This document shows positions 1 to 64,000 of a stretch of 64,000 nucleotides of DNA, piece by piece. Within the stretch, counting starts at the first letter, position 1. Each line of letters begins with the position of its first letter. The stretch covers positions 107,621 to 171,620 of the forward strand of contig JBAZJV010000002.1 of assembly GCA_041651095.1 (NCBI GenBank), given 5' to 3'. The notes under the pieces were generated by a model that saw only the letters and a list, made by a program, of their open reading frames with translations, was not told where the DNA came from and made no database searches. This DNA is from Patescibacteria group bacterium. GTDB taxonomy: Bacteria > Patescibacteriota > Patescibacteriia > Patescibacteriales > UBA12465. A program made the translations under genes and the position numbers.

Positions 1-700
1 GCGGATTGCAGGTCAGGTATTCGGCGCAACGGTTGTTATCAGGCGAACAGGTACCGCCCGCCGTATCGGCGTTGCAGGGGTCGCCCAGCTTGCCTTTGGG
101 CTTGCAGCCGCAATCATTATGGTCGCAATATTTGCCGGCCGCGCAAATCTGGTCAGTCGCCTGGCAGCCGGCATTCTGGCTGGCATCGCAACTGGTCGGA
201 CCGCCGCCGTTATTATCGCCGCAATCCGAACCGACGCAGGCGCCGAAGCTGCCGCCGCTGCACAGCATTGATCCGCCGCAACCGCAAGCCGCGATCTCGC
301 CTTCGTAGCAGCCATTGCCGCTTGATCCGCTGCCCGTACCGCCTAATTTAGTCAGAATGAAAGTCGCTATTCCCCAGGAGGCCAGAATGATTACCAAACC
401 GATGATCGCGTTTCGCAGTATTTTTTTAGCCGTCTCCACCTTTTCTTCGTTGCCGCCAGAACTGAACCATAAGAATCCGGCGTAAGCGATCAGGCCGACC
501 GCGATCACACCCAGAAAGCCCAGGACTATATTGATGATCCGGCCCGCCACCATCCGCGGATCGGCCGCGCTCAGCGAACCGGCCAGGCCGTTATTCACCT
601 CGCCGACGCCAAAGCCCTGAGCCAAGACGACGGTCGCCGCGAACAGGCCGACAAACAAGAGCAGGCAGGATAATAAATGTTGAAAAAATTTTTTAGACAC
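1..700 (-). CDS. Surface/secreted protein with an N-terminal TrbC/VirB2-like (T4SS-pilin-like) two-helix membrane domain and a Cys-rich C-terminal region. The 3' end runs off the window.
   Basis: My own minus-strand translation from GTG at 700 gives VSKKFFQHLLSCLLLLFVGLFAATVVLAQGFGVGEVNNGLAGSL...GFLGVIAVGLIAYAGFLWFSSGGNEEKVETAKKILRNAIIGLVIILASWGIATFILTKLGG, then CYEGEIAACGCGG...CKPKGKLGDPC. There is no stop before position 1, so the ORF track omits it. The first ~125 aa are clearly paralogous to the 733..3438 product. Confidence 0.6.
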   Translation of the reverse strand, partial: MSKKFFQHLLSCLLLFVGLFAATVVLAQGFGVGEVNNGLAGSLSAADPRMVAGRIINIVLGFLGVIAVGLIAYAGFLWFSSGGNEEKVETAKKILRNAIIGLVIILASWGIATFILTKLGGTGSGSSGNGCYEGEIAACGCGGSMLCSGGSFGACVGSDCGDNNGGGPTSCDASQNAGCQATDQICAAGKYCDHNDCGCKPKGKLGDPCNADTAGGTCSPDNNRCAEYLTCNP

Positions 701-732
701 AGTTTTAAAATTTGGCAATATTTAAGACTGGC

Positions 733-3438
733 TTATTGGCAATTTCCGTCCGCGCTCAGGACGGCAGTCGCGGCGCCGAGGCAGCAGGACGGCTGGTCGG
801 GAGTAGCCAGACAACCCGGGCCGCTGCTGGGCTTGAAACAGTTCTGATAGATATCCTTGACGCCGGAACCGACCTGCGCCCGGAAAGTCACGGATTGCGC
901 AAAAGGCGAGTGCCAAATCTTGGCAATCGTCAGGTCCGGTTCACCATTCAAGGGCGGCATATCAATATTATCCGAGAGGATCCAGTACCCCAGCGGCGCG
1001 GCGGCCGTACTGCGCAAATTGATCAGCTTATGTTCGGCGGTCGAGGTGCCGACTTTGATCGGGACGCTGCCGGTGCGTAAAGTGCTATTTAACATCAAGG
1101 TATTGAAATCAATTTCCACCGGGTCGGTCAGGCTGATGCTGCCGGTACCCTGGATCGGCTTAACGGCGGTAATTTGCGGCGGATTAATCATAATCTGATC
1201 GTTGATATAGAACGACCATTTATATTTATCCTGCTGGCCGACATTGGCGGGAGAGCTGGCGCTGTAATTATCATTATAAAAACTGAGCGGGCCGTCGGAA
1301 AAAGCGCTGCGGTTGCCATCCAGCGAATTGGCGGCGGCATCGATGATACCGTTAAGATTGCCGACATCGGCGGTCGGATAATTATGGCTGGCGGCATCCT
1401 GACAAGTCTTATAGCCGAGCGGCGTTACCGCACAGGTCGTAAAGGGAGTGAAGGCGGCGCAATCGATATCGCTGGCACAGGTCTTCAGGTCGGCGGCCAT
1501 CAGCTCGACGGCCAAGTGGCTATTGGCTGGCAGGCAATAGATTTTTTCGCCGCAGCCGTTCAGGCCGCATTCCCGATCAGAGAGGAACTCCACGGTTCGG
1601 TAACCGTTGCTAACCAGGAATTTGCCGCCCAGATAATTCCCGACGCAAGCGCTATTCTCGCATTTGTAGGAGCGGCAATCCGCATTACTATGGCAAACCG
1701 TACCGGCCGGACTGCTGGAGGCGTTAGCGTTAACGACCCGGATATACTTATCGACTTCACTGGCCGAACCGGAAACCGTCAGCGGATTGACGGCCTTGTT
1801 AAAATTGATCTGGATCGCCGAATTCATGGGTCGGTCCTTCTTGTCCTTGGCTTGGGTCAATTCTTGCTTGTCGGCGCCGCCGGTGAGCGGCGTGATGGCT
1901 AAGGCCGCAGGCGCGCTGGTTAAAACCGCGATATTATTGCCGCTCTGGCCGGCCACCTTGGCGGTCAAGCTGACGATGTTAGCGGTCCGGTCGACATTAA
2001 TGTTGGCGTCGCCGCTCAATTTAGCTTGGATGTTCAAGGCTTGGGCATTTTTATCGCAAACGGCCGGAACCTTGATCTGATTATTGGCGCTAACAGCGGC
2101 AAAGGTGTAGACTTGATCGTTGATCGTCAGCGTGTCAGCCGCCTGTTCCGGGCTGATATCGATCTCCCAGGCATTGCCCTCCAGATGAGCGGAACTGGTG
2201 AAAGTCAGAAAATTTTTGAATACTGCCTGACCGGAATCGTTAAAATCAGCGACGCCCAATAAATTGCCATTGCCGTCGAACAGCTGAGCTTTATTCGGCC
2301 CGCCAGCCGGCACGGCAATCTTGAATACGGACAAAGGGCCGTGATAGTCGAGAGCGACCTGAGCGTTCGCCGGACTGGCGCCAATCGGTTTGATTGCCTT
2401 AACTTCGGCCGGAGCATAAATTTTCGGACAAGCGGCGACGTTAATAACGCCGCTGGCGGCTTTGGCCGGGGTCGTAACCTGAAACAGGTCGGCCTCGTTA
2501 TCAGGCAAGGGGAAGATGCCGCCGAGAGCGACCAAAGGCGGCGTCAGATCAAGATTGCTGCTAACAGTGAAACTCCATTCCGCGAAATCCGCGCCACAGC
2601 CTTTGAACATCGAAGTGCCGTCCAATTTCTTGACCTGGTTGCTTAGTTTCACCGAATACTGCGTATTTCCGTCGGACGACCCAAGAAAGTTGGCCGGAGT
2701 GAGAATGATGGTTTTGCCTTCATTGGCCAGGGTCAGATTGATCTCGGTCACGTTGCCGTTTGGAGAAGGACAGCTGGCACCGGCACAAGCATCGCCTAAA
2801 TCAGTCTTATAGACGCGGATTGCCGTCGGATTGATCTGGCGACAAGTAGCATTATCGCAGGTGCAGGCTTCGCCGACGCTATTATGGCAAAGATTTTCCG
2901 GATTAACCGTTTCTTTAAAGGTCGCCATGACAGCCGTATTGCGCGGAACGTCGGACTGACTATTGGCGGGGTACGTGCTTTCCATGGTGCAGGCGCCGAT
3001 CGCGCCGACGCCCGGACTGGAAAAACCGCCGCTGCCGCCGTTAAAGGAGTTGGGGCCGGCGGTTCCCCCGGTAGCATCTATCAACCGCGTAATCACGAAA
3101 GTGGCGATACCCCAAGCCGATAAAATGATGATTAAGCCGATGACCGCATTTCTCAACATCGCCTTGGCGCGGGTGATCTTTTCCTCGTCGCCGGCGGAAG
3201 TCGCCCAAAGAAAACCGGCCGTCATAATCAGGACGACCGCAATCACGCCCAAAAAACCGAGGGCAATCTGGATTACCCGGCCGGCCATGACCCGGGGATC
3301 GGTGGCAGCCAAAGAACCGCCCAAGCCGTTGTTGACCATGCCGAGGCCGAAGTCAATTTGAGCCGAAGCGAAATTGGCGGCTAAGATCACTCCTAAAAAA
3401 GCCAGAATCGGGATAATTATTTGGTTCTTTCTAGTCAT
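733..3438 (-). CDS. Large (901 aa) surface protein. It has a signal peptide, a TrbC/VirB2-like pilin hairpin domain, and a long Cys-rich ectodomain with repeated Ig-like (SbsA/Big-type) segments.
   Basis: The N-terminus is MTRKNQIIIPILAFLGVILAANFASAQ, followed by GFLGVIAVVLIMTAGFLWATSAGDEEKITRAKAMLRNAVIGLIIILSAWGIATFV (two TM helices around a short loop, as in VirB2/TrbC pilins). About 770 aa follow, with many Cys pairs and recurring segments such as INFNKAVNPLTVSG and PVEIDFNTLMLNSTL. It is a long uninterrupted ORF. Confidence 0.75.
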   Translation of the reverse strand: MTRKNQIIIPILAFLGVILAANFASAQIDFGLGMVNNGLGGSLAATDPRVMAGRVIQIALGFLGVIAVVLIMTAGFLWATSAGDEEKITRAKAMLRNAVIGLIIILSAWGIATFVITRLIDATGGTAGPNSFNGGSGGFSSPGVGAIGACTMESTYPANSQSDVPRNTAVMATFKETVNPENLCHNSVGEACTCDNATCRQINPTAIRVYKTDLGDACAGASCPSPNGNVTEINLTLANEGKTIILTPANFLGSSDGNTQYSVKLSNQVKKLDGTSMFKGCGADFAEWSFTVSSNLDLTPPLVALGGIFPLPDNEADLFQVTTPAKAASGVINVAACPKIYAPAEVKAIKPIGASPANAQVALDYHGPLSVFKIAVPAGGPNKAQLFDGNGNLLGVADFNDSGQAVFKNFLTFTSSAHLEGNAWEIDISPEQAADTLTINDQVYTFAAVSANNQIKVPAVCDKNAQALNIQAKLSGDANINVDRTANIVSLTAKVAGQSGNNIAVLTSAPAALAITPLTGGADKQELTQAKDKKDRPMNSAIQINFNKAVNPLTVSGSASEVDKYIRVVNANASSSPAGTVCHSNADCRSYKCENSACVGNYLGGKFLVSNGYRTVEFLSDRECGLNGCGEKIYCLPANSHLAVELMAADLKTCASDIDCAAFTPFTTCAVTPLGYKTCQDAASHNYPTADVGNLNGIIDAAANSLDGNRSAFSDGPLSFYNDNYSASSPANVGQQDKYKWSFYINDQIMINPPQITAVKPIQGTGSISLTDPVEIDFNTLMLNSTLRTGSVPIKVGTSTAEHKLINLRSTAAAPLGYWILSDNIDMPPLNGEPDLTIAKIWHSPFAQSVTFRAQVGSGVKDIYQNCFKPSSGPGCLATPDQPSCCLGAATAVLSADGNCQ

Positions 3439-3533
3439 GAAAGTAAGCGCGCGAAATTTTTAAATCCGACTTATTATGCTATAATTATTATGCTTTTATT
3501 ATATCATAAAAGCCAAAAAAAGAACAAAGGGAT

Positions 3534-4997
3534 ATGACGATAGAACGGGTTATCAAAAAATTCCAGGATAATCATCCGGGGGCTGACACTACCGTGCTCC
3601 AGCTGGCCTTTGAATTCGCTGCCGCCGCGCACGGCAACCAATGCCGCAAGAACGGCGAGCCCTATATTCAACACCCGCTCCACACCGCCTATACTTTGGC
3701 GGAAATCAAGGCGGACGCGGCCACGGTAGCCGGCGGCCTCCTGCACGATGTGCCGGAAGATACGGAGCGGACTCTGGAGGAAATCCGCAGCTTGTTCGGG
3801 CTGGAAATCGCCATGCTGGTCGAAGGCGTCACCAAGCTCGGCAAAATCAAATACCGGGGCATCGAACGGTACCGGGAAAACCTGAAAAAAATGTTCCTGG
3901 CTATGGCGGCCGATCTGCGCGTCATTTTCATCAAATTCTGCGACCGCCTGAATAACCTGCGGACCCTGGAAAACCTGCCGCCAGAAAAACAGCAGCGGAT
4001 CGCCCGGGAAACCCTGGAAATCTACGCGCCGATAGCTGGCCTCCTGGGTATCGCCCGCCTGAAATGGCAAATGGAAGACATTTGTTTTAAGATTCTTTAT
4101 CCCGAGGAGTATCAGGAGCTGGAATATAAATATGAAGTGGAAAAAAAAGTGGAACGCAACCAGTTTTTTCAAAAAATAAAAACGATCCTGACGCCTAAAC
4201 TGGCGGAGGCCGGCATCCAATGCACCATCGAGGTCCGTTTCAAGCATCTCTATAGCATCTACCTGAAGATGCAGAGAAAAGACCGGAAATTCGACGAAAT
4301 ATACGATGTCTTCGCCCTGCGCCTGATCGTCCCGACCGTCGATGACTGTTATAAATCGCTCGGCGTCATCCACACCCTCTGGAAGCCGAAGCCCAACCGC
4401 TTCAAGGATTATATCGCCGTGCCGAAACCGAACGGCTACCGCTCTTTGCATACGACGATTTTCGGGCCGGAAGGCAAAACTACGGAATTCCAGATCCGGA
4501 CGCAGGAAATGCACGAAGAAAGCATCTATGGTCTGGCCGCCCATTGGTATTATAAAATGCGGCAGGGCGCTTCTTATCAGACGCCGGCCTGGCTGAAAGA
4601 AATCATCGATATTCAGAAGGAGATCACCAATACCAGCGAATTCGTGAAAAAGATCAAGCTGGATATTTTCCGCGACCGGATTTTCGTCTTCTCGCCCAAG
4701 GGCGATGTCTTCGAGCTGCCGGAAGCAGCCACCCCGATAGATTTCGCCTACGCCGTGCATACCAACATCGGCAACCATGCTGCCGGCGTCATCATCAATG
4801 ATAAGCTGGGTCGCTTGGACCAGGAGCTTAAAAACGGAGATTTCGTCGAAATCATCACGGAAAAGAAACGGCCCTATCCGAACCGGGACTGGTTAAAATT
4901 CGTGCGTACCAAGCGGGCGCGCGACCGGATCAAGCAATTTGCCAAAAAATCCAAACTGGAAACGATCAAACGCTTCATCCCCGGCATTAATCGTTGA
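3534..4997 (+). CDS. rel: Bifunctional (p)ppGpp synthetase/hydrolase of the RelA/SpoT family. It has HD, synthetase and TGS domains but no ACT domain.
   Basis: HD motifs are HGNQCRKNGEPYIQHPL and LLHDVPEDT. The synthetase core is RFKDYIAVPKPNGYRSLHTTI...EFQIRTQEMH. The TGS-like segment is IFVFSPKGDVFELPEAATPIDFAYAVHTNIG. Confidence 0.9.
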   Translation: MTIERVIKKFQDNHPGADTTVLQLAFEFAAAAHGNQCRKNGEPYIQHPLHTAYTLAEIKADAATVAGGLLHDVPEDTERTLEEIRSLFGLEIAMLVEGVTKLGKIKYRGIERYRENLKKMFLAMAADLRVIFIKFCDRLNNLRTLENLPPEKQQRIARETLEIYAPIAGLLGIARLKWQMEDICFKILYPEEYQELEYKYEVEKKVERNQFFQKIKTILTPKLAEAGIQCTIEVRFKHLYSIYLKMQRKDRKFDEIYDVFALRLIVPTVDDCYKSLGVIHTLWKPKPNRFKDYIAVPKPNGYRSLHTTIFGPEGKTTEFQIRTQEMHEESIYGLAAHWYYKMRQGASYQTPAWLKEIIDIQKEITNTSEFVKKIKLDIFRDRIFVFSPKGDVFELPEAATPIDFAYAVHTNIGNHAAGVIINDKLGRLDQELKNGDFVEIITEKKRPYPNRDWLKFVRTKRARDRIKQFAKKSKLETIKRFIPGINR

Positions 4998-5027
4998 CCG
5001 TCCGACGCCGAAGCCGTTGCTCATAAC

Positions 5028-5056
5028 AAAATCGCTCCCTAATGGGAGCGATTTTT
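5028..5056. terminator. Bidirectional intrinsic terminator between the convergent genes rel and rpsU.
   Basis: The hairpin is aaaatcgctccc-taat-gggagcgatttt, with A and T runs on both sides. Confidence 0.7.
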
Positions 5057-5078
5057 AATTGGACAAACCAATTACCGA

Positions 5079-5312
5079 CTAAGGCCGCAGATTGCTTTCC
5101 GGCAATTTGCCGATCCGGCGTAAATATTCGTTCTTCTTATGCAGCTTTAACCCGATCAGGGCATGCTTCTTCTGCAATTGCTTGGTCAATTTCGGAGCCA
5201 AGTGCTGCTTAGAGCGCGCTTTCTCCAAACGCTTGCTGTTCTTCAAGCCCTTTTTGAACTTGCGCAGGAAACTCTCAAAGCTTTCTCCGGGTTTTCTCTT
5301 AAAATCCGCCAT
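5079..5312 (-). CDS. rpsU: 30S ribosomal protein S21.
   Basis: The product MADFKRKPGESFESFLRKFKKGLKNSKRLEKARSKQH is basic and has the S21-like ESFE..LRKFKK motif. I chose the ATG at 5312 because AAGGAAGGTGG lies 5 nt upstream. Confidence 0.8.
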   Translation of the reverse strand: MADFKRKPGESFESFLRKFKKGLKNSKRLEKARSKQHLAPKLTKQLQKKHALIGLKLHKKNEYLRRIGKLPESNLRP

Positions 5313-6681
5313 ATAGTCCACCTTCCTTTCTATTAATAACTTTTTTTTCGACTAATTTATCTTTTTTCAAGAGGCGATCCTTGATTTTCTTGAAGACAAC
5401 GGTTTCCTGGGCGCCGGAGTCCATGTCGCGCATCAGGATCGTTTCGTCCATGATTTCCTTTTTCCCCAGGATCAGACAGGTCTTGGCCCGCATATTAGCC
5501 GCCTCTTCCAATTGCAGTTTTAGACTGTCGGAAGCGAAGGATTGGCGGACCTTGAAGCCGGCGCGGCGCAACTCTTCGAATAATTGCAGGGATTTCAGTT
5601 TCGCCTGATCGCCCAGTTGAGCAATAAAGACTATATCTTCTTCCGGCTTATTAAGCAAGAGGGCCTTGTCCCTGACTCTGGCTAAGGTGCGTTCCAGGCC
5701 GATGGCCAGGCCGATGGCCGCTGTCGGCTGGCCGCCCAGGCTTTCGATGAGCGAATCATAGCGGCCGCCGCCGGCCAGGGCGACTTTAGACATCAGCGAA
5801 GCGTCTTCGTTCAGCGGCCAGAATTCAAAAACCGTATCATTATAATAATTCAAGCCGCGGACCAGATAAGGATTAAAATTATAAGTAATGCCCAACTCAT
5901 CTAGGAACTCCAAAGTCTTGGCAAAGTGCTCCCGGCTTTCCGGCGACAGATAGTCGGCGATCTGCGGCGCCTCCTCGGCCAGCTTCAGGCAAGCCTCCTC
6001 CTTGCAATCCAGGAGGCTGAGGCAATTTTTGCCGATATTATTGCGGCAGTAATGGCACAATTTAGAACGCCGTCCCCGCTCCTTATAAAAGGCGGATAAT
6101 TTGGCGCAATATTCCCGCCGGCATTCCGCCGAACCGATGCTGTTGATCTGAACCTGGGTCTTGATGCCGAGTTCGCTGAAAAAATTATGAACTGCGGCAA
6201 TAAGCAGGGCTTCGGATAAGGGCTTATGGTCGCCGATGATCTCAAAATCAGCTTGGGCCGACTCGCGGTAATGGCCGGTTTGCAGTTTTTCGTGGCGGAA
6301 AATCGAACCCCAGGCAAAGAGGCGGACGGGCTGGCCGCTTTCCCCGAGATTATTCTCCAGATAAGCCCGCAGGATTCCCTGGGTCAATTCCGGCCGCAAG
6401 GTTACCCGGTCGTTCTTTTCTCCTTCCACGAAATAGAATTCCTTGCCGGTGCTGTGCCTGGTCGATTTCTTATACAGGTCATAGGTTTCCAGGATCGGCG
6501 TCTTGATGGTCGTGAAATTATAAAGCTGGGCGTATTCGCGCGCCCGGTCCGTCAGGCAGTCGAAGTGACGGCTGTCCGCTCCGACCAGGTCCTTCATCCC
6601 CAACAGGCGGGGCGGGATCTTTTCATTGCGTTTTTCCTGATTCTTCGCCGTTTCCGGGGCGATTTTCTTCCGTCTGGGCAT
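5299..6681 (-). CDS. hisS: Histidine--tRNA ligase.
   Basis: The sequence is class II HisRS-like: PPRLLGMKDLVGADS..., RLFAWGSIFRHEKLQTGHYRESAQADFEIIG, GGGRYDSLIESLGG. I moved the start to the ATG at 6681 because the upstream extension in the ORF track overlaps lepB. Confidence 0.9.
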   Translation of the reverse strand: MPRRKKIAPETAKNQEKRNEKIPPRLLGMKDLVGADSRHFDCLTDRAREYAQLYNFTTIKTPILETYDLYKKSTRHSTGKEFYFVEGEKNDRVTLRPELTQGILRAYLENNLGESGQPVRLFAWGSIFRHEKLQTGHYRESAQADFEIIGDHKPLSEALLIAAVHNFFSELGIKTQVQINSIGSAECRREYCAKLSAFYKERGRRSKLCHYCRNNIGKNCLSLLDCKEEACLKLAEEAPQIADYLSPESREHFAKTLEFLDELGITYNFNPYLVRGLNYYNDTVFEFWPLNEDASLMSKVALAGGGRYDSLIESLGGQPTAAIGLAIGLERTLARVRDKALLLNKPEEDIVFIAQLGDQAKLKSLQLFEELRRAGFKVRQSFASDSLKLQLEEAANMRAKTCLILGKKEIMDETILMRDMDSGAQETVVFKKIKDRLLKKDKLVEKKVINRKEGGLYGGF

Positions 6682-6685
6682 AGAA

Positions 6686-7279
6686 TTAATTATTATACTG
6701 CGGCCAGTAATCTTGATTGAAAAAAGTGATCTCATTAAGCGGCCAGCCGCGGAACAAGACTTTGCCGGTAATGAAGCTGCGATTGACCGGGCCGAAACTG
6801 CGTGAGTCCTTGGAAGCGTTGCGATTGTCGCCGAGCACGAAATATTCGTCCGGACCGAGCGCGACCTTGGCGCCGCTCTGGTCATAGGTCATCAGGTCGG
6901 ACGGCAAATAGCTTTCCGGTAAGGCCAGGCCGTCCGGATAGTCGCCGTTGAAAATTAAGATCTGCCCGTCCTTGATCTGCACTTCTTCGCCCGGCAGGCC
7001 GATGATCCGTTTAATAAAATACTCTTGCGGATCGCGCGGATAGCGGAAGACGATGACTTGGCCGCGGCGCGGCGATTCGAACCGATAGCTGATCTCGTCG
7101 ATGATCAAATATTCATGGTCGTGGAAATTAGGCTCCATGGAAGCGCCTTTGACATAAAAGGGCTGGATCAAAAAATAGCGAACCGGCAAGATGATCGCCA
7201 AAGAGATCGCTACTACTTTCGTAATTTCCCAGACAAATAAAAAAAATTTCTTCATAAATAAAGCAATAATCGTTCTCAC
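6686..7279 (-). CDS. lepB: Signal peptidase I.
   Basis: It has an N-terminal TM segment, the S26 motifs GASMEPNF and VLGDNRNASKDSR, and the FITGKVLFRGWP tail. Confidence 0.9.
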   Translation of the reverse strand: MRTIIALFMKKFFLFVWEITKVVAISLAIILPVRYFLIQPFYVKGASMEPNFHDHEYLIIDEISYRFESPRRGQVIVFRYPRDPQEYFIKRIIGLPGEEVQIKDGQILIFNGDYPDGLALPESYLPSDLMTYDQSGAKVALGPDEYFVLGDNRNASKDSRSFGPVNRSFITGKVLFRGWPLNEITFFNQDYWPQYNN

Positions 7280-7327
7280 TATATCAGAAAATCAGAAAAA
7301 AATCAAATGGCATGATTTAGCTGATAT

Positions 7328-8380
7328 TTAAGAAATAAACATGGCATCGCCATAACTGAAGAAGCGGTATTTCTGCCGGATAGCCAGACGATAGGCCCGA
7401 TCGACGTTGTCCTTGCCGGCGAGAGCGCTGACCAGCATCAATAGAGTGGATTTAGGCAGGTGGAAATTGGTTACCAGGGCATCAACGACCTTGAAGCGGT
7501 AGCCGGGACGGATGAAAATATCGGTCCAAAAAGATTGGCCGGCAGCGCGGCCGTTCCATGATTCCAGGCTACGGCAACTGGTCGTCCCGACCGCTATCAC
7601 CCGCCCGCCGGAGCGCCTGGCCTGCAAAATAGCCTGGGCGGCCTGACGGCTAAGGGAAACAAATTCCCGGTGCATCTGATGGTCGGCCAGATTCTCGGTT
7701 TTTACCGGCGCGAATGTTCCTAAGCCGACATGCAGCGTGACATATGTTATCTTTACGCCTTTGGCCTGGATTTTCTTCAATAAACGCTTGGTAAAATGCA
7801 GCCCGGCGGTCGGCGCGGCCACCGAACCAATCCGGCGGTCATTGGCATAGACCGTCTGGTAACTGGTCCGATCGCCGGTCAATTGGCGGGCGCGCTTGAT
7901 GTAGGGCGGCAAAGGCACCTGCCCGACCCGATTGATGGTCTGCCAAAACCGCCGGCCGCCAAAATTGAATGCCACCTGCCAGGTGCCGTCGCGATTATCC
8001 TGCAAAGCGGTCGCTTGCAGGCCGCCCGCCAGCATGATGCGTCCGCCGGCCCTGACCCGGCCGCCGATGAGCGCTTCCCAGATATTGCGCCGGCCGGACG
8101 CCGGGAGCGGCCGGTGCAAAAATATTTCCACGGCGCCGCCGGTAGTTTCCTTCCGTCCGGCCAGCCGGGCCGGAAAAACTTTGGAATCGTTCAAGACCAA
8201 TAAATCGCCTGGTTTTAAATAATCCGCCAAATCATAAAAATGGCGGTGCGCCGTCTGGCCGGTCCGCTTATCCAGCAATAAAAGCCGCGAGTGGTCCCGC
8301 GGTTTAACCGGTTGCTGAGCGATCAGCTCCGGCGGCAGATGATAAGCAAAGTCCGCTAAACGATAAAGCACAGTTATCAA
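7328..8380 (-). CDS. queA: S-adenosylmethionine:tRNA ribosyltransferase-isomerase.
   Basis: QueA-like segments are [47 protein letters not shown] and [10 protein letters not shown]. Confidence 0.9.
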
Positions 8381-9399
8381 ATTAATTTCTCCGTCCCCGG
8401 TTCTTTGAGCCCTAGATGCTGGTAGCCGAGAGGGGTAACCAGGCGGCCGCGCGGCGAGCGGTCCAAAAAACCGAGTTGCATCAGATAAGGCTCATAGATA
8501 TTCTCGATGGTGTCGATCTCTTCGCCGGTCGCCGCCGCTAGGGTATTCAAGCCGACCGGGCCGCCTTTGAATTTGTGCACGATAGTTTCCAAAATGCGCC
8601 GATCGACCAGATCCAAGCCTAAACTATCTACTTCCAGCATCTTAAAAGCCGCCAGGCTGTCCGGCAAGGAAACACGGCCGTCGCCCTTGACTTCGCAGTA
8701 ATCGCGGACCCGTTTCAGCAAACGGTTGGCGATGCGCGGCGTCCGGCGGCTGCGGACGGCGATCTCTTTTTTGGCCGCATCGTCCAGATTAACGCCTAAG
8801 ATGCCGGCGCTCCGCCCGATGATCTGTTCCAGATCCGACGGTTCATAAAAATTAAGATGGTGGGTCACGCCGAAACGGTCGCGCAAGGGAGATGAGAGCA
8901 GGCTGGCCAGAGTCGTCGCGCCGATGATCGTGAATTTCGGCAAATCCAGCCGTAAGGTGCGGGCACTCGGCCCCTTGCCCATGATAATATCCAGGGCGTA
9001 GTCTTCCATGGCCGGATACAAGATTTCTTCCACCGTCTTGTTCAGGCGGTGGATCTCGTCGATAAACAGGATATCGCCCGCTTCCAGGTTGGTCAGGATC
9101 GCCGCCAGATCACCGGTTTTTTCAATGGCCGGCCCGGCTGTCACCCGGATGTTGGCTCCGAGCTCATTGGCGATGACATGCGCCAAGGTGGTCTTGCCCA
9201 AACCCGGCGCGCCATACAGCAATATGTGTTCTATCGGTTCGCCTCGTTTCTTGGCGGCCGCGATCGTAATCTCCAGGTTTTGCTTGATCTTGTCTTGGCC
9301 GATATAATCGCGAAAATTTTTCGGACGCAAAGAAAGATCCAGGGCGGCATCGCCTTGGCGTTCAATCGGACTGATTAAGCGGTCTCGGTTGTTCGGCAT
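8377..9399 (-). CDS. ruvB: Holliday junction branch migration helicase RuvB.
   Basis: It has [12 protein letters not shown], Walker [18 protein letters not shown], and the C-terminal winged-helix segment [13 protein letters not shown]. It overlaps queA by 4 nt. Confidence 0.95.
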
Positions 9400-9417
9400 A
9401 AATTGATTATACTATAT

Positions 9418-9993
9418 TTAGGGGCATTTGTTCAGTTTAGGGATAACGAAACAAATATCATCTCCGCCGGCCCAAATCCCGCCCGGTCCGGCCGAACAGA
9501 TCGAATCGGCGCTAGTACCGGCTCCCCCTTCGCACTCATTTTCGTCTAACAGATAAGGGCTGCCCCAGGGATCGCGCTGTATCTTGTCTGCGCCGATGGC
9601 CACGCCCCCTAAAGCAATCTCCAAATTCGCCAAACTAGTGATCCAGCGGTCATAACAAGAATTATCATTCGGCACGTTGCGCAGATCATTCGAGCCAGGC
9701 GGCCAGACGCCACATGCGCTATCGCAGCGGCTGCAATAAGAGCCGGTCATCTGCCCGAGCGTCAGGCCGGATTCTCCCTGGGCAATCGCTACCGCCCGGA
9801 TAAATTGACTGATGTCCGATCGAACTCGCGCCAGCCTGGCCTGCCCTCGCGACCGGTTCAGAGCCAAGATTGAAATGGCCGACAATAACCCAATAATCGC
9901 GATGACGATCAATAATTCAATCAGGGTAAACGCCCCGGCCTGGCTTAGCGCTTGATAGTTGCCGCTTTTGGACTCAAACATATATCCAAACAA
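9418..9993 (-). CDS. Type IV pilin / pseudopilin-like protein with a prepilin N-terminal cleavage/methylation motif.
   Basis: A class III signal, QAGAFTLIELLIVIAIIGLLSAI (G|FTLIE), is followed by a Cys-rich globular domain. The leader length and start codon are uncertain (M1 or M5). Confidence 0.8.
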   Translation of the reverse strand: MFGYMFESKSGNYQALSQAGAFTLIELLIVIAIIGLLSAISILALNRSRGQARLARVRSDISQFIRAVAIAQGESGLTLGQMTGSYCSRCDSACGVWPPGSNDLRNVPNDNSCYDRWITSLANLEIALGGVAIGADKIQRDPWGSPYLLDENECEGGAGTSADSICSAGPGGIWAGGDDICFVIPKLNKCP

Positions 9994-10020
9994 AGGCGAG
10001 CAGCTGGCTAGAGTATACGG

Positions 10021-13000
10021 CTAAGTCTGCCTAAACTCGCAAATCGAATTGAAATCGCAAAAATTGCACATCGGCGAAGGCGTCGGCGCGAAGTTGCGCC
10101 GCTTGATCGCCGCGATTTCCGCTTCGACTTCCTGGCGCAGCTTGGTAAAATCCTTAGCCGTGGCCGTGAAGGAAAGCTTTTCGCCGCTCTCTAAATAATA
10201 ATAACTCAGCCGGCTGACCGGCTGGCCCAGAAATTCCTCCAAAAACAACTGGTACAATATCAGCTGGCGCTTAGCCGCAAAATCCAGTTTCTGCTTGCTT
10301 TGGCCGGTCTTATAATCAATAATCTCCAGGCTGCCGTCGGGCAGGCGATCGACCCGGTCAATGGTTCCTTTTATCGAATCGGCGCCGATTTTGAAGGATA
10401 ATTTCTTTTCCAAAAATAAAATCTCGACCGGCGGGTTAGCTTGAAAATCCGCCAGGAATTTGGCTAACGCGGATCGGCCGCGCGCCAGATACTGATCGCG
10501 CGTCGCCTTGTCCGGATAGCCGTCCGGCTGCCAGAATTCAGCATAAAGTTCTCCGAGCCGCGGCTCGTTGATCAAGCCGCCCGCCGCCTGAGCCACCGGG
10601 CCGGCAGCGGCGGCGAACAGGTCACCTTGCCGGCTCGGCGCCCCGCTCAGCAAAGGCAGGAGAAAATTATATAAGGTATTGTGGAGCGCGCGGCCGAAAA
10701 TCAAAGAGGCTTTGTCGGCCGGTACCGGTACCTTCAAAATAAAAGCGAATTTATATTGCAGAGGGCAGGTCGAATAAGCCGCTAGTTGCGAGAAAGAAAA
10801 TTTTTCCGGCAGCGGGTATTTTTCTTCAGCCGCCGCGGCCGTTGCACCGGCCAATTCGCGGGCATTCAGATGATGGATTTCCCGCAAAAACTCGTTCTTG
10901 GCGCTCAGCGCGATTTCCGGCGCTCCCTCGTCCGCCAGGCCTAATTCGGCAATGAACCGCGACGGCCTCTTCTCTCTGGCGCCGCCGTAATCCCGGGCGC
11001 CGGTCAGATAGAGCCCGGCTTTGGCCCGCGTCAGGGCGACGTAAAACAAACGCCGTTCTTCTGCCAAGTGGCTATCGGAGTCGAGGCTGACCTGTTCCCG
11101 GACCAAGGCATCGGGTAAAGAGATTTTTTCGCCGCGGGCGACCGTGGGGAATTTCTTGTCGACCAGATTGACCAAAAAGACATACTTGAATTCCAGGCCT
11201 TTGGCGCCGTGCGCCGTCATGATTTTCACCGTATCATGGTCGGCAAAATCTAATTTCAAAGTGCCGGTCTCCCCCGCCTCCAATTCCAAGTTGATGGCGG
11301 TCATAAAGTCCTTCAGGCGCAGATCCGGCTCCGCCTCTTCCAGGCTCTTGATCTTCTGATAAAATTGGTTGAGATAGGAGAACTGCTCTCCGTCGCGATC
11401 GCGATCCAGGCCGGACAGCAAGCCGGAGTCATAGGCGAAATGCAGGAAAATCTTGGTCGGCTTGGCGGTCGCCGCCAGGCGGGAATGCTGTTCCAACAAG
11501 ACTAAAAGCTGATTGATGTTTTTGACTCCCTCGGCGCTCACGCCGGCGATCGCGTTGATATTTTTCAGCGCCTCGTACAAGGACCAGACTTTCCGCGCCG
11601 CCAGCTTATTGATCGCGATCAGATCCGGGTGTGAAACCCGGAAAGCCGCCATATTCAAGACCCGGAATAAGGCGGTAGATTCATGGTAGTTATCCAGCAA
11701 TTTCAGATAGGCCAAAATATCCAGGATCAGCGGCTTATAATACAAGCCGCGCCAGGACATGAACTGATTGGGAATGTTCTGGCGGTTTAATTCTTTGACA
11801 TAAGCTTCGGCCGTATCGTTGGCCCGCACCAAGATGGCGAAATCGGACCAGGCCGCATCCGGCTCGGCCGCCCGCCGCTCCTTGATCTGCTGGACGACAA
11901 AAGCCACCTCTTCGGAGGATAAGGCAAAATTGAAGAACCGGACCGCCGGCCCGGAGTCTGGCGAAACCATCCGGCCTCTGGCTTTGAGCTCCTTGGCGAT
12001 CTTTAACTTCACCTCCAGACGATTCGGATTATTATGCTGAATGAACCGATAGGCATAATCCAGGATCTCCTGGCGGGAGCGGTAATTTTCCGTCAGGACG
12101 ATTTCGGCCGCCGCCGGATAATCGTCCTTGAATTGCATGATGTTGGCCAGCGAAGCGCCTCGGAATTTATAGATTGCCTGATCGTCGTCGCCGACTACCA
12201 CGAGATTGTTATCCGGAGCGGCCAACAGCTTGACCAGCTCATACTGCGCCCAATTCGTGTCCTGGAATTCATCCACCATGATCTGCTTGAACTTGCGGCG
12301 GTAGAATTTCAGGATATTGGGCCGCTCGCGGAACAATTTCAGGGTATAAACGATCAGGTCGCCGAAATCCAAAAAATTATTTTCCAAGAGCAATTGATTG
12401 TAAACGTGGAAAGCGTTGGCTAATTCCTTGATCCGGCCGATCTCCAGTCCATCCTCGTCGGCTGCGGCCGCGGCGGCCGCCGCTCGCTTCCGCTTAGCCG
12501 GCGCGGCTTTGGCTTTTTTGGCCAGCGGCCGGCCGCTCAGGCGCTGATCCTGATCCGATTCCAATTCTTCCGCGTATTTCAGGTACTCGGCGGCCGAGAT
12601 ATTCTCGTCTTTCAGGCGCGAGAAGTGGCGCAACAATTCCGTAATGAACTTAGTCGGATTGCCCAGCGGACGGTAATAATCCAGATTGAAGCGGGCCAGA
12701 TTCTTCTTCACCAGAACCCATTGGTCGGTTTCGGTCAGAATTTTAAAGCCGGCGTTAAGACCGATATCCAGGCCGAATTCCCGGAGCACCCGTTCGCCAA
12801 AACCGTGAAAAGTATTGATCCATAAATCAACATAGCCGTAAGGCAGGAGCTTGTCCGCCCTTTCTTCCATTTCGCCCGCCGCTTTTTCCGTAAAAGTCAG
12901 CAATAAGACCTCGTCGGTTTTCAGCCCTTGATCAAGAATCAAATAAGCCAGCCGGTTGATCAGGACGGTAGTCTTGCCGGTGCCGGCCCCGGCCACGATT

Positions 13001-13077
13001 AGCAACGGACCGGCCGGGTGGCGAACGGCTTGCTGTTGCGCGGTGTTAAGTTGTGATAAATCCATTTTCTTCGACAT
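10021..13077 (-). CDS. UvrD/PcrA-type superfamily 1 helicase fused to a C-terminal PD-(D/E)XK, Cas4/AddB-like nuclease domain with a Cys cluster.
   Basis: Evidence includes LNTAQQQAVRHPAGPLLIVAGAGTGKTTVL, VDEFQDTN, LTENYRS, and MTAHGAKGLEFKYVFL. The C-terminal segment is CPLQYKF...IDRVD...IIDYKTG...CNFCDFNSIC. Confidence 0.85.
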   Translation of the reverse strand: MSKKMDLSQLNTAQQQAVRHPAGPLLIVAGAGTGKTTVLINRLAYLILDQGLKTDEVLLLTFTEKAAGEMEERADKLLPYGYVDLWINTFHGFGERVLREFGLDIGLNAGFKILTETDQWVLVKKNLARFNLDYYRPLGNPTKFITELLRHFSRLKDENISAAEYLKYAEELESDQDQRLSGRPLAKKAKAAPAKRKRAAAAAAAADEDGLEIGRIKELANAFHVYNQLLLENNFLDFGDLIVYTLKLFRERPNILKFYRRKFKQIMVDEFQDTNWAQYELVKLLAAPDNNLVVVGDDDQAIYKFRGASLANIMQFKDDYPAAAEIVLTENYRSRQEILDYAYRFIQHNNPNRLEVKLKIAKELKARGRMVSPDSGPAVRFFNFALSSEEVAFVVQQIKERRAAEPDAAWSDFAILVRANDTAEAYVKELNRQNIPNQFMSWRGLYYKPLILDILAYLKLLDNYHESTALFRVLNMAAFRVSHPDLIAINKLAARKVWSLYEALKNINAIAGVSAEGVKNINQLLVLLEQHSRLAATAKPTKIFLHFAYDSGLLSGLDRDRDGEQFSYLNQFYQKIKSLEEAEPDLRLKDFMTAINLELEAGETGTLKLDFADHDTVKIMTAHGAKGLEFKYVFLVNLVDKKFPTVARGEKISLPDALVREQVSLDSDSHLAEERRLFYVALTRAKAGLYLTGARDYGGAREKRPSRFIAELGLADEGAPEIALSAKNEFLREIHHLNARELAGATAAAAEEKYPLPEKFSFSQLAAYSTCPLQYKFAFILKVPVPADKASLIFGRALHNTLYNFLLPLLSGAPSRQGDLFAAAAGPVAQAAGGLINEPRLGELYAEFWQPDGYPDKATRDQYLARGRSALAKFLADFQANPPVEILFLEKKLSFKIGADSIKGTIDRVDRLPDGSLEIIDYKTGQSKQKLDFAAKRQLILYQLFLEEFLGQPVSRLSYYYLESGEKLSFTATAKDFTKLRQEVEAEIAAIKRRNFAPTPSPMCNFCDFNSICEFRQT

Positions 13078-13084
13078 ATCAAGC

Positions 13085-14350
13085 CTAGAACTTGAGGCTG
13101 CTTTGGAATTGGGCGGCTTTGACCCGGCCGATCAAAGCCAGGTTCAAGCCGCGATCCCGGAAGATGCGGCGGGCGGTCAGCCGCAAATCAGCCGCCGTAA
13201 TCCGGTTGATCTGGCGCAGGAATTCCGCCGGCGTCATGATTTTCCGGCGCAACAGTGCCTGGCGGGCATACCAATTAGCCAGGTTGTCCGTCGCTTCCAA
13301 TTGCAGCAGCGATTTCCCCTGCAACAATTCTTTGGCGCGCCGCAATTCCTCGCGACTGACCAGGTCGGTCTTTAATTTCCGGTATTCCGCCAAAATTATG
13401 CTGACGGCTTCCTCCGCCTTATCAATCGGCACGCCGGCCTGGGTAGTGAGATAACCAGTGTCGGAATAAAATTCCGCCATGGTCCGGACGTAATAAGCCA
13501 GCCCATTCTTTCCCCGAAGATTAATGAACAGACGAGAACTCATGGAGCCGCCCAGGATGACCGAAAGCAAGCGCAGCTTGAATTCTTCCGGATGATCGAT
13601 GGCCTGGGTGCGCACCCCTAAAGACAAATTGACCTGATCGATCGGCTTGAAAGCGACCCGGATCCGCGGCCGGCTTTGCCGTTCGCTCACCGCCGGCTTA
13701 TCGCACCAACTATTAGCCGGGAAAGCGGATAACATCTTGGCAATCGCCTTTTTGTCCGCTTCCTTAATGCCGCCCGCAAGCACCACATAAGCGCTCCGGG
13801 CGCCGTATTGCGCCTTAAAATACCGCATCAAGTCTTCCCGCCGGAAACGCCGGATGTTGGCTTTAGTTCCGATCGTCTCCCAACCGGCCGGCGAGTCGCC
13901 ATACAGGCAGGATTCAAAAACGTCTTCAACGTGCATGAGCGGATTATCCTCATACATATTCAGCTCCTCGATGATCACACCTTTTTCCCGCTCGATTTCC
14001 GCCGCGTCGAACAGAGAATGCAAGAGCATGTCGCTGATAATATCCACGGCCGTGCTAATCTTGGGCGCCGCGACCTTAACCCAATAACCGGTAAATTCCT
14101 TGGCGGTAAAAGCATTATACTCGCCTCCCAAGGAATCTAATTCGCTGGAAATAGCCAGGGTGTTCGGCCGACGAACCGTCCCCTTGAAAAACAGATGCTC
14201 TAAGAAATGCGATAATCCGCTAGTGCGGCGGGTCTCGTATTTGGAGCCGGTCTTGATCATAATCAAAGCCGTCGCCGTCGAAGCCCCCTTGATCGGAATG
14301 GTAATCAGGGGAATTTTGTTTGACAAAATATTAACTTTATATTTATTCAT
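13085..14350 (-). CDS. M16 (pitrilysin/insulinase) family zinc peptidase.
   Basis: The inverted zincin motif GLSHFLEHLFFKGT (HxxEH) is present, and the length and layout are typical of M16B. Confidence 0.85.
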   Translation of the reverse strand: MNKYKVNILSNKIPLITIPIKGASTATALIMIKTGSKYETRRTSGLSHFLEHLFFKGTVRRPNTLAISSELDSLGGEYNAFTAKEFTGYWVKVAAPKISTAVDIISDMLLHSLFDAAEIEREKGVIIEELNMYEDNPLMHVEDVFESCLYGDSPAGWETIGTKANIRRFRREDLMRYFKAQYGARSAYVVLAGGIKEADKKAIAKMLSAFPANSWCDKPAVSERQSRPRIRVAFKPIDQVNLSLGVRTQAIDHPEEFKLRLLSVILGGSMSSRLFINLRGKNGLAYYVRTMAEFYSDTGYLTTQAGVPIDKAEEAVSIILAEYRKLKTDLVSREELRRAKELLQGKSLLQLEATDNLANWYARQALLRRKIMTPAEFLRQINRITAADLRLTARRIFRDRGLNLALIGRVKAAQFQSSLKF

Positions 14351-14425
14351 ATTCTTATTGATATTATTGATGTTATAACTGCTATGTGTTTTAAATTTAC
14401 CACATCTTTGATATAATTCAAAGTA

Positions 14426-15178
14426 ATGGCAAATCAGTTAAATTTATTTAATTTTGCCTTTATGCCGTATAAAATCAGCGACCGCAACTTCGTGCTCAAC
14501 CACGGTAAGCAATACAAGATTCCGCGCGTCAAGGATTTGCCTGATGAGGACAAGCCGCGGGAAAAACTATTGGCCGAAGGAGCCGGCGCTCTCAGTTCGG
14601 CCGAACTGCTAGCCGTCGTGCTCGGCGTCGGCACGAAAAAAGAAGAAGTCTTCTCAATGGCCAGCCGCCTGCTCCGGGAATACGGAGAAAAAGGCATTGC
14701 TTACCAAAAAAATCCACGGCTCATTGAACAAGACTTGCAAGTGCCGGCGGCCAAAGCCTGCCAAATCGTCGCCTGTTTCGAGTTGGGCCGCCGCTTTTAC
14801 CAGAAAAAACCGGGCGGTTCCATCACTATCCGCACCGCGACGCAAGCTTTCCATTATCTAAAAGATATGGGCAGCCTGAACAAGGAACAATTCCGCGGGC
14901 TGTATCTGAATACCCATTACCAGCTGATCCATGATGAAGTGATTTCCTTGGGCACCCTGGACGCCGCGCTGGTCCAGCCGCGCGAAGTTTTCCGGCCGGC
15001 TCTGGAATACTCGGCCGCCGCCTTGATTATCGCCCACAATCATCCTTCTGGCAGCTTGAAAGCGACCCGGGCGGACGTGGAAATCACCAATAAATTACTG
15101 GGGGTCGGCCAGATCCTGGGCATTGAACTGCTGGATCACCTGATTATCGGCCGGAATAAATTTTCCAGCATCATCTGA
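14426..15178 (+). CDS. radC: RadC-family JAB/MPN domain protein.
   Basis: The N-terminal HhH-like segment is LSSAELLAVVLGVGTKKEEV. The JAMM motif is ALIIAHNHPSGSLKATRADVEIT. The start codon is uncertain. Confidence 0.85.
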   Translation: MANQLNLFNFAFMPYKISDRNFVLNHGKQYKIPRVKDLPDEDKPREKLLAEGAGALSSAELLAVVLGVGTKKEEVFSMASRLLREYGEKGIAYQKNPRLIEQDLQVPAAKACQIVACFELGRRFYQKKPGGSITIRTATQAFHYLKDMGSLNKEQFRGLYLNTHYQLIHDEVISLGTLDAALVQPREVFRPALEYSAAALIIAHNHPSGSLKATRADVEITNKLLGVGQILGIELLDHLIIGRNKFSSII

Positions 15179-15181
15179 ACT

Positions 15182-15481
15182 ATGGCCAAAAAATATACCC
15201 TGACGCCGGCCGTCTGGCTCATCCGGGACGAGGCGGGCGTCAAATTCCATATCCAAAACGATGATTATTTCGGCACGATCGCGACTATTCTGCACCTGAT
15301 CAAGCACAACATCAAAAAAGACGGCCTGACTAATGCCGCCGTCTTGAAGAAAACCTTATATAATATGGAAAGCGACCTGCTGTTCCTGCAAAAAAACTAT
15401 CGCATAACGCCCCGCCTTCACAGCAAGCCGAGAACCAGAAATAAGAAGACCAGCCCGAAAGGCAGACTAAAGAGCCAATGA
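15182..15481 (+). CDS. Hypothetical small protein, possibly co-transcribed with radC.
   Basis: The 99-aa ORF starts 4 nt after the radC stop. I recognise no motifs. Its last 64 nt overlap the 3' end of the convergent 15418..16731 gene, so the assignment is tentative. Confidence 0.35.
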   Translation: MAKKYTLTPAVWLIRDEAGVKFHIQNDDYFGTIATILHLIKHNIKKDGLTNAAVLKKTLYNMESDLLFLQKNYRITPRLHSKPRTRNKKTSPKGRLKSQ

Positions 15482-16731
15482 TCGAATAGCATCAGGACTA
15501 GAAGGGCGAGCATGGCCGCCAGGGAAAAAGCTTCCCGGCGATTTTTTTTAAGCAGCCAGAACAGGAAAGACAGGAAAAATAGCAGGGCCGCGAAACCGGC
15601 CTCCGTCCAGAGCAGCAGGAAAACATTATGGACCGGCTGATAAGCCCAGGGCTCCTGCCGTTCGCCGTCCCGCAAAGCTAAAGCCGTCGTATAATTGCCG
15701 ATACCGGTCCCTAATAGGGGGTAATCGCCGATTAGGTCGGCGGCCTGGCCGAGATAGGCTTCGCGCTCCATTAAAGATTTTTGCTCCAATCTGGCCGTGC
15801 CGCCAGTCCGCGCCTGCCATAGTTCCCGGTAAGGATAGGCGACGATCAAAATCATTACCAGGGAGAAAAAAGCCAGGGCGATAAAACGGCCCAGAATCCA
15901 GCGGTCTTTTTTGCCGGCCAGAGTGATCGCCAGCCCGGCCAGACCCAACGCGTAAGCCAGCCAGGCGGCCCGGGAAAAGGTAAAAAATAACGCGAACAAG
16001 CTGACAAAATAAAATAAGAACAGCCAGACGGACTCGGCCGCTTCCCGACCGGAACGGATCATTTTTTTCTTGGCCAGCAGATAAGCGGCGATGATCAGGG
16101 CGACGGCGAGCACGCCGCCGAAAATATTGGGATGATCCAGCCCGCCGTACGCGCGCAACCAGCGGCCGGAGGCGGCCTCCACGACGGCGGTGCCGAGAAC
16201 GTTGGCATCATGGGCGGCCAAGCCAAAATACTTGCTGGCCGGCGCTTGTTGGGACAAGAATTGATAAATCCCGAGCCCCGCCTGCAAAAACAGGCTAGCG
16301 AAAAGGCAATACAAAACTTTCAGCTTATCCAGAAAAGTTTCTTCATACCCGATAGTTTCCGTCCCAGCGCGCAACAGATAAAACAAGCCAATGCCGATCA
16401 AGAGCAGGAGATAGTGATAAAAAGCCAGCAGCTGGTCGGAGGCGACGAAGAAGGAAGCCATGATCAGGATTTCCAGGCCGGCCAAGGAAACCCACAACGG
16501 AGAGATTTTTTCATCATCGGCCCGATACCGCAATTTGTAAACGAAAAAACCGACCAGGATGAGCACTAGCAGGCCATGGCTGAGATAAAGAGAGATCTCC
16601 TGAAAATTATTGCCGCCGGGCCGCAGAATGAGCTTAGTCTGCCAAGGCAATAAAAAAACCCACAAATAAAAAGCGTACTTAAGCGCCCGCCTTAATAAGC
16701 GGCTGAATTTTTTGTCCATATTTTTCGGCAT
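15418..16731 (-). CDS. O-antigen ligase (Wzy_C)-like polytopic membrane protein.
   Basis: It has about 10-12 predicted TM helices and the segment FTFSRAAWLAYALGLAGLAI, followed by an extracytoplasmic loop, as in the WaaL/O-antigen ligase family. Confidence 0.7.
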   Translation of the reverse strand: MPKNMDKKFSRLLRRALKYAFYLWVFLLPWQTKLILRPGGNNFQEISLYLSHGLLVLILVGFFVYKLRYRADDEKISPLWVSLAGLEILIMASFFVASDQLLAFYHYLLLLIGIGLFYLLRAGTETIGYEETFLDKLKVLYCLFASLFLQAGLGIYQFLSQQAPASKYFGLAAHDANVLGTAVVEAASGRWLRAYGGLDHPNIFGGVLAVALIIAAYLLAKKKMIRSGREAAESVWLFLFYFVSLFALFFTFSRAAWLAYALGLAGLAITLAGKKDRWILGRFIALAFFSLVMILIVAYPYRELWQARTGGTARLEQKSLMEREAYLGQAADLIGDYPLLGTGIGNYTTALALRDGERQEPWAYQPVHNVFLLLWTEAGFAALLFFLSFLFWLLKKNRREAFSLAAMLALLVLMLFDHWLFSLPFGLVFLFLVLGLL

Positions 16732-17563
16732 ATTCCCGGCGACGATCGCCTTGATAAAATTTCAAGACTTCGTCATTAACGACTACCCCGTCCGAATTAT
16801 TCATGGCGGCGGTAAGCGCCGGCGGCATGACTTTTAGTTGCCACCACCGCGCCCAGCTTTCCAGGCCGGACCGGCGGCGATGCGCGGGCACGACCGGCCG
16901 GACGCCGGGGGCTGGTTCATCCGGCACCAAACCGTTAGCGGCAAGAAAGTCGGCATAAGTATTTCTTTTATTATACAACACAATCAAGCACCGGCGCCAA
17001 TAATCAAAATACGGATCGTCGCCCGTAAGGCGCAGGTCGCTGATGTCCAAATGGGCGGCGGAAAGATAGAAACTGAGACAGATCTTGTCGCGTTTGCGTT
17101 GCGGCGTCGGCCGGCTGTGCAACAGCTTGGCCAGACCGGTGCAATACAGGCGGGTGAGCCAGAGGTATCCCGGCGCGGTAACGATGAAAAAATCAATGTC
17201 GCTCTCATCGCGCCAGTTATACTGGCCGAGCGAATTGGCGAGAGCAATCAGCCGGACGGGCGGGAAAAGCCGGAACAGGGCGGAAAAACGGCGAGCGATC
17301 TTGAGTTTACGGCGAGTATAGTTATAGCGCTTTTGACGCGTCGTCACGACTCCCGCCCGGCCGGTCAGGAAATAAAAACCGTTCTGCTGATCGAGAGTCC
17401 CACCGGCGGACTCAGCCGCCGCCCGGATTTCCAACCAGCCATAACGCCGATCCAGATGCTCCCGGATCTCATAGAGCGTCAACGGATAATCGAATAAATC
17501 AAAGAAAGCAATCATCTTGATGATTGCCGTCTGTAAATTATCTTGAGCGCCGGCCGTATCCAT
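16679..17563 (-). CDS. Hypothetical protein with a possible nucleotidyltransferase-fold core.
   Basis: The segment LIALANSLGQYNWRDESDIDFFIVT resembles the G[SN]..-D.D motif of minimal nucleotidyltransferases. It is otherwise unrecognised. Confidence 0.4.
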   Translation of the reverse strand: MDTAGAQDNLQTAIIKMIAFFDLFDYPLTLYEIREHLDRRYGWLEIRAAAESAGGTLDQQNGFYFLTGRAGVVTTRQKRYNYTRRKLKIARRFSALFRLFPPVRLIALANSLGQYNWRDESDIDFFIVTAPGYLWLTRLYCTGLAKLLHSRPTPQRKRDKICLSFYLSAAHLDISDLRLTGDDPYFDYWRRCLIVLYNKRNTYADFLAANGLVPDEPAPGVRPVVPAHRRRSGLESWARWWQLKVMPPALTAAMNNSDGVVVNDEVLKFYQGDRRREYAEKYGQKIQPLIKAGA

Positions 17564-17569
17564 AAACGC

Positions 17570-18679
17570 TTAGTTTAGTTTCGGTTTCTCGATCGGCAGC
17601 GCCGCTATTTTAGTTTCCTTCTCCGTGATCTTAATCACGTCCTTATCCATTTTCTTGAACTCGGCGTAAGCGTTATTATAATGGCTGACCGTCGTGCTCA
17701 TCGAAGTCCCCAATTTCTTCAAAAAATCTTCGTAGCTGACCATATGGCGCTGCAATTTCTCGATATTGGCGCGGATCTCCTTGGCCCGCTCTTCAATTTG
17801 CATAGCCTTCAGGCCTTGCAAGACAGTCTGCAAATAAGCCAGGAAGGAAGTCGGCGAAACAATAATCACTTTCTTGTCGCGGAAGGCATATTCTATCAGG
17901 TCGCGCGTATTGACCTTGACGGCGCCGACCTTGTTGACCAGGAGGTCGTAATAGATCGCTTCCGACGGGATGAACATGAAGGCGAATTCCATGGTCTTCT
18001 CGCTCGGTTTGACATACTTGGCAGTCTCGTCGATGCGGTTCTTCAAATCCTGCTTGAATTGCTGCTCCAGCTTGGCGCGCGTTTCCGCGTCATTCGTATT
18101 CAAAATCTTCTCATAAGTTTCCAGGGAGAATTTCGCGTCCACCGGAATAATCTTATCACGCACGAATACCACGGCGTCGACGATAGTGCCGTCCTTGAAA
18201 GGATACTGCATCTGATAAGAATTGGGCGGCAGGACGTTCTTTAAAGTTTCTTCCAGAAAATATTCACCCAAGATGCCCCGCTGTTTCGGATTTTTCAGGA
18301 TATCCTGCAGGTTCTGCAGCTGGGAAGAAAAATTAACCACCTGCTTATTGGTCTCATCCAGCTTGGTCAGCTTTTCAGTCACATCGGCGATCAGCTTATT
18401 CGATTGAGCGGAAATATTCTGGACAATGCGCGTCGTTTGGCCGAATTGCTCCTGATTCGTCCGGTGGGTTTCCGATAATTTCCGGTCTAATTCCTGACGC
18501 AATTCACTGTTCTGCTGGGCGAGCTGGCTCAGTTTCTCTGACTGTTGGATCAGCCGTTCGGTCAGGGCGTCCAATTTTTCCTGGCCGGTGCCGGAGCCGC
18601 GGCGTAGCAATAAGAAGATGACGGCGATGATGCCGATGGTTACAACAATCAATAATAATATACTAAGGGAATTATCCAT
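17570..18679 (-). CDS. rmuC: DNA recombination protein RmuC.
   Basis: It has an N-terminal TM segment and a long coiled coil, then the RmuC core PDAVVFVRDKIIPVDAKFSLE...FAFMFIPSEAIYYDLL...VIIVSPTSFLAYLQTV. Confidence 0.85.
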   Translation of the reverse strand: MDNSLSILLLIVVTIGIIAVIFLLLRRGSGTGQEKLDALTERLIQQSEKLSQLAQQNSELRQELDRKLSETHRTNQEQFGQTTRIVQNISAQSNKLIADVTEKLTKLDETNKQVVNFSSQLQNLQDILKNPKQRGILGEYFLEETLKNVLPPNSYQMQYPFKDGTIVDAVVFVRDKIIPVDAKFSLETYEKILNTNDAETRAKLEQQFKQDLKNRIDETAKYVKPSEKTMEFAFMFIPSEAIYYDLLVNKVGAVKVNTRDLIEYAFRDKKVIIVSPTSFLAYLQTVLQGLKAMQIEERAKEIRANIEKLQRHMVSYEDFLKKLGTSMSTTVSHYNNAYAEFKKMDKDVIKITEKETKIAALPIEKPKLN

Positions 18680-18790
18680 AACAATTAGTTTAGTATGCTA
18701 CATCTATTATACTTTAATTGCGCCCCTTTTGACAGTTTAAAAATTATTCTGCTTATATTAAATAAAAATATCATTAATACAAAAATAATA

Positions 18791-18819
18791 TTGACAAAAA
18801 TTAAAATATAATGTATTAT
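18791..18819 (+). promoter_or_regulatory. Sigma70-type promoter for the 18870..19145 small ORF.
   Basis: TTGACA, a 17-nt spacer and TATTAT lie in a very AT-rich 190-bp intergenic region. Confidence 0.5.
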
Positions 18820-18869
18820 AGAAAATTATAAATAATCGTACTTTTCAAATAAAACCCGAGGAGGGTAAA

Positions 18870-19145
18870 ATGATATACTCTGTAATTATATTTGCTTTGA
18901 TGGCAGTTCATTTCTCTTTCATCCTTATAAAGGAGAAAAATCAATATTGGCTGCCATTTATAATGGCTGTCATTCTGCTATTGGCAGTTACCGACACGCT
19001 GAACGTGACAGCTATGAACTGGCTGCTCGCAGCATTCGGCGCCATGTATTTTGTATCGGCCTTCTTGTACGACCGGCCGATAGTATTTCTCCTGGGCGAT
19101 GTCGTTTTTAGCGTGGGAATCTCTATGTTGTTATTTCCAACATAA
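18870..19145 (+). CDS. Small hydrophobic membrane protein (91 aa, about 3 TM), hypothetical.
   Basis: A good SD (GAGGAGGG, 5 nt before the ATG) precedes a hydrophobic ORF in an AT-rich insert. A perfect hairpin (ccaacat-aatat-atgttgg) and a T-run terminator follow. Confidence 0.5.
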   Translation: MIYSVIIFALMAVHFSFILIKEKNQYWLPFIMAVILLLAVTDTLNVTAMNWLLAAFGAMYFVSAFLYDRPIVFLLGDVVFSVGISMLLFPT

Positions 19146-19227
19146 TATATGTTGGTATACCCAACATAATAAAGGGGGGTCGGTGATCCCTCTTTTTTTA
19201 TTGACTTAATAATGGATAGGTGGCGAT

Positions 19228-19647
19228 TCAAGAATCTTTCCGCAACAGGTCCCTAATCTCCGTCAATAATTCCTGATCCTTGGTCAGTGGCTTGGCTGCT
19301 TCTTCGCTCTTCTCTTCTTGGTTAAGAAGCGGTTTGAGCTTCCGTTTGAGCCGGCCGATCAGCTTGATCGCGAAGAAGACGGCCAGGGCGATGATTAAGA
19401 AATCGATGATATTCTGTAAAAAAGTACCAATATTGATGGAAACGCCGGGTTTCAACACGATCTTAAGCTCGGAAAAATTAATACCGCCCAAAAGCAGGCC
19501 GATCGGCGGCATGATGATGTCCGCCACCAGGGAGGAAACGATCTTGCCGAAAGCGCCGCCGATAACCACGGCCACGGCCAGATCCATCACATCGCCCTTG
19601 ATCGCGAACTCTTTAAATTCTTGCCAATATTTTTTAGCTCCCACCAT
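19228..19647 (-). CDS. mscL: Large-conductance mechanosensitive channel.
   Basis: The segment [40 protein letters not shown] is a canonical MscL N-terminus. Confidence 0.95.
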
Positions 19648-19655
19648 AAATTTAT

Positions 19656-22190
19656 TTAAACCCAGGTTACGCCGGCCACCCGGTCGCTATCCTCCTTGAA
19701 GCGCATGATTCTGACTCCTTGCGTATCACGGCCCAAGATACTGACGGACTTGAACGGCGTCCGGATTACCTGGCCCTTTTCCGAGATGATGATGATATCG
19801 CGGTCCTCCATATTATCAGCATTGACCAGGAAAGCATTGGTAATATCACCGGTCTTAGATGTCACTTTCGCGGTCTTGATGCCGCTGCCACCGCGACCCT
19901 GCACCTTATAGGCGCCAAAGTCCGTCCGTTTGCCGTACCCGCGGGACATGATCGTCAAAATCTGATAATGCCGCTTTTTCTCCTTGTCCGTCTTGGCGAC
20001 GCCCATGCCGATCACCAGATCGTCCTTATGAAGCCTGATGCCGTGGACGCCGGCGGCACCGCGGCCCATATCGCGCACATCGGTTTCGCTAAAGCGGATA
20101 GCCTGGCCTTTGGCCGTGACTAGCTGGATGTGGTCGCTGCCGGAGGTCGGCTTGACCCAGGTTAAAGTATCGTCATTTTTGAGTTTGATGGCGATCAGAC
20201 CGGAGCGGCGGACGTTGGCGAAAGCGGCCAGCTCCACCTTCTTGACCAGCCCCTTGGCCGTGGCGAAAAACAGATACTGGCTGAACACCGCCTTATCCAG
20301 AGGCAGGATGGAAGACACCTGTTCGCCGCCGATCAGCTGCAAGAAATTCACGACCGGCGTGCCTTTGGCCACCCGCGAGGCCTGCGGAATCTCATAGACT
20401 TTCAGCTGGAAAACCCGGCCCTTGGTCGTGAAGAACAGGACGTCGTTATGCGTCTGGGAGGAAAACATGAATTCGACCATATCCTCTTCCTTGGTGGTGA
20501 GCCCCATGACGCCCTTGCCGCCACGCGCCTGGACTTTGAAAGTGTCCGGTTCCAGCCGCTTGATGTAGCCGTCGCGGGTCATCAGGACGACGGTCTCCTC
20601 GTTCGGCACCAGGTCCTCCATGCTGAATTCTTTGACGCCGTGCGCCACGACCTTAGTCCGGCGCTCGTCGCCGTATTTGTCCGCCAAAGCCTTAAGCTCA
20701 TCGCGTACGATGCCGCGGATCTTGGCGACGGATTTGAGGATCGCCTCCAATTCTTTGATTAATTTCTGCTTTTCGGCCAGTTCCTGTTCGACCCGCAAGC
20801 GTTCCAGATTAGCCAGGTTCTGCAGGCGCATTTCCAAGATGGCGATGGCCTGGCGTTCTGACAATTTGAATTTCTTGATCAGGTTCAGCTTGGCCGCTTC
20901 CTTGTCTTTGGAGGCCTTTATCGTCTTGATCACTTCGTCGATATGCTGCAAGGCGATCATCAGACCTTCCAGGATATGGGCGCGATCCTTGGCCTTGTTC
21001 AGATCGAATTGCGTCCGGCGGCGGACCACTTCCTCGCGATGCCGGATATATTCTTCCAAGATCATCTTCAGGGTCAGGACTTTCGGCTGGATCCCGTCGA
21101 CGAGCGCCAGCATATTCAGATGGAAAGTCGTCTGCAGGGCGGTATGCTTATATAAACTATTCAGAATCTTCTTCGGGTAGGAATCTTTTTTCAGTTCGAT
21201 AACGATGCGCACGCCATCCTTGTCGGATTCGTCGCGCAAAGCCTTGATTCCCTCAATCTTCTTATCCTTGACCAGGTCGGCGATCTTTTCCACCAGGTCC
21301 GCTTTATTGACCTGATACGGAATCTCGGAAACGATAATCCGGAAACCGCCGTTCTTTTCCTCTTCGATTTCAGCCTGGCCGCGGATGACGATGCCGCCCT
21401 TGCCGGTGGCGTAAGCGGCGGTAATTTCCTTCTGGTCGTAAATGATGCCGCCGGTCGGGAAATCCGGTCCTTTGACGAATTGTGTGAGATCTTCCGCGCT
21501 CGCTTCCGGGTTGGCGATCAGGTGAGCGATGGCGTCAGCCAATTCCCGAAGATTATGCGGCGGGATATTGGTCGACATGCCGACGGCGATGCCCATCGTA
21601 CCGTTGAGCAGCAGATTAGGCAGCTTAGAGGGCAGCAGCCGCGGCTCTTTCTGGCTGCCGTCATAATTCGGAATAAAGTCGACGGTATCCTTGTCGATAT
21701 CGAAAAGCATCTCTTCCGCGATCGGAGATAATTTGGCTTCCGTATAACGCATGGCGGCGGCGTTATCGCCGTCCATGGAGCCGAAATTCCCCTGGCCGCG
21801 GACCAGCGGATAGCGCATGGCGAAATCCTGAGCCATCCGGACCATGGATTCGTAAACCGCGCTATCGCCGTGCGGATGGTATTTGCCCAAAACTTCGCCG
21901 ACGACGGTGGCGGATTTGCGGAATTTAGCATTGGCTTTCAGACCGATACTCCACATGGCGTAGAGAATACGGCGGTGCACCGGCTTCAGGCCGTCCCGAA
22001 CGTCGGGTAAAGCCCGGGAAACGATAACGCTCATGGCATATTCCAGATAGGAACGGCTCATTTCGTCATTGATCGGCTGTTCCTCCACCGTGCCGTAATC
22101 GGTCTTCTTGCGCAGATTGGCCGTTGATTCGACTGGCGCGGCGGCGTTCTTTTCCGGCTGGTCAATATTTTTTTTAGCTGGCTTAGACAT
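19656..22190 (-). CDS. gyrA: DNA gyrase subunit A.
   Basis: Evidence includes [31 protein letters not shown], the catalytic region [10 protein letters not shown], and C-terminal beta-pinwheel repeats. Confidence 0.97.
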
Positions 22191-22217
22191 AAATATAAAC
22201 AGGCTATAAGCTAAATC

Positions 22218-22748
22218 CTAATAAGCGATCTGAGTAATACCTTCGCAACCGGGCGGTATCTGGCAGGAACGGGCCGGACTTTCAGAAGGACCGACCGTCG
22301 GCATGCAATTGATATAAGCCGGACAGGACGACGCGGACGGCGGCGGGGTAACGACGGAGTCGCTGGTTGTCGCGGTCGAAGTAGCTGTGTCCGGAGAAGA
22401 GGTCGCGACCAATAAGCTGGACGTACCGACGAGAGTCGTATTAGTAGCGGTCTGAGCGGCTATTTTTTTCGTTTCCGCCAAGAGACTGTTGATCAAAGCC
22501 CGGCCTTTAGCCGCTTCTTGCGCTTGCCGATTCTGATTAAGCTGCGTCAGCTGGTCTTTGAAAGCCACGATCGTCTGATTAAGTTCGGTCTTGAGGTTTT
22601 GCCAGTCGCGATTATTGTCTTCAGACGCTTGTTGCCGGCCGGCCTGCCAGACATTTTTCAAATTGAACAGCCAAATAGCTAAAATCAAAAGAGCCAGAGC
22701 AATAGTGGCGGTTTGGATAATGGCTAGTTTTCTCTTCTCGCTCGCCAT
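22218..22748 (-). CDS. Hypothetical membrane-anchored protein with a coiled coil, an S/T-rich linker and a Cys-containing C-terminus.
   Basis: It has an N-terminal TM segment (IIQTATIALALLILAIWLF), a Q-rich helical segment, TSS/TAT repeats, and the C-terminal CPAYINC...CQIPPGC. I recognise no family. Confidence 0.5.
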   Translation of the reverse strand: MASEKRKLAIIQTATIALALLILAIWLFNLKNVWQAGRQQASEDNNRDWQNLKTELNQTIVAFKDQLTQLNQNRQAQEAAKGRALINSLLAETKKIAAQTATNTTLVGTSSLLVATSSPDTATSTATTSDSVVTPPPSASSCPAYINCMPTVGPSESPARSCQIPPGCEGITQIAY

Positions 22749-22768
22749 ATGTTTCTCGCGCGCTTTCC

Positions 22769-23371
22769 CTATTCCTTAATACCGTCCAAATTAATATCGT
22801 AAAGGATTTGTTCGGCTACCAGACGGTATTTCATGATCTCTTCCTCGCTGAACCACAGCGGTATTTCCCGCTCCGCATCGGCCACCGGATCGGAACAATG
22901 AATCAAATTACGGACCGCGCGGCTATCCAGGCTCGCCAATTCATAAGAATCCAAGGTATAGTCGCCGCGGATGGTGCCGCCGTCGGACGTCAACGGTTCA
23001 GTCGAGCCGACTATTTTCTTGACGATACCGACGGCTTGGTTGCCCTCCCAGATCATCGGCACCACCGGACCGCAGCTCATGAACCTGACCAGGCCGCGCA
23101 CAATATCCTTGCCGTATTCAATGGCCTCTTTCTCGATCGGCAATCCGGCCGCCTTTCTTTCGTCTAAGGTTCTTTGGCCCTTGCTGCTATACCAGGCATC
23201 GTCTTTGTTATAATGTTTCCACAGCTGCTCTTCGGTAGCCATAGTGAATTTCAAGGCTACCAGTTTCAGGCCGGTGTTCTCAATCCGTCTGATCGTTTCG
23301 CCGATCAAACCGCGCTGGACCGCGTCCGGCTTGAGGATAACCAGGGTTCTTTCTTTTTTCGGGTTAATCAT
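22769..23371 (-). CDS. ndk: Nucleoside diphosphate kinase, a long form with insertions.
   Basis: Evidence includes ERTLVILKPDAVQRGLIGETIRRIENTGLKLVALKF and the catalytic-His region NLIHCSD. Confidence 0.85.
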   Translation of the reverse strand: MINPKKERTLVILKPDAVQRGLIGETIRRIENTGLKLVALKFTMATEEQLWKHYNKDDAWYSSKGQRTLDERKAAGLPIEKEAIEYGKDIVRGLVRFMSCGPVVPMIWEGNQAVGIVKKIVGSTEPLTSDGGTIRGDYTLDSYELASLDSRAVRNLIHCSDPVADAEREIPLWFSEEEIMKYRLVAEQILYDINLDGIKE

Positions 23372-23376
23372 ATTTT

Positions 23377-24030
23377 TTAAATGCTTAAAATAACCACTTC
23401 CATATCTTCTTGGGGCAGATCTTTCTTGCTGATTTTTAATTTTTCCTCATAGCTGGGCGTGAGGCCGATTTCCTTAATGAATTTATCCACGCCGTCCAGG
23501 TCCCTTTGTTCATTCTGGGAATCTTTAATCTTATAATGCATCGGGATGATGATCCGCGGCTCGATTTGCGCGATCACTTCGACCGCTTTCTTGGCATCAA
23601 TAGTATATTTGCCGCCGATCGGAATCAATAAGATATCCGTGCCGACCACTTTTTCCAGCTGCGCGTCCGTCAGGGCGTGGCCCAGATCGCCGAGATGCGT
23701 GACCGAAATATCATCGATCTCGATCCGAAAGATTACGTTACTGCCGCGCTCCGCCCCTTCCTTATCGTCATGGAAAGCATCGACTCCTTCGATCAAGACT
23801 CCCTTAAAATCATATTCGCCGGCGCAATTAATAACCATCGGCGTGCCACGCAGAGCGCCGACATTATTATGGTCATGATGGTCGTGGGAAACCGTAACGA
23901 TATCCGCCTCGAAATTAGGGACCTTCAAACCGACCGCCTTGTCAAAAGGATCAGTAACAACCGTGACGCCTTCCGGACCGATCTTGTCCTGCAGTTTAAA
24001 GCAGGATTGGCCCTGCCAAGTAATAATCAT
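23377..24030 (-). CDS. Metallo-beta-lactamase-fold metal-dependent hydrolase (UPF0173-like).
   Basis: Evidence is MIITWQGQSCFKL...VTVSHDHHDHNN...ITHLGDLGH. Confidence 0.8.
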   Translation of the reverse strand: MIITWQGQSCFKLQDKIGPEGVTVVTDPFDKAVGLKVPNFEADIVTVSHDHHDHNNVGALRGTPMVINCAGEYDFKGVLIEGVDAFHDDKEGAERGSNVIFRIEIDDISVTHLGDLGHALTDAQLEKVVGTDILLIPIGGKYTIDAKKAVEVIAQIEPRIIIPMHYKIKDSQNEQRDLDGVDKFIKEIGLTPSYEEKLKISKKDLPQEDMEVVILSI

Positions 24031-24139
24031 ATAGCTTTAACACTAAAAATAGGTCTAACAACCTTGCTTTAAGTATAACAAAGGAAAGGCCTGAGGTCAA
24101 CTTGATTTTGCTCTTATTTTCCAAGATATTCAACCGAAA

Positions 24140-24988
24140 TTATGGGCTATTACCGGCTAAAATCCGAAGTGTTCCGGCTTGATCTATCCGGCGTATTTCT
24201 ATGCCGCGCGCCGTTGCCCGTTCCAGGACTCGGGGGCTGGGATGACCGAATTTATTACCCGCTCCGACCGAGATGACCAGCACATCAGGATGAACCGCGG
24301 CCAGAAATAATTCGCTGTTAGCGCTGTTGGAACCGTGGTGAGCGGCCTTTAAAACATCCGCCTCCAGATCCCAGCCAGAATTGGCCAAAGCTTTCTCGAC
24401 GGCGGTGCTGTTATCGCCGGTAAACAGGAAACGACGGCCGGCGCAGGTTATTTTGACGACCAGCGAATTATTATTATCGGCCTTGATGCCTAAGATGTCG
24501 GGATTTAACAAGCGCATAGCACAGCCTGGCCCATAAGATACCGCCGCTTGATTGCTCAAAGCGATCAGCTCCGTGCGGCTTTCCCGCGCGGTCTCTAATA
24601 AAGTGTCCAAAGTCGGCGAAGTCGGCGTACTCACCGAATAAACTAGATGTCTGACCTTATAGCGCCGCAATATTTCTATCAAGCCGGTGATATGATCTTC
24701 GTGATAATGGCTTAAAATAACATAGTCTATCCGGCGCTGACAGAAAGCCAGGCTTTCGCCGAGACGGCGCAGCACCAGATTGTCCGGGCCGCCGTCTATA
24801 ATGACCAATTGTCCGGTCGGCAATTTGATTAATGCAGCGTCGCCTTGTCCGATATCCAGAAAATCAACCTCCAGGGCAGCCGGCTTACTATATATGTATA
24901 TGCCGCCTAATATGATGCCGCCGAAAACTGCGGCTGCTACTAGCCATTTAGATAAATTTTTATTTATTTTTAGCCGTAGATTAATCAT
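24140..24988 (-). CDS. ComEC/Rec2-related protein. Only an N-terminal TM anchor and the metallo-beta-lactamase domain are present.
   Basis: Evidence is LEVDFLDIGQGDAALIKLPTGQLVIIDGG, ILSHYHEDHITG and AAHHGSNSANS. The polytopic competence channel domain is absent. Confidence 0.75.
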   Translation of the reverse strand: MINLRLKINKNLSKWLVAAAVFGGIILGGIYIYSKPAALEVDFLDIGQGDAALIKLPTGQLVIIDGGPDNLVLRRLGESLAFCQRRIDYVILSHYHEDHITGLIEILRRYKVRHLVYSVSTPTSPTLDTLLETARESRTELIALSNQAAVSYGPGCAMRLLNPDILGIKADNNNSLVVKITCAGRRFLFTGDNSTAVEKALANSGWDLEADVLKAAHHGSNSANSELFLAAVHPDVLVISVGAGNKFGHPSPRVLERATARGIEIRRIDQAGTLRILAGNSP

Positions 24989-25045
24989 ATATTAACTATA
25001 GAATAATCGGCCTTAAATAAAGGTAAAGGCTAGGGCATAATACTA

Positions 25046-25074
25046 TTGACAAATAGTATCAAATGTGCTATATT
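25046..25074 (+). promoter_or_regulatory. Sigma70-type promoter (extended -10) for 25132..25581.
   Basis: The elements are TTGACA, a 17-nt spacer ending in TGc, and TATATT. Confidence 0.55.
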
Positions 25075-25131
25075 TATTAGTTATAAGTTCATTTCATAAA
25101 TTAATAAAAAATAGGTCGAGGAGGCCTAAGA

Positions 25132-25581
25132 ATGATGGTTAAGACAAAAACTGAAGTCACAGTAGTAAACGCTGATTTCAAAACTGTTGTAAATTATGAC
25201 AACGTGCTGATAAAAATCCCTGATCCAGCGAAGGACAAATATTTTAAGTTCATTGCTGCTCATGATATTTCAGTTAATGAACAGATAGTCCATAATGCGA
25301 ATCGTTATCGCCGCGGCGATAAGATTGATGGCCAATGGATAACAAAATATTTTTCCGTAGATGAATCTCACTTCGGCAAAGATATTATTGCTAAAGTCGA
25401 GGTCGTCGAAAAAACAGATCATACCTCTCATGAAGCTAAAACATTTATCCTAAACATCGTTCCACAAAATTCGGCTAAACCGCAATTCCGATTAAAAGTC
25501 GGTTGCGATAAAAAAATGGATCATAATTCACTCTATATCCCTGGTACATCGAAATTTATAAATTTCGAACCAATAAATTAA
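25132..25581 (+). CDS. Hypothetical protein (149 aa), an AT-rich orphan.
   Basis: A strong SD (GAGGAGG) and its own promoter precede it, and a long nested hairpin terminator (about 25664-25735) follows. I recognise no motif. Confidence 0.55.
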   Translation: MMVKTKTEVTVVNADFKTVVNYDNVLIKIPDPAKDKYFKFIAAHDISVNEQIVHNANRYRRGDKIDGQWITKYFSVDESHFGKDIIAKVEVVEKTDHTSHEAKTFILNIVPQNSAKPQFRLKVGCDKKMDHNSLYIPGTSKFINFEPIN

Positions 25582-25845
25582 TAGCTGCTAAATCAAACAA
25601 AAAATTTTAAGCCCTAAACCCCGAACTTAAGCCCGCCCTCAATCCCTCAAATAAAAAGCCGTTCCAAACACCATCTTATTTATAAAAAAAATTAAAAATA
25701 AGATTGTGCGTAAGAACGGCTTTTTCCTTATAAAAATCCGCTATTTTACCCTCAAGACGGCCATGGCCAGATACAAAAACCGCCTCGCTCTCGCGAAACG
25801 GCCTTTGTATAACTTTTAAATCAAAAAATAAACAAGGTTTAAAAA

Positions 25846-25950
25846 TTATCTCTTTTTCTTCTTGGCGGCTTTCTTCTTGGCCGGCTTCTTAGCAACCTTC
25901 TTCTTGGCGACCTTCTTCACCACCTTCTTTTTTGCAGCTTTCTTTTTCAT
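25846..25950 (-). CDS. Lysine/alanine-rich 34-aa micro-protein resembling a histone H1 tail.
   Basis: The product is MKKKAAKKKVVKKVAKKKVAKKPAKKKAAKKKKR. An excellent SD (GAAAGGAGGTGAGATT-ATG) precedes it and a hairpin plus T-run terminator follows (about 25775-25805, minus strand). Confidence 0.55.
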   Translation of the reverse strand: MKKKAAKKKVVKKVAKKKVAKKPAKKKAAKKKKR

Positions 25951-26146
25951 AATCTCACCTCCTTTCTTAAATGAATTTGAAAATGTAAATAGAAATTCCT
26001 CGGTTAAATTCAAACTCTTACTTATATTATACAACTAACCATAAAAACTAGCAATAGTTTTTGCCGCTTTTTAAAAAATTCCCCCGCCCGATTCCGAAGG
26101 CGGAGGAATTTTTGTTGTCATCTTCACAAGAGTTTTTCCGCGTCCG

Positions 26147-27532
26147 TTAAAACTTATCGCGGAAAAATTTTTCCAATTCTGATATTTCAATTCTCTCTTG
26201 TTGCATAGTATTACGATCGCGCACCGTCACCGTCCGGTCGTCCAAAGTGTCAAAGTCAACCGTGACGCAATAAGGGGTGCCGATCTCGTCCTGGCGGCGG
26301 TAACGCTTGCCGATGTTGCCGTTGTCGTCGAATTCGCAGCGCCAGTTCAGTTTCAAGCGATCAAAGATCTCGCGCGCCCGCTTCACCAATTCCGGCTTAT
26401 TCTTGAGCAACGGGAAAACCGCAATCTTAATTGGCGCCAATTTCGGGGCTAATTTCAGAACAATCCGGGTTTCGCCCTCTATCGCTTCCTCCTGATAAGC
26501 CTCCGTTAAGACAGCCAGGAAAGTCCGGCCGACGCCGGCGGAAGTCTCGACGACGTGCGGCGTGAATTTCTCGTTCGTCGCCGGATCAAGATAAGTCAGC
26601 TCCTGGCCGGAAAACTTGCCGTGTTGGCTCAGGTCGTAATCGCCGCGGGCATGAATGCCTTCCAGTTCCTTGAAACCGAAGGGAAAGCGATATTCAATAT
26701 CATACGCCTCTTTGGCATAAAATACCAGATTCTCATGCTTATGCCATTGCAGGTTGTCCGCTTTAATCCCTAAATCCAGATAAAATTGCCAGCGCACTTT
26801 TTTCCATTCTTCATAATACTTCAGATCATCGCCCGGTTTCACGAAATATTGCATTTCCATCTGCTCGAATTCCCTGGTCCGGAAAATGAATTGGCGGGCC
26901 GTAATCTCGTTGCGGAAAGCTTTGCCGATCTGGGCGATGCCGAACGGAATCTTGACGCGGGCCGAATCCAGCACGTTTTTGAAATTCACGTAGATGCCCT
27001 GGCAGGTTTCGCCGCGCAGATAAGTCGGCTCCTTGCTCCAGTCGCCGGTAAAATTGCCGAGATTGGACTGGACCAGCAGGTTGAACTTGCGCCCGGGCGT
27101 AAAATCGGCCGCGCCGCAATTCGGACATTTGATCTTATCTTTATTTTCCGTGAATATCCGGTTGATTTCCTCTTCTGACATCTTCTCGTCGGCGAATACC
27201 CCGGCTTCTTCCAGTAGGGCGTCCAGCCGCAAGCGGGCGTGGCATTTCCGGCACTCGGTCAAAGGATCGGAAAACCCTTTGACGTGGCCGGAAGCCTCCC
27301 AGATGCGCGGACTCATGAAGATAGCCGAATCCAGCCCGACGATATCGTCGCGTAATTGGGTCATCGCCCGCCACCAGGCCTGCTTGATGTTATTGGCCAA
27401 TTCCACGCCGTAAGGACCGAAATCATAGACCGCGGTAAAACCATCATAAATTTCCGAGGACGGGAAAACGAAGCCGCGCCGCTTACACAGCGATACGATC
27501 TTATCCAGTGAATTGTCGGTAACTTTCTTCAT
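26147..27532 (-). CDS. glyQS: Glycine--tRNA ligase (dimeric class II GlyQS type).
   Basis: Evidence includes RRGFVFPSSEIYDG, YLRGETCQGIYVNF, GKAFRNEITARQFIFRTREFEQMEMQYF, and the anticodon-binding tail. A terminator hairpin lies at about 26075-26125. Confidence 0.95.
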   Translation of the reverse strand: MKKVTDNSLDKIVSLCKRRGFVFPSSEIYDGFTAVYDFGPYGVELANNIKQAWWRAMTQLRDDIVGLDSAIFMSPRIWEASGHVKGFSDPLTECRKCHARLRLDALLEEAGVFADEKMSEEEINRIFTENKDKIKCPNCGAADFTPGRKFNLLVQSNLGNFTGDWSKEPTYLRGETCQGIYVNFKNVLDSARVKIPFGIAQIGKAFRNEITARQFIFRTREFEQMEMQYFVKPGDDLKYYEEWKKVRWQFYLDLGIKADNLQWHKHENLVFYAKEAYDIEYRFPFGFKELEGIHARGDYDLSQHGKFSGQELTYLDPATNEKFTPHVVETSAGVGRTFLAVLTEAYQEEAIEGETRIVLKLAPKLAPIKIAVFPLLKNKPELVKRAREIFDRLKLNWRCEFDDNGNIGKRYRRQDEIGTPYCVTVDFDTLDDRTVTVRDRNTMQQERIEISELEKFFRDKF

Positions 27533-27563
27533 ATTTTTAGGTTTCCGCTAAATTATCTCTTCA

Positions 27564-29258
27564 TTACATCTTTTCCAAGATCCGCAGGCCCAGGACGGTA
27601 AAGCCGTTTTGTAAAACCTGGGTCACGGCGGCGATGAGAGCTAGGCGCGCCCTTCTCTCCCGCGATGCCGCTTTCAAGATATTGGTTTCATGGTAATAGT
27701 CGTTGCTCAACTGGACCAGCTCGAACAGGTATTGGGTCAATTCGCTGGGACGGTAGGTAGTGCCGGCCTGGGCGATGACTTCCGGATAACGGGCTAAAGC
27801 CAGCAATAAGGCTTTTTCTTTAGCGACGGATAAAGTCGTAAAATCCGGACGACCGAAGAGTCGCGCCAACCAGCCTTTGCGCAGGATGCTGCGCAGGCGA
27901 GCATATCCGTATTGTAAATAACAAGCCGTGTAGCCGTCAAATCGCAGAGCCTCATTAATATTGAAAGTAATAGTCTTGTCGGCGCCGATTTTGAGCATTT
28001 CGAATTTGATCGTGGAAACGGTCAGGTTGAAAGCCACCTGCTTGATGCGGCGTTCGGACCATCGGCGGTGGCGCTGCGCCGTTTCGGCCGTTAATTTTTC
28101 AAAAATCTTATCGCGTAACTCCTGATAAGTGATGACGTTGCCGGTCCGCGAGGACATCATGCCTTCGGGCAAAGTCACGAAATCATAAGCCAGGTGACGG
28201 ACGGCCGGCCGATAGCCGCTCAGCTCCAGGATCTTGATCAATTGTTTAAAATACAGGCTCTGTCGGACATCGATCACGTAAATCGACTGGTTGATATCAT
28301 AGCGGCGGAATTTCTCCGAAGCCAAAGCCAGGTCCGCTACCGGGTAGAGCGCGGTGCCGTCGGAACGGATGATCGGCAACACTCCCAGGCCGTACGGCTC
28401 CAGGTCGGCGATGATCGCTCCTTCGCTCCTGACCAGAATACCTTTTTCCAACAGCTCATCGACCAATTTCCGGCCGGCGTCGACCACTTCGTTCTCATAA
28501 AAAATATGAGTAAACTTGATGCCTAATTCCCGGTAGATCGAATCAAAATAATCAATGCTCCAGCGCCTGGTTTCCAGCCAAAGCTGATAGCTGGCACCGC
28601 GGCGGCCTTCGATTTCCTGCATGATGGCGGCGACCGCCACCTTGCCCGCCGGATTCTCTGCTAGCGCCTGGGTTGCCTTGGCATAACAGCGGCCCAGCAA
28701 ATAACCTTTCGGTTCCGGCCGTTCGGCATAAACCTTGTCCCGCTGCCAGTTCCATAAAGTCTTGGCGACGTGAATGCCGAAATCATTGATATAGGAAACC
28801 GGGATGACTTGATAGCCGTTCTTGGCGAGCAGGCGATTGACCGCGTCGCCATAAGCGATATTGCGCAGATGTCCGACATGGTATTCCTTATGAGTGTTCC
28901 CATTAGAGTACTCAATCATTACTTTCTGGGCCTGGCCGGATTGGTTGCGGCCGTATTCATCGCCGGCGCTCCTAATGGCCGGGAGGACTTGAGCGGCTAA
29001 ATAAGATGATTTAATAAAAAAATTAAGATAGGGCCCGACTGCTCTAATCTCCTGGAAATATGGCTGCAACTCTTTATTCGCGCTCAGCCGGCCCGCCCAA
29101 GCTTTGGCCAGATCCGCCGGATTCTGCCGGCTAGTTTTAGCCGCCTCAAAACAAGCCAGGCTTAGATCGCCTAATTCCGGCCGCGGCGGATAGGAAAAAA
29201 GCGCCGATTCCACGCCTAACGCTTTTTGGATATTAAACTTTATATCTTCTAAGGTCAT
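27564..29258 (-). CDS. argS: Arginine--tRNA ligase.
   Basis: The HIGH-type motif is NTHKEYHVGHLRN. The MSSRTGNV (KMSK-like) motif and the DALR anticodon-binding C-terminus are present. Confidence 0.93.
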   Translation of the reverse strand: MTLEDIKFNIQKALGVESALFSYPPRPELGDLSLACFEAAKTSRQNPADLAKAWAGRLSANKELQPYFQEIRAVGPYLNFFIKSSYLAAQVLPAIRSAGDEYGRNQSGQAQKVMIEYSNGNTHKEYHVGHLRNIAYGDAVNRLLAKNGYQVIPVSYINDFGIHVAKTLWNWQRDKVYAERPEPKGYLLGRCYAKATQALAENPAGKVAVAAIMQEIEGRRGASYQLWLETRRWSIDYFDSIYRELGIKFTHIFYENEVVDAGRKLVDELLEKGILVRSEGAIIADLEPYGLGVLPIIRSDGTALYPVADLALASEKFRRYDINQSIYVIDVRQSLYFKQLIKILELSGYRPAVRHLAYDFVTLPEGMMSSRTGNVITYQELRDKIFEKLTAETAQRHRRWSERRIKQVAFNLTVSTIKFEMLKIGADKTITFNINEALRFDGYTACYLQYGYARLRSILRKGWLARLFGRPDFTTLSVAKEKALLLALARYPEVIAQAGTTYRPSELTQYLFELVQLSNDYYHETNILKAASRERRARLALIAAVTQVLQNGFTVLGLRILEKM

Positions 29259-29262
29259 GGCT

Positions 29263-30489
29263 CTAACTGATGATTTTTTTGAAATGCAGCTTGCCGCGCT
29301 GGATAATCAGGCCGGGTTTAATCTTAATCCGGGCTTTAAGATCTTTAATCGTCTGGAAAGTCTCGCCGAGTTTAATCTTGATCGCCCCCTGCTCCACCAA
29401 ACGGCGCGCTTCGCTCTTGCTGATTTCCGGCCAGACGGCGACGGCTAAATCGACGATGCCGTATTCGGCCTGGGCGGCCCGCCAAGATGGCAGATCTTCC
29501 GGCACTCCTTTCTTCTGGATAGTATTGATGAAATTCCGCTGCGCTTCCTCCGCCGCCTCGGCGCCATGGTTGACGCGCGTGATTTCCTGTGCCAGCCGCA
29601 TTTTCAGATCGCGCGGATTGATTTGGCCTTTTTTCAAATCAACGCTTAACTTTAACACTTCCGCCATGGGCACGTTGGTGCAAAGCTCGAAGGCCGAAGC
29701 CAGGATGTTGTCCGGCCAGGACATGACCTGGCCATACATGTTATTGGCGCTCTCATCCAGAAAAACGACGTTGCCTTCGGTCTTGCCCATCTTCTTGCCG
29801 CTCTCATCCGCCAACAATTTCATGGTTAAAACGAATTTTTCCTTATTCTTCTTAGCTTTCAGCAAGTCGCGGCCGCACATCATGTTGAACATCTGGTCGT
29901 TGCCGCCGACTTCCAGGTCGACATCCATAAACAGGCTGTCGTAAGCCTGGGTCAGAGGATAAAGGAACTCATGCAGATAAATCGGCTTTTCTTCTTTTAG
30001 CCTGGCCTGGAACATATCGCGGGTGATCATGCGCTGGACCGTGAAATGCGAGGCCAGCTCGATCAGGTCGGTAAAATTCAATTTATCGTTCCAAGCGCTA
30101 TTGTACATTACCTTGGCCGGATTATCCCCGTCGAAACGCAGATAAGCTGATGCTTGCTTTTGATAATCTCGCGCATTGGCCAGCACTTCTGCCCGGGTCA
30201 TCTGCCGGCGGGCCGCCTGCTTGTCGGTCGGATCGCCGATAAGACCGGTAAAATCGCCGATCAAAAAGACCACCTCATGCCCTAAAGCCTGGAATTGCCC
30301 CAGTTTATTAATGGAAATGGCGTTGCCGATATGCAGCGCCGGCGCGGTCGGATCATAACCGCAATACAGCCGCAACCGTTCTCCGGATAACAGTTTCTTC
30401 TCAAGGGACTGCGTGCTGGGATAAATTTTTTCCACGCCCCTGGTCAAAAGTTCCTGAATCATTTTTTTATCGGTAATCACTTTAGGCAT
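29263..30489 (-). CDS. tyrS: Tyrosine--tRNA ligase.
   Basis: Evidence includes YCGYDPTAPALHIGN, KKMGKTEGN (KMSKS) and a C-terminal S4-like domain (SKSEARRLVEQGAIKI). Confidence 0.95.
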   Translation of the reverse strand: MPKVITDKKMIQELLTRGVEKIYPSTQSLEKKLLSGERLRLYCGYDPTAPALHIGNAISINKLGQFQALGHEVVFLIGDFTGLIGDPTDKQAARRQMTRAEVLANARDYQKQASAYLRFDGDNPAKVMYNSAWNDKLNFTDLIELASHFTVQRMITRDMFQARLKEEKPIYLHEFLYPLTQAYDSLFMDVDLEVGGNDQMFNMMCGRDLLKAKKNKEKFVLTMKLLADESGKKMGKTEGNVVFLDESANNMYGQVMSWPDNILASAFELCTNVPMAEVLKLSVDLKKGQINPRDLKMRLAQEITRVNHGAEAAEEAQRNFINTIQKKGVPEDLPSWRAAQAEYGIVDLAVAVWPEISKSEARRLVEQGAIKIKLGETFQTIKDLKARIKIKPGLIIQRGKLHFKKIIS

Positions 30490-30589
30490 ATAGCGCTAGG
30501 AAAGCCGGCGAGCCGGCTTGGTACTAATTAGCAAATTATGTTATAATATTATCAGACTTAGCTTAATTTTTCAATTAATTTCAAAACCT

Positions 30590-31570
30590 ATGTTCTCCCA
30601 TCGCGCCTTATTAAAACAGGCCTGGCAGGTTTCCTGGAAACATAAATATCTATGGTTCCTGGGGCTCTTCGCCTCGCTGACCGCGGCCGGCGGTTCTTGG
30701 GAATATCAGCTGATGACCCAGAACGTCAACCAGGACCTGATCAACGGATCTTATTATCGTCTGAACGGCATTCTGGTCGTCGCGACGGTAGTCAAAAATT
30801 TCCTGGCCGGGCTGGCCGATCTGATCCATTATGATTTCTGGACCATCCTTAACGCCCTGTCTTTGCTGATTGCGACGTTCCTCCTGCTGGCCGTCTTCGT
30901 CTGGCTGGCCATTGTCTGCCAGGCCGCCTTAGTGGGCGATGTCAAAAGGATCGGCGACAGCAAGAAAAAAGAGCCGCTGATGAACCTGCGCGACAGCTTG
31001 ACGGCCGGCCATAAGCATTTCTGGTCGGTGCTGGCACTGAATATCATGATCAGAATCATCGTCAGCTTCGTCTTCTTCCTGATCGGCCTGCCGTTATTAT
31101 TCATGGTGATCGGCGACTCCGGTACCCTGGCGGCCGTTTATACCGTTCTCTTTGTCATTTTTATTCCGGTGGCGGTAAGCTTGTCGCTCTTGCTCAAATA
31201 CGCCATCGCCTACCGGGTGCTGGAAAACCGCTCTTTTGTCGCTTCCCTGGAACGGGCCGGCCGCCTTTTCCGGCGCCATTGGCTGGTCAGCTTGGAAATG
31301 GCTGTCATCTTATTCATTATTAATTTCCTGGCCAGCGGCGCTATTTTCATCGTCCTGGCCTTATTCCTGCTCCCGCTCCTCCTGTTCGGCCTGATTTTCA
31401 AGCTGGTCTGGTTGGTAATGCTGGTCATGCTGCTGGCCATCGCGATTATTATCGTCTGCGGCTCCATCCTGACCACTTTCCAGGTGGCGACCTGGACCGA
31501 TCTGTTCCTGCGGCTGCGAGAAAAAGGCGGCTTGGCGAAACTGGAAAGAATTTTCCAACGCCAATCCTAA
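30590..31570 (+). CDS. Polytopic membrane protein, hypothetical.
   Basis: The product begins MFSHRALLKQAWQVSWKHKYLWFLGLF and has about 6 TM helices. I chose the ATG at 30590 rather than the upstream alternative start at 30518. Confidence 0.6.
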   Translation: MFSHRALLKQAWQVSWKHKYLWFLGLFASLTAAGGSWEYQLMTQNVNQDLINGSYYRLNGILVVATVVKNFLAGLADLIHYDFWTILNALSLLIATFLLLAVFVWLAIVCQAALVGDVKRIGDSKKKEPLMNLRDSLTAGHKHFWSVLALNIMIRIIVSFVFFLIGLPLLFMVIGDSGTLAAVYTVLFVIFIPVAVSLSLLLKYAIAYRVLENRSFVASLERAGRLFRRHWLVSLEMAVILFIINFLASGAIFIVLALFLLPLLLFGLIFKLVWLVMLVMLLAIAIIIVCGSILTTFQVATWTDLFLRLREKGGLAKLERIFQRQS

Positions 31571-31588
31571 GCGGCCAGGCCCACAATT

Positions 31589-34500
31589 ATGAGTGATTTT
31601 GCGTCGATTGAAAACCTGATCAATCCGACCGATGACGAAGAAAGCGTCACCGGTCGTTTTGCTAAGAAACAAGACGAAATCAAACTGAAGCAGATAGAAA
31701 AGCAAACCCAGCAAAACGCTCAACAGCTGGGCCTGGATTATATTAATCTTTATGGCTTCTCGATCAGCCCGGAGGCGTTAGCTTTGATCCAGGAAGGCCG
31801 GGCCCGGGAAATGAAGGCGGTCTGCTTCTATTACGACGGCAAGAATATCCGCCTGGGCTGCGTGGAGCCGACCCGGGAAGTGCAGGATGAGCTGAACCAT
31901 TTGGGCGAGCAGTATTTCACGGAAGCCAGGCTGTATCTGATTTCCGAAAATAGCTTTCAGATCGCCCTGGAAGCGTACAAGTCCCTGCCGAAGATCAAAA
32001 AATACGAAAGCGGCGTCGAAATCAATGAGGAAAACCTGGAAAAATTCAAAGACGCGATCAGCAACTACAAGAGCCTGAACGAGAAGATTAATGAAGTCAA
32101 TATCACCGATGTCGTCACCTTGATGCTGGCGACCGCGCTCAAAGTCGGCGGAAGCGACATCCACATCGAAGCCGGCGAGGCCGGCGTGGCCATCCGGATC
32201 CGCATTGACGGCGTCCTGCAGGAGGCGGCCGTTATTGACCGGAATAAATGGAGCAAAATAGTATCCCGCCTGAAAATCCTGTCCCGCGTCAAAATCAATA
32301 TCAACGACAAGCCGCAAGACGGACGTTATACTATTTTCCTGAAAGACAAAAAGATAGACGTCCGCTGCTCTTTCCTGCCAACCGCCTATGGCGAAAGCGT
32401 GGTCATGCGGCTTCTGGATTCCTCAGCGACCGCCTTGGAATTTGAAAAACTGGGCCTCCGGAAAGAAATCATGCCCATCTTGCAACGAGAGATCGCCAAG
32501 CCGAACGGCCTGATCCTGACGACCGGCCCGACCGGTTCCGGCAAGACCACGACCCTATACGCCGTGTTGAACCAATTGAATAAGCCCGGCACCAAAATCG
32601 TCACCCTGGAAGATCCGATCGAATACCAATTAGCCGGTATCAATCAGAGCCAAGTCGACAATAAGCGCGGCTATACTTTTTCCGACGGCTTGCGTTCTAT
32701 TCTGCGTCAAGATCCGAACATCGTTATGGTCGGCGAAATCCGCGACCTAGAAACGGCGGAAATCGCGGTCCAGGCCTCGCTCACCGGCCACCTGGTCTTA
32801 TCGACCCTGCACACCAATGACGCCGCCGGCGTGATTCCCCGCCTGATCGATATCGGCGTCAAACCCTACTTCTTGGTGCCCTCTATTAACGCGGTCATCG
32901 GCCAGCGGCTGATTCGCTGCCTGTGTCCGCAATGCCGCCAGGAGCAAACGCTGACCGCCGAGGAGCAGGAACAGGTCAATAGGATCCTGGCCGTCATTTC
33001 GCCGAAAGCGGGCATCAATATCCCGGCCGTATTGCCGAAGATTTACCAGGCCGGACCGGGTTGCGCCGCCTGCAACTTTATCGGCTACAAAGGACGCAGC
33101 GGCATCTACGAAGTCTTCACGATGAATGACAAGATCAAGCAATTGACCGTCGATAACGCCCCCTCCTTCAAGATCCTCCAGCAAGCGGTGGAAGACGGCA
33201 TGATTACCATGCTCCAGGACGGCATCTTAAAAGTTTTGGAGGGCTTGACCTCGCTGGAAGAAGTCTATCGCGTCATCGGCAATTTCGATTACGTCAACGA
33301 ATTATATGATATCGTGATTTCCCAGACGATCGGCCGCGGCGTCAAGATCAAACCGGCGGAACTGGAACGGGCCCAAGCGCTCAGCCGAGACATCACCAAA
33401 GTCCCGGATGCGGTCAAGGAAGTGCCGACCGGCGATTTAATCAACCTGATCATGGCTCTGGCCGCCGTCGGCGAAGCCGGCGACATCCACATCGAACCGA
33501 CTGAGCGCGATGTGAAAGTCCGTTTCCGCATCGACGGCGTCATGCACGACATCCTGAACCTGCCGAAAACCAGCTATTTGCCGTTGCTCTCGGAAATAAA
33601 AATCCTGGCCGGCACGCCGACCAACGTCAAGCGGGCTACTTTCGACGGCCGTTTTACCATTTACTTGCCGGACCACAAGGTTGATTGCCGCTTGTCCATC
33701 ATCGCCGGCGGCTACGGCGAAACCATCGTCATCCGCCTGCTCTCGACGCCGGCCGCCAACCTGGATATGAGCAAGCTAGGCATCACTTCCGTCGCTTTTG
33801 CCTCCCTGCAAACGGCTATGAAGAAGACACGCGGCATCATCATCACCACGGGCCCGACCGGTTCCGGCAAGACTACGACCCTATACGCTATCTTGAATAA
33901 ATTGAACCAGCCGGACGTCAAGATCATCACGGTCGAAGATCCGATAGAATACCAGCTGCCGGGCGTGATGCAAACCCAAATCGACGAAGAGCGCGGCTAT
34001 ACTTTCGCTTCGGCGATGCGTTCGCTGCTGCGCCAGAATCCGAATATCATGATGATCGGCGAAATCCGCGATCCGGAAACGGCCAAGATCGCCGTGGAAG
34101 CCTCGCTCACCGGCCATCTGGTCTTATCGACCATCCATGCCAATAGCGCCGCCAGCGCCATTTCCCGCTTCGTCGGCCTCGGCCTGGACCGCCAGACTTT
34201 GGTTAACGCCATCGATTTCACGATCGGCCAGCGCCTGGTCCGCCGCCTCTGCCCGCATTGCAAACGGCTGGTAACGCCGACCGCCGAGCAAACAGAAAAA
34301 ATCAAGCAAGCGCTGGCGCAAATCCATAATCCCCAAGCCAAGATACCGGACCAGCTGGTTTTCTATGAAGGCGTCGGCTGCGACCAATGCAAGAATATCG
34401 GCTATAAGGGCCGGCTGGGCCTATATGAAACCATCCCGATGACGCCGCGCATCCAAAAATTGATCCAAGCCGAAAACGTTACCGATTTCGACATCGAACA

Positions 34501-34603
34501 AGCAGCGATGCAGGAAGGCATGATTCCGATGCTTCAGGACGGCATCTTAAAGGCCTTGGCCGGCGAAACCAGCATCGAGGAAGTACTTAAAGTAGTCGAA
34601 TAA
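31589..34603 (+). CDS. pilB: Type IV pilus / type II secretion ATPase of the PilB/GspE family, present as a covalent tandem of two complete ATPase modules (1004 aa).
   Basis: Module 1 reads GSDIHIEAGEAGVAIRIRIDGVLQ, TGPTGSGKTTTLYAVLNQL, LEDPIEYQL, IVMVGEIRD, TGHLVLSTLHTN, CPQC...CAAC. Module 2 reads AGDIHIEPTERDVKVRFRIDGVMH, TGPTGSGKTTTLYAILNKL, VEDPIEYQL, IMMIGEIRD, TGHLVLSTIHAN, CPHC...CDQC. It is one uninterrupted ORF. Confidence 0.9.
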   Translation: MSDFASIENLINPTDDEESVTGRFAKKQDEIKLKQIEKQTQQNAQQLGLDYINLYGFSISPEALALIQEGRAREMKAVCFYYDGKNIRLGCVEPTREVQDELNHLGEQYFTEARLYLISENSFQIALEAYKSLPKIKKYESGVEINEENLEKFKDAISNYKSLNEKINEVNITDVVTLMLATALKVGGSDIHIEAGEAGVAIRIRIDGVLQEAAVIDRNKWSKIVSRLKILSRVKININDKPQDGRYTIFLKDKKIDVRCSFLPTAYGESVVMRLLDSSATALEFEKLGLRKEIMPILQREIAKPNGLILTTGPTGSGKTTTLYAVLNQLNKPGTKIVTLEDPIEYQLAGINQSQVDNKRGYTFSDGLRSILRQDPNIVMVGEIRDLETAEIAVQASLTGHLVLSTLHTNDAAGVIPRLIDIGVKPYFLVPSINAVIGQRLIRCLCPQCRQEQTLTAEEQEQVNRILAVISPKAGINIPAVLPKIYQAGPGCAACNFIGYKGRSGIYEVFTMNDKIKQLTVDNAPSFKILQQAVEDGMITMLQDGILKVLEGLTSLEEVYRVIGNFDYVNELYDIVISQTIGRGVKIKPAELERAQALSRDITKVPDAVKEVPTGDLINLIMALAAVGEAGDIHIEPTERDVKVRFRIDGVMHDILNLPKTSYLPLLSEIKILAGTPTNVKRATFDGRFTIYLPDHKVDCRLSIIAGGYGETIVIRLLSTPAANLDMSKLGITSVAFASLQTAMKKTRGIIITTGPTGSGKTTTLYAILNKLNQPDVKIITVEDPIEYQLPGVMQTQIDEERGYTFASAMRSLLRQNPNIMMIGEIRDPETAKIAVEASLTGHLVLSTIHANSAASAISRFVGLGLDRQTLVNAIDFTIGQRLVRRLCPHCKRLVTPTAEQTEKIKQALAQIHNPQAKIPDQLVFYEGVGCDQCKNIGYKGRLGLYETIPMTPRIQKLIQAENVTDFDIEQAAMQEGMIPMLQDGILKALAGETSIEEVLKVVE

Positions 34604-34606
34604 TTT

Positions 34607-35182
34607 ATGATCAATAAAAAATTCTTAGAACAACTGCGACAGGAATATCGGGCCAACGAAAGCGAGCGTCGCCAGATCATCAGCGCCGCCAACAACATCC
34701 TCTTCGAAGCCAAGAAGACGATTTTCGCCCTGCAGCGCCGGGACTGGAAATCGGCCGCCGAAAAATTAGCAGCCAACGAACAGGCGCTCAAAGATCTGGA
34801 ACGGCGCTTCGGCCCGGGACGGCTGAGCCGGGAGGGCGCTTATAAGGCCGCGGCGGAAGAATACCTGGAAGGCAAAACTTTCTACCTGATTGCCAAGCAA
34901 CGGGAAATCGTGGCGACGCCGGAGTTGTCGCTTGATTATGAATCGTATCTGGGCGGCATCTGTGATTTGATCGGCGAACTGGTGCGCTACGCCACCAATC
35001 GGGCGGCGGACGGGAAATTCGGCGAAGTCGCGAAAATCAAAAAGACCGCCGATGCCATCATGGCCCAGCTGGCCGACTTCGACCTGACCGGTTACTTGCG
35101 CACCAAATACGACCAGGCGCGCGGCCACTTAAGGAAGTTGGAGCAAATGGCCTACGAAATAAGGCTGCGCGTCAAAAAATAA
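34607..35182 (+). CDS. Translin-family protein (bacterial C3PO-like).
   Basis: YLGGICDLIGELVRYA matches the translin (Y..GL.D..GEL.R) motif. LTGYLRTKYDQARGHLRKLEQMAYEIRLR aligns with the human translin C-terminus LKNDSLRKRYDGLKYDVKKVEEVVYDLSIRG as I recall it. The acidic segment is AAEEYLEG. It starts 3 nt after the pilB stop. Confidence 0.65.
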   Translation: MINKKFLEQLRQEYRANESERRQIISAANNILFEAKKTIFALQRRDWKSAAEKLAANEQALKDLERRFGPGRLSREGAYKAAAEEYLEGKTFYLIAKQREIVATPELSLDYESYLGGICDLIGELVRYATNRAADGKFGEVAKIKKTADAIMAQLADFDLTGYLRTKYDQARGHLRKLEQMAYEIRLRVKK

Positions 35183-35203
35183 GCGCCGCGGCCAAAACCG
35201 CTT

Positions 35204-35698
35204 ATGCTGATCGCTATCATTTCCGATATCCACGACAACCTTCCCAACTTGGATCGCTGTCTGGCCTGGTGCCAAAAACGGCGGATCAAGACCGTCTTAT
35301 TCTGCGGCGATACCACCAATCTGGAAACCGCCCACTATCTCGCCCGATATCCGGGCGAGATTTTTATGGTGAGCGGCAATGAGGAATTCTATGAATCGGA
35401 AGACCTGTCCGGCTTCCCGTCGGTACACCATCTGGGCAAAAGCGGCACCGTCAGTCTGGGCGGACGATCCATCGGCCTGGTCCACGATCCGCGCCAAATC
35501 GCCGCCCGGCTGAAAAATAGTCCGACGCCGCCGGATTATCTCTTCTACGGCCACACGCATAAGCCCTGGTTGGAAAAACGCGGCCCGACGGTCGTGGCCA
35601 ATCCCGGCAATATTTCCGGCACCTGGTACCAGGCCACGTTCGCAACGCTCGATACCGCGACCGGCGAATTGGCCCTTAAGATACTGGCCGAACTGTAA
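35204..35698 (+). CDS. Calcineurin-like metallophosphoesterase (YfcE/MJ0936 family).
   Basis: Evidence includes MLIAIISDIHDN, FCGDT, GNEE, GHTHKP and the NPGN motif. Confidence 0.85.
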   Translation: MLIAIISDIHDNLPNLDRCLAWCQKRRIKTVLFCGDTTNLETAHYLARYPGEIFMVSGNEEFYESEDLSGFPSVHHLGKSGTVSLGGRSIGLVHDPRQIAARLKNSPTPPDYLFYGHTHKPWLEKRGPTVVANPGNISGTWYQATFATLDTATGELALKILAEL

Positions 35699-35756
35699 AT
35701 AAGGATCCTGATTAAAAACAAAAAGACCCTGGCGGGTCTTTTTGGATTATGGCCGT

Positions 35757-38243
35757 TTAAATCAGCTTTTTCAGATATTGGCCGGTATAGCTCTTGGCGA
35801 CCTTGGCCACATCCACCGGCGTGCCGGCCGCGACCAGATAGCCGCCGGTGTCCCCGCCTTCCGGCCCCAGGTCAATGATCCAATCTACGGATTTGATGAC
35901 GTCAAAATTATGTTCGATGATAAGCACCGTATTGCCCTGGTCGACCAGCAGATTAAGAACCTTAAGCAGGCGATCGATATCGGCGAAATGCAAACCGGTG
36001 GTCGGTTCGTCCAGGATATACAGGGTCTGGCCGGTCGCCCGGCGCGATAATTCCGTCGCCAGCTTGATGCGCTGCGCTTCGCCGCCGGAAAAAGTCGTCG
36101 CGCTCTGGCCCAGCTTGAGATAACCCAGGCCGACTTCCGATAGGGTTTTCAATTTCTGGCTGATGGCGGAGTGATCCTTAAAAAAAGGCTGTGCTTCATC
36201 GATCGTCATTTCCAGCACTTCGAAGATATTCTTCCCTCGATATAAGACGTCCAGGACCTTAGCTTGGAATTTCTTGCCGCCGCAAACATCGCAGGTCAGA
36301 TAAACATCGGATAAGAATTGCATTTCCACCTTGATCACGCCGTCGCCGGCGCAATTCTCACAGCGCCCGCCCGGCACATTGAAAGAAAAATGGCCGGCGC
36401 CCAGCCCTTTGACCCGGGCTTCCGGCAAAGCGGCGAACAAATCGCGGATATAAGTGAACAGTCCGGTATAGGTCGCCGGATTGGACCGCGGCGTGCGGCC
36501 GATAGGCGACTGATCGATGTCAATAACCTTGTCGATAAACTCCAGGCCGCTCAGTTCGCGATGCGCGCCCGGTTCGACCTTGGCGCGATAGAATTTGCGG
36601 CTCAAAGCCTTGGCCAGGATGTCGCTCATGAGCGTCGATTTGCCGGAACCGGAAACGCCGGTAATCGCCACCAATTTGCCGAGCGGTATCGCTACGTCGA
36701 TATTCTTAAGATTATGTTCGGTCGCCCCGCTGATCTTGATCGCCCGGCCGTTCCCGGATCGGAATTTGGCCGGCAACTTGATTTCCCGGGCGCCGGACAA
36801 ATAGGCACCGGTCAAGGAAGCCGGACATTTCTTGATCTCACTCGGAGTGCCGGTGAACAGGATCCGGCCGCCGGCGTCGCCGGCACCCGGTCCGACGTCT
36901 ATCAGCCAGTCCGCCGCCAGCATCGTGGCGGCATCATGCTCGACGACGATCACGGTGTTGCCGTTATCGCGCAATTTTTTCAAAGTCGCGATCAATTTAT
37001 CGTTATCCCGCTGATGTAAACCGATCGAGGGTTCATCCAATACGTAAAGGACGCCACTTAGGGTCGAGCCGACTTGGGAGGCCAGGCGGATACGCTGGGC
37101 CTCGCCGCCGGACAAAGTCGCGGCCGAACGGCTTAAAGTCAGATAATCCAATCCGACATTAGCCAGGAAGCCGAGATTGTCCAAGATCTCTTTCAATATC
37201 GGCTCGACGACTTTAGCCTGCCCGTTCCCAACTTCATTTTTCAGCCAATTGCCCAGCAGAACGCGCAAATCCCGAATACTCCGATCGGTAATGTCAATAA
37301 TCGACAGATCGTTAAGCCGCACGGCCAGCGATTCCGGTTTCAATCGGGCGCCTTGGCAGGCCGGGCAACGCGAAACCCGCATCACCTTTTCCACTTCCTG
37401 TTTGACGAAACTAGATTTGGTTTCCTGATATTTTTCTTCCAAATACGGCAGGAGGCCGGAAAACTTGCCGTCGCCGCGCAAAATAAGTTCCTGCTGAGCC
37501 GCGCTCAATTCTTTGACGGACGGCCGCAGGCTGAAATTATGGCGATTCGCCAATTCATTTAATTCCGCCAGCAGGCCGTTGCCGTTCAAGTTAGCGTGGG
37601 ACAACGGTTTGATCGCCCCTTCCAGGATGCTCAGATTAAAGTTGAAAACCAAGTTGGGATCGATTTCCGATTTGGTGCCCAGGCCGCCGCAGGCCGGACA
37701 AGCGCCGTGGCCGGAGTTGAAGGAAAAATCGCGCGGCTCCAGATCCGGTCGCCGGTAATCGCAATTCGGACAAGTATAGAAGCGGTCGATCTTAGTCGAT
37801 TTGACGGTGCGGCCGCGTACCAGTCTGGTATTTTTTTTCTCGGCTGACGCTTTCTTCAGCTTCACGCGGCACTGCGGGCAATACGGCGCGCCGGCCCGGG
37901 CGTACAGCAGGCGCAAATAATCATAAATTTCCGTGATCGTGCCGACCGTTGACCGCGGATTATGCTGGGTCGTCCGCTGATCGATGGAAATGGCCGGCGA
38001 CAGGCCCTCGATCAGGTCGATATCCGGCTTGTCCATCAAGCCGACGAATTGCCGGGCATACGAAGACAGGGACTCGACATAACGACGTTGTCCCTCCGCA
38101 TAGATCGTATCAAAAGCCAAGGAAGATTTGCCGGAACCGGACAGGCCGGTCACGACGATGAATTGGTCGCGAGGAATGTCCAGATCGATGTTTTTCAAAT
38201 TATTGGTCCTGGCTCCTCTGAGCTTGATGAATTTTCCGGCCAT
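35757..38243 (-). CDS. uvrA: Excinuclease ABC subunit A-like ATPase. It is a short form (828 aa) lacking the UvrB-binding domain, like class II UvrA.
   Basis: Evidence includes [54 protein letters not shown], two ABC modules ([12 protein letters not shown] and [12 protein letters not shown]), and Zn modules. I set the start to the ATG at 38243 because the upstream extension in the track has no homology. Confidence 0.9.
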
Positions 38244-38329
38244 GCTGGTAGCTGGGCGAGGCCTAAGGCCGCACCTTAAAAAATAATCAGGTATATTATA
38301 GGGGAAAAGGACGGAAAAAACAAGCCCCG

Positions 38330-39367
38330 TCAAAATAGAGGATAAAAAAGTTTCAATACGGCGACCAAGATCCGGTCGGACCAGCTGATTCGGCGGCGGC
38401 TCGTCTCGAAAGCGACGGCGCCTTGACGCCATTGGTCAATGATCCTTCGCAAATCATTGACCAGATTCTTCTGCCGGAAAAAAATGCCGGCCTCGATATT
38501 CCAATTGAAGGATAAGACGTCCATGTTTTGGGAACCGACGACCCCCTCTTCCCCGTCGATCAGCATTATTTTGGCATGATTCATCGCCGGCATCAGGTAA
38601 AACTTGACGCCCAAAGCCGACAGGCGACAGGCATTCAGATAATTGACTTTATTCAGAGGCTTGACGTCAGTATCGTTGGGAATCAGTATTTCCACCTGGA
38701 CGCCGCGCTGACAAGCATTCTCCAGGGCGGCAATCAGCCAGGTCGGCGGCAACAGATACGGCGTGACGATGCTGATGGACTGCCGCGCCTCGCTGATTTT
38801 TTTCTTATAATAATCGCTGATGAGATAGCGGGGCGGCGTGCCGGGCCAATTATCCACGATCCAGGCTTTGATTTTCTGCACCAGCGGCAAGCGGCTGTAT
38901 CGCAGGATGCTCTCCTTATGGCCGCCGACAATCTCATAGGTATAAGCGAATGATTTCAGGATCGGCCGGATGATCCGGCCCTGCAGCCTAATCTGCAAAT
39001 CCAGCCAATGTCTGGTTTCTTCTATAATATTGACGCCGCCGAGAAAAGCGATCTGATTATCGATGATCAGGATCTTGCGGTGAGTGCGGTGGAGCCAGCG
39101 ATTAAAAAAAATGAATTCCGCGCCGGCGTTCCGCAGCGCGGCGGCGGCGGACGGCCGGAGGGAGGAGCTGCCGAAAGAATCGGCAATGATCACTACTTCC
39201 AATCCGGCCCGAGCCTTATCTTGCAGCAGCTTCAGAAAGTCATGGGTCGCCTGCGTATCATCCAAAAAAGTATACATCTCCAAATAGATGGATTTTTGGG
39301 CGGCGGCCATGGCGGCGAACATGCCGTTCCAGGCGCTCTGCGAAGTGGTATATAAGCGGTATTTCAT
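38330..39367 (-). CDS. Phospholipase D / cardiolipin-synthase-like protein with two HKD motifs and no TM segments.
   Basis: The first HKD motif is [18 protein letters not shown] and the second is [18 protein letters not shown]. Confidence 0.85.
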
Positions 39368-39379
39368 GCTGATCTGGCG

Positions 39380-40180
39380 TTAAACCAATAATTTCTTAAT
39401 GGCCGGAATGGCCTGGTCGGCGGCGGCTTCGCCCACGCGGATAATGGCGTCGGCCGTCTGCCGGTCGAAATATTTGGCCAGGCTGCTCTTTTTGATGAAG
39501 GCCGAAAGATCCGGTTCGATAACGACATCGGCCCGATGCATGACCGACTGGGACAAATTGGCCAGCATGGTAATCATGCTGCGCGCCAGAACATTGGACG
39601 AAGTATAGGGCTGCGCCGATAATTCATTATGGTGATAAAGATTGACGCCGATAGTGATGTCCGCGCCCAGTTTGGCCACCAGATCGACCGGTACCGGATC
39701 GCTCATCCCGCCGTCAGCCAAAGGCTGCCCATCGTAATCGACGGATTTAAAAACCAAGGGCACGGCACAACTGGCCCGGACGGCCAGAGCGACCGAACCG
39801 CTATCCAGGACGAATAAACGGCCGGTAGATAAGTCCGTCGCGGCGATATTGAGCGGTAACGACAAATCCGCAAAGTCGGCCCGATACAATTTCTTTTCCA
39901 AGTAGGCTTGGAATTTATCGCCGCTGATCAGACCGCGGTTCCAGCCAAAATCCAGCAGCAAGGACATATTCTCTTGCTGGTTATCGATCAGATCTTTCTC
40001 CAGCGTGCTGATGTCTTTGAACCGGGCGTAATAAGCCGCCGCCCAAGCGCCGATACTGGCTCCGCTCAGAAAGTCAATCGGGATATGGTGTTTTTCCAGG
40101 GAACGGATGACGCCGATATGGGCGAAGCCGCGATAGGCGCCGGAGCCTAGAGCTAGGCCGACGGTTTTGCGAACAGGCAT
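39380..40180 (-). CDS. Patatin-like phospholipase.
   Basis: The oxyanion motif is GSGAYRGFAHIGV, the nucleophile elbow is GASIGA (G-x-S-x-G), and the catalytic Asp lies in LADGGMSDPVP. Confidence 0.88.
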   Translation of the reverse strand: MPVRKTVGLALGSGAYRGFAHIGVIRSLEKHHIPIDFLSGASIGAWAAAYYARFKDISTLEKDLIDNQQENMSLLLDFGWNRGLISGDKFQAYLEKKLYRADFADLSLPLNIAATDLSTGRLFVLDSGSVALAVRASCAVPLVFKSVDYDGQPLADGGMSDPVPVDLVAKLGADITIGVNLYHHNELSAQPYTSSNVLARSMITMLANLSQSVMHRADVVIEPDLSAFIKKSSLAKYFDRQTADAIIRVGEAAADQAIPAIKKLLV

Positions 40181-40301
40181 AGATTATGGCTTAAGAGATT
40201 ATTTACTACCAGATTATAGCACTATTCCGGCTGTTTTTTAAGGTGACAAAAAACCCGGCGCCAGCCGGGTCTTCAATTATAATAATCAAGATTGCGCCGA
40301 A

Positions 40302-40664
40302 TCAGCGCGCCAGATAGAGCGGGTGCAAAAAATCCGGCTGCCAGCGGACGCTGAGCAACCAGTCGCTGACTGTGCAGCCCGCGGGCTGAGCTTGGTGCTC
40401 GAGAGTCAAAAAATATAAAACGAATAACAATAAGAATAGGGCAAATATCACAAATATAATTTGGGAAAGAAATGCGGTTTTATTCCGCTTAGCACGTGAA
40501 CTGACCATCTTTTGAGCGAAATAGGCAATCAAGCAAGCAACACCAAAAACCAAGCCTAAAATATTAACGTAAAGATGGAATGAGGGCTGACAAGTTACCG
40601 GGCAGTTACTGGCCACTTCGGTGGTCGGCGATATCGGTCCGGAATTGTTGTTAGTAATATACAT
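40302..40664 (-). CDS. Hypothetical small membrane protein (120 aa, 2-3 TM).
   Basis: This hydrophobic ORF in AT-rich DNA is followed on the minus strand by the hairpin gaagacccggc-tggc-gccgggtttttt (about 40248-40272). Confidence 0.5.
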   Translation of the reverse strand: MYITNNNSGPISPTTEVASNCPVTCQPSFHLYVNILGLVFGVACLIAYFAQKMVSSRAKRNKTAFLSQIIFVIFALFLLLFVLYFLTLEHQAQPAGCTVSDWLLSVRWQPDFLHPLYLAR

Positions 40665-40704
40665 ATGATTATAATCTTAAATAAATGACAAATAAACGAC
40701 CGCT

Positions 40705-41487
40705 TCAACCGCCGAGAGCCGCGCCAATATTACGCGTATTCGGCAAATAAGCAAAATTATCGGAATGCGATTGAATAATCGAATACCCTTGACTCGTTAA
40801 TAAATCCTTACATATTTGATCATCACGCGGGCTTAAATGTCTATATTCATAAAGGATCATCTTCGGTTTTATCGTGGCAAAAGGGATGTTCTGGATAATC
40901 TGATAATCATGACCCTCCGTATCGATATGTAACAGGTCGATTTTTCCAACGGCGTATTTTTTAAGCAAGTTCTGAAAAGACATGACCGGAATTCGTTCCG
41001 AAATCAAATGTTTATCAATATTGGGCACTAGACACCTATGTTTTAAGACAACTTCTTTATGAAATGAGCCGAGTTGCTCATACCAGCGAGGATTGCCGGG
41101 CTCATTATTCTTTTCAACCCTATAGAAAGTTTCCACTCCATCGTGGTCGCTAATTGCTATGTTCTCAAAAGCTATATCAGGCGAATTTCGATAATTTTCT
41201 TTTAATTCTTCAAACAAATATTGCACCGGCTCAACCAGCAAGCCATGCCATTTATATATTTTTGAAAAATAATAGAGAATGGCTCCGGCCTTACCGTTAT
41301 TGGAGCCGATTTGCACCCAAAAAAAATTGCTGTTACTTGATAAACGGACTTTAATTAGCCAATAAATCTTTAAATACTTCAATTTCCTAAAGATGACGAG
41401 CATCTGCCTGAACATAAATTGCGAAGAGATTATAATGTAAAAATGAATAATAATTTTATTATAACAATAAACTAAAAACCCCGCCAT
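40705..41487 (-). CDS. FkbM-family SAM-dependent methyltransferase.
   Basis: Evidence includes FFWVQIGSNNGKAG (the VDIGAN-like SAM motif) and IDLLHIDTEGHDYQIIQ, typical of FkbM. The true start is probably internal to the annotated ORF. Confidence 0.7.
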   Translation of the reverse strand: MAGFLVYCYNKIIIHFYIIISSQFMFRQMLVIFRKLKYLKIYWLIKVRLSSNSNFFWVQIGSNNGKAGAILYYFSKIYKWHGLLVEPVQYLFEELKENYRNSPDIAFENIAISDHDGVETFYRVEKNNEPGNPRWYEQLGSFHKEVVLKHRCLVPNIDKHLISERIPVMSFQNLLKKYAVGKIDLLHIDTEGHDYQIIQNIPFATIKPKMILYEYRHLSPRDDQICKDLLTSQGYSIIQSHSDNFAYLPNTRNIGAALGG

Positions 41488-41582
41488 AACCAGCGAGGCT
41501 TAAACTTTGTAGTCTTAAGGTCTGAAATTTATCACAATTTTGAGGGGATTATAGCTAAAATCTGGAAATGGGCGAAAATTTG

Positions 41583-41611
41583 TTGACATTTAGCTATTAT
41601 GGGTATATACT
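41583..41611 (+). promoter_or_regulatory. Sigma70-type promoter for the 41671..46478 operon.
   Basis: TTGACA, a 17-nt spacer and TATACT lie about 60 nt upstream of the first ATG. Confidence 0.6.
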
Positions 41612-41670
41612 CATAATAGGCGATAGATAAAGGTCGAATTGCTATTATAAAAAATATTAATAATAAATTT

Positions 41671-41913
41671 ATGCCAAATATGAATGGAACTGGCCCTATG
41701 GGTCAAGGACCACAAACTGGTCGAGGGATGGGCCGCTGTGCTAGTGGAGAGAGAATGTTTTGGTGCGGACGAAGAATGATGGGTCGAGGTGGCTTTAAGC
41801 TATCTTTGTCGTCTGAAGACCAACTAAAGGCTTTAGATGAAGAGGAAAAAGCATTGTTATCAGACTTGGAAGCGGTAAAAAAGGAAAAAGAGGCTTTAAA
41901 AAGCCAAAAATAA
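41671..41913 (+). CDS. DUF5320-family protein.
   Basis: The N-terminus is MPNMNGTGPMGQGPQTGRGMGRC (the G-T-G-P-x-G-x-G-P-x-T-G-R-G signature). The C-terminal coiled coil is LDEEEKALLSDLEAVKKEKEALK. Confidence 0.65.
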   Translation: MPNMNGTGPMGQGPQTGRGMGRCASGERMFWCGRRMMGRGGFKLSLSSEDQLKALDEEEKALLSDLEAVKKEKEALKSQK

Positions 41914-42008
41914 AAGAAGGCATGGAAACCGGCCTCTTAATAAAAAGGGGCCGGAGAGCTTTCTCTTATAATTATGAATTAACAAATAATAGATAGTTTC
42001 TCAAGATT

Positions 42009-42284
42009 ATGCCCAGACCGAGATTGCGCCGAAAAATAGAATTTAATCCCGAGATAACATATTTCAAACCCCAAGGTCTTCCTATGAGGAATCTTGAAAT
42101 AGTTGAATTGACGATGGAAGAAATAGAGGCATATCGCCTTAGACATTTAAGTAATTTAGACCAGAAAGAAGCGGCTCAAAAAATGCATACCTCGGCTAGT
42201 ACATATCAAAGGATTATTTATTCTGCTTATGGAAAAATTGCTGACGCCCTGATAAATGGTAAGGCTATAAAAGTTATTAAATAG
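42009..42284 (+). CDS. DUF134 (UPF0251) family putative DNA-binding protein.
   Basis: Evidence is MPRPRLRRKIEFNPEITYFKPQG...ELTMEEIEAYRLRHLSNLDQKEAAQKMHTSASTYQRII, a sigma70 region 4-like HTH. Confidence 0.7.
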   Translation: MPRPRLRRKIEFNPEITYFKPQGLPMRNLEIVELTMEEIEAYRLRHLSNLDQKEAAQKMHTSASTYQRIIYSAYGKIADALINGKAIKVIK

Positions 42285-42288
42285 ATTT

Positions 42289-43344
42289 ATGAAAAAAATA
42301 ATATTTTTTATCGGTATTTCATTTATTTTTACTTTTTTAGTAAAAGATGTTTCTGCTCAAGAAAATAAAGCGATTTTATATTACGGCAATGGCTGCCCCC
42401 ATTGCGCTGAAGTTGAAGAATTTATTAAAAATAATGAATTTTCTTTTTCTATCGAACAAAAAGAAATATACAACAACAAAATTAATGCGGGAGAGTTTAA
42501 TAGAGTTTGTTCGGACCAGGGGATTAGCCTTATGAATAGAGGGGTGCCTTTTCTTTATGCTGAAAATGAGTGTTTTGTTGGCGATAAACAAATTATTTCT
42601 TATTTACAAACTAAACAAAAACAAAATAATGAAGTTTTGCCTAATGAAGATGTAATTAATACAAAAGGAAGCGTTTCGGAATCATTAACTTTGCCAATTT
42701 TAATTGGCGCCGCTCTGGTTGATTCAATTAATCCTTGTGAGTTTGCCGTTTTACTAATTTTAATTGCGACTATTTTGGCATCTGGGGATAGAAAAAGAGC
42801 TTTGCTTTCAGGTTTGGCTTATTCAGCTTCAATTTTTATTTCCTACTTCTTGATGGGTATGGGTTTATATTCAGTAATCTCTAGTTTTGGAACGCCAGTT
42901 ATATTTATGAAAATAATTGGCGGTATCGCGATTTTGATCGGGTTATTTAATGTTAAAGATTATTTTTGGTATGGAAAAGGGTTTTTAATGGAAGTCCCTT
43001 TGAGCTGGCGGCCAAAAATGAAATCTTTGGTCAGGTCAATCACCGGCCCTCTCAGCGCTTTTTTAATCGGTTTCGTGGTGAGCTTATTCTTGCTGCCTTG
43101 TACTAGCGGCCCATATATCGTTATTTTAGGAATGCTGGGGCACGGAGAAACAATGATGCGAGCTGTTTGGCTATTACTCTTATATAATTTCATATTTGTC
43201 TTGCCGATGATTATTATCAGTATTGGCATGTATTTTGGCATGAATGTTGAAAAGGCCGAAGAAACAAGAAGCAAGAATTTAAAAGTATTGCATCTAATCG
43301 CCGGGGTCATTATGATTATAATGGGAGTAGTATTAGTTTTATAA
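42289..43344 (+). CDS. Fusion of a thioredoxin/glutaredoxin-like domain with a CcdA/DsbD-type thiol-disulfide transmembrane electron transporter.
   Basis: After a signal peptide comes YYGNGCPHCAEVEEFI (CxxC). The membrane domain has NPCEFAVLLILI and LLPCTSGPYIV, the two conserved Cys of CcdA. Confidence 0.75.
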   Translation: MKKIIFFIGISFIFTFLVKDVSAQENKAILYYGNGCPHCAEVEEFIKNNEFSFSIEQKEIYNNKINAGEFNRVCSDQGISLMNRGVPFLYAENECFVGDKQIISYLQTKQKQNNEVLPNEDVINTKGSVSESLTLPILIGAALVDSINPCEFAVLLILIATILASGDRKRALLSGLAYSASIFISYFLMGMGLYSVISSFGTPVIFMKIIGGIAILIGLFNVKDYFWYGKGFLMEVPLSWRPKMKSLVRSITGPLSAFLIGFVVSLFLLPCTSGPYIVILGMLGHGETMMRAVWLLLLYNFIFVLPMIIISIGMYFGMNVEKAEETRSKNLKVLHLIAGVIMIIMGVVLVL

Positions 43345-43378
43345 AATTTAAAATAATAAAATAAATAACTATAAATTT

Positions 43379-43777
43379 ATGAAAGGATTTAACACAAACA
43401 TAGAAAAAGCGACTTTAGAAAATAATTATTTTCGTAAAGTTCTTTATTCAGGAAAACATAGCCAATTAGTCTTAATGTCCTTAAAACCAAATGAAGAAAT
43501 TGGCTTAGAAATTCATTCTGAGAATGATCAGTTTTTCCGTTTTGAACAAGGTCAAGGAAAATGTTTAATTGATGGGAATGAATATCTGGTTGAAGATGGC
43601 TCGGCCATAATTGTTCCGGCCGGAGCCGAACATAATATTATAAATATTTCTGAAACGGAAGAACTAAAGCTCTATACTATTTATTCTCCTGCTCACCATA
43701 AAGATCAAATTGTTAGATTGACCAAGGAAGAGGCGGAAACTAATGATGAAGAATTTGATGGTAAAACAACAGAATAA
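43379..43777 (+). CDS. Cupin domain protein.
   Basis: The two cupin motifs are GLEIHSENDQFFRFEQGQG and AIIVPAGAEHNIIN. Confidence 0.75.
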   Translation: MKGFNTNIEKATLENNYFRKVLYSGKHSQLVLMSLKPNEEIGLEIHSENDQFFRFEQGQGKCLIDGNEYLVEDGSAIIVPAGAEHNIINISETEELKLYTIYSPAHHKDQIVRLTKEEAETNDEEFDGKTTE

Positions 43778-43805
43778 TATTTTAATTTATTAAAATTAAT
43801 AAAAA

Positions 43806-44570
43806 ATGGAGTCCGATAAAATTAGAAATTGTTTATTAGTCTTCTCCGGAAAAGGCGGTGTTGGTAAATCTACTGTAGCTGTAAATTTAGCCATGATTTT
43901 AGCTAAGAAGGGGTTAAAAGTTGGATTGCTTGATGCTGATATTCATGGACCCAATTCAGCCTTAATGCTTGGCGTAACCGAAAAGAAAATTTTTTCTTGT
44001 GGTGAAGACTTTATCTTGCCGGTTGAAATAAATAAAAATTTATCCTTGGTTTCTATTGCTTATTTCATACCAAAAACTGACACCCCGGTAATCTGGCGCG
44101 GTCCAGCCAAAATGAAAATCATTGAAAAATTTGTGAAAGAGGTAAATTGGGGTAATTTGGATTGGTTGATAGTTGACGCTCCGCCAGGGACTGGAGATGA
44201 ACCGTTATCAATCGCTCAATTGCTGCCTAAATCTAAAGCAATTATAGTAACTACCCCGCAAGATGTTTCCTTGCTTGATTCGACTAAGGCGATTAATTTT
44301 GCTAAAGAGTTAAAATTAAAGATAGCTGGGGTAATCGAAAATATGAGCGGTTTAATTTGCCCTCATTGTAAAAAAACAATAGACTTATTTAAGCATGATG
44401 GCGGCAAAAAAATTGCCAAAAAATATAAAATACCATTTTTAGGTTCTGTCCCCGTAGATCCAGAAATGGTTATTTCCGGTGATAGTGGGAATCCGATTGT
44501 TATAAATAATAAATCTAAAATAACTAAAATATTTTCTTCGATTGTTGATAAATTATTAGTTAAAAAATAA
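43806..44570 (+). CDS. Mrp/NBP35 (ApbC) family P-loop ATPase, a putative Fe-S cluster carrier.
   Basis: The deviant Walker A is SGKGGVGKSTVAVNLA. DAPPGTGDE and the CPHC motif (LICPHCKK) are also present. Confidence 0.88.
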   Translation: MESDKIRNCLLVFSGKGGVGKSTVAVNLAMILAKKGLKVGLLDADIHGPNSALMLGVTEKKIFSCGEDFILPVEINKNLSLVSIAYFIPKTDTPVIWRGPAKMKIIEKFVKEVNWGNLDWLIVDAPPGTGDEPLSIAQLLPKSKAIIVTTPQDVSLLDSTKAINFAKELKLKIAGVIENMSGLICPHCKKTIDLFKHDGGKKIAKKYKIPFLGSVPVDPEMVISGDSGNPIVINNKSKITKIFSSIVDKLLVKK

Positions 44571-44575
44571 AAAAC

Positions 44576-45316
44576 ATGATTACTTTACTTTTTATTGTAT
44601 TGGCGTGCTTGGCAATTAGTCTTTGTGTTTGGATAGCAGTTATTTTTTTGTATTTTAAAAAAGAAACGCTTCAAAAAATAACATTGTTTTTGGTTTCTTT
44701 ATCAGCTGGCGCTTTAATGGGCGGAGCTTTTTTACATCTTTTGCCCGAAGCGGCGCAAGAAATAGAAACAAATAAATTATATTTAATAGTATTGATCGCT
44801 TTCATTTCTTTCTTTTTCATGGAAAAGTTGTTATTTTGGCGACACTGTCATAAAGAGAATTGCCTAATTCACACTTTCGGCTATATGAATTTAGTCGGCG
44901 ATTCTCTACATAATTTTATTGACGGCCTAGTCATTGCCAGCACATTTTTAATTGATATAAAATTAGGTTTAGTAACAACATTAGCGATAGCGATACACGA
45001 AATTCCGCAGGAGATAGGCGACTTCGGGGTTTTGATTCATGCGGGATTTAACAAAAAGAAAGCTTTGATAATAAACTATCTTGTTGCCTTAACCGTTGTT
45101 ATTGGCGGAGTGGTCGGCTATTTTGCCTCCTTTAAGCTTCATAATATTATTCCATATTTGTTGCCGTTTGCCGCCGGTGGATTTATTTATATTGCTGCCT
45201 CCGATTTAATGCCAGAACTAAGAAAGGAAACTAACTTAAAGAAATCCTTCGGTTCTTTTGTAATCTTTATTTTGGGGATAGTTTTAATGCTGCTAGTTAA
45301 ACTGATTAATGGGTAG
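44576..45316 (+). CDS. ZIP-family divalent metal transporter (ZupT/GufA-like).
   Basis: Evidence includes HNFIDGLVIAS, AIAIHEIPQEIGDFGVLI and about 8 TM helices. Confidence 0.85.
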   Translation: MITLLFIVLACLAISLCVWIAVIFLYFKKETLQKITLFLVSLSAGALMGGAFLHLLPEAAQEIETNKLYLIVLIAFISFFFMEKLLFWRHCHKENCLIHTFGYMNLVGDSLHNFIDGLVIASTFLIDIKLGLVTTLAIAIHEIPQEIGDFGVLIHAGFNKKKALIINYLVALTVVIGGVVGYFASFKLHNIIPYLLPFAAGGFIYIAASDLMPELRKETNLKKSFGSFVIFILGIVLMLLVKLING

Positions 45317-45371
45317 GGAATGTAAAGTTAGGCATAGCCGTTAGTGCTAATATTTAAGAATAAATTAATTT

Positions 45372-46478
45372 ATGAATAAATTAAAAAAAATTTATACATT
45401 GCTAGCACTTATGGTTCTGCTGTTTCCGCAATTATCAAAAGCGCAAGAAGTTAAAGAAGATGTCGCTAATTTTAAGGCGAAGGTAGTGGATATTTTGCAG
45501 GTTGAGGAAAAAACCAGAGAAGACGGAACTAAATTTAAACAACAAAACCTAAAACTTCTCGGCTTAGCGGGCGCTTGGAAAGACAAAGAAATAATTTATA
45601 ACGGCATATCTGATATCGAGGTAGCTAATGCCAACTTTTACAAGGTCGGCGATAATGTTTATGTGGATGGGCATACCGACGAATTTGGCCAAGATATTTT
45701 TTATGTAACAGATTTTGTTAGAAGCGGCTACCTTTATATTTTATTTATTATTTTTGTCTTCGCCGTTTTATTGGTGGGGGGAACAAAAGGATTCAAGGCT
45801 TTACTTGGCTTGTTTCTGAGCTTTGCAGTTATTATAAAATTTATTTTGCCGCAAATACTGAATGGTCGAGACCCCTTTTTAATTAGCTTGCTTGGCGGTT
45901 TAGTAATTTTAGGAATAATAATTTATTTGACGGAAGGGTTTAAAAGAAAATCCCATATTGCCGTTTTGTCGGTTTTAATTTCCTTATCGGCAACCTTGAT
46001 GCTATCAATAATTTTCACAAAATTATCTAAACTATCGGGATTGGCCCAAGAAGAAGCGGCGTTTCTGATCGGTGCGGGCAACATTGAAATTAATTTTCAG
46101 GGCTTATTATTAGCCGGTTTTATTATTGGAGCGATTGGAGTTTTAGACGATATCATTGTCGGCCAAATTGAAGCGGTCGAGCAAATCAAGGAGGCTAATC
46201 CGAACTTGCCCACCAAAAAAGTATTTTCATTAGCTTATAAGGTCGGCAATACTCACTTGGGCGCCATTGTAAATACTTTATTCCTTACTTATGCGGGGGC
46301 CGCTTTGCCACTACTTTTATTATTTATTTTGAACCAGGATTCAGGGATAACATTCAATAGATTGATAAATACGGAAATAGTCAGCACAGAAATAGTTAGA
46401 ACGTTGGTCGGCAGTATCGGCGTAATGCTATCCATGCCGATCGCTACTTTTTTAGCGGCTATTAAGTTAAAAAAATAA
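45372..46478 (+). CDS. YibE/F-family membrane protein.
   Basis: A signal peptide is followed by the extracytoplasmic segment FKAKVVDILQVEEKTREDGTKFKQQNLKL...FYVTDFVRSGYL and then about 7 TM helices (FILPQILNG...). This matches my recollection of the YibE/F architecture. Confidence 0.7.
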   Translation: MNKLKKIYTLLALMVLLFPQLSKAQEVKEDVANFKAKVVDILQVEEKTREDGTKFKQQNLKLLGLAGAWKDKEIIYNGISDIEVANANFYKVGDNVYVDGHTDEFGQDIFYVTDFVRSGYLYILFIIFVFAVLLVGGTKGFKALLGLFLSFAVIIKFILPQILNGRDPFLISLLGGLVILGIIIYLTEGFKRKSHIAVLSVLISLSATLMLSIIFTKLSKLSGLAQEEAAFLIGAGNIEINFQGLLLAGFIIGAIGVLDDIIVGQIEAVEQIKEANPNLPTKKVFSLAYKVGNTHLGAIVNTLFLTYAGAALPLLLLFILNQDSGITFNRLINTEIVSTEIVRTLVGSIGVMLSMPIATFLAAIKLKK

Positions 46479-46511
46479 ATAATTGGATTCTATTGTCTTG
46501 GTCGTGTAACT

Positions 46512-46540
46512 AAAAAACTCCAAACAAGTTGGAGTTTTTT
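46512..46540. terminator. Bidirectional intrinsic terminator at the operon end and downstream of tRNA-Glu.
   Basis: The hairpin is aaaaaactccaa-acaag-ttggagtttttt. Confidence 0.75.
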
Positions 46541-46546
46541 ATTACG

Positions 46547-46618
46547 TAGTCCCTAGGGGAATCGAACCCCTGTTAACAGGATGAAAACCTGTCGTCCTAA
46601 CCACTAGACGAAGGGACC
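46547..46618 (-). tRNA. tRNA-Glu (anticodon UUC).
   Basis: The reverse complement is GGTCCCTTCGTCTAGTGGTTAGGACGACAGGTTTTCATCCTGTTAACAGGGGTTCGATTCCCCTAGGGACTA. I folded the cloverleaf by hand, with anticodon loop TTTTCAT. It closely resembles E. coli tRNA-Glu. CCA is not encoded. Confidence 0.9.
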
Positions 46619-46705
46619 GCCTAAAAATTCAGTTCTATTCTATAAACAAACCGACTTTCTGTCAAGAAATTTGTCTTTTCCGTAAAATCCCCTACAATAC
46701 TATAT

Positions 46706-47773
46706 ATGTATATCCTGGGTATAGAAACCAGCTGCGATGAAAGCGCCGCCTCCGTCATTAAAGCCGATGCCAAAACCGGCCGGCTTAAAGTATTATCCAA
46801 TGTCATCGCATCGCAGATCGAAATCCATAAAAAATACGGTGGCGTGGTGCCGGAAGTGGCGGCGCGCGAGCATGTCCTAAATATTTTACCGGTGATTAAT
46901 GAGGCGCTAACAAAAGCCAAGATAAAACCTGCGCAGTTAACGGCCATCGGGGTGACTAAGGGCCCAGGACTCATCACTTCCCTGATTACCGGCGTGGAAA
47001 CGGTACGTACCTTGGCTTACGTTTGGAAGAAACCGGTCGTAGAAGTAAACCACATAGATGGACATATTTATGCCAATTTTATCGAAGCTGGCCACTTGAT
47101 TAAATATCCGGCCGTCATTTTGACTGTTTCCGGCGGGCATACGATACTATTGACCATGGGGCGTACCGGCAAAATAAAAATCATCGGCGAAACCAGGGAT
47201 GATGCGGCCGGTGAGGCGTATGATAAAGCCGCTAAGATGATGGGGCTCGGTTATCCAGGCGGACCGATCATTGCGCGTTATGCCGACCAGCATCAGGCGA
47301 CGCTCGCCCAAAGATCCATCAGTAATAAAACGGAGCGGATCAAGGCTATAGAATTGCCTCGCCCGATGATGTATTCCGCTGATTTTGATTTTTCTTTCTC
47401 CGGCCTCAAGACGGCGTTGCTATATCAGCTGCAAAAAGACCAACGATGGAAACGGTGGATTCCGCAATATTGTTTTGAATACCAAAATGCCATTATCGAC
47501 ATCCTGGTACACAAGACTATCGGGGCCGCCCGGAAATTCCGGGCCAAAACAGTAATGTTGGCCGGCGGCGTCAGCGCCAATACAGCGTTGCGTTCCCGGC
47601 TGGCTGAGGCGGTGCGGACCAAGCTGACTGGCGCTAATTTCTTAGTCCCCAAATTTGAATACACCACCGATAATGCCGCCATGATCGCGGCGGCGGCCTA
47701 TTACCGCTTACGGTGGAAAAAAACGATTCCCTTTCAACGGCTGCGGGTTGACGCCAGTTTACAATTAAAATAA
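46706..47773 (+). CDS. tsaD: tRNA N6-adenosine threonylcarbamoyltransferase (Kae1/TsaD).
   Basis: Evidence includes MYILGIETSCDESAASVI, GGVVPEVAAREH, SGGHT and GGVSAN. Confidence 0.95.
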   Translation: MYILGIETSCDESAASVIKADAKTGRLKVLSNVIASQIEIHKKYGGVVPEVAAREHVLNILPVINEALTKAKIKPAQLTAIGVTKGPGLITSLITGVETVRTLAYVWKKPVVEVNHIDGHIYANFIEAGHLIKYPAVILTVSGGHTILLTMGRTGKIKIIGETRDDAAGEAYDKAAKMMGLGYPGGPIIARYADQHQATLAQRSISNKTERIKAIELPRPMMYSADFDFSFSGLKTALLYQLQKDQRWKRWIPQYCFEYQNAIIDILVHKTIGAARKFRAKTVMLAGGVSANTALRSRLAEAVRTKLTGANFLVPKFEYTTDNAAMIAAAAYYRLRWKKTIPFQRLRVDASLQLK

Positions 47774-47821
47774 GATAAGCTAATATTCAAGTGAATAAAG
47801 CCGGCCGCAAGGCCAGCCTAA

Positions 47822-47895
47822 GGCTCGATGGCGAAGTGGTCTAACGCTGCAGTTTGCAAAACTGCCATTCGTGGGTTCGACTCCCACTCGAGCCT
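47822..47895 (+). tRNA. tRNA-Cys (anticodon GCA).
   Basis: In my hand fold the acceptor is GGCTCGA/TCGAGCC, the anticodon stem is GCAGT/ACTGC with loop TTGCAAA, and the T arm is GTGGG-TTCGACT-CCCAC. Confidence 0.92.
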
Positions 47896-47898
47896 CAT

Positions 47899-47930
47899 AA
47901 AAACCGACACTATAGGAATGTCGGTTTTTT
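47899..47930 (+). terminator. Intrinsic terminator after tRNA-Cys.
   Basis: The hairpin is aaaaccgaca-ctataggaa-tgtcggtttttt. Confidence 0.75.
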
Positions 47931-48017
47931 ACTTGCATTTTCCCCGAAAATGTTATATTTTGATTAGATTTAATCAATTGACCTTTAACAATTCATCCAC
48001 TAAACATGAGGTAAAAA

Positions 48018-49604
48018 ATGGACGGACAGAACAAAATCCTTAAGGAAATGATTAATGGTTACGGGACAGGTTTCCCCGATTTAGAATCCTTATTCGGTAT
48101 GCGCCCATACCAAGACCAGCGACAAAAAATGCTGTCCCCTGTCTCACTAATCGGTAGATACGGAAATAGCGTCTCTTTTATGGAAAACATTACTTCCGGA
48201 AAAGCCATCGGAATATCTAGATTTGATGTAATCAAACGCTACCTGTTCGCTCTCAGTAAATTTATGGACGAGCAGAAGAATATCCCGGATGAAAAAAAGA
48301 TAATTCACGGCTTAACCGCCGCGGAAGAAGAAGAAATCAATAAACTGTGCAATACCTTGGAAGAAGTTTTCCAGGCAGAACAGATTGAAAAATTCACTGA
48401 GCACGACACCGCGGCGGCCGGTGATTTCGCAAAGCTAAGGCTGGCGACCAGATTCCAAGATCTAGCCACACATCTGGAGGCCATATGCTTTGCTGAAACT
48501 TCCGAAGACACGATGAGTATTGTCTTCGGATGTATGGCTAATAAGTTGATATTGGGTCACCTAACGCATAAATTAGCGACTTTCTGCGGAGATATGCTAG
48601 GGTTCGTCGATTCGCACGAAGAAAACGGCCCATTGTTATTGCCGGAACTGACTCACCTACAACCAGCGGAACCGACAACGCACCGCATCAAGGTTACGAC
48701 CCGCGTGCAAGCTATCATAACCCTGCTTCACGCCCTATCCAAGCCATTTTCCGGTAAAATGGGCGGCGCCATTGGCAATCTGACTTGTCATTACGCTGCT
48801 TACCCCGATGTTAACTGGGAAAAATTCGCTCGGAAATATGTGGAAAGCTTCGGTCTGCAGTATGAAAAATATACCGACCAATGCGTTTCATATATTAACG
48901 AAGCTCAACATTTTACAACGATTGCCCATATCCTCACGGAAATAATCAAGCTGACGGAAGATTTCATCGATATGGCTTCAGCGCCAGCCCAATTTTTCAT
49001 TAAAAAGAAAAAAAAGGGCACCAAAGGCTCATCCATTATGCCCAACAAATCTAATGCCTGGGCCATGGAGGGCGCGGTCGCTATGCTTAAAAAATCTCGG
49101 AATGCCTTGATGTTCCTAGCGGAGACCCTTCCCGGCTACCCTCAGGCCGGCAATATGGCTCGATCATTTCTGTTCCGAGAACTCGGCACAGATCTTATGC
49201 CAATATTTATCGGACTTGACCGAATAACCAAGGAAATGAAAAATTACGTTCCCTGCCCAAAAAAAATAGAAGCCTTTTTTAATGAATATCCAGGTATGGC
49301 CGGCAGCGCCTTGCAGACGGTTATGAAACGGATGAAAATATCCGGCGATGCTTACCGAGTAATCGAAAGTATCGCTATCAATCCGGACGGTTCATATGCT
49401 AATAGCGAAGATTTCCAAACCGGTCTAGAACAAAAAATGGTTGAATTACAACTTTCTAACGAGCAAAAAACAGAACTCTTAAATATGTTAAATCCTAACT
49501 TTTTGGTGGCTCCAGCTCAGCGCAAAGCCGAACACGATCTTCCTCTGATGTCTATAGAATTACTGGGCTTTAAAAATTATGCCCAAAAATTCATGAATTC
49601 ATGA
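48018..49604 (+). CDS. Divergent adenylosuccinate lyase-like protein (fumarate lyase / Lyase_1 superfamily, PurB-like).
   Basis: It aligns by eye to E. coli PurB: LSPVSLIGRYGNSVS (SPVDGRYG), TEHDTAAA (TNHDVKA), FAETSEDT (FACTSEDI), LTHLQPAEP (RTHGQPATP), GKMGGAIGNLTCHYAAYPDVNWEKF ([25 protein letters not shown]), and the signature GSSIMPNKSNAW (GSSTMPHKVNPI). Confidence 0.7.
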   Translation: MDGQNKILKEMINGYGTGFPDLESLFGMRPYQDQRQKMLSPVSLIGRYGNSVSFMENITSGKAIGISRFDVIKRYLFALSKFMDEQKNIPDEKKIIHGLTAAEEEEINKLCNTLEEVFQAEQIEKFTEHDTAAAGDFAKLRLATRFQDLATHLEAICFAETSEDTMSIVFGCMANKLILGHLTHKLATFCGDMLGFVDSHEENGPLLLPELTHLQPAEPTTHRIKVTTRVQAIITLLHALSKPFSGKMGGAIGNLTCHYAAYPDVNWEKFARKYVESFGLQYEKYTDQCVSYINEAQHFTTIAHILTEIIKLTEDFIDMASAPAQFFIKKKKKGTKGSSIMPNKSNAWAMEGAVAMLKKSRNALMFLAETLPGYPQAGNMARSFLFRELGTDLMPIFIGLDRITKEMKNYVPCPKKIEAFFNEYPGMAGSALQTVMKRMKISGDAYRVIESIAINPDGSYANSEDFQTGLEQKMVELQLSNEQKTELLNMLNPNFLVAPAQRKAEHDLPLMSIELLGFKNYAQKFMNS

Positions 49605-49617
49605 ATTAAAGTCAATT

Positions 49618-49647
49618 AAAGGCGACTGTAAAAACAGCCGCCTTTTT
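49618..49647 (+). terminator. Intrinsic terminator after the PurB-like gene.
   Basis: The hairpin is aaaggcgactgt-aaaa-acagccgccttttt, with one mismatch. Confidence 0.65.
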
Positions 49648-49668
49648 CATAAATTAAACTCAAAAATC

Positions 49669-49697
49669 TGTGGATAACTTGTGTTTTTTGTGCATAA
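49669..49697. promoter_or_regulatory. Pair of DnaA-box-like 9-mers.
   Basis: TGTGGATAA (49669-49677) is the exact complement of the TTATCCACA consensus. TGTGCATAA (49689-49697) has one mismatch. Both are in the same orientation, 20 nt apart. Confidence 0.4.
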
Positions 49698-49816
49698 AAA
49701 GCCATTTTAAGTCTAAACTAGCGTGGACTTAAAATAAAAAAAATTACTAAAAATAGAATATATTTGGCTAAAATTAAATATTTTATCTTTAAATCAAATA
49801 CTTAAGTCTACTATAT

Positions 49817-49845
49817 TTGACCCTGATATGACAAAGTGCTATAAT
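49817..49845 (+). promoter_or_regulatory. Near-consensus sigma70 promoter with no ORF downstream.
   Basis: TTGACC (49817-49822), a 17-nt spacer and TATAAT (49840-49845). Confidence 0.65.
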
Positions 49846-49851
49846 AGGAGT

Positions 49852-50177
49852 AGGTTCTTTTACTAACTCTTGTCTAATTGCCAACGCTGACGTGGCAAGG
49901 ATATACGGAGCAGATTAATCATCGTGCTAAAAGAATAAAATTTGATAAGAACCAAAAAGAAACTCTTACTAAATTTCATTCAAAATTAGCAAAATTTATA
50001 AAAAAACCATATTAATCCTGCAAAGAGTTGGTAGAACGTACTCTTCAAGTCAGCCAAGAGTCTAAATATCCCCAATAAAAACAAAATATTCAATTATCGG
50101 GGATGAGGCTCATGCGGCGCCTATTATTTATTTATCTTTATTTTAATAAAGAGGGGCCCGACATGGGCCTCTTTTTA
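49852..50177 (+). ncRNA. Candidate non-coding RNA of unknown class, about 325 nt, delimited by a promoter and an intrinsic terminator.
   Basis: The transcription start is predicted about 7 nt after the TATAAT box. The terminator is agagg(gg)ccc-gacat-gggcctctttttatt at 50150-50177. There is no ORF of 60 aa or more and no SD-ATG pair. Internal hairpins are present, for example ttgcca-acgctgacg-tggcaa. ychF has its own promoter further downstream (TTGGCA-17-TATACT, about 50198-50226). Confidence 0.45.
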
Positions 50178-50247
50178 TTCCGTAAAAACAGCAAAATTTG
50201 GCAAAAAACTAATTCTCGGCTATACTCGGAAACGTAAACTAATCATT

Positions 50248-51312
50248 ATGGCTCTATCTATCGGTATCGTCGGCCTGCCTAACGTCGGGAAATCCACCTT
50301 ATTTAACGTCCTGACCAAAAAGGGCGTAGAGGCGGCCAATTATCCGTTCTGCACCATTGATCCGAACGTGGGAGTAGTCAAAGTCCCTGATTTTCGTTTG
50401 GAGAAGCTAGCCGCTATTTCCAAGCCGGCCAAAATCATTCCGACGACCATAGAATTCGTGGATATTGCCGGATTGGTCGCCGGGGCGCATAAGGGAGAGG
50501 GTCTTGGTAATCAATTTTTAGCTCATATTAGGGAATGTAATGCTATATGCGAAGTTGTTCGGGATTTTAAGGATCCAAACGTCATCCATGTTGATGGACG
50601 GGTAGATCCGGCTGGCGACAAAGAAACTATAAACATGGAGCTTATCTTTGCTGATCTGGCTACCATAGAAAAGCGCCTGGATAAAACCAGGCGGGAAGCT
50701 AAAAGCGGCGATAAAGAGATAATTAATAATACTCGAATATTAGAGAAAATATACGCACAATTAGCGGCCGGGAAAGCCGTGCGCGATCTGTCTTTTGAAG
50801 AAGATGAGCTAATATTCGTAAAATCTCTAAATTTATTAACCATCAAGCCTATTATTTATCTTCTAAATATCGATGAAAGCCATAGCGGCGATGTTCTGCC
50901 GGGAACTAATGATTTAGTAATCAAAATTAACGTAAAATTAGAAGAAGAAATCGCTAGCTTACCCGAGGCGGAGCAAGCGGAATATATCAAAGAATTAGGG
51001 CTGGAACAAAGCGGCCTGGATAAGCTTATTAAAAGTGCCTATCAGATTCTTGGCCTGGAAACCTTTTTTACGACCGGACCGGACGAAACCCGGGCCTGGA
51101 CCATTAAGAAAGGCACGAAAGCGCCGCAAGCGGCCGGCGAGATCCATACCGACTTTATCAAAGGCTTTGTCCGGGCCGAAGTGATCAACTGGCAAAAATT
51201 CGTGGAAGCGAGCAGCGAAGCCAAAGCTAAAGAGCTTGGCTGGATAAGGACGGAGGGAAAAGAATATATCTTCCAGGATGGTGATGTCGCCAATTTTTTG
51301 ATCAATAAATAA
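50248..51312 (+). CDS. ychF: Ribosome-binding ATPase YchF.
   Basis: Evidence includes IGIVGLPNVGKSTLFNVLT, FCTIDPNVG, DIAGLV and the C-terminal TGS-like segment RTEGKEYIFQDGDV. Confidence 0.95.
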   Translation: MALSIGIVGLPNVGKSTLFNVLTKKGVEAANYPFCTIDPNVGVVKVPDFRLEKLAAISKPAKIIPTTIEFVDIAGLVAGAHKGEGLGNQFLAHIRECNAICEVVRDFKDPNVIHVDGRVDPAGDKETINMELIFADLATIEKRLDKTRREAKSGDKEIINNTRILEKIYAQLAAGKAVRDLSFEEDELIFVKSLNLLTIKPIIYLLNIDESHSGDVLPGTNDLVIKINVKLEEEIASLPEAEQAEYIKELGLEQSGLDKLIKSAYQILGLETFFTTGPDETRAWTIKKGTKAPQAAGEIHTDFIKGFVRAEVINWQKFVEASSEAKAKELGWIRTEGKEYIFQDGDVANFLINK

Positions 51313-51335
51313 AATCGCTAGCCGGAATCAATAAC

Positions 51336-51362
51336 TAAAAAGGAGCCGAACGGCTCTTTTTG
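51336..51362. terminator. Bidirectional terminator between ychF and the convergent methyltransferase gene.
   Basis: The hairpin is aaaaaggagccg-aa-cggctcttttt. Confidence 0.65.
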
Positions 51363-51383
51363 TTATAGCTTATATCGAAGAGG

Positions 51384-52565
51384 CTAATCCTTCTCTAAAA
51401 CCACTATTTCACGATAAACTTTCTGCCCGGGCCGGCCGTAGATTATCGTCGTTCGGTCTGATTTTTTGATAAACGGACTGCGGCGCAACTCTTCCGGCAC
51501 CATATCCAGCATCTTGAACCCTTGGATATTCGGATGTAGCGGCCGTTCGCCGTAATAGATCGGCCAGACCATGACGACCCGGCCGCCCGGTTTCAGGATT
51601 TTATGGAATTCCTGCAGGGCGCTAGAATATAATGCTTCCAAATTCTTGATGACCGCCGCGAATTCCAACCGGCCGCGCTGCGGACCAAGATACGGCTCGG
51701 TAATCACGGCGTCTATAGACTCGCTTTTGATGAACTTGGACAAATTTTCCGCTTTCTTGGTAAACAGTTTCAGTTGGAAACTATCCAACTTGTATAATTC
51801 TTTCAGCCAAGCGATATTTTTATGCGTATCGTTAATAGCCTTCGGCGACATATCGGAACCGAATAAATGCTGGTAACCCAGCAAGGCTGCTTCGCTTAAA
51901 ATAGTGCCGGAACCGCAGAAAGGGTCGATAATTACGGCGTTTTCCGGTACTTGCGCCAAGTTGATCATGATCTGCGCTAATTTCGGCGGCAACATGCCGG
52001 ATAAATCATCGCGGGCGGGACGGCCGTAATCGCGCAATGACAAATCCTTGAACGGCTGGACGGCGAGCGTCTCGCCGATCAGCAGCTGGCCATTATCCGC
52101 AGTCAGGACAATCTCTATGCCGCGCGTTAATAATTTATTCTGGGTGACGACTACGCTGGATAAAGTCTTCTCGCGGCTGGTCACGAAACGGGAGCTGACG
52201 CCGCGGCCGCTGAAATACTGTTTCAACGATAAGCCAAGATTCTTCTTGTCGACCGCCGTCTGCCCATAATCGGAAAAACCGAAATTGAATTTGCCACTAC
52301 CACTATTAGCCTGTTTAGTCCCAGCTAGATCCTGGATTATCGCCGCCAGCCGGCTCCGGTCAGACGCCGGAACTTCGGCCACGATACGGCCGACCTTGAT
52401 AATGCCGCCTAATCTCTTGATGATCTCTGCGGCTTGGAAATCCTGATCGTTTTCCGCCACTAAAAAATCAGCCGCTAAGAGCCGGGCGGCGCGCAACGGC
52501 AAAACCGCCGTGAGTTCGGCGGCTGATAGGGCAGTGTTGGTTCCGAGGACGAAAAAATAGGTCAT
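51384..52565 (-). CDS. Putative RNA (guanine-N2-type) methyltransferase of the UPF0020/Trm11-like family.
   Basis: The SAM motif is IIDPFCGSGTILSEAALLG and the catalytic motif is AVITEPYLGP (D/N-PPY-like), preceded by an N-terminal THUMP-like region. I set the start to the ATG at 52565 (MTYFFVLG). Confidence 0.6.
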   Translation of the reverse strand: MTYFFVLGTNTALSAAELTAVLPLRAARLLAADFLVAENDQDFQAAEIIKRLGGIIKVGRIVAEVPASDRSRLAAIIQDLAGTKQANSGSGKFNFGFSDYGQTAVDKKNLGLSLKQYFSGRGVSSRFVTSREKTLSSVVVTQNKLLTRGIEIVLTADNGQLLIGETLAVQPFKDLSLRDYGRPARDDLSGMLPPKLAQIMINLAQVPENAVIIDPFCGSGTILSEAALLGYQHLFGSDMSPKAINDTHKNIAWLKELYKLDSFQLKLFTKKAENLSKFIKSESIDAVITEPYLGPQRGRLEFAAVIKNLEALYSSALQEFHKILKPGGRVVMVWPIYYGERPLHPNIQGFKMLDMVPEELRRSPFIKKSDRTTIIYGRPGQKVYREIVVLEKD

Positions 52566-52878
52566 ATCATCATAATATCTTAATCGAAGACGGCTGGCAA
52601 TCAAGCCGGCGGTGCTCCGGACCAGGCTAAAAACGCTCGCCTTGCAATTTATAAATCTTTGTGTTAAATTAGAACCGACAAACTAAAATATTTACTAATA
52701 TCTTTCCCACATCTTGGCTGATGTCAAGATAATTTCGTTAATATCAGGCGAAATTAAAGGTATTCTTCAACCCCAAAGGCTTAGGAATACTTGGGGATTT
52801 TATTTAATCAGCGGCGAGCCGAGGAAAATTTTATAAAAAATTAAAATATTCTTCAGCCTCGGTCCGTTATAATCAATT

Positions 52879-53388
52879 ATGTCAAAAACCAAAACTACCG
52901 GGACGACCCATTACGAGATTTTATTCATCATCCCCAACAAATTCACGGATGACGAGGCCAAGACTTTAGCCGGCCAGGTCGAAAAGACCCTGGCCGACAA
53001 TGGCGCGCAAATCACCAAGCGTGAATATTGGGGCAAGAAGCGCCTGGCGTATGAAATAAAGCATAACGCTTTTGGGTACTACGGCCTGTTTGAATTTGAT
53101 CTAGAAGGAGCTAACTTGGCCAAGATCGATTCCGTCCTGCGTTTGTCCGCCAACGTCCTTCGCCACCAGATCGTCGTCAAGAAACAGAAGAGCGAAGCCG
53201 AGCTGGCCAAGGAAAGCAAGATCAGGGCGAAGATCGATTCTAAAAAAGCCGAGGCTGAAAAGAAACAAGAAGAAAAAGCTAAGAACGCGTCCGCTTCCGC
53301 TGAACCCAAGGCCAAAGACCAGCGGGTGAATCTGAAGGATTTGGATGAGAAGCTGGAAGGCATCTTGAATGCCGACGATTTAATTTAA
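52879..53388 (+). CDS. rpsF: 30S ribosomal protein S6 with a K/E-rich C-terminal extension.
   Basis: Evidence is YEILFIIPNKFTDDEAKTLAGQVEKTL...KREYWGKKRLAYEIKHNAFGYYGLFEF. Confidence 0.92.
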   Translation: MSKTKTTGTTHYEILFIIPNKFTDDEAKTLAGQVEKTLADNGAQITKREYWGKKRLAYEIKHNAFGYYGLFEFDLEGANLAKIDSVLRLSANVLRHQIVVKKQKSEAELAKESKIRAKIDSKKAEAEKKQEEKAKNASASAEPKAKDQRVNLKDLDEKLEGILNADDLI

Positions 53389-53427
53389 TCATAGAGGACC
53401 GGCTGAGCCCGGACCTCTCTCAAACAT

Positions 53428-53883
53428 ATGAATCTAAACAAAGCCATGATCATCGGGAATCTTACCCGGGATCCGGAGCTGCGGAATACCCCCAGCGGCC
53501 AGAGCGTTGTTTCTTTCTCGGTGGCGACCAATCTGGTCTGGACCGACCAGAGCGGCCAGCAGCAGAAAAAGACCGAATTCCATAACATCATCGCCTGGCG
53601 CAAGCTGGCGGAAATCTGCGCCAAATATCTGCACAAGGGTTCAAAGGTCTACATTGAAGGACGCCTGCAGACGACCGACTGGACCGGCCAGGACGGCGTC
53701 AAGCGCTACCGGACGGAAATCGTCGCGGAAAACATGATCATGCTGGACAATAAGGGCGGCAGTAATTTCGGCGGCGGACAGTCCGGCGGACAGTCCGGCG
53801 GACAGGCCAGCGAACCGACCATCGAAATTCCGGAAGAACCATCGGATGAAGAAGAAATCCGCGTGGAAAATATTCCCTTCTAA
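53428..53883 (+). CDS. ssb: Single-stranded DNA-binding protein.
   Basis: The OB fold begins MNLNKAMIIGNLTRDPELRNTPSGQSVVSFSVATN. A Gly-rich linker follows, and the acidic tail ends in IPF. Confidence 0.95.
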   Translation: MNLNKAMIIGNLTRDPELRNTPSGQSVVSFSVATNLVWTDQSGQQQKKTEFHNIIAWRKLAEICAKYLHKGSKVYIEGRLQTTDWTGQDGVKRYRTEIVAENMIMLDNKGGSNFGGGQSGGQSGGQASEPTIEIPEEPSDEEEIRVENIPF

Positions 53884-53900
53884 CATAAATCACTAAAACT

Positions 53901-54113
53901 ATGAATAACAAAAAAGTTAAAGAGTGTTATTATTGCGTTAATAACCTGGACGTCGACTACAAAGATACGCGCAACCTGCGCCGCTTCGTCAATTTCTACA
54001 TGAAGATCCTGCCGAGCGCCCGCACCGGCGTCTGCGCCTGGCATCAGCGCAAACTGGCGGCCGCCATCAAGCGCGCCCGCGTCATGGCTCTTTTGGGCGC
54101 CACCCATAAATAA
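53901..54113 (+). CDS. rpsR: 30S ribosomal protein S18.
   Basis: Evidence is [47 protein letters not shown]. Confidence 0.93.
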
Positions 54114-54134
54114 TCTCCGGTAAGCTGCAAAACT

Positions 54135-54695
54135 ATGCTAAATTTCAACGAGATCAAGACCGGCCGGGTCATCAAGCTTAATAATGAGCCGTTTATCATC
54201 ATCAAGACCGACCATCATAAGATGGGCCGCGGCGGCGCCGTCCTGAAAGTCAAATGCCGCAATCTGATCAATGGTAATATCCTGGAACGGACTTACCAGG
54301 GTGCGGAAAAGGCCGAAGAGGCCGAAACGGAAACCAAGAAAGCCAATTTCATGTACAAGGATAAGGAACAGGCCTATTTCATGGATAACGCCAGCTATGA
54401 GCAATTCGACCTGCCCCTAGAGGAGATCGGCGAACCGGCTCAGTTCCTGAAAGAAGGAGTAGATGTCGACGTGTTATATTTCGAAAGCCGGCCAGTTTCC
54501 GTCAGCCTGCCGATAAAGATGGAATTCAAGGTGGTCAGCGCTCCGCCCAGCGTCAAAGGCAACTCCGCCGGCAACGTCAATAAGCAGGTGGAGATAGAGA
54601 CCGGCGCCACCATCAGCGTGCCTTTATTCATCAATGAAGGCGATATCATCAGAATAAATACCGACACCGGCGAATACGTCGAACGCGCCAATTAA
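54135..54695 (+). CDS. efp: Elongation factor P.
   Basis: It is 186 aa with the KOW-like N-terminus FIIIKTDHHKMGRGGAVLKVKCRNL and the segment SAPPSVKGNSAG. Confidence 0.93.
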   Translation: MLNFNEIKTGRVIKLNNEPFIIIKTDHHKMGRGGAVLKVKCRNLINGNILERTYQGAEKAEEAETETKKANFMYKDKEQAYFMDNASYEQFDLPLEEIGEPAQFLKEGVDVDVLYFESRPVSVSLPIKMEFKVVSAPPSVKGNSAGNVNKQVEIETGATISVPLFINEGDIIRINTDTGEYVERAN

Positions 54696-54700
54696 CTTTT

Positions 54701-54735
54701 ACCGCTCCGCCCGACTGCGGAGCGGTTTTTGTTTT
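54701..54735 (+). terminator. Intrinsic terminator after efp.
   Basis: The hairpin is accgctccgc-ccgact-gcggagcggtttttgtttt. Confidence 0.8.
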
Positions 54736-54767
54736 GCCGGGCAGGATGATATAATGACAATAAATAT

Positions 54768-56180
54768 ATGACTTATTTCTGGATAATCGCGGCCGCCCTC
54801 ATTTTCCTGATTATCGCCGTCAGACGCCTGGATTGGGCGGTTTTAATTATCATCGCCGGCCTGCCGAGCTACCTTGTCCGCTTTCGCCTCTTCGGCCTGC
54901 CGCTCACTTTTCTGGAAACGATGATCCTACTGGCTTTTGCCGCCTGGTTTTTACGAGCTTTCCTGCCGGACTGGCGCAACATTATCAAACGCCGCGCCGA
55001 CCGGCAAAAATATCCGTATGCCTGGGAAATAATCTTAGTGATTATCCTATCTTTTATCGCCGCCGGAATCAGCGGCTTCAGCGCCGGGGCTTTAGGCATT
55101 TGGAAAGCTTATTTCTTCGAACCGATTCTATTCTTTATCTTGCTCTTGAACGTCTTCAAGGATAAAAGCGGAATAATAAAAATTTTCTGGGCTCTCCTGG
55201 TTTCGGCTTTGGCGGTTTCCGGTTTCGCTATTTTCCAAAAGATCACCGGCCTATATATCGATAACCCTTTCTGGGCGGCGGCGGCCACGCGGCGCGCTGT
55301 TTCTTTCTTCGGCTATCCGAACGCCATCGGGCTTTATCTGGGCCCGATCATCATGTTGCTTATCGGCTGGCTGTTTTCCTTGCCTTGTGAAAAATGGACG
55401 GAACGCATCGGAGAGAAGTTAATCATCAGCCTGGGCATTATCGGCTCGCTGCTGGCTATTTATGCCGCCCGCTCGGAGGGCGCGCTGATCGGTTTAGCCG
55501 CGGCTCTATTGGCTTTCGGCCTCCTGGCCGGCCGAAAACAATTGATCGCCACCCTGATCTTCTTGGCTGTCGTTATCGGCGGCCTGCTCTGGTCGGCGCC
55601 AACGCGTGATTTCGTCCTGACCAAGCTGACGCTGCATGATCTTTCCGGCCAGATCCGCCGCCAGCAATGGAAAGAAACTGGACAAATGCTATCCGATAAC
55701 GGACGTTACCTTACCGGCGCCGGCTTGGATAATTACCAAGCCGCGATCAAGCCCTACCATCAGGAAGGAATCTTCTTCAATAGCGACGATTTGCCGAACT
55801 TCGACGCCGTAGTCTGGGCCAGCTCCACCCTGCAGAAAAAATACTGGCAGCCGGTAGAAATATATCTTTATCCCCACAACATCTTCCTGAATTTCTGGAG
55901 TGAGCTGGGCTTGTTCGGCTTATTGCTCTTCGTCTGGCTAATCGCCAAATACTTATTCACGGCCGTCCGGCTCAATTATAATCTGGCCAACCCCCTCCAG
56001 CCGGATAAATACCTGGCTCTCGGTTTGGCAACGGCGATGATCGCGATCATCACCCACGGCCTGGTCGACGTACCCTACTTCAAGAATGACCTCTCTGTAA
56101 TGTTCTGGTTATTCTTTGCCCTGCTGGGCATCCTTAATTTCCGCTATCGCCGCACCGGGGAAAATAATCGGCTTAATTAA
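54768..56180 (+). CDS. O-antigen ligase (Wzy_C)-like polytopic membrane protein, the second copy in the window.
   Basis: It has about 12 TM helices, the segment YAARSEGALIGLAAALLAFGL, and a large loop with LTGAGLDNYQ, as in the WaaL/O-antigen ligase family. Confidence 0.7.
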   Translation: MTYFWIIAAALIFLIIAVRRLDWAVLIIIAGLPSYLVRFRLFGLPLTFLETMILLAFAAWFLRAFLPDWRNIIKRRADRQKYPYAWEIILVIILSFIAAGISGFSAGALGIWKAYFFEPILFFILLLNVFKDKSGIIKIFWALLVSALAVSGFAIFQKITGLYIDNPFWAAAATRRAVSFFGYPNAIGLYLGPIIMLLIGWLFSLPCEKWTERIGEKLIISLGIIGSLLAIYAARSEGALIGLAAALLAFGLLAGRKQLIATLIFLAVVIGGLLWSAPTRDFVLTKLTLHDLSGQIRRQQWKETGQMLSDNGRYLTGAGLDNYQAAIKPYHQEGIFFNSDDLPNFDAVVWASSTLQKKYWQPVEIYLYPHNIFLNFWSELGLFGLLLFVWLIAKYLFTAVRLNYNLANPLQPDKYLALGLATAMIAIITHGLVDVPYFKNDLSVMFWLFFALLGILNFRYRRTGENNRLN

Positions 56181-56181
56181 T

Positions 56182-56889
56182 ATGCGGCTCATCCTGCAAA
56201 AAATAATCGCCCAGAGCGGCTATACTTCGCGGCGCAAAGCCGAAGCGCTGGTTAGAAACGGCCGCGTGAAAGTAGACGGCCGCGTGGCCACCATCGGCGA
56301 AACGGCCGATCCTGAGCAAGCGACCATCACCATTAACGGCAAGCTGCTCAATGCCCCGGCCAGACGCATTTATATTAAATTGAATAAACCGACCGGTTAT
56401 ACCTGCACGAACCGGGAATTCGTCGGTGAAAAAAATATTTTCCAATTAGCCAAAGTTCAGGAGAGGCTGTTCGCAGTCGGCCGGCTGGATAAGGATAGTC
56501 GCGGATTAGTGCTCCTGACTAATGACGGCGCTCTGGCCCAACGCTTGAGCCATCCCCGATTCCAGCATGACAAAGTATATGAAGCCCGAGTAAAAGAAAA
56601 ACTGGCAAGACCGGAAGCAGTGGCGGCTAAATTGAAACAAGGCGTGGATATCGGCGAAGGCGACGGCGTAGTGAAGGCTAAAAATGTCCAATATTTACAA
56701 AATAATCTTTTTATAATAACCTTAAACGAGGGCAAGAAGCGGCAGATCCGGCGCATGTTCCAGGTCCTGGGTCTGGTGGTCGTCGATTTGAAACGCATCA
56801 AACTGGCCGGGCTGGAATTGGGCAATCTTAAAGAAGGGGCCTGGGCCAATTTAACGCCGGCGGAAATAAAAAAACTGTCAATTAATTAA
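56182..56889 (+). CDS. Pseudouridine synthase of the RsuA/RluB family with an N-terminal S4 domain.
   Basis: The S4 segment is LQKIIAQSGYTSRRKAEALVRNGRVKVDG. The catalytic segment is GRLDKDSRGLVLLTNDG, and GKKRQIRRM is also present. I set the start to the ATG at 56182. Confidence 0.9.
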   Translation: MRLILQKIIAQSGYTSRRKAEALVRNGRVKVDGRVATIGETADPEQATITINGKLLNAPARRIYIKLNKPTGYTCTNREFVGEKNIFQLAKVQERLFAVGRLDKDSRGLVLLTNDGALAQRLSHPRFQHDKVYEARVKEKLARPEAVAAKLKQGVDIGEGDGVVKAKNVQYLQNNLFIITLNEGKKRQIRRMFQVLGLVVVDLKRIKLAGLELGNLKEGAWANLTPAEIKKLSIN

Positions 56890-56893
56890 ATCT

Positions 56894-57208
56894 ATGGATA
56901 ACAACAAATTATTCTGGCGGGGCGCCTTGGACGCGCTCGGCACCGTGGCTTACGTGGCTCTGGTATCGCTCGTCATGAACAACGCCGAACGGTTCTTCGG
57001 CACGACGAAGACGGTCGTCGGGCCGATCGCCTTCCTCTTGCTCTTCGTTTTTTCCGCATTAGTAACCGGCGGCCTGATCTTAGGCAAACCGCTGATGATG
57101 TATCTAGACGGGCAGAAAAAAGAAAGCGTCAAGCTGCTGCTTTACACCGGCGCCAACTTGTTGGTCTTGCTGATCTTGGCTTTCGCAGTCCTGATATTAA
57201 AAAGATAG
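56894..57208 (+). CDS. Small membrane protein (104 aa, 3 TM), hypothetical.
   Basis: This hydrophobic ORF starts 4 nt after the preceding stop. Confidence 0.5.
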   Translation: MDNNKLFWRGALDALGTVAYVALVSLVMNNAERFFGTTKTVVGPIAFLLLFVFSALVTGGLILGKPLMMYLDGQKKESVKLLLYTGANLLVLLILAFAVLILKR

Positions 57209-57221
57209 GTACAATAAAATA

Positions 57222-57308
57222 GGAGAGGTGACTGAGTGGTTGAAAGTACCGCTCTCGAAAAGCGGCAAGGGTGAAAGCCCTTCGAGGGTTCGAATCCCTC
57301 CCTCTCCG
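57222..57308 (+). tRNA. tRNA-Ser (anticodon CGA).
   Basis: The acceptor is GGAGAGG/CCTCTCC and the anticodon stem is CCGCT/AGCGG with loop CTCGAAA. There is a long variable arm (aaggg-tgaaag-ccctt), and the T arm is GAGGG-TTCGAAT-CCCTC. Confidence 0.92.
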
Positions 57309-57396
57309 CAGATTAAAACAGTTCTAATATTAGAGCTGTTTTTTAGTAGAGAGATTGAACTTTGAAACGGTTAGTGCTAATGTTAATATAAATATG
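57296..57396 (+). repeat. Copy A of a roughly 100-bp module made of the tRNA-Ser 3' end, a terminator hairpin, a promoter-like block and a start codon.
   Basis: The sequence is CCTCTCCGCAGATTAAAA, a hairpin (cagttcta..tagagctg), TTTTT, GATTGAACTTTGAAACGG..GTGCTAATGTTAATATAA and ATG. Compare copy B. Confidence 0.7.
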
Positions 57397-57732
57397 AAAA
57401 TCCAAAAAAAATCACATGAAACTTTTATGCGTGAGGACGCCCATGGTGGTAGCGGCGGACGGAAATTATTATTAGCCGATAATGAAGTTAAAAACGTGCA
57501 AGGCATGACTTATGGATTCTTGCCGGCCGGTGCTAAATTTTCTTGGCATGCGCACGAAAAAATGAACGAAGTGATGCTTGTTCTAAAAGGACAAGGAACA
57601 GTGCAAGATGAAGATGGTATATATCCTTATTCAGCCGGAGATGTTTTTGTATTTCCGCAAGGCATTTCTCATGAAATCGAAAATATATCTAAAGAAGAAC
57701 ACGAATATATTTTTGTACGCATTTACGAATAG
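57394..57732 (+). CDS. Cupin domain protein (112 aa).
   Basis: Evidence is FSWHAHEKMNEVMLVLKGQG and VFVFPQGISHEIEN. I set the start to the ATG at 57394 (MKIQKK). Confidence 0.7.
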   Translation: MKIQKKSHETFMREDAHGGSGGRKLLLADNEVKNVQGMTYGFLPAGAKFSWHAHEKMNEVMLVLKGQGTVQDEDGIYPYSAGDVFVFPQGISHEIENISKEEHEYIFVRIYE

Positions 57733-57765
57733 AAACTAATGCTGGAAGTGATAACCGTTCCCAGT

Positions 57766-57875
57766 GCGCCTTCCTCCGCAGATTTAAAATAGCCCTAAAC
57801 ACGGGCTATTTTTAATAGGAAGAATTGAACTTTGCAACGGGCGGTGTTAAGATTAAGATAATTATTATATTTATG
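57766..57875 (+). repeat. Copy B of the module (a degenerate tRNA-Ser 3' end, a terminator hairpin, a promoter-like block and a start codon).
   Basis: The sequence is CTTCCTCCGCAGATTTAAAA, a hairpin (atagccc..gggctat), TTTTT, GAATTGAACTTTGCAACGG..GTGTTAAGATTAAGATAA and ATG. It is collinear with copy A, and the hairpins differ in sequence but keep their pairing. Confidence 0.7.
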
Positions 57876-58523
57876 AACCAAGAAGAAATAGACTCCTTAG
57901 CTAAAATTATTTGGGATTATCACCATATGAATCATCAGCTGAAAAATGCCGATTGTCTTTTTGTTTTGGGCAGTCATGATACTAGAGTCGCGGAATACGC
58001 GGCAGACCTATTTTTACAAGGATTGGCTTCATATATTATTTTTTCTGGTGGCCTTGGCCGTTTGACAACCAATATTTTTAGAAAACCAGAAGCGGAAATA
58101 TTCGCCGATATAGCTCTTGCCAAAGGAATTTCAAAAAATAAAATAATTATAGAAAACCAGTCCACCAATACGGGAGAGAATGTGCAGTTTACCAGGGAAA
58201 TTTTAAAACAGAAAGGTTTGAATTTTAATTCTTTCATATTAGTTCAGAAACCGTATATGGAAAGACGTACCTATGCGACCTTTAAAAAAATCTGGCCGGA
58301 AAAGAAATTAATAGTCACATCGCCGAAGATAGACTTCACGGATTATCCAAATAACGAAATTTCTAAAGAAAGGGTTATTAATATAATGGTCGGTGATTTG
58401 CAAAGAATTAAGATTTATCCGAAACGTGGTTTTCAAATTTTCCAAGAAATACCAAAAAATGTTTGGGAGGCGTATGAAAGACTTATAGAATGTGGATTTA
58501 CTGCTCATTTAATAAATGAATAG
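57873..58523 (+). CDS. DUF218 (YdcF/SanA/ElyC-like) domain protein.
   Basis: The segment DCLFVLGSHDTRVAEYAADLFLQGLASYIIFSGG...STNTGENV is typical of YdcF-like proteins. I set the start to the ATG at 57873. Confidence 0.7.
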   Translation: MNQEEIDSLAKIIWDYHHMNHQLKNADCLFVLGSHDTRVAEYAADLFLQGLASYIIFSGGLGRLTTNIFRKPEAEIFADIALAKGISKNKIIIENQSTNTGENVQFTREILKQKGLNFNSFILVQKPYMERRTYATFKKIWPEKKLIVTSPKIDFTDYPNNEISKERVINIMVGDLQRIKIYPKRGFQIFQEIPKNVWEAYERLIECGFTAHLINE

Positions 58524-59178
58524 TATTAATATTGAAGTAAGTAATAAATATATGAAATTAGATATTAAATTTGGAATTGATTTTGAGAAAAAAAGGGTTA
58601 AAGAAACTCTGGTGGAATTGAATTGGTGTTATGCAAATGGTTATACCCCGATTTTACCTAAATTAATTGGTTTAGAATCGTCCGAAGAGGAAATAAATAA
58701 TCAAATTGATAAAGAATATAATAGAGAAAGATACCAAGAGATAAAAAATCAAATAATCAATGATTTTTTGACAATTCATAAACCACTGGTCGAAAAATTG
58801 AAAGAGACTATCAATAAAGACATCCCATCCGTTTTTCAGGTTTACCTTACAAACTATGGGACTAATGGCTCTTACTTCCCTCCCAATATCATTGTTGTTA
58901 ATATAAATAGCCAAAAAGGTTATAAGACGATAGTTCACGAGATAATACATTTATTGATTGAGGATTGGATTCAAAAATATAATGTATCACATTGGGAAAA
59001 AGAGAGAACCGTAGACTCCATTTGTAATTCCGAAGAATTTAGTTTTTTACACTATAATGATTGGAAGAGTAATTATTATGGCGTAGAAAAATATATTGAT
59101 AATCTTTTTCACGATTATTTTTTTAAAGACCCCGAAAACTTTTTTTCTAAAATAGAAAACGTGCGTCCGATAGTTTAA
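58516..59178 (+). CDS. Hypothetical protein with an HExxH motif, a possible zinc metallopeptidase.
   Basis: The motif is TIVHEIIHLLIEDW. The gene overlaps the upstream gene by 8 nt. I recognise no other motif. Confidence 0.35.
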   Translation: MNSINIEVSNKYMKLDIKFGIDFEKKRVKETLVELNWCYANGYTPILPKLIGLESSEEEINNQIDKEYNRERYQEIKNQIINDFLTIHKPLVEKLKETINKDIPSVFQVYLTNYGTNGSYFPPNIIVVNINSQKGYKTIVHEIIHLLIEDWIQKYNVSHWEKERTVDSICNSEEFSFLHYNDWKSNYYGVEKYIDNLFHDYFFKDPENFFSKIENVRPIV

Positions 59179-59265
59179 CTTCTTTTTTACTGGGCCGCCA
59201 TTTCAACTAAAATATTAGAAAAATTCGTTGTTTTTTGATAAAATATAAATCGGTAATAAAATATT

Positions 59266-59871
59266 ATGCGCATTTGGGATATCCATCCGAAACATTTGTG
59301 CCGCAAGCATTTACTGGCCGAACATCGTGAGCTGCACGGGCTTTGGAATATTCTAACCAAACACAAGGGCCGGGGAGGATATTCGCGCCATCCTGAAACT
59401 CTGCGCTGGGTCGGCAAGCAGAAGGCTCTATATGAAAGACACGAAGCGCTGGTACTTGAATTTAAAAAACGTGGATATGAGCATCACACGCCGCTGGAAA
59501 AAAGCTTGGCCGTCGGCCAGGGCGGTCAAAAGGTCTTTTTAAACACCGCGGCCGAACAAAAAGTTATTTTGCGCGACAAGCCGTGCGAGTGCTTTCAAGA
59601 TCGGCAAATGAAGAATACTATTACTAACAATCTCCAAACTATTCCCGGCGTCGGCCGGAATATTGCTCAAGATTTGCGCCGTATCGGCATTCACGCTGTG
59701 GCCGACTTGAAAGGCAGGGATCCGGAAGAATTATACGAGCGGTCAAACCGCCTGGCCGGGATAAAGCAAGACCGCTGCCTTTTGTATGTTTTTCGCGAAG
59801 CGGTGTATTTTGCCGCAGGCGGCAGAAAACCGGAAAAACTGAAATGGTGGAACTGGAAAGATAAAAAATAG
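59266..59871 (+). CDS. Pyrimidine-dimer DNA glycosylase (T4 endonuclease V / DenV family) fused to a C-terminal helix-hairpin-helix domain.
   Basis: LCRKHLLAEHRELHGLW aligns with T4 endoV LADQHLMAEYRELPRVF, including the catalytic Glu. ALVLEFKKRGYEHHTPL aligns with ELIAECLKRGFN. The C-terminal segment IPGVGRNIAQDLRRIGIHAVADLKGRDPEELY is an HhH. Confidence 0.75.
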   Translation: MRIWDIHPKHLCRKHLLAEHRELHGLWNILTKHKGRGGYSRHPETLRWVGKQKALYERHEALVLEFKKRGYEHHTPLEKSLAVGQGGQKVFLNTAAEQKVILRDKPCECFQDRQMKNTITNNLQTIPGVGRNIAQDLRRIGIHAVADLKGRDPEELYERSNRLAGIKQDRCLLYVFREAVYFAAGGRKPEKLKWWNWKDKK

Positions 59872-59886
59872 CAATGGACAAATAAC

Positions 59887-60270
59887 ATGAAATCAAATTT
59901 AATCGCCCCGTGCGGAATGAACTACGCCATCTGTCGAGGATATTTGAGAGAAAAAAATCAATGTCCGGGTTGTAATATTGATAGTAAACTGAAACCAATT
60001 TATTGCCGGCTCTGCTCTATCAAAAATTGTGAGATTATAAAAAGCAAGAATTGGAAATATTGTTCCTCCGACTGCGATAAATTCCCCTGCCAGCGGCTAA
60101 AAAAATTAGACAAAAGATATAGAACAAAATACGGCATGAGCATGATTGAGAATCTTCAATTCATTAAGGATAACGGCATCAGAAAATTTATCCAACACGA
60201 AAGCAAAAGATGGATCAAAAACGGCAAAATACTTTGTGTACATGATAAAAAATATTTCGATATTAAATAA
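59887..60270 (+). CDS. DUF3795-like Cys-rich protein.
   Basis: The Cys pattern is APCGMNYAICRGY...CPGC...CRLCSIKNC...CSSDCDKFPC. Confidence 0.6.
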   Translation: MKSNLIAPCGMNYAICRGYLREKNQCPGCNIDSKLKPIYCRLCSIKNCEIIKSKNWKYCSSDCDKFPCQRLKKLDKRYRTKYGMSMIENLQFIKDNGIRKFIQHESKRWIKNGKILCVHDKKYFDIK

Positions 60271-60276
60271 ACAAAT

Positions 60277-61038
60277 ATGAACACAAAACTATTAAAAACA
60301 TTGACTCTGGGGGCGTATATGGTCATGATCGTAGTCAATTATCTGGCAATATCGCTTCCGATCGCGGGGAGGCAAACCGGAGATATTTCTGACAGCTACC
60401 CCAATCTCTTTGCGCCGGCCGGCTATGCCTTTTCCATTTGGGGATTGATTTACCTCCTTTTGGGAATATACGCCGTTTATCAGTTATGGCTAGGCAAGAA
60501 TGAGATAGCGGCGCGAATTAACCGCCTGTTTATTATTAACGCTCTGCTTAACGCCGCCTGGATATTCGCCTGGCATTATGATTATATCGGATTCTCGGTT
60601 ATCATTATGGCCGGCTTGTTGTTGACGCTCATCCGCATCGCTGATATCTTGCGGATTGGCCCACTTACTAAAAAGGAGGGGTGGCTGTTGCGCTTGCCGT
60701 TTAGCGTTTATTTCGGCTGGATTACGGTAGCGACCATCGCCAATATTACGGTTTTTCTGGTCAGCATCGGCTGGAGCAGGTTTGGCCTTTCTGAAATTTT
60801 TTGGACCATCGCCATACTTTTGGTCGGGGCGCTCATCGGCGCGTGGCGAACGCTAAAAGATCGCGCCGCGGCCTACGGATTGGTACTGATATGGGCTTAC
60901 GGGGCGATTCTTTACAAACACCTTGCAGAGAGCGGTTTCAGCGGGAAATATCCGGTCATTATCTGGACCGTAGCCCTGTGTCTCCTGATATTTGGGGGAA
61001 CAATCGCGTTGGCCATCATTAAGAAAAAAAATAAATAA
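60277..61038 (+). CDS. TspO/MBR-related tryptophan-rich membrane protein (long form).
   Basis: It has about 7 TM helices. YPNLFAPAGYAFSIWGLIYLLLGIY and the W-rich helices (NAAWIFAWHYDY, YFGWITVATIANI) resemble TspO-like proteins. Confidence 0.45.
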   Translation: MNTKLLKTLTLGAYMVMIVVNYLAISLPIAGRQTGDISDSYPNLFAPAGYAFSIWGLIYLLLGIYAVYQLWLGKNEIAARINRLFIINALLNAAWIFAWHYDYIGFSVIIMAGLLLTLIRIADILRIGPLTKKEGWLLRLPFSVYFGWITVATIANITVFLVSIGWSRFGLSEIFWTIAILLVGALIGAWRTLKDRAAAYGLVLIWAYGAILYKHLAESGFSGKYPVIIWTVALCLLIFGGTIALAIIKKKNK

Positions 61039-61057
61039 TCTATATACGGACTGAAGA

Positions 61058-61720
61058 ATGAAGCGCATGTCAGAGATATTAAAATCAGTTAACCGTCTGT
61101 TTATGAAAAATATCATCCCTAAAGATACCCGATATATCCCTTTAACCCAGCAAAACTCTTGCTGCGTACCGACCAGTTTGAGTATGGTAATGTACCGGCA
61201 GGGCCTGCCTTTGCTGCCCCAGGAATTATTGGGGTATCACCTAGGACTGATTTTGGACAAAAAACATAAGGACTTATTCTGGAACGCCCGGACCGGCAAG
61301 CGGCCGGCTACCGGTTTCGGCACGCAGATGCACAGGAAAGAATTCTCCATTAACGCTGTCTTCAAAAAATTAAAAATTCCGCTGCGAGCCGCGGCATATC
61401 CGATCAATAGCTTTAAAAATAAATCCGCATTAATTTCCTTTATCGGCCATGAAATCAAAACCGACCAGGATCTTGTCGTTCTGCTGGCTAGCGATATTCT
61501 GAATAACACCAAGAAACATAACGGCCATGCTTGCGTCATTGACCGTATCTATACCTCTCGTAACATTATAAGATTAGTGGACCCGGCCGCCACGCAAGCT
61601 AAATGGCGGGAAATCAGCCTTGATAAATTTATCAAGGCGGTCAAATCTCATCCGACCGGGCAAGGAAGAATCCTGGCGCTCGCAAAAGTTGACGAGCGGA
61701 AGATAAACCATTATCATTGA
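61058..61720 (+). CDS. Hypothetical protein, a possible papain-fold (C39-like) cysteine peptidase.
   Basis: QQNSCCVPTSLSMVMY (Gln then Cys) and NGHACVIDRI (His) are spaced as in Cys/His peptidases. The support is weak. Confidence 0.35.
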   Translation: MKRMSEILKSVNRLFMKNIIPKDTRYIPLTQQNSCCVPTSLSMVMYRQGLPLLPQELLGYHLGLILDKKHKDLFWNARTGKRPATGFGTQMHRKEFSINAVFKKLKIPLRAAAYPINSFKNKSALISFIGHEIKTDQDLVVLLASDILNNTKKHNGHACVIDRIYTSRNIIRLVDPAATQAKWREISLDKFIKAVKSHPTGQGRILALAKVDERKINHYH

Positions 61721-61744
61721 ATATTGATCAATATCAATACCTGC

Positions 61745-61816
61745 GCCTCTATAGTTCAACGGATAGAACGTGAGATTCCGGATCTCAAAATGAGGGTTCG
61801 ATTCCCCCTGGAGGCA
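61745..61816 (+). tRNA. tRNA-Arg (anticodon CCG).
   Basis: In my hand fold the acceptor is GCCTCTA/TGGAGGC, the D stem is GTTC/GAAC, and the anticodon stem is TGAGA/TCTCA with loop TTCCGGA. The T arm GAGGG-TTCGATT-CCCCC has one A-C mismatch. A terminator hairpin follows at 61833-61862. Confidence 0.75.
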
Positions 61817-61861
61817 CCCCATCATAAAACAAAATAACCTGCCGCCGGGCAGGTTATTTTT

Positions 61862-61881
61862 TGGCGGAATGGACGGGGCTC
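61862..61881 (-). pseudogene. Displaced 3' fragment of tRNA-Asp (last ~20 nt including CCA).
   Basis: TGGCGGAATGGACGGGGCTC is the reverse complement of GAGCCCCGTCCATTCCGCCA. It matches the 3' end of the intact tRNA-Asp at 61991.. except for the terminal CCA region. The hairpin to its left (lower coordinates) is also duplicated. Confidence 0.7.
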
Positions 61882-61990
61882 ACTACCCGGGGCTCGGCGG
61901 CGCACGAGTGCGCATCGCCTCGCCTTTCTCGCCCCGTCCTTTTCAACATTAATAAAATGAACCTGCCGCAGGGCAGGTTCATTTTATTAG

Positions 61991-62064
61991 CGGAATGGAC
62001 GGGGCTCGAACCCGCGACCTTCTGCGTGACAGGCAGACGCTCTAACCAACTGAGCTACCACTCC
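61991..62064 (-). tRNA. tRNA-Asp (anticodon GUC).
   Basis: The reverse complement is GGAGTGGTAGCTCAGTTGGTTAGAGCGTCTGCCTGTCACGCAGAAGGTCGCGGGTTCGAGCCCCGTCCATTCCG. It is nearly identical in layout to E. coli tRNA-Asp. CCA is not encoded in this copy. Confidence 0.93.
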
Positions 62065-62223
62065 AAATTGATAAGCTTCGTCGCACTAAGCAGCTTGGCT
62101 ATTGCTCCTCAGATGTGAAAAATGGCTAATTTTAAGCAGCCACGCCAGAATCATAGCAAAAAGATTATTTCTTGTCAAAATGGCGGACGCTCCTATAAGC
62201 GGCGCTGGAAATATCCGTTCATA

Positions 62224-62252
62224 TTGCCAAAAACCGGCCGATAGGCTATAAT
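62224..62252 (+). promoter_or_regulatory. Sigma70-type promoter for the dksA-like and lspA genes.
   Basis: TTGCCA, a 17-nt spacer and TATAAT. Confidence 0.6.
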
Positions 62253-62299
62253 TCAGATATCAAAACTAGCCCCTATATAGTTTTTTTATTTGGACCAAT

Positions 62300-62683
62300 A
62301 TGAACCAGGCATTAGACCAAGCAACAATCAAAGAGATAGAAAGCCAGCTGCTAGCCCAGAAAAAACAAATTCTGGATGATTTGGGCGATCTGTCGCATAA
62401 AGATAGCCACGAAGCGGATGACCGCACCACTAACTTCCCGCAATACGGCGATAAACCGGATGAAAACGCCCAGGAAATCAACGATTACTCGACTAATATC
62501 TTGACGGAAAAAGTGCTGGAAAAGAGCCTGGCGGATATTGATAACGCTTTAGGCCGGATCAAGAAGGGCTCTTATGGCATTTGTAAGTACTGCGGACGGC
62601 CGATAGATAAGAAACGCTTGCTAGCCAGGCCAACCGCTAATTCCTGCGTTACCTGCAAGACGGAATTGCAAGAAAATGAATAG
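62300..62683 (+). CDS. DksA/TraR-family C4-type zinc-finger protein.
   Basis: A coiled-coil N-terminal region is followed by CKYCGRPIDKKRLLARPTANSCVTCK. Confidence 0.85.
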   Translation: MNQALDQATIKEIESQLLAQKKQILDDLGDLSHKDSHEADDRTTNFPQYGDKPDENAQEINDYSTNILTEKVLEKSLADIDNALGRIKKGSYGICKYCGRPIDKKRLLARPTANSCVTCKTELQENE

Positions 62684-63143
62684 ATTGGCTAAAATCTCTC
62701 ACCGCCATATAGCTATCGCCTTAGTGATAGCTATATTTTTTGCCCTTGACCGGATTTTGAAAGTCTGGGCGCTGCGTTCGGCCGAACTGTCGCCATTCAA
62801 CCTGATCGGAAACTGGCTAAGCTTTGATTTCACGGCAAATTATTATATCGCCTTTTCCCTGCCGCTAAGCGGCCCGCTCCTGAATTGGGCGGTCACCGGA
62901 TTGACCGCCGGCGTGATCATCGCGATTATTATCCTGGCAATTTCGAAAAAATCACACGCCCTGGAAATCGGCTGCCTGATCCTGATCTTGCTGGGGGCGG
63001 CGAGCAACCTGTTTGACCGTTTGATTTATGGTTACGTGATAGATTATCTATACTTGCGCTATTTTACGGTCTTTAACCTGGCTGACGCCATGATCAGCGG
63101 CGGTGCTTTGCTGCTTATTCTGAAAAGTCTTAAGCGATCGTGA
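62676..63143 (+). CDS. lspA: Lipoprotein signal peptidase (signal peptidase II).
   Basis: It has 4 TM helices, with GAASNLFDRLIYGYVIDY and FNLADAMISGGALLLIL. Confidence 0.9.
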   Translation: MNRLAKISHRHIAIALVIAIFFALDRILKVWALRSAELSPFNLIGNWLSFDFTANYYIAFSLPLSGPLLNWAVTGLTAGVIIAIIILAISKKSHALEIGCLILILLGAASNLFDRLIYGYVIDYLYLRYFTVFNLADAMISGGALLLILKSLKRS

Positions 63144-63552
63144 TTTGCCGCTGCTGTTCCGACAACGGCTTAATTGCTATGATTCTGGTCCGAGACGGCC
63201 AGATTTTTTTTACCTTATCCGCCCATTCAACGGCAGTCACCGTATCCGGATCATTAAAAAATTCTGCCGCGCCCAGCGCGGACAAATCCTCAGCCGAACG
63301 CAGGCGGTAGGCATCAATATGGCAAAGCCGCCGCTTGCTGCCGCGGACCGTATAAAGTTTCAAGATATTGAAAGTCGGACTATTGACCGGAGCGCTAATA
63401 CCCAAGCCGGCTGCCAGGCCTTGGATCAACTTGGTCTTGCCGGCGCCCAAATCGCCGATCAGCGCGAAGACTTCTCCGCCCAGACAATCCTGGCCGAGCC
63501 GCAACCCGCAATCAAAGGTTTCTTGTTCGCTATGAGTAACAATCTTTTTCAT
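63130..63552 (-). CDS. tsaE: tRNA threonylcarbamoyladenosine biosynthesis ATPase TsaE (YjeE).
   Basis: Evidence includes GDLGAGKTKLIQGLAAGLGI, VNSPTFNILKLY and HIDAYRL. Confidence 0.88.
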   Translation of the reverse strand: MKKIVTHSEQETFDCGLRLGQDCLGGEVFALIGDLGAGKTKLIQGLAAGLGISAPVNSPTFNILKLYTVRGSKRRLCHIDAYRLRSAEDLSALGAAEFFNDPDTVTAVEWADKVKKIWPSRTRIIAIKPLSEQQRQITIA

Positions 63553-63657
63553 ATTTCCAGTCTAAATTATTTCCCAATAAAAATAAAGCGGTCATGATGT
63601 CGACAATAAAAAAGGGATAACCATGTTACCCCCTAAAGAAAATTCGCGTCGCACGTC

Positions 63658-63975
63658 CTACCGCAAGGTCTCCCACATCTGGCTCCATCTATATTGTATG
63701 GCGAAACCGATGTTACATAATTTCTCCCATATATAATAGCAGCCGAAAATCAAGAATAAAATTATGAAAGCGATAACCCCGGTTATCCAAGTATATAATA
63801 ATGCGACGATAACGCCCCCGATCGAAGCGATAAAAACGGCAAAATTACGATTGTATACTATAACAGAGCTGCCATGCAGCGATTTTACAGTGAGCCCGCC
63901 GAAAAATAATAGACCGCCCAAAACGCTGGATATCCAACAAGCTATCAGCCCGGCCCCCAACGTTCGGCCCAACAT
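63658..63975 (-). CDS. Small membrane protein (105 aa, 3 TM), hypothetical.
   Basis: It is a hydrophobic ORF with no recognised motif. Confidence 0.45.
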   Translation of the reverse strand: MLGRTLGAGLIACWISSVLGGLLFFGGLTVKSLHGSSVIVYNRNFAVFIASIGGVIVALLYTWITGVIAFIILFLIFGCYYIWEKLCNIGFAIQYRWSQMWETLR

Positions 63976-64000
63976 AAAAATTAGCCAGGAACATAATAGG

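Follow-up and report, generated by a model that had tools for sequence, protein, structure and literature searches.

An AT-rich segment of a Patescibacteria genome carries a seven-gene metal and redox operon, probably exchanged horizontally

Close to a tRNA gene in the genome of a Patescibacteria bacterium, GC-rich DNA gives way to a tract of clearly lower GC content, and the question is what this tract is, how it came to differ from its surroundings and how its genes are controlled. In the 64-kb stretch of DNA that we analysed (the window), the tract at 40405-46620 has a GC content of about 0.33-0.40 and the backbone one of about 0.53; in 1-kb windows the values are 0.33-0.36 between 41 and 46 kb and 0.52-0.57 around it. 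GC3 is 0.22-0.37 in the seven genes of the operon described below, 0.40 in an adjacent methyltransferase gene and 0.53 in a small ORF, as compared with 0.53-0.73 for the majority of the remaining genes of the window. Further low-GC islets are found elsewhere in the window. The first-pass annotation had proposed an abrupt switch in composition with a left border at 40,290. The drop itself is evident in the 1-kb and 200-nt profiles and in GC3, but the 200-nt profile places the left border at about 40,400, within the small ORF, and the right one at about 46,600-46,700.

Nor is the tract the single unit it had been taken for. It consists of two unrelated parts, of which only 41508-46484 (plus strand) is a conserved cassette, a block of homology with the loci L002 (80% nucleotide identity, blastn), L149 and L077. 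The part between 40.4 and 41.5 kb holds two minus-strand genes that had been described as diverging from the control region of the operon. The small ORF (40302-40664; 120 aa, two transmembrane segments), inside which composition switches at about 40,405 and at which there is a minus-strand terminator hairpin (about 40,250-40,272), has no homology to L002 and is not present in relatives. The FkbM-family methyltransferase (40705-41487; Pfam 60.9 bits, and NCBIfam), the true start of which is probably downstream of 41487, is absent from L002, L149 and L151. Both genes fall outside the conserved unit, have no counterpart in the relatives compared and are lineage-specific.

The seven genes of the cassette lie on the plus strand behind a control region of 183 bp, with intergenic gaps of 95, 4, 34, 28, 5 and 55 nt. 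These measurements, and all seven family assignments, agree with the first-pass annotation. The first gene encodes a DUF5320 protein (41671-41913; 80 aa, Pfam 37.1 bits, 85-sequence alignment, AF2 model) in which an N-terminal GTGPxGxGPxTGRGxGxC motif is invariant and a linker rich in Gly and Arg leads to a coiled coil at the C-terminus; Cys23, its single invariant cysteine, is conserved in all 85 aligned sequences. The second, DUF134/UPF0251 (42009-42284; 91 aa, Pfam 69.6 bits), is a helix-turn-helix protein resembling sigma-70 region 4. Its AF2 model (pLDDT 78.7) has as top Foldseek matches ECF sigma region 4 domains, with an rmsd of 0.7-0.8 A over about 50 residues, and it is a putative operator-binding regulator. 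A signal anchor, a thioredoxin-like domain and a CcdA/DsbD-type thiol-disulfide transporter are fused in the third product (42289-43344; Pfam, NCBIfam, topology), which has an extracytoplasmic C36PHC39 site, six transmembrane segments and the cysteines Cys150 and Cys271; here the Pfam DsbD_TM score (23.5) is below the cut-off of 27.1, and the assignment draws further support from an NCBIfam match to DsbD (E 9e-10) and from topology. There follow a Cupin_2 protein (43379-43777; 132 aa, Pfam 53 bits), an Mrp/NBP35-type Fe-S carrier ATPase (43806-44570; NUBPL/ParA PF10609, 317 bits) with a deviant Walker A motif GKGGVGKS and C185PHC188, a ZupT-like ZIP divalent-metal transporter (44576-45316; Pfam 154 bits, and NCBIfam) with a His/Cys-rich loop (H90, C91, H92, C96, H99), and a YibE/F-family membrane protein (45372-46478; YibE_F Pfam 217 bits) with an N-terminal extracytoplasmic domain and about seven transmembrane segments.

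The main new result lies in the control region, where a palindrome over the promoter and a leader RNA hairpin are conserved ahead of DUF5320-DUF134 in at least 118 distinct metagenomic loci, the metal, thiol and Fe-S cargo of which varies. The sigma-70-type promoter TTGACA-17-TATACT (41583-41611, plus strand; boxes at 41583-88 and 41606-11) that had been pointed out earlier is the best plus-strand match in the region. A search for a palindromic operator, which had been suggested at the same time, revealed a deeply conserved, near-perfect 24-bp palindrome, TATTATGGGTATATACTCATAATA (41595-41618; 22/24), lying across the -10 box, a putative DUF134 operator that occurs once in the window (0 expected). 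Every Patescibacteria locus found by protein similarity has it (L002-L005, L144, in which it occurs twice, L146, L149 and L151). It is also present in at least 120 metagenome stretches, 118 of them with distinct leaders; these 118 were picked by a search for the palindrome, so that its conservation among them is by construction. Two features absent from the search pattern are nevertheless found in most of 110 related leaders, namely TTGACA at a spacing of 16-18 nt (99/110) and a downstream ATGCC start (96/110).

Between palindrome and start codon the leader contains an RNA hairpin (41619-41643, plus strand), in which GGCGAU (41619-24) pairs with AUUGCU (41638-43) around a conserved AAAGGUCG loop (41629-36). 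All seven pairs covary, none of 500 shuffles reaches the observed score, and among 73 unselected leaders 74% have a perfect stem of 5 bp or more, compared with 9.8% for shuffled sequences. The strand-specific nature of the G.U pairs indicates an RNA element. A covariance model, R1, has its sole significant match in the window at 41612-41646 (43.2 bits, E 1e-5), and the hairpin has no match in Rfam. A second, GC-rich hairpin followed by a T-rich tail lies between DUF5320 and DUF134 (41915-41964, plus strand; inner stem 41929-38 with 41945-54). It is conserved in folds of at least 30 such intergenic regions, RNAalifold gives compensatory changes in nine of ten pairs, and from its form it looks like a terminator or attenuator.

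Related cassettes occur nearest in other Patescibacteria and next in DPANN-type archaea. DUF5320, DUF134 and Mrp had been described as a recurrent core in anaerobic Firmicutes and Archaea. None were seen in Firmicutes, and the recurrent core is reduced to DUF5320-DUF134: DUF5320 heads 75 of 99 loci, and among 49 long loci DUF134 occurs in 43 but Mrp in only four. The theme of metal, thiol and Fe-S functions that had been ascribed to the operon matches the cargo of about 50 related cassettes, which includes transporters (CDF, ZIP, Feo, P-type ATPase, Znu-like ABC) and redox or Fe-S proteins (Trx/DsbD-like, Prx, ferritin-like, NifX-like, MinD-ferredoxin ATPases, Mrp). In sister cassettes a small cytoplasmic WCPGC thioredoxin is encoded directly upstream of the CcdA/DsbD-type gene.

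DUF134 is the sole consistently co-occurring DNA-binding protein across loci, and this co-occurrence, together with one contrast in co-variation, leads us to infer that it binds the palindrome. A sister palindrome, ATGAATATATATTCAT, is found upstream of DUF5320 in DPANN-type archaeal loci; L018, L153, L154 and L155 each have one ATGAATAT(A/G)TATTCAT palindrome just 5' of DUF5320 (0.02-0.11 expected per locus), and their DUF134 recognition helix reads PTFHRLILSAR as against STYQRIIYSAY in Patescibacteria. The palindrome variant tracks the helix variant across domains. It could be argued instead that the palindrome and hairpins are recombination sites of the attC or REP kind, or that another regulator, for instance of the Fur or Rrf2 type, binds the palindrome. 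The cassettes are modular, a breakpoint in sequence identity coincides with the operator, an rve integrase, a DGR or a Rep gene is near some copies, and the ATAAT/ATTAT flavour of the palindrome is reminiscent of a Fur box. We consider this unlikely: the palindrome stands in constant register to the -35 and -10 boxes and always precedes DUF5320 in a single orientation, linkage to a recombinase is not consistent, and homologous recombination within the best conserved stretch explains the breakpoint equally well. Both the tracking of the helix variant and the constancy of DUF134 also speak against it.

The uneven divergence of the cassette bears on how it came to its present position. The segment 41612-43405 is 88-93% identical in sliding windows to L146, a cassette in an unrelated context in a 33%-GC genome; dS is 0.29-0.56 and limited to this segment, and identity breaks sharply at the promoter/operator. 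The contrast with the L146 backbone is inferred from GC3 (0.67 in the window against 0.27), the compared DNA having no backbone gene in common. Between L002 and L149, dS within one operon is 0.05 for Mrp and 1.08 for DUF134, a 20-fold spread, and the same cassette modules are found in unrelated genomic contexts. The low dS to a cassette of a low-GC genome and this mosaic recombination uphold the lateral origin that had been suggested. The operon might instead be ancestral to the clade and purely vertical, kept AT-rich by local causes, such as weak expression or selection for AT-rich codons in membrane-protein genes, while GC rose in the rest of the genome. L002 does carry the operon beside the same UvrA-PLD genes (UvrA 81% identical), a syntenic arrangement which the first-pass annotation had held to count against transfer if present in all close relatives, and which is thus found in part. 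Protein identities to L002 are 79-95% for the cassette and 54-81% for the backbone, near enough that the cassette may be vertically inherited in part. In L149, as in the window, YchF (83% identical) and tRNA-Cys lie no more than 8 kb from the cassette, and many relatives are uniformly low in GC, so that low GC could be ancestral. Wholly vertical descent is nonetheless decidedly unlikely, as the GC3 difference (0.3 against 0.67) extends to soluble proteins (cupin 0.22, Mrp 0.29) and as the restricted similarity to L146, the spread of dS and the unrelated contexts all oppose it. The shared UvrA-PLD locus points rather to replacement, whether allelic or modular, within a pre-existing locus, and the AT-richness may have arisen through recombinational import from low-GC relatives into a locus that already had such an operon.

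A classical genomic island, acquired recently as a single 6.3-kb block by site-specific integration at the 3' end of tRNA-Glu, is very unlikely. The tRNA-Glu(ttc) gene is indeed at the right end (46546-46618), 67 nt past the cassette; it lies on the minus strand and so has its 3' end towards the tract, as first described, and the switch in composition is abrupt. However, 40.2-46.7 kb contains neither an integrase nor a recombinase ORF, and there is no att repeat, the end of tRNA-Glu having no direct repeat at the left border; that border falls inside an ORF, and the two parts of the tract have different histories. No tRNA follows in the related cassettes examined, whether in L002, where the next 410 nt contain none, or in L149, L146, L144 and L151. 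This reading has largely failed, and the tract is not a tRNA-integrated island. Although the source is a metagenome-assembled genome, and contigs of such genomes can be chimeric, it is extremely improbable that the GC contrast is an assembly artefact joining two populations, as a Logan assembly made independently (L001, SRR8542065) matches 43381-46565 at 100% identity and reaches into the tRNA-Glu gene, L002 and L091 show the same left junction of backbone and low-GC operon with the same contrast, and a similar contrast is seen in L096.

We incline to the view that the cassette is a modular, horizontally exchanged and regulatory unit typical of Patescibacteria, with core and mechanism as follows. 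Anatomy, conservation, covariation, co-occurrence and mosaicism are what the sequences show; the binding partners, the signal and the sense in which regulation runs are our proposal. The invariant core comprises the promoter with its -10 box in the 24-bp palindrome, the AAAGGUCG leader hairpin, DUF5320, the terminator-like hairpin and DUF134. A dimer of DUF134 on the palindrome would occlude the -10 box and so bring about autoregulation, and the conserved palindromic operator supports the self-regulated module that had been proposed. DUF5320 may be a sensor or partner acting through thiol, metal or Fe-S chemistry at Cys23; it might engage the sigma-4-like fold of DUF134 in the manner of an anti-sigma factor, or bind its own leader RNA. 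Derepression would turn on the cargo, of which Trx-CcdA may export reducing power to the cell surface, ZIP and perhaps YibE/F may import divalent metals, and Mrp may carry Fe-S clusters, the cupin being without an assigned role. The signal is likely to be redox, metal or Fe-S status. With DUF134 of the window free of cysteine and a single invariant cysteine in DUF5320, a classical metal site is not evident, and since importers (ZIP, Feo, Znu) stand behind the same operator as exporters (CDF, P-type ATPase), a simple metal-limitation repressor fits poorly. The terminator-like hairpin and a possible internal promoter before DUF134 suggest that the palindrome may mainly control DUF5320.

Among known systems, the ORP (orange protein) gene clusters of Desulfovibrio include the Fe-S carrier MrpORP (Pardoux et al. 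2019, PMC6345978). Of the NCBIfam models, MrpORP is the best match for the window Mrp (343 bits, covering profile positions 2-249 of 365), sister cassettes encode the other ORP-type components, namely proteins with a NifX-like Di-Nase domain and MinD-type ATPases into which ferredoxin is inserted, and an anaerobic lifestyle is shared. In contrast, the window Mrp consists of the P-loop domain only and has no Di-Nase domain, no homologues of Orp3, Orp4 or Orp8 are found in the window, the cargo is mostly membrane transport and thiol export, and control would be through a sigma-70 promoter, palindrome and DUF134/DUF5320. In the PerR regulon, genes for the import and export of metals occur together with those for peroxiredoxin, thioredoxin and ferritin-like proteins. 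The cassettes resemble Fur, Zur and PerR systems in such mixed cargo and in an autoregulated operon with an AT-rich palindromic, here putative, operator over the -10 box; they differ in that the putative regulator is a 91-aa Cys-free sigma-4-like protein outside the Fur family, and in that an obligatory partner, a small protein, accompanies it and the leader RNA is structured.

A likeness to ECF/anti-sigma switches such as SigR-RsrA is also apparent, as DUF134 superposes on sigma region 4, including structures of anti-sigma complexes, the adjacent DUF5320 is small, helical and Cys-containing, and thioredoxin-system genes are frequent cargo. However, DUF134 is without sigma region 2 and so cannot be a sigma factor, and DUF5320 has one invariant cysteine and no HxxxCxxC motif; a DUF134-DUF5320 interaction is conjecture by analogy. 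With tRNA-associated islands the tract shares atypical composition beside a tRNA 3' end, but no integrase or att repeats go with it, and in a relative the operon stands at the same locus; exchange appears to proceed by homologous, modular recombination. As in the CcdA-ResA and ScsB/C pathways, a six-TM, two-Cys core is combined with an extracytoplasmic CxxC thioredoxin fold, although here in a single polypeptide with a CPHC active site, as in DsbA, with a Pfam score below cut-off, and linked to metal transporters rather than to cytochrome c maturation. With this control region DUF5320 and DUF134, both widespread and functionally uncharacterised, acquire a regulatory role that can be tested.

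The seven plus-strand genes within 41508-46484 encode, in order, DUF5320, DUF134, a Trx-CcdA fusion, a Cupin_2 protein, Mrp, ZIP and YibE/F, and the family names proposed for them in the first-pass annotation were largely borne out. Pfam matches were confirmed for DUF5320, DUF134, Cupin_2, the NUBPL/Mrp P-loop ATPase, ZIP and YibE/F, as well as for the FkbM gene (40705-41487, minus strand) to the left of this cassette. DUF134/UPF0251 (PF02001) scored 69.6 bits against a gathering cut-off of 27 and has 1062 homologues at E<=1e-5; DUF5320 (PF17253) scored 37.1 bits against 27, with the Gly-rich N-terminal motif present and a helix at residues 48-78; ZIP (PF02535) scored 154.3 bits against 35.1, its nearest NCBIfam model being ZupT (E 1e-15, below the ZupT cut-off). 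The weaker call is Trx-CcdA, with 23.5 bits for DsbD_TM (PF02683; cut-off 27.1) and 37.8 bits for NCBIfam DsbD, far below 330. Since these scores lie below the curated cut-offs, the protein is, to judge from its sequence, a divergent relative of CcdA/DsbD; the call is supported by the NCBIfam match and by a signal anchor, a C36PHC39 motif and, by hydropathy, six transmembrane segments in 137-351, with Cys150 in the first and Cys271 in the fourth. Mrp contains a deviant Walker A motif, SGKGGVGKST, at residues 14-23 together with C185PHC188, and matches PF10609 with 317 bits. A deviant Walker A GKGGxGK[ST] and a conserved CxxC define Mrp/NBP35 proteins (PMC6345978), and a role as an Fe-S carrier ATPase is predicted for the window Mrp on these motifs. 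Its best NCBIfam model is MrpORP, at 343 bits (cut-off 450) over profile positions 2-249 of 365, and membership of that subfamily was rejected, the 254-aa protein having no C-terminal Di-Nase (NifX-like) domain.

The gene spacing and the TTGACA-17-TATACT promoter are as first described, and the search for a palindromic operator in the control region that the first-pass annotation had asked for revealed a near-perfect 24-bp palindrome, TATTATGGGTATATACTCATAATA, at 41595-41618. It is 22/24 self-complementary, straddles the -10 box and occurs once in the 64-kb window against 0 copies expected. When the DNA upstream of DUF5320 was aligned with that of four related loci, L002-L005, which had been found through the Mrp protein and not through DNA (L005 being taken upstream of the ferritin-like gene that precedes its DUF5320), the invariant block consisted of TTGACA, a spacer ending TTATGGGT, TATA(C/T)T and then CATAAT. 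Scanning JGI metagenome contigs with TTATGGGTNTATAYTCAWWAT gave at least 120 stretches, with 118 distinct leaders among the matches listed. Features outside the scan pattern accompany the palindrome: among the matches listed, a -35 box of at least 5/6 at 16-18 nt spacing is found in 99/110 leaders (80 of them exact), and an ATGCC start lies 30-170 nt downstream in 96/110. This start opens the DUF5320 reading frame, MP..(D/N)GTGP. Again among the metagenome matches listed, the first gene is DUF5320 in 75/99 loci, the second is DUF134 in 51/85, and DUF134 is present in 43 of the 49 loci with at least 2.5 kb downstream. The palindrome, differing from the scan pattern at no more than one position, is also found in L144, L146, L149 and L151, related loci that were reached by DUF134/DUF5320 protein identity, and the two units of L144 each have their own copy. 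The operator style resembles a Fur box, and the likeness to a Fur-family regulon ends there, as the cassette has no Fur/Zur/PerR-family domain by Pfam. About 75 nt of DNA directly upstream of the -35 box (41508-41582) is 81-84% identical among the window, L002, L149, L151 and the related locus L077, with L146 not sharing it, and this stretch is a possible place for an upstream activator or a UP-type element.

A hairpin that has AAAGGTCG in its loop or on its 3' side lies between the -10 box and the ATG in most leaders. In the window (plus strand) 41619-24 pairs with 41638-43 around a core at 41629-36. The sequence of the stems is free to vary and their complementarity is kept. In a MAFFT alignment of 42 leaders from the matches listed, chosen for having stems, compensatory changes were seen in 7/7 stem pairs, 80% of cells pair compared with approximately 40% for a slid partner, and the covariation score was reached by 0/500 shuffles. 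Because these leaders had been preselected, the test was repeated without stem selection on all 73 distinct leaders among the matches listed whose core lies 6 nt or more after CAWWAT; in 74% the core is enclosed by a perfect stem of 5 bp or longer, against 9.8% with shuffled flanks. The figure falls to 47% under the pairing rules of the opposite strand, and G.U pairs make up 61 of 406 stem pairs, so the structure is that of an RNA on the sense strand. In about 14 leaders among the matches listed the core is located right at the predicted 5' end and has no stem, which suggests that the core needs to be single-stranded and accessible.

A search of 40000-47000 with Rfam 15 at E<=1 returned the tRNA only, with no family for this leader or for the intergenic hairpin described below. 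The covariance model R1, built from the leader alignment, has one significant match in the window (41612-41646, 43.2 bits, E 1e-5) and found no further leader copy there; a weak minus-strand match at 41551-41601 (E 0.49) mirrors the palindrome. As the model is short, only 30 leaders in 100 related loci pass E<0.01. Three other roles for the leader were considered and rejected. PreQ1-like and other small riboswitch classes have no Rfam support, a Shine-Dalgarno function of the AAAGGUCG loop is at odds with its distance of 30-60 nt from the ATG, and the putative partner for a pairing of this loop with the DUF5320 coding region is, when the sequences are read directly, not conserved.

The gap between DUF5320 and DUF134 contains a second hairpin (41915-41964, plus strand), which is long and GC-rich, has an A-tract on one side and a T-rich tail on the other, shows compensatory changes in 9/10 predicted pairs and looks like an intrinsic terminator or attenuator. 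After it, in the region corresponding to 41965-42008 of the window, the DUF134 ATG is preceded in many loci, at a distance of about 15 nt, by a TGnTATAAT-like box. A conserved TCAA is also found there, the two together lying approximately 6-15 nt from the ATG. An internal promoter for DUF134 is therefore possible and may give a near-leaderless DUF134 mRNA; the main targets of the palindrome may be DUF5320 and read-through.

The DUF134 proteins of the window clade are 78-93% identical over 35 sampled sequences. Most homologues have Cys7; the window protein has no cysteine. In an AlphaFold2 model of DUF134 (pLDDT 78.7) roughly 25 N-terminal residues are disordered and are followed by a strand, three helices and a last strand. 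With Foldseek, the best match in the PDB is to the -35-binding region 4 of ECF sigma factors, in several cases from structures that include the anti-sigma factor, and next to the DNA-binding domains of DeoR and GerE; some 50 residues superpose with an rmsd of 0.7-0.8 A, and E-values are only 0.04-0.3 because the domain is so small. In DUF5320 an 85-sequence alignment has the invariant motif M-P-x-x-(D/N)-G-T-G-P-x-G-x-G-P-x-T-G-(R/W)-G-x-G-x-C, in which Cys23 is found in 100% of sequences and is the sole cysteine in 37/85. A variable Gly/Arg/Trp-rich linker and a conserved coiled coil follow; in the AF2 monomer the motif is predicted to be disordered (pLDDT below 50) and the C-terminus helical. 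Sequence searches of the PDB gave no relative for either protein, and the open-access literature on DUF134, UPF0251, COG1342 and DUF5320 contained incidental mentions and no functional study. A literature search on YibE/F gave no usable result.

Analysis of four loci reached by protein similarity only, L018 (an archaeal MAG), L153 (a 1.3-Mb MAG contig), L154 (Aenigmatarchaeota) and L155 (Woesearchaeota-type), proved informative about the relationship between DUF134 and the palindrome. Each contains exactly one ATG-N10-CAT palindrome that is at least 14/16 self-complementary, ATGAATAT(A/G)TATTCAT, located 25-85 nt upstream of the DUF5320 start in 4/4 loci and accompanied in 3/4 by a second, degenerate copy; a first-order Markov null predicts 0.02-0.11 such palindromes per locus anywhere. 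Both palindrome types share the core ATGnnTATATAnnCAT and differ in the variable dinucleotides, GG/CT in Patescibacteria versus AA/TT in these four loci. The recognition helix of DUF134 differs along the same line, being STYQRI(I/L)YSAY in Patescibacteria and PTFHRL(I/L)LSAR in the four. This co-change of helix and dinucleotide, a correlation, is the best evidence available that DUF134 may read the palindrome. The long archaeal forms of DUF134 also add a Gly/Arg-rich stretch and a zinc-ribbon tail, CxCPxCG...PC...CPxC. A Cys-rich tail of the form GxGPGGxCxCPxCG...G(I/V/T)PC...CPxC is C-terminal on the CDF transporter of L005 (8672-9721) as well, and the related proteins listed with it are P0168, P0252 and P0280. 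By its distribution among these sequences the tail may be a portable metal-sensing module, and its sharing ties Gly/Arg-rich cysteine modules to the DUF134 system.

In a scan with the Mrp protein, taking one genome per GTDB species, Patescibacteria MAGs came first with 70-85% identity, and then Thermoplasmata and other archaea with at most 56%. The L002 cassette has the same seven genes as the window. That of L003 reads DUF5320-DUF134-ZIP-Mrp-Trx-Trx/DsbD-like-ZIP2-YibE/F and that of L004 DUF5320-DUF134-ZIP-Mrp-FeoA-FeoB-YibE/F. L005, checked with Pfam, begins with ferritin-like-DUF5320-ZIP-Trx-Trx/DsbD-like-NifX-like (two copies) and continues with peroxiredoxin-MinD/ferredoxin ATPase-CDF-DUF134-Mrp. 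Since loci of Patescibacteria carry the operon or rearranged versions of it, this type of operon is native to the phylum. Convergent with the cassette end of L003 (14322-17111) is a gene, found also in L126, for a 929-aa protein with PHP, SMC_N and AAA_21 domains that looks like a defence ATPase. L144 has tandem DUF5320-DUF134 units at 7936-11339 and 15677-17906, one with a peroxiredoxin and the other with Trx-CcdA, and 5-7 kb downstream of them a diversity-generating retroelement (bAvd and reverse transcriptase) and an rve integrase.

The genes behind the operator were also counted, with Pfam checks, in 49 long metagenome loci among the matches listed. Within these matches Trx-DsbD-like genes are the most frequent (17/49 loci), followed by CDF (12/49), NifX-like, MinD/ferredoxin ATPase and YibE/F (8/49 each), ZIP (7/49), ABC ATPase and small thioredoxin (5/49 each), Mrp (4/49), P-type ATPase, ArsR and ABC-3 permease (3/49 each) and ZnuA-like (2/49); peroxiredoxin, ferritin-like and FeoA genes are among the cargo too. 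The NifX-like, MinD/ferredoxin and Mrp genes correspond to genes of the ORP complex of Desulfovibrio, in which MrpORP delivers Fe-S clusters to Orp3 and Orp4 (PMC6345978). By Pfam, Orp3/Orp4 (MinD-ferredoxin ATPases) and Orp8 (NifX-like) are absent from the window; MinD-ferredoxin and NifX-like genes are found in the sister cassettes L005, L018 and L155 as well as in the 8/49 metagenome loci among the matches listed.

The low GC content of the region, reported in the first-pass annotation, is confirmed. In 1-kb windows the backbone has a GC of about 0.50-0.58, compared with 0.33-0.36 at 41-46 kb, and GC3 is 0.22-0.37 in the seven plus-strand genes and 0.40 in FkbM, against 0.53-0.73 in most other genes of the window. 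ARAGORN placed tRNA-Glu(ttc) at 46546-46618 on the minus strand, with its 3' end towards the tract and 67 nt from the cassette end. The borders needed correction: a 200-nt profile puts the GC switches at about 40,400 and 46,600-46,700, so that the left one falls inside the small ORF at 40302-40664 (minus strand), and the tract is composite. Integration at the tRNA, the strict reading of a tRNA island, is suggested by this adjacency and is not supported on three other points. No integrase or recombinase was matched by Pfam or NCBIfam among the nine ORFs of the tract, a search of 39800-47200 for a direct repeat of the tRNA-Glu 3' end gave only short AT-rich chance matches, and in L002 the operon is present at the same site, adjoining the same UvrA-PLD genes (UvrA 81% and PLD 69% identical to the window); L091, another related locus, also has it beside UvrA-PLD. 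Assembly chimerism is unlikely, as the stretch from 43381 into the tRNA-Glu gene recurs with 100% identity in an independent Logan assembly.

Several further features of the surrounding DNA deserve mention. Directly after tRNA-Ser(cga), at 57222-59178, an islet of three genes (a second Cupin_2 protein, a DUF218 protein and one unknown) has a GC3 of 0.27-0.32; other islets are a 149-aa ORF with no Pfam match at 25132-25581 (GC3 0.31) and a DUF3795 gene at 59887-60270 (GC3 0.40). By these islets the window genome looks like a mosaic in general. At 48018-51312 GC3 is intermediate (0.47) in two genes, one for a 528-aa Lyase_1-family protein and the other for the housekeeping GTPase YchF. The window YchF is 83% identical to that of low-GC L149, where it is likewise near tRNA-Cys and the cassette. 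This suggests that recombination or rearrangement has affected a broader area around the cassette. The UvrA ORF (35757-38432) begins with an Arg-rich extension and overlaps the PLD-like ORF (38330-39367) by about 100 nt; its true start is probably further downstream than listed. A terminator-like hairpin with a T-run (41476-41501, minus strand) lies exactly over the predicted FkbM start codon and aligns with the terminator position of the gene upstream of the L002 cassette, and it may be a remnant of the cassette's left joint.

Comparison with the related loci clarified how the tract could have arisen. The homology block between the window and L002 extends from 41508 to 46484, and in place of patatin, the small ORF and FkbM L002 has an acyltransferase-like gene and another small membrane protein. 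Its cassette is AT-rich too (GC3 0.24-0.42 versus 0.46-0.55 in the backbone). The L002 record, CAZJSQ010000004.1, is titled 'uncultured Gammaproteobacteria bacterium' despite its Patescibacteria cassette and its UvrA/PLD identity to the window, and this MAG is probably mislabelled. Synonymous sites (Nei-Gojobori) are near saturation between the two, with a dS of 1.7 to saturation in the backbone and 0.95-1.67 in the cassette. A syntenic operon in close relatives had been named at the outset as evidence against lateral acquisition, and with L002 it has in part been found. The closest relatives of DUF134 and DUF5320 occur in other contexts and in uniformly low-GC genomes: L146 has DUF5320-DUF134-TrxCcdA-DUF2202 in a context unrelated to the window (genome GC 0.33), L149 has all seven genes between different flanks with YchF and tRNA-Cys nearby as in the window, L144 has its two DUF5320-DUF134 units with the retroelement and integrase nearby, and L151 has a three-gene cassette flanked by DnaB and Fmt (genome GC3 about 0.25). 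Downstream of the L149 cassette (16967-19050) are a restriction endonuclease (RE_R_Pab1) and a REP_ORF2-G2P replication-initiator gene, and that region may be plasmid- or phage-derived.

For the first three genes dS is 0.29-0.56 between the window and L146 (88-93% nucleotide identity), against 0.95-1.59 between the window and L002. Between L002 and L149 it is 0.05 for Mrp, 0.14 for cupin and 0.19 for ZIP, and 1.08 for DUF134. Sliding-window identity shows the window to be L146-like (about 0.9) only at 41612-43405, and L002/L149-like (0.84) and unlike L146 (0.54) at 41512-41611; since one likeness runs up to 41611 and the other starts at 41612, the identity break is located at the operator. Up to Mrp, L002 and L077 share 97-100% identity, and they are unrelated beyond it. 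On these comparisons the cassette is a mosaic whose modules have been traded through recombination between Patescibacteria that differ widely in GC. The low GC that it has in the window, L002 and the related locus L096 is best explained by DNA imported from low-GC relatives to a locus that already existed. The backbones of the window and L146 would be far more diverged than the cassette, to judge from GC3 values of 0.67 and 0.27, the window and the fetched part of L146 having no backbone gene in common. The original proposal of a laterally acquired, self-regulated metal/redox module is supported in a modified form.

From anatomy, conservation, covariation, co-occurrence and mosaicism, all of them observed, we infer the steps of a mechanism. 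DUF134 would bind the palindrome as a dimer and block the -10 box, so that the unit regulates itself, and this we regard as somewhat probable. DUF5320 could be the signal-sensing partner, through Cys23 and oligomerisation, and might act either on DUF134, as an anti-sigma factor does on sigma region 4, or by binding the AAAGGUCG leader RNA; this is a tentative suggestion, which we hold to be rather doubtful. The signal may be redox, Fe-S or metal status rather than limitation of a single metal, because importers and exporters share the operator and because the cargo resembles a PerR-type stress set plus Fe-S carriers, a view to which we give a little less than even weight. In the window genome Trx-CcdA would pass reducing equivalents out to its surface thioredoxin domain, divalent metal would be taken up by ZIP and possibly by YibE/F (a neighbour of FeoAB in L004), Mrp would carry Fe-S clusters, and the cupin would be part of the output as well.

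Taken as a whole, DUF134, DUF5320, the palindrome and the AAAGGUCG hairpin might constitute an unrecognised regulatory system common to the two radiations of ultra-small anaerobes, the Patescibacteria and the DPANN-type archaea. A sigma-4-like repressor under a one-Cys, Gly/Arg-rich coiled-coil sensor, anti-sigma-like or leader-binding, would govern metal, thiol and Fe-S (ORP-type) homeostasis in a plug-in cassette whose control region doubles as a recombination joint; we advance this complete picture with some reserve, as possible but on balance doubtful. An autoregulated operon with a palindromic operator and stress/metal cargo is familiar in kind. The regulator pair, its operator and its leader RNA appear to be undescribed so far, as do their conservation across Patescibacteria and DPANN-type archaea and the modular exchange at the control region.

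The mosaic shows that compositionally foreign operons can stand at conserved loci without integrases, which is relevant to methods of island prediction. DUF134 is a large family (at least 3,457 clusters at 50% identity) without a sequence-detectable structure or a functional study in the literature searched, and the same lack applies to DUF5320. For both families there is now something specific to test in vitro, with no need to grow the organisms: the sequence of an operator, a predicted regulon, Cys23 as the candidate sensor residue and a structured leader RNA that is new. To our knowledge almost nothing is known of gene regulation in Patescibacteria and DPANN archaea, and a cis-element kept in more than 100 loci and across a domain boundary is a rare handle on it.
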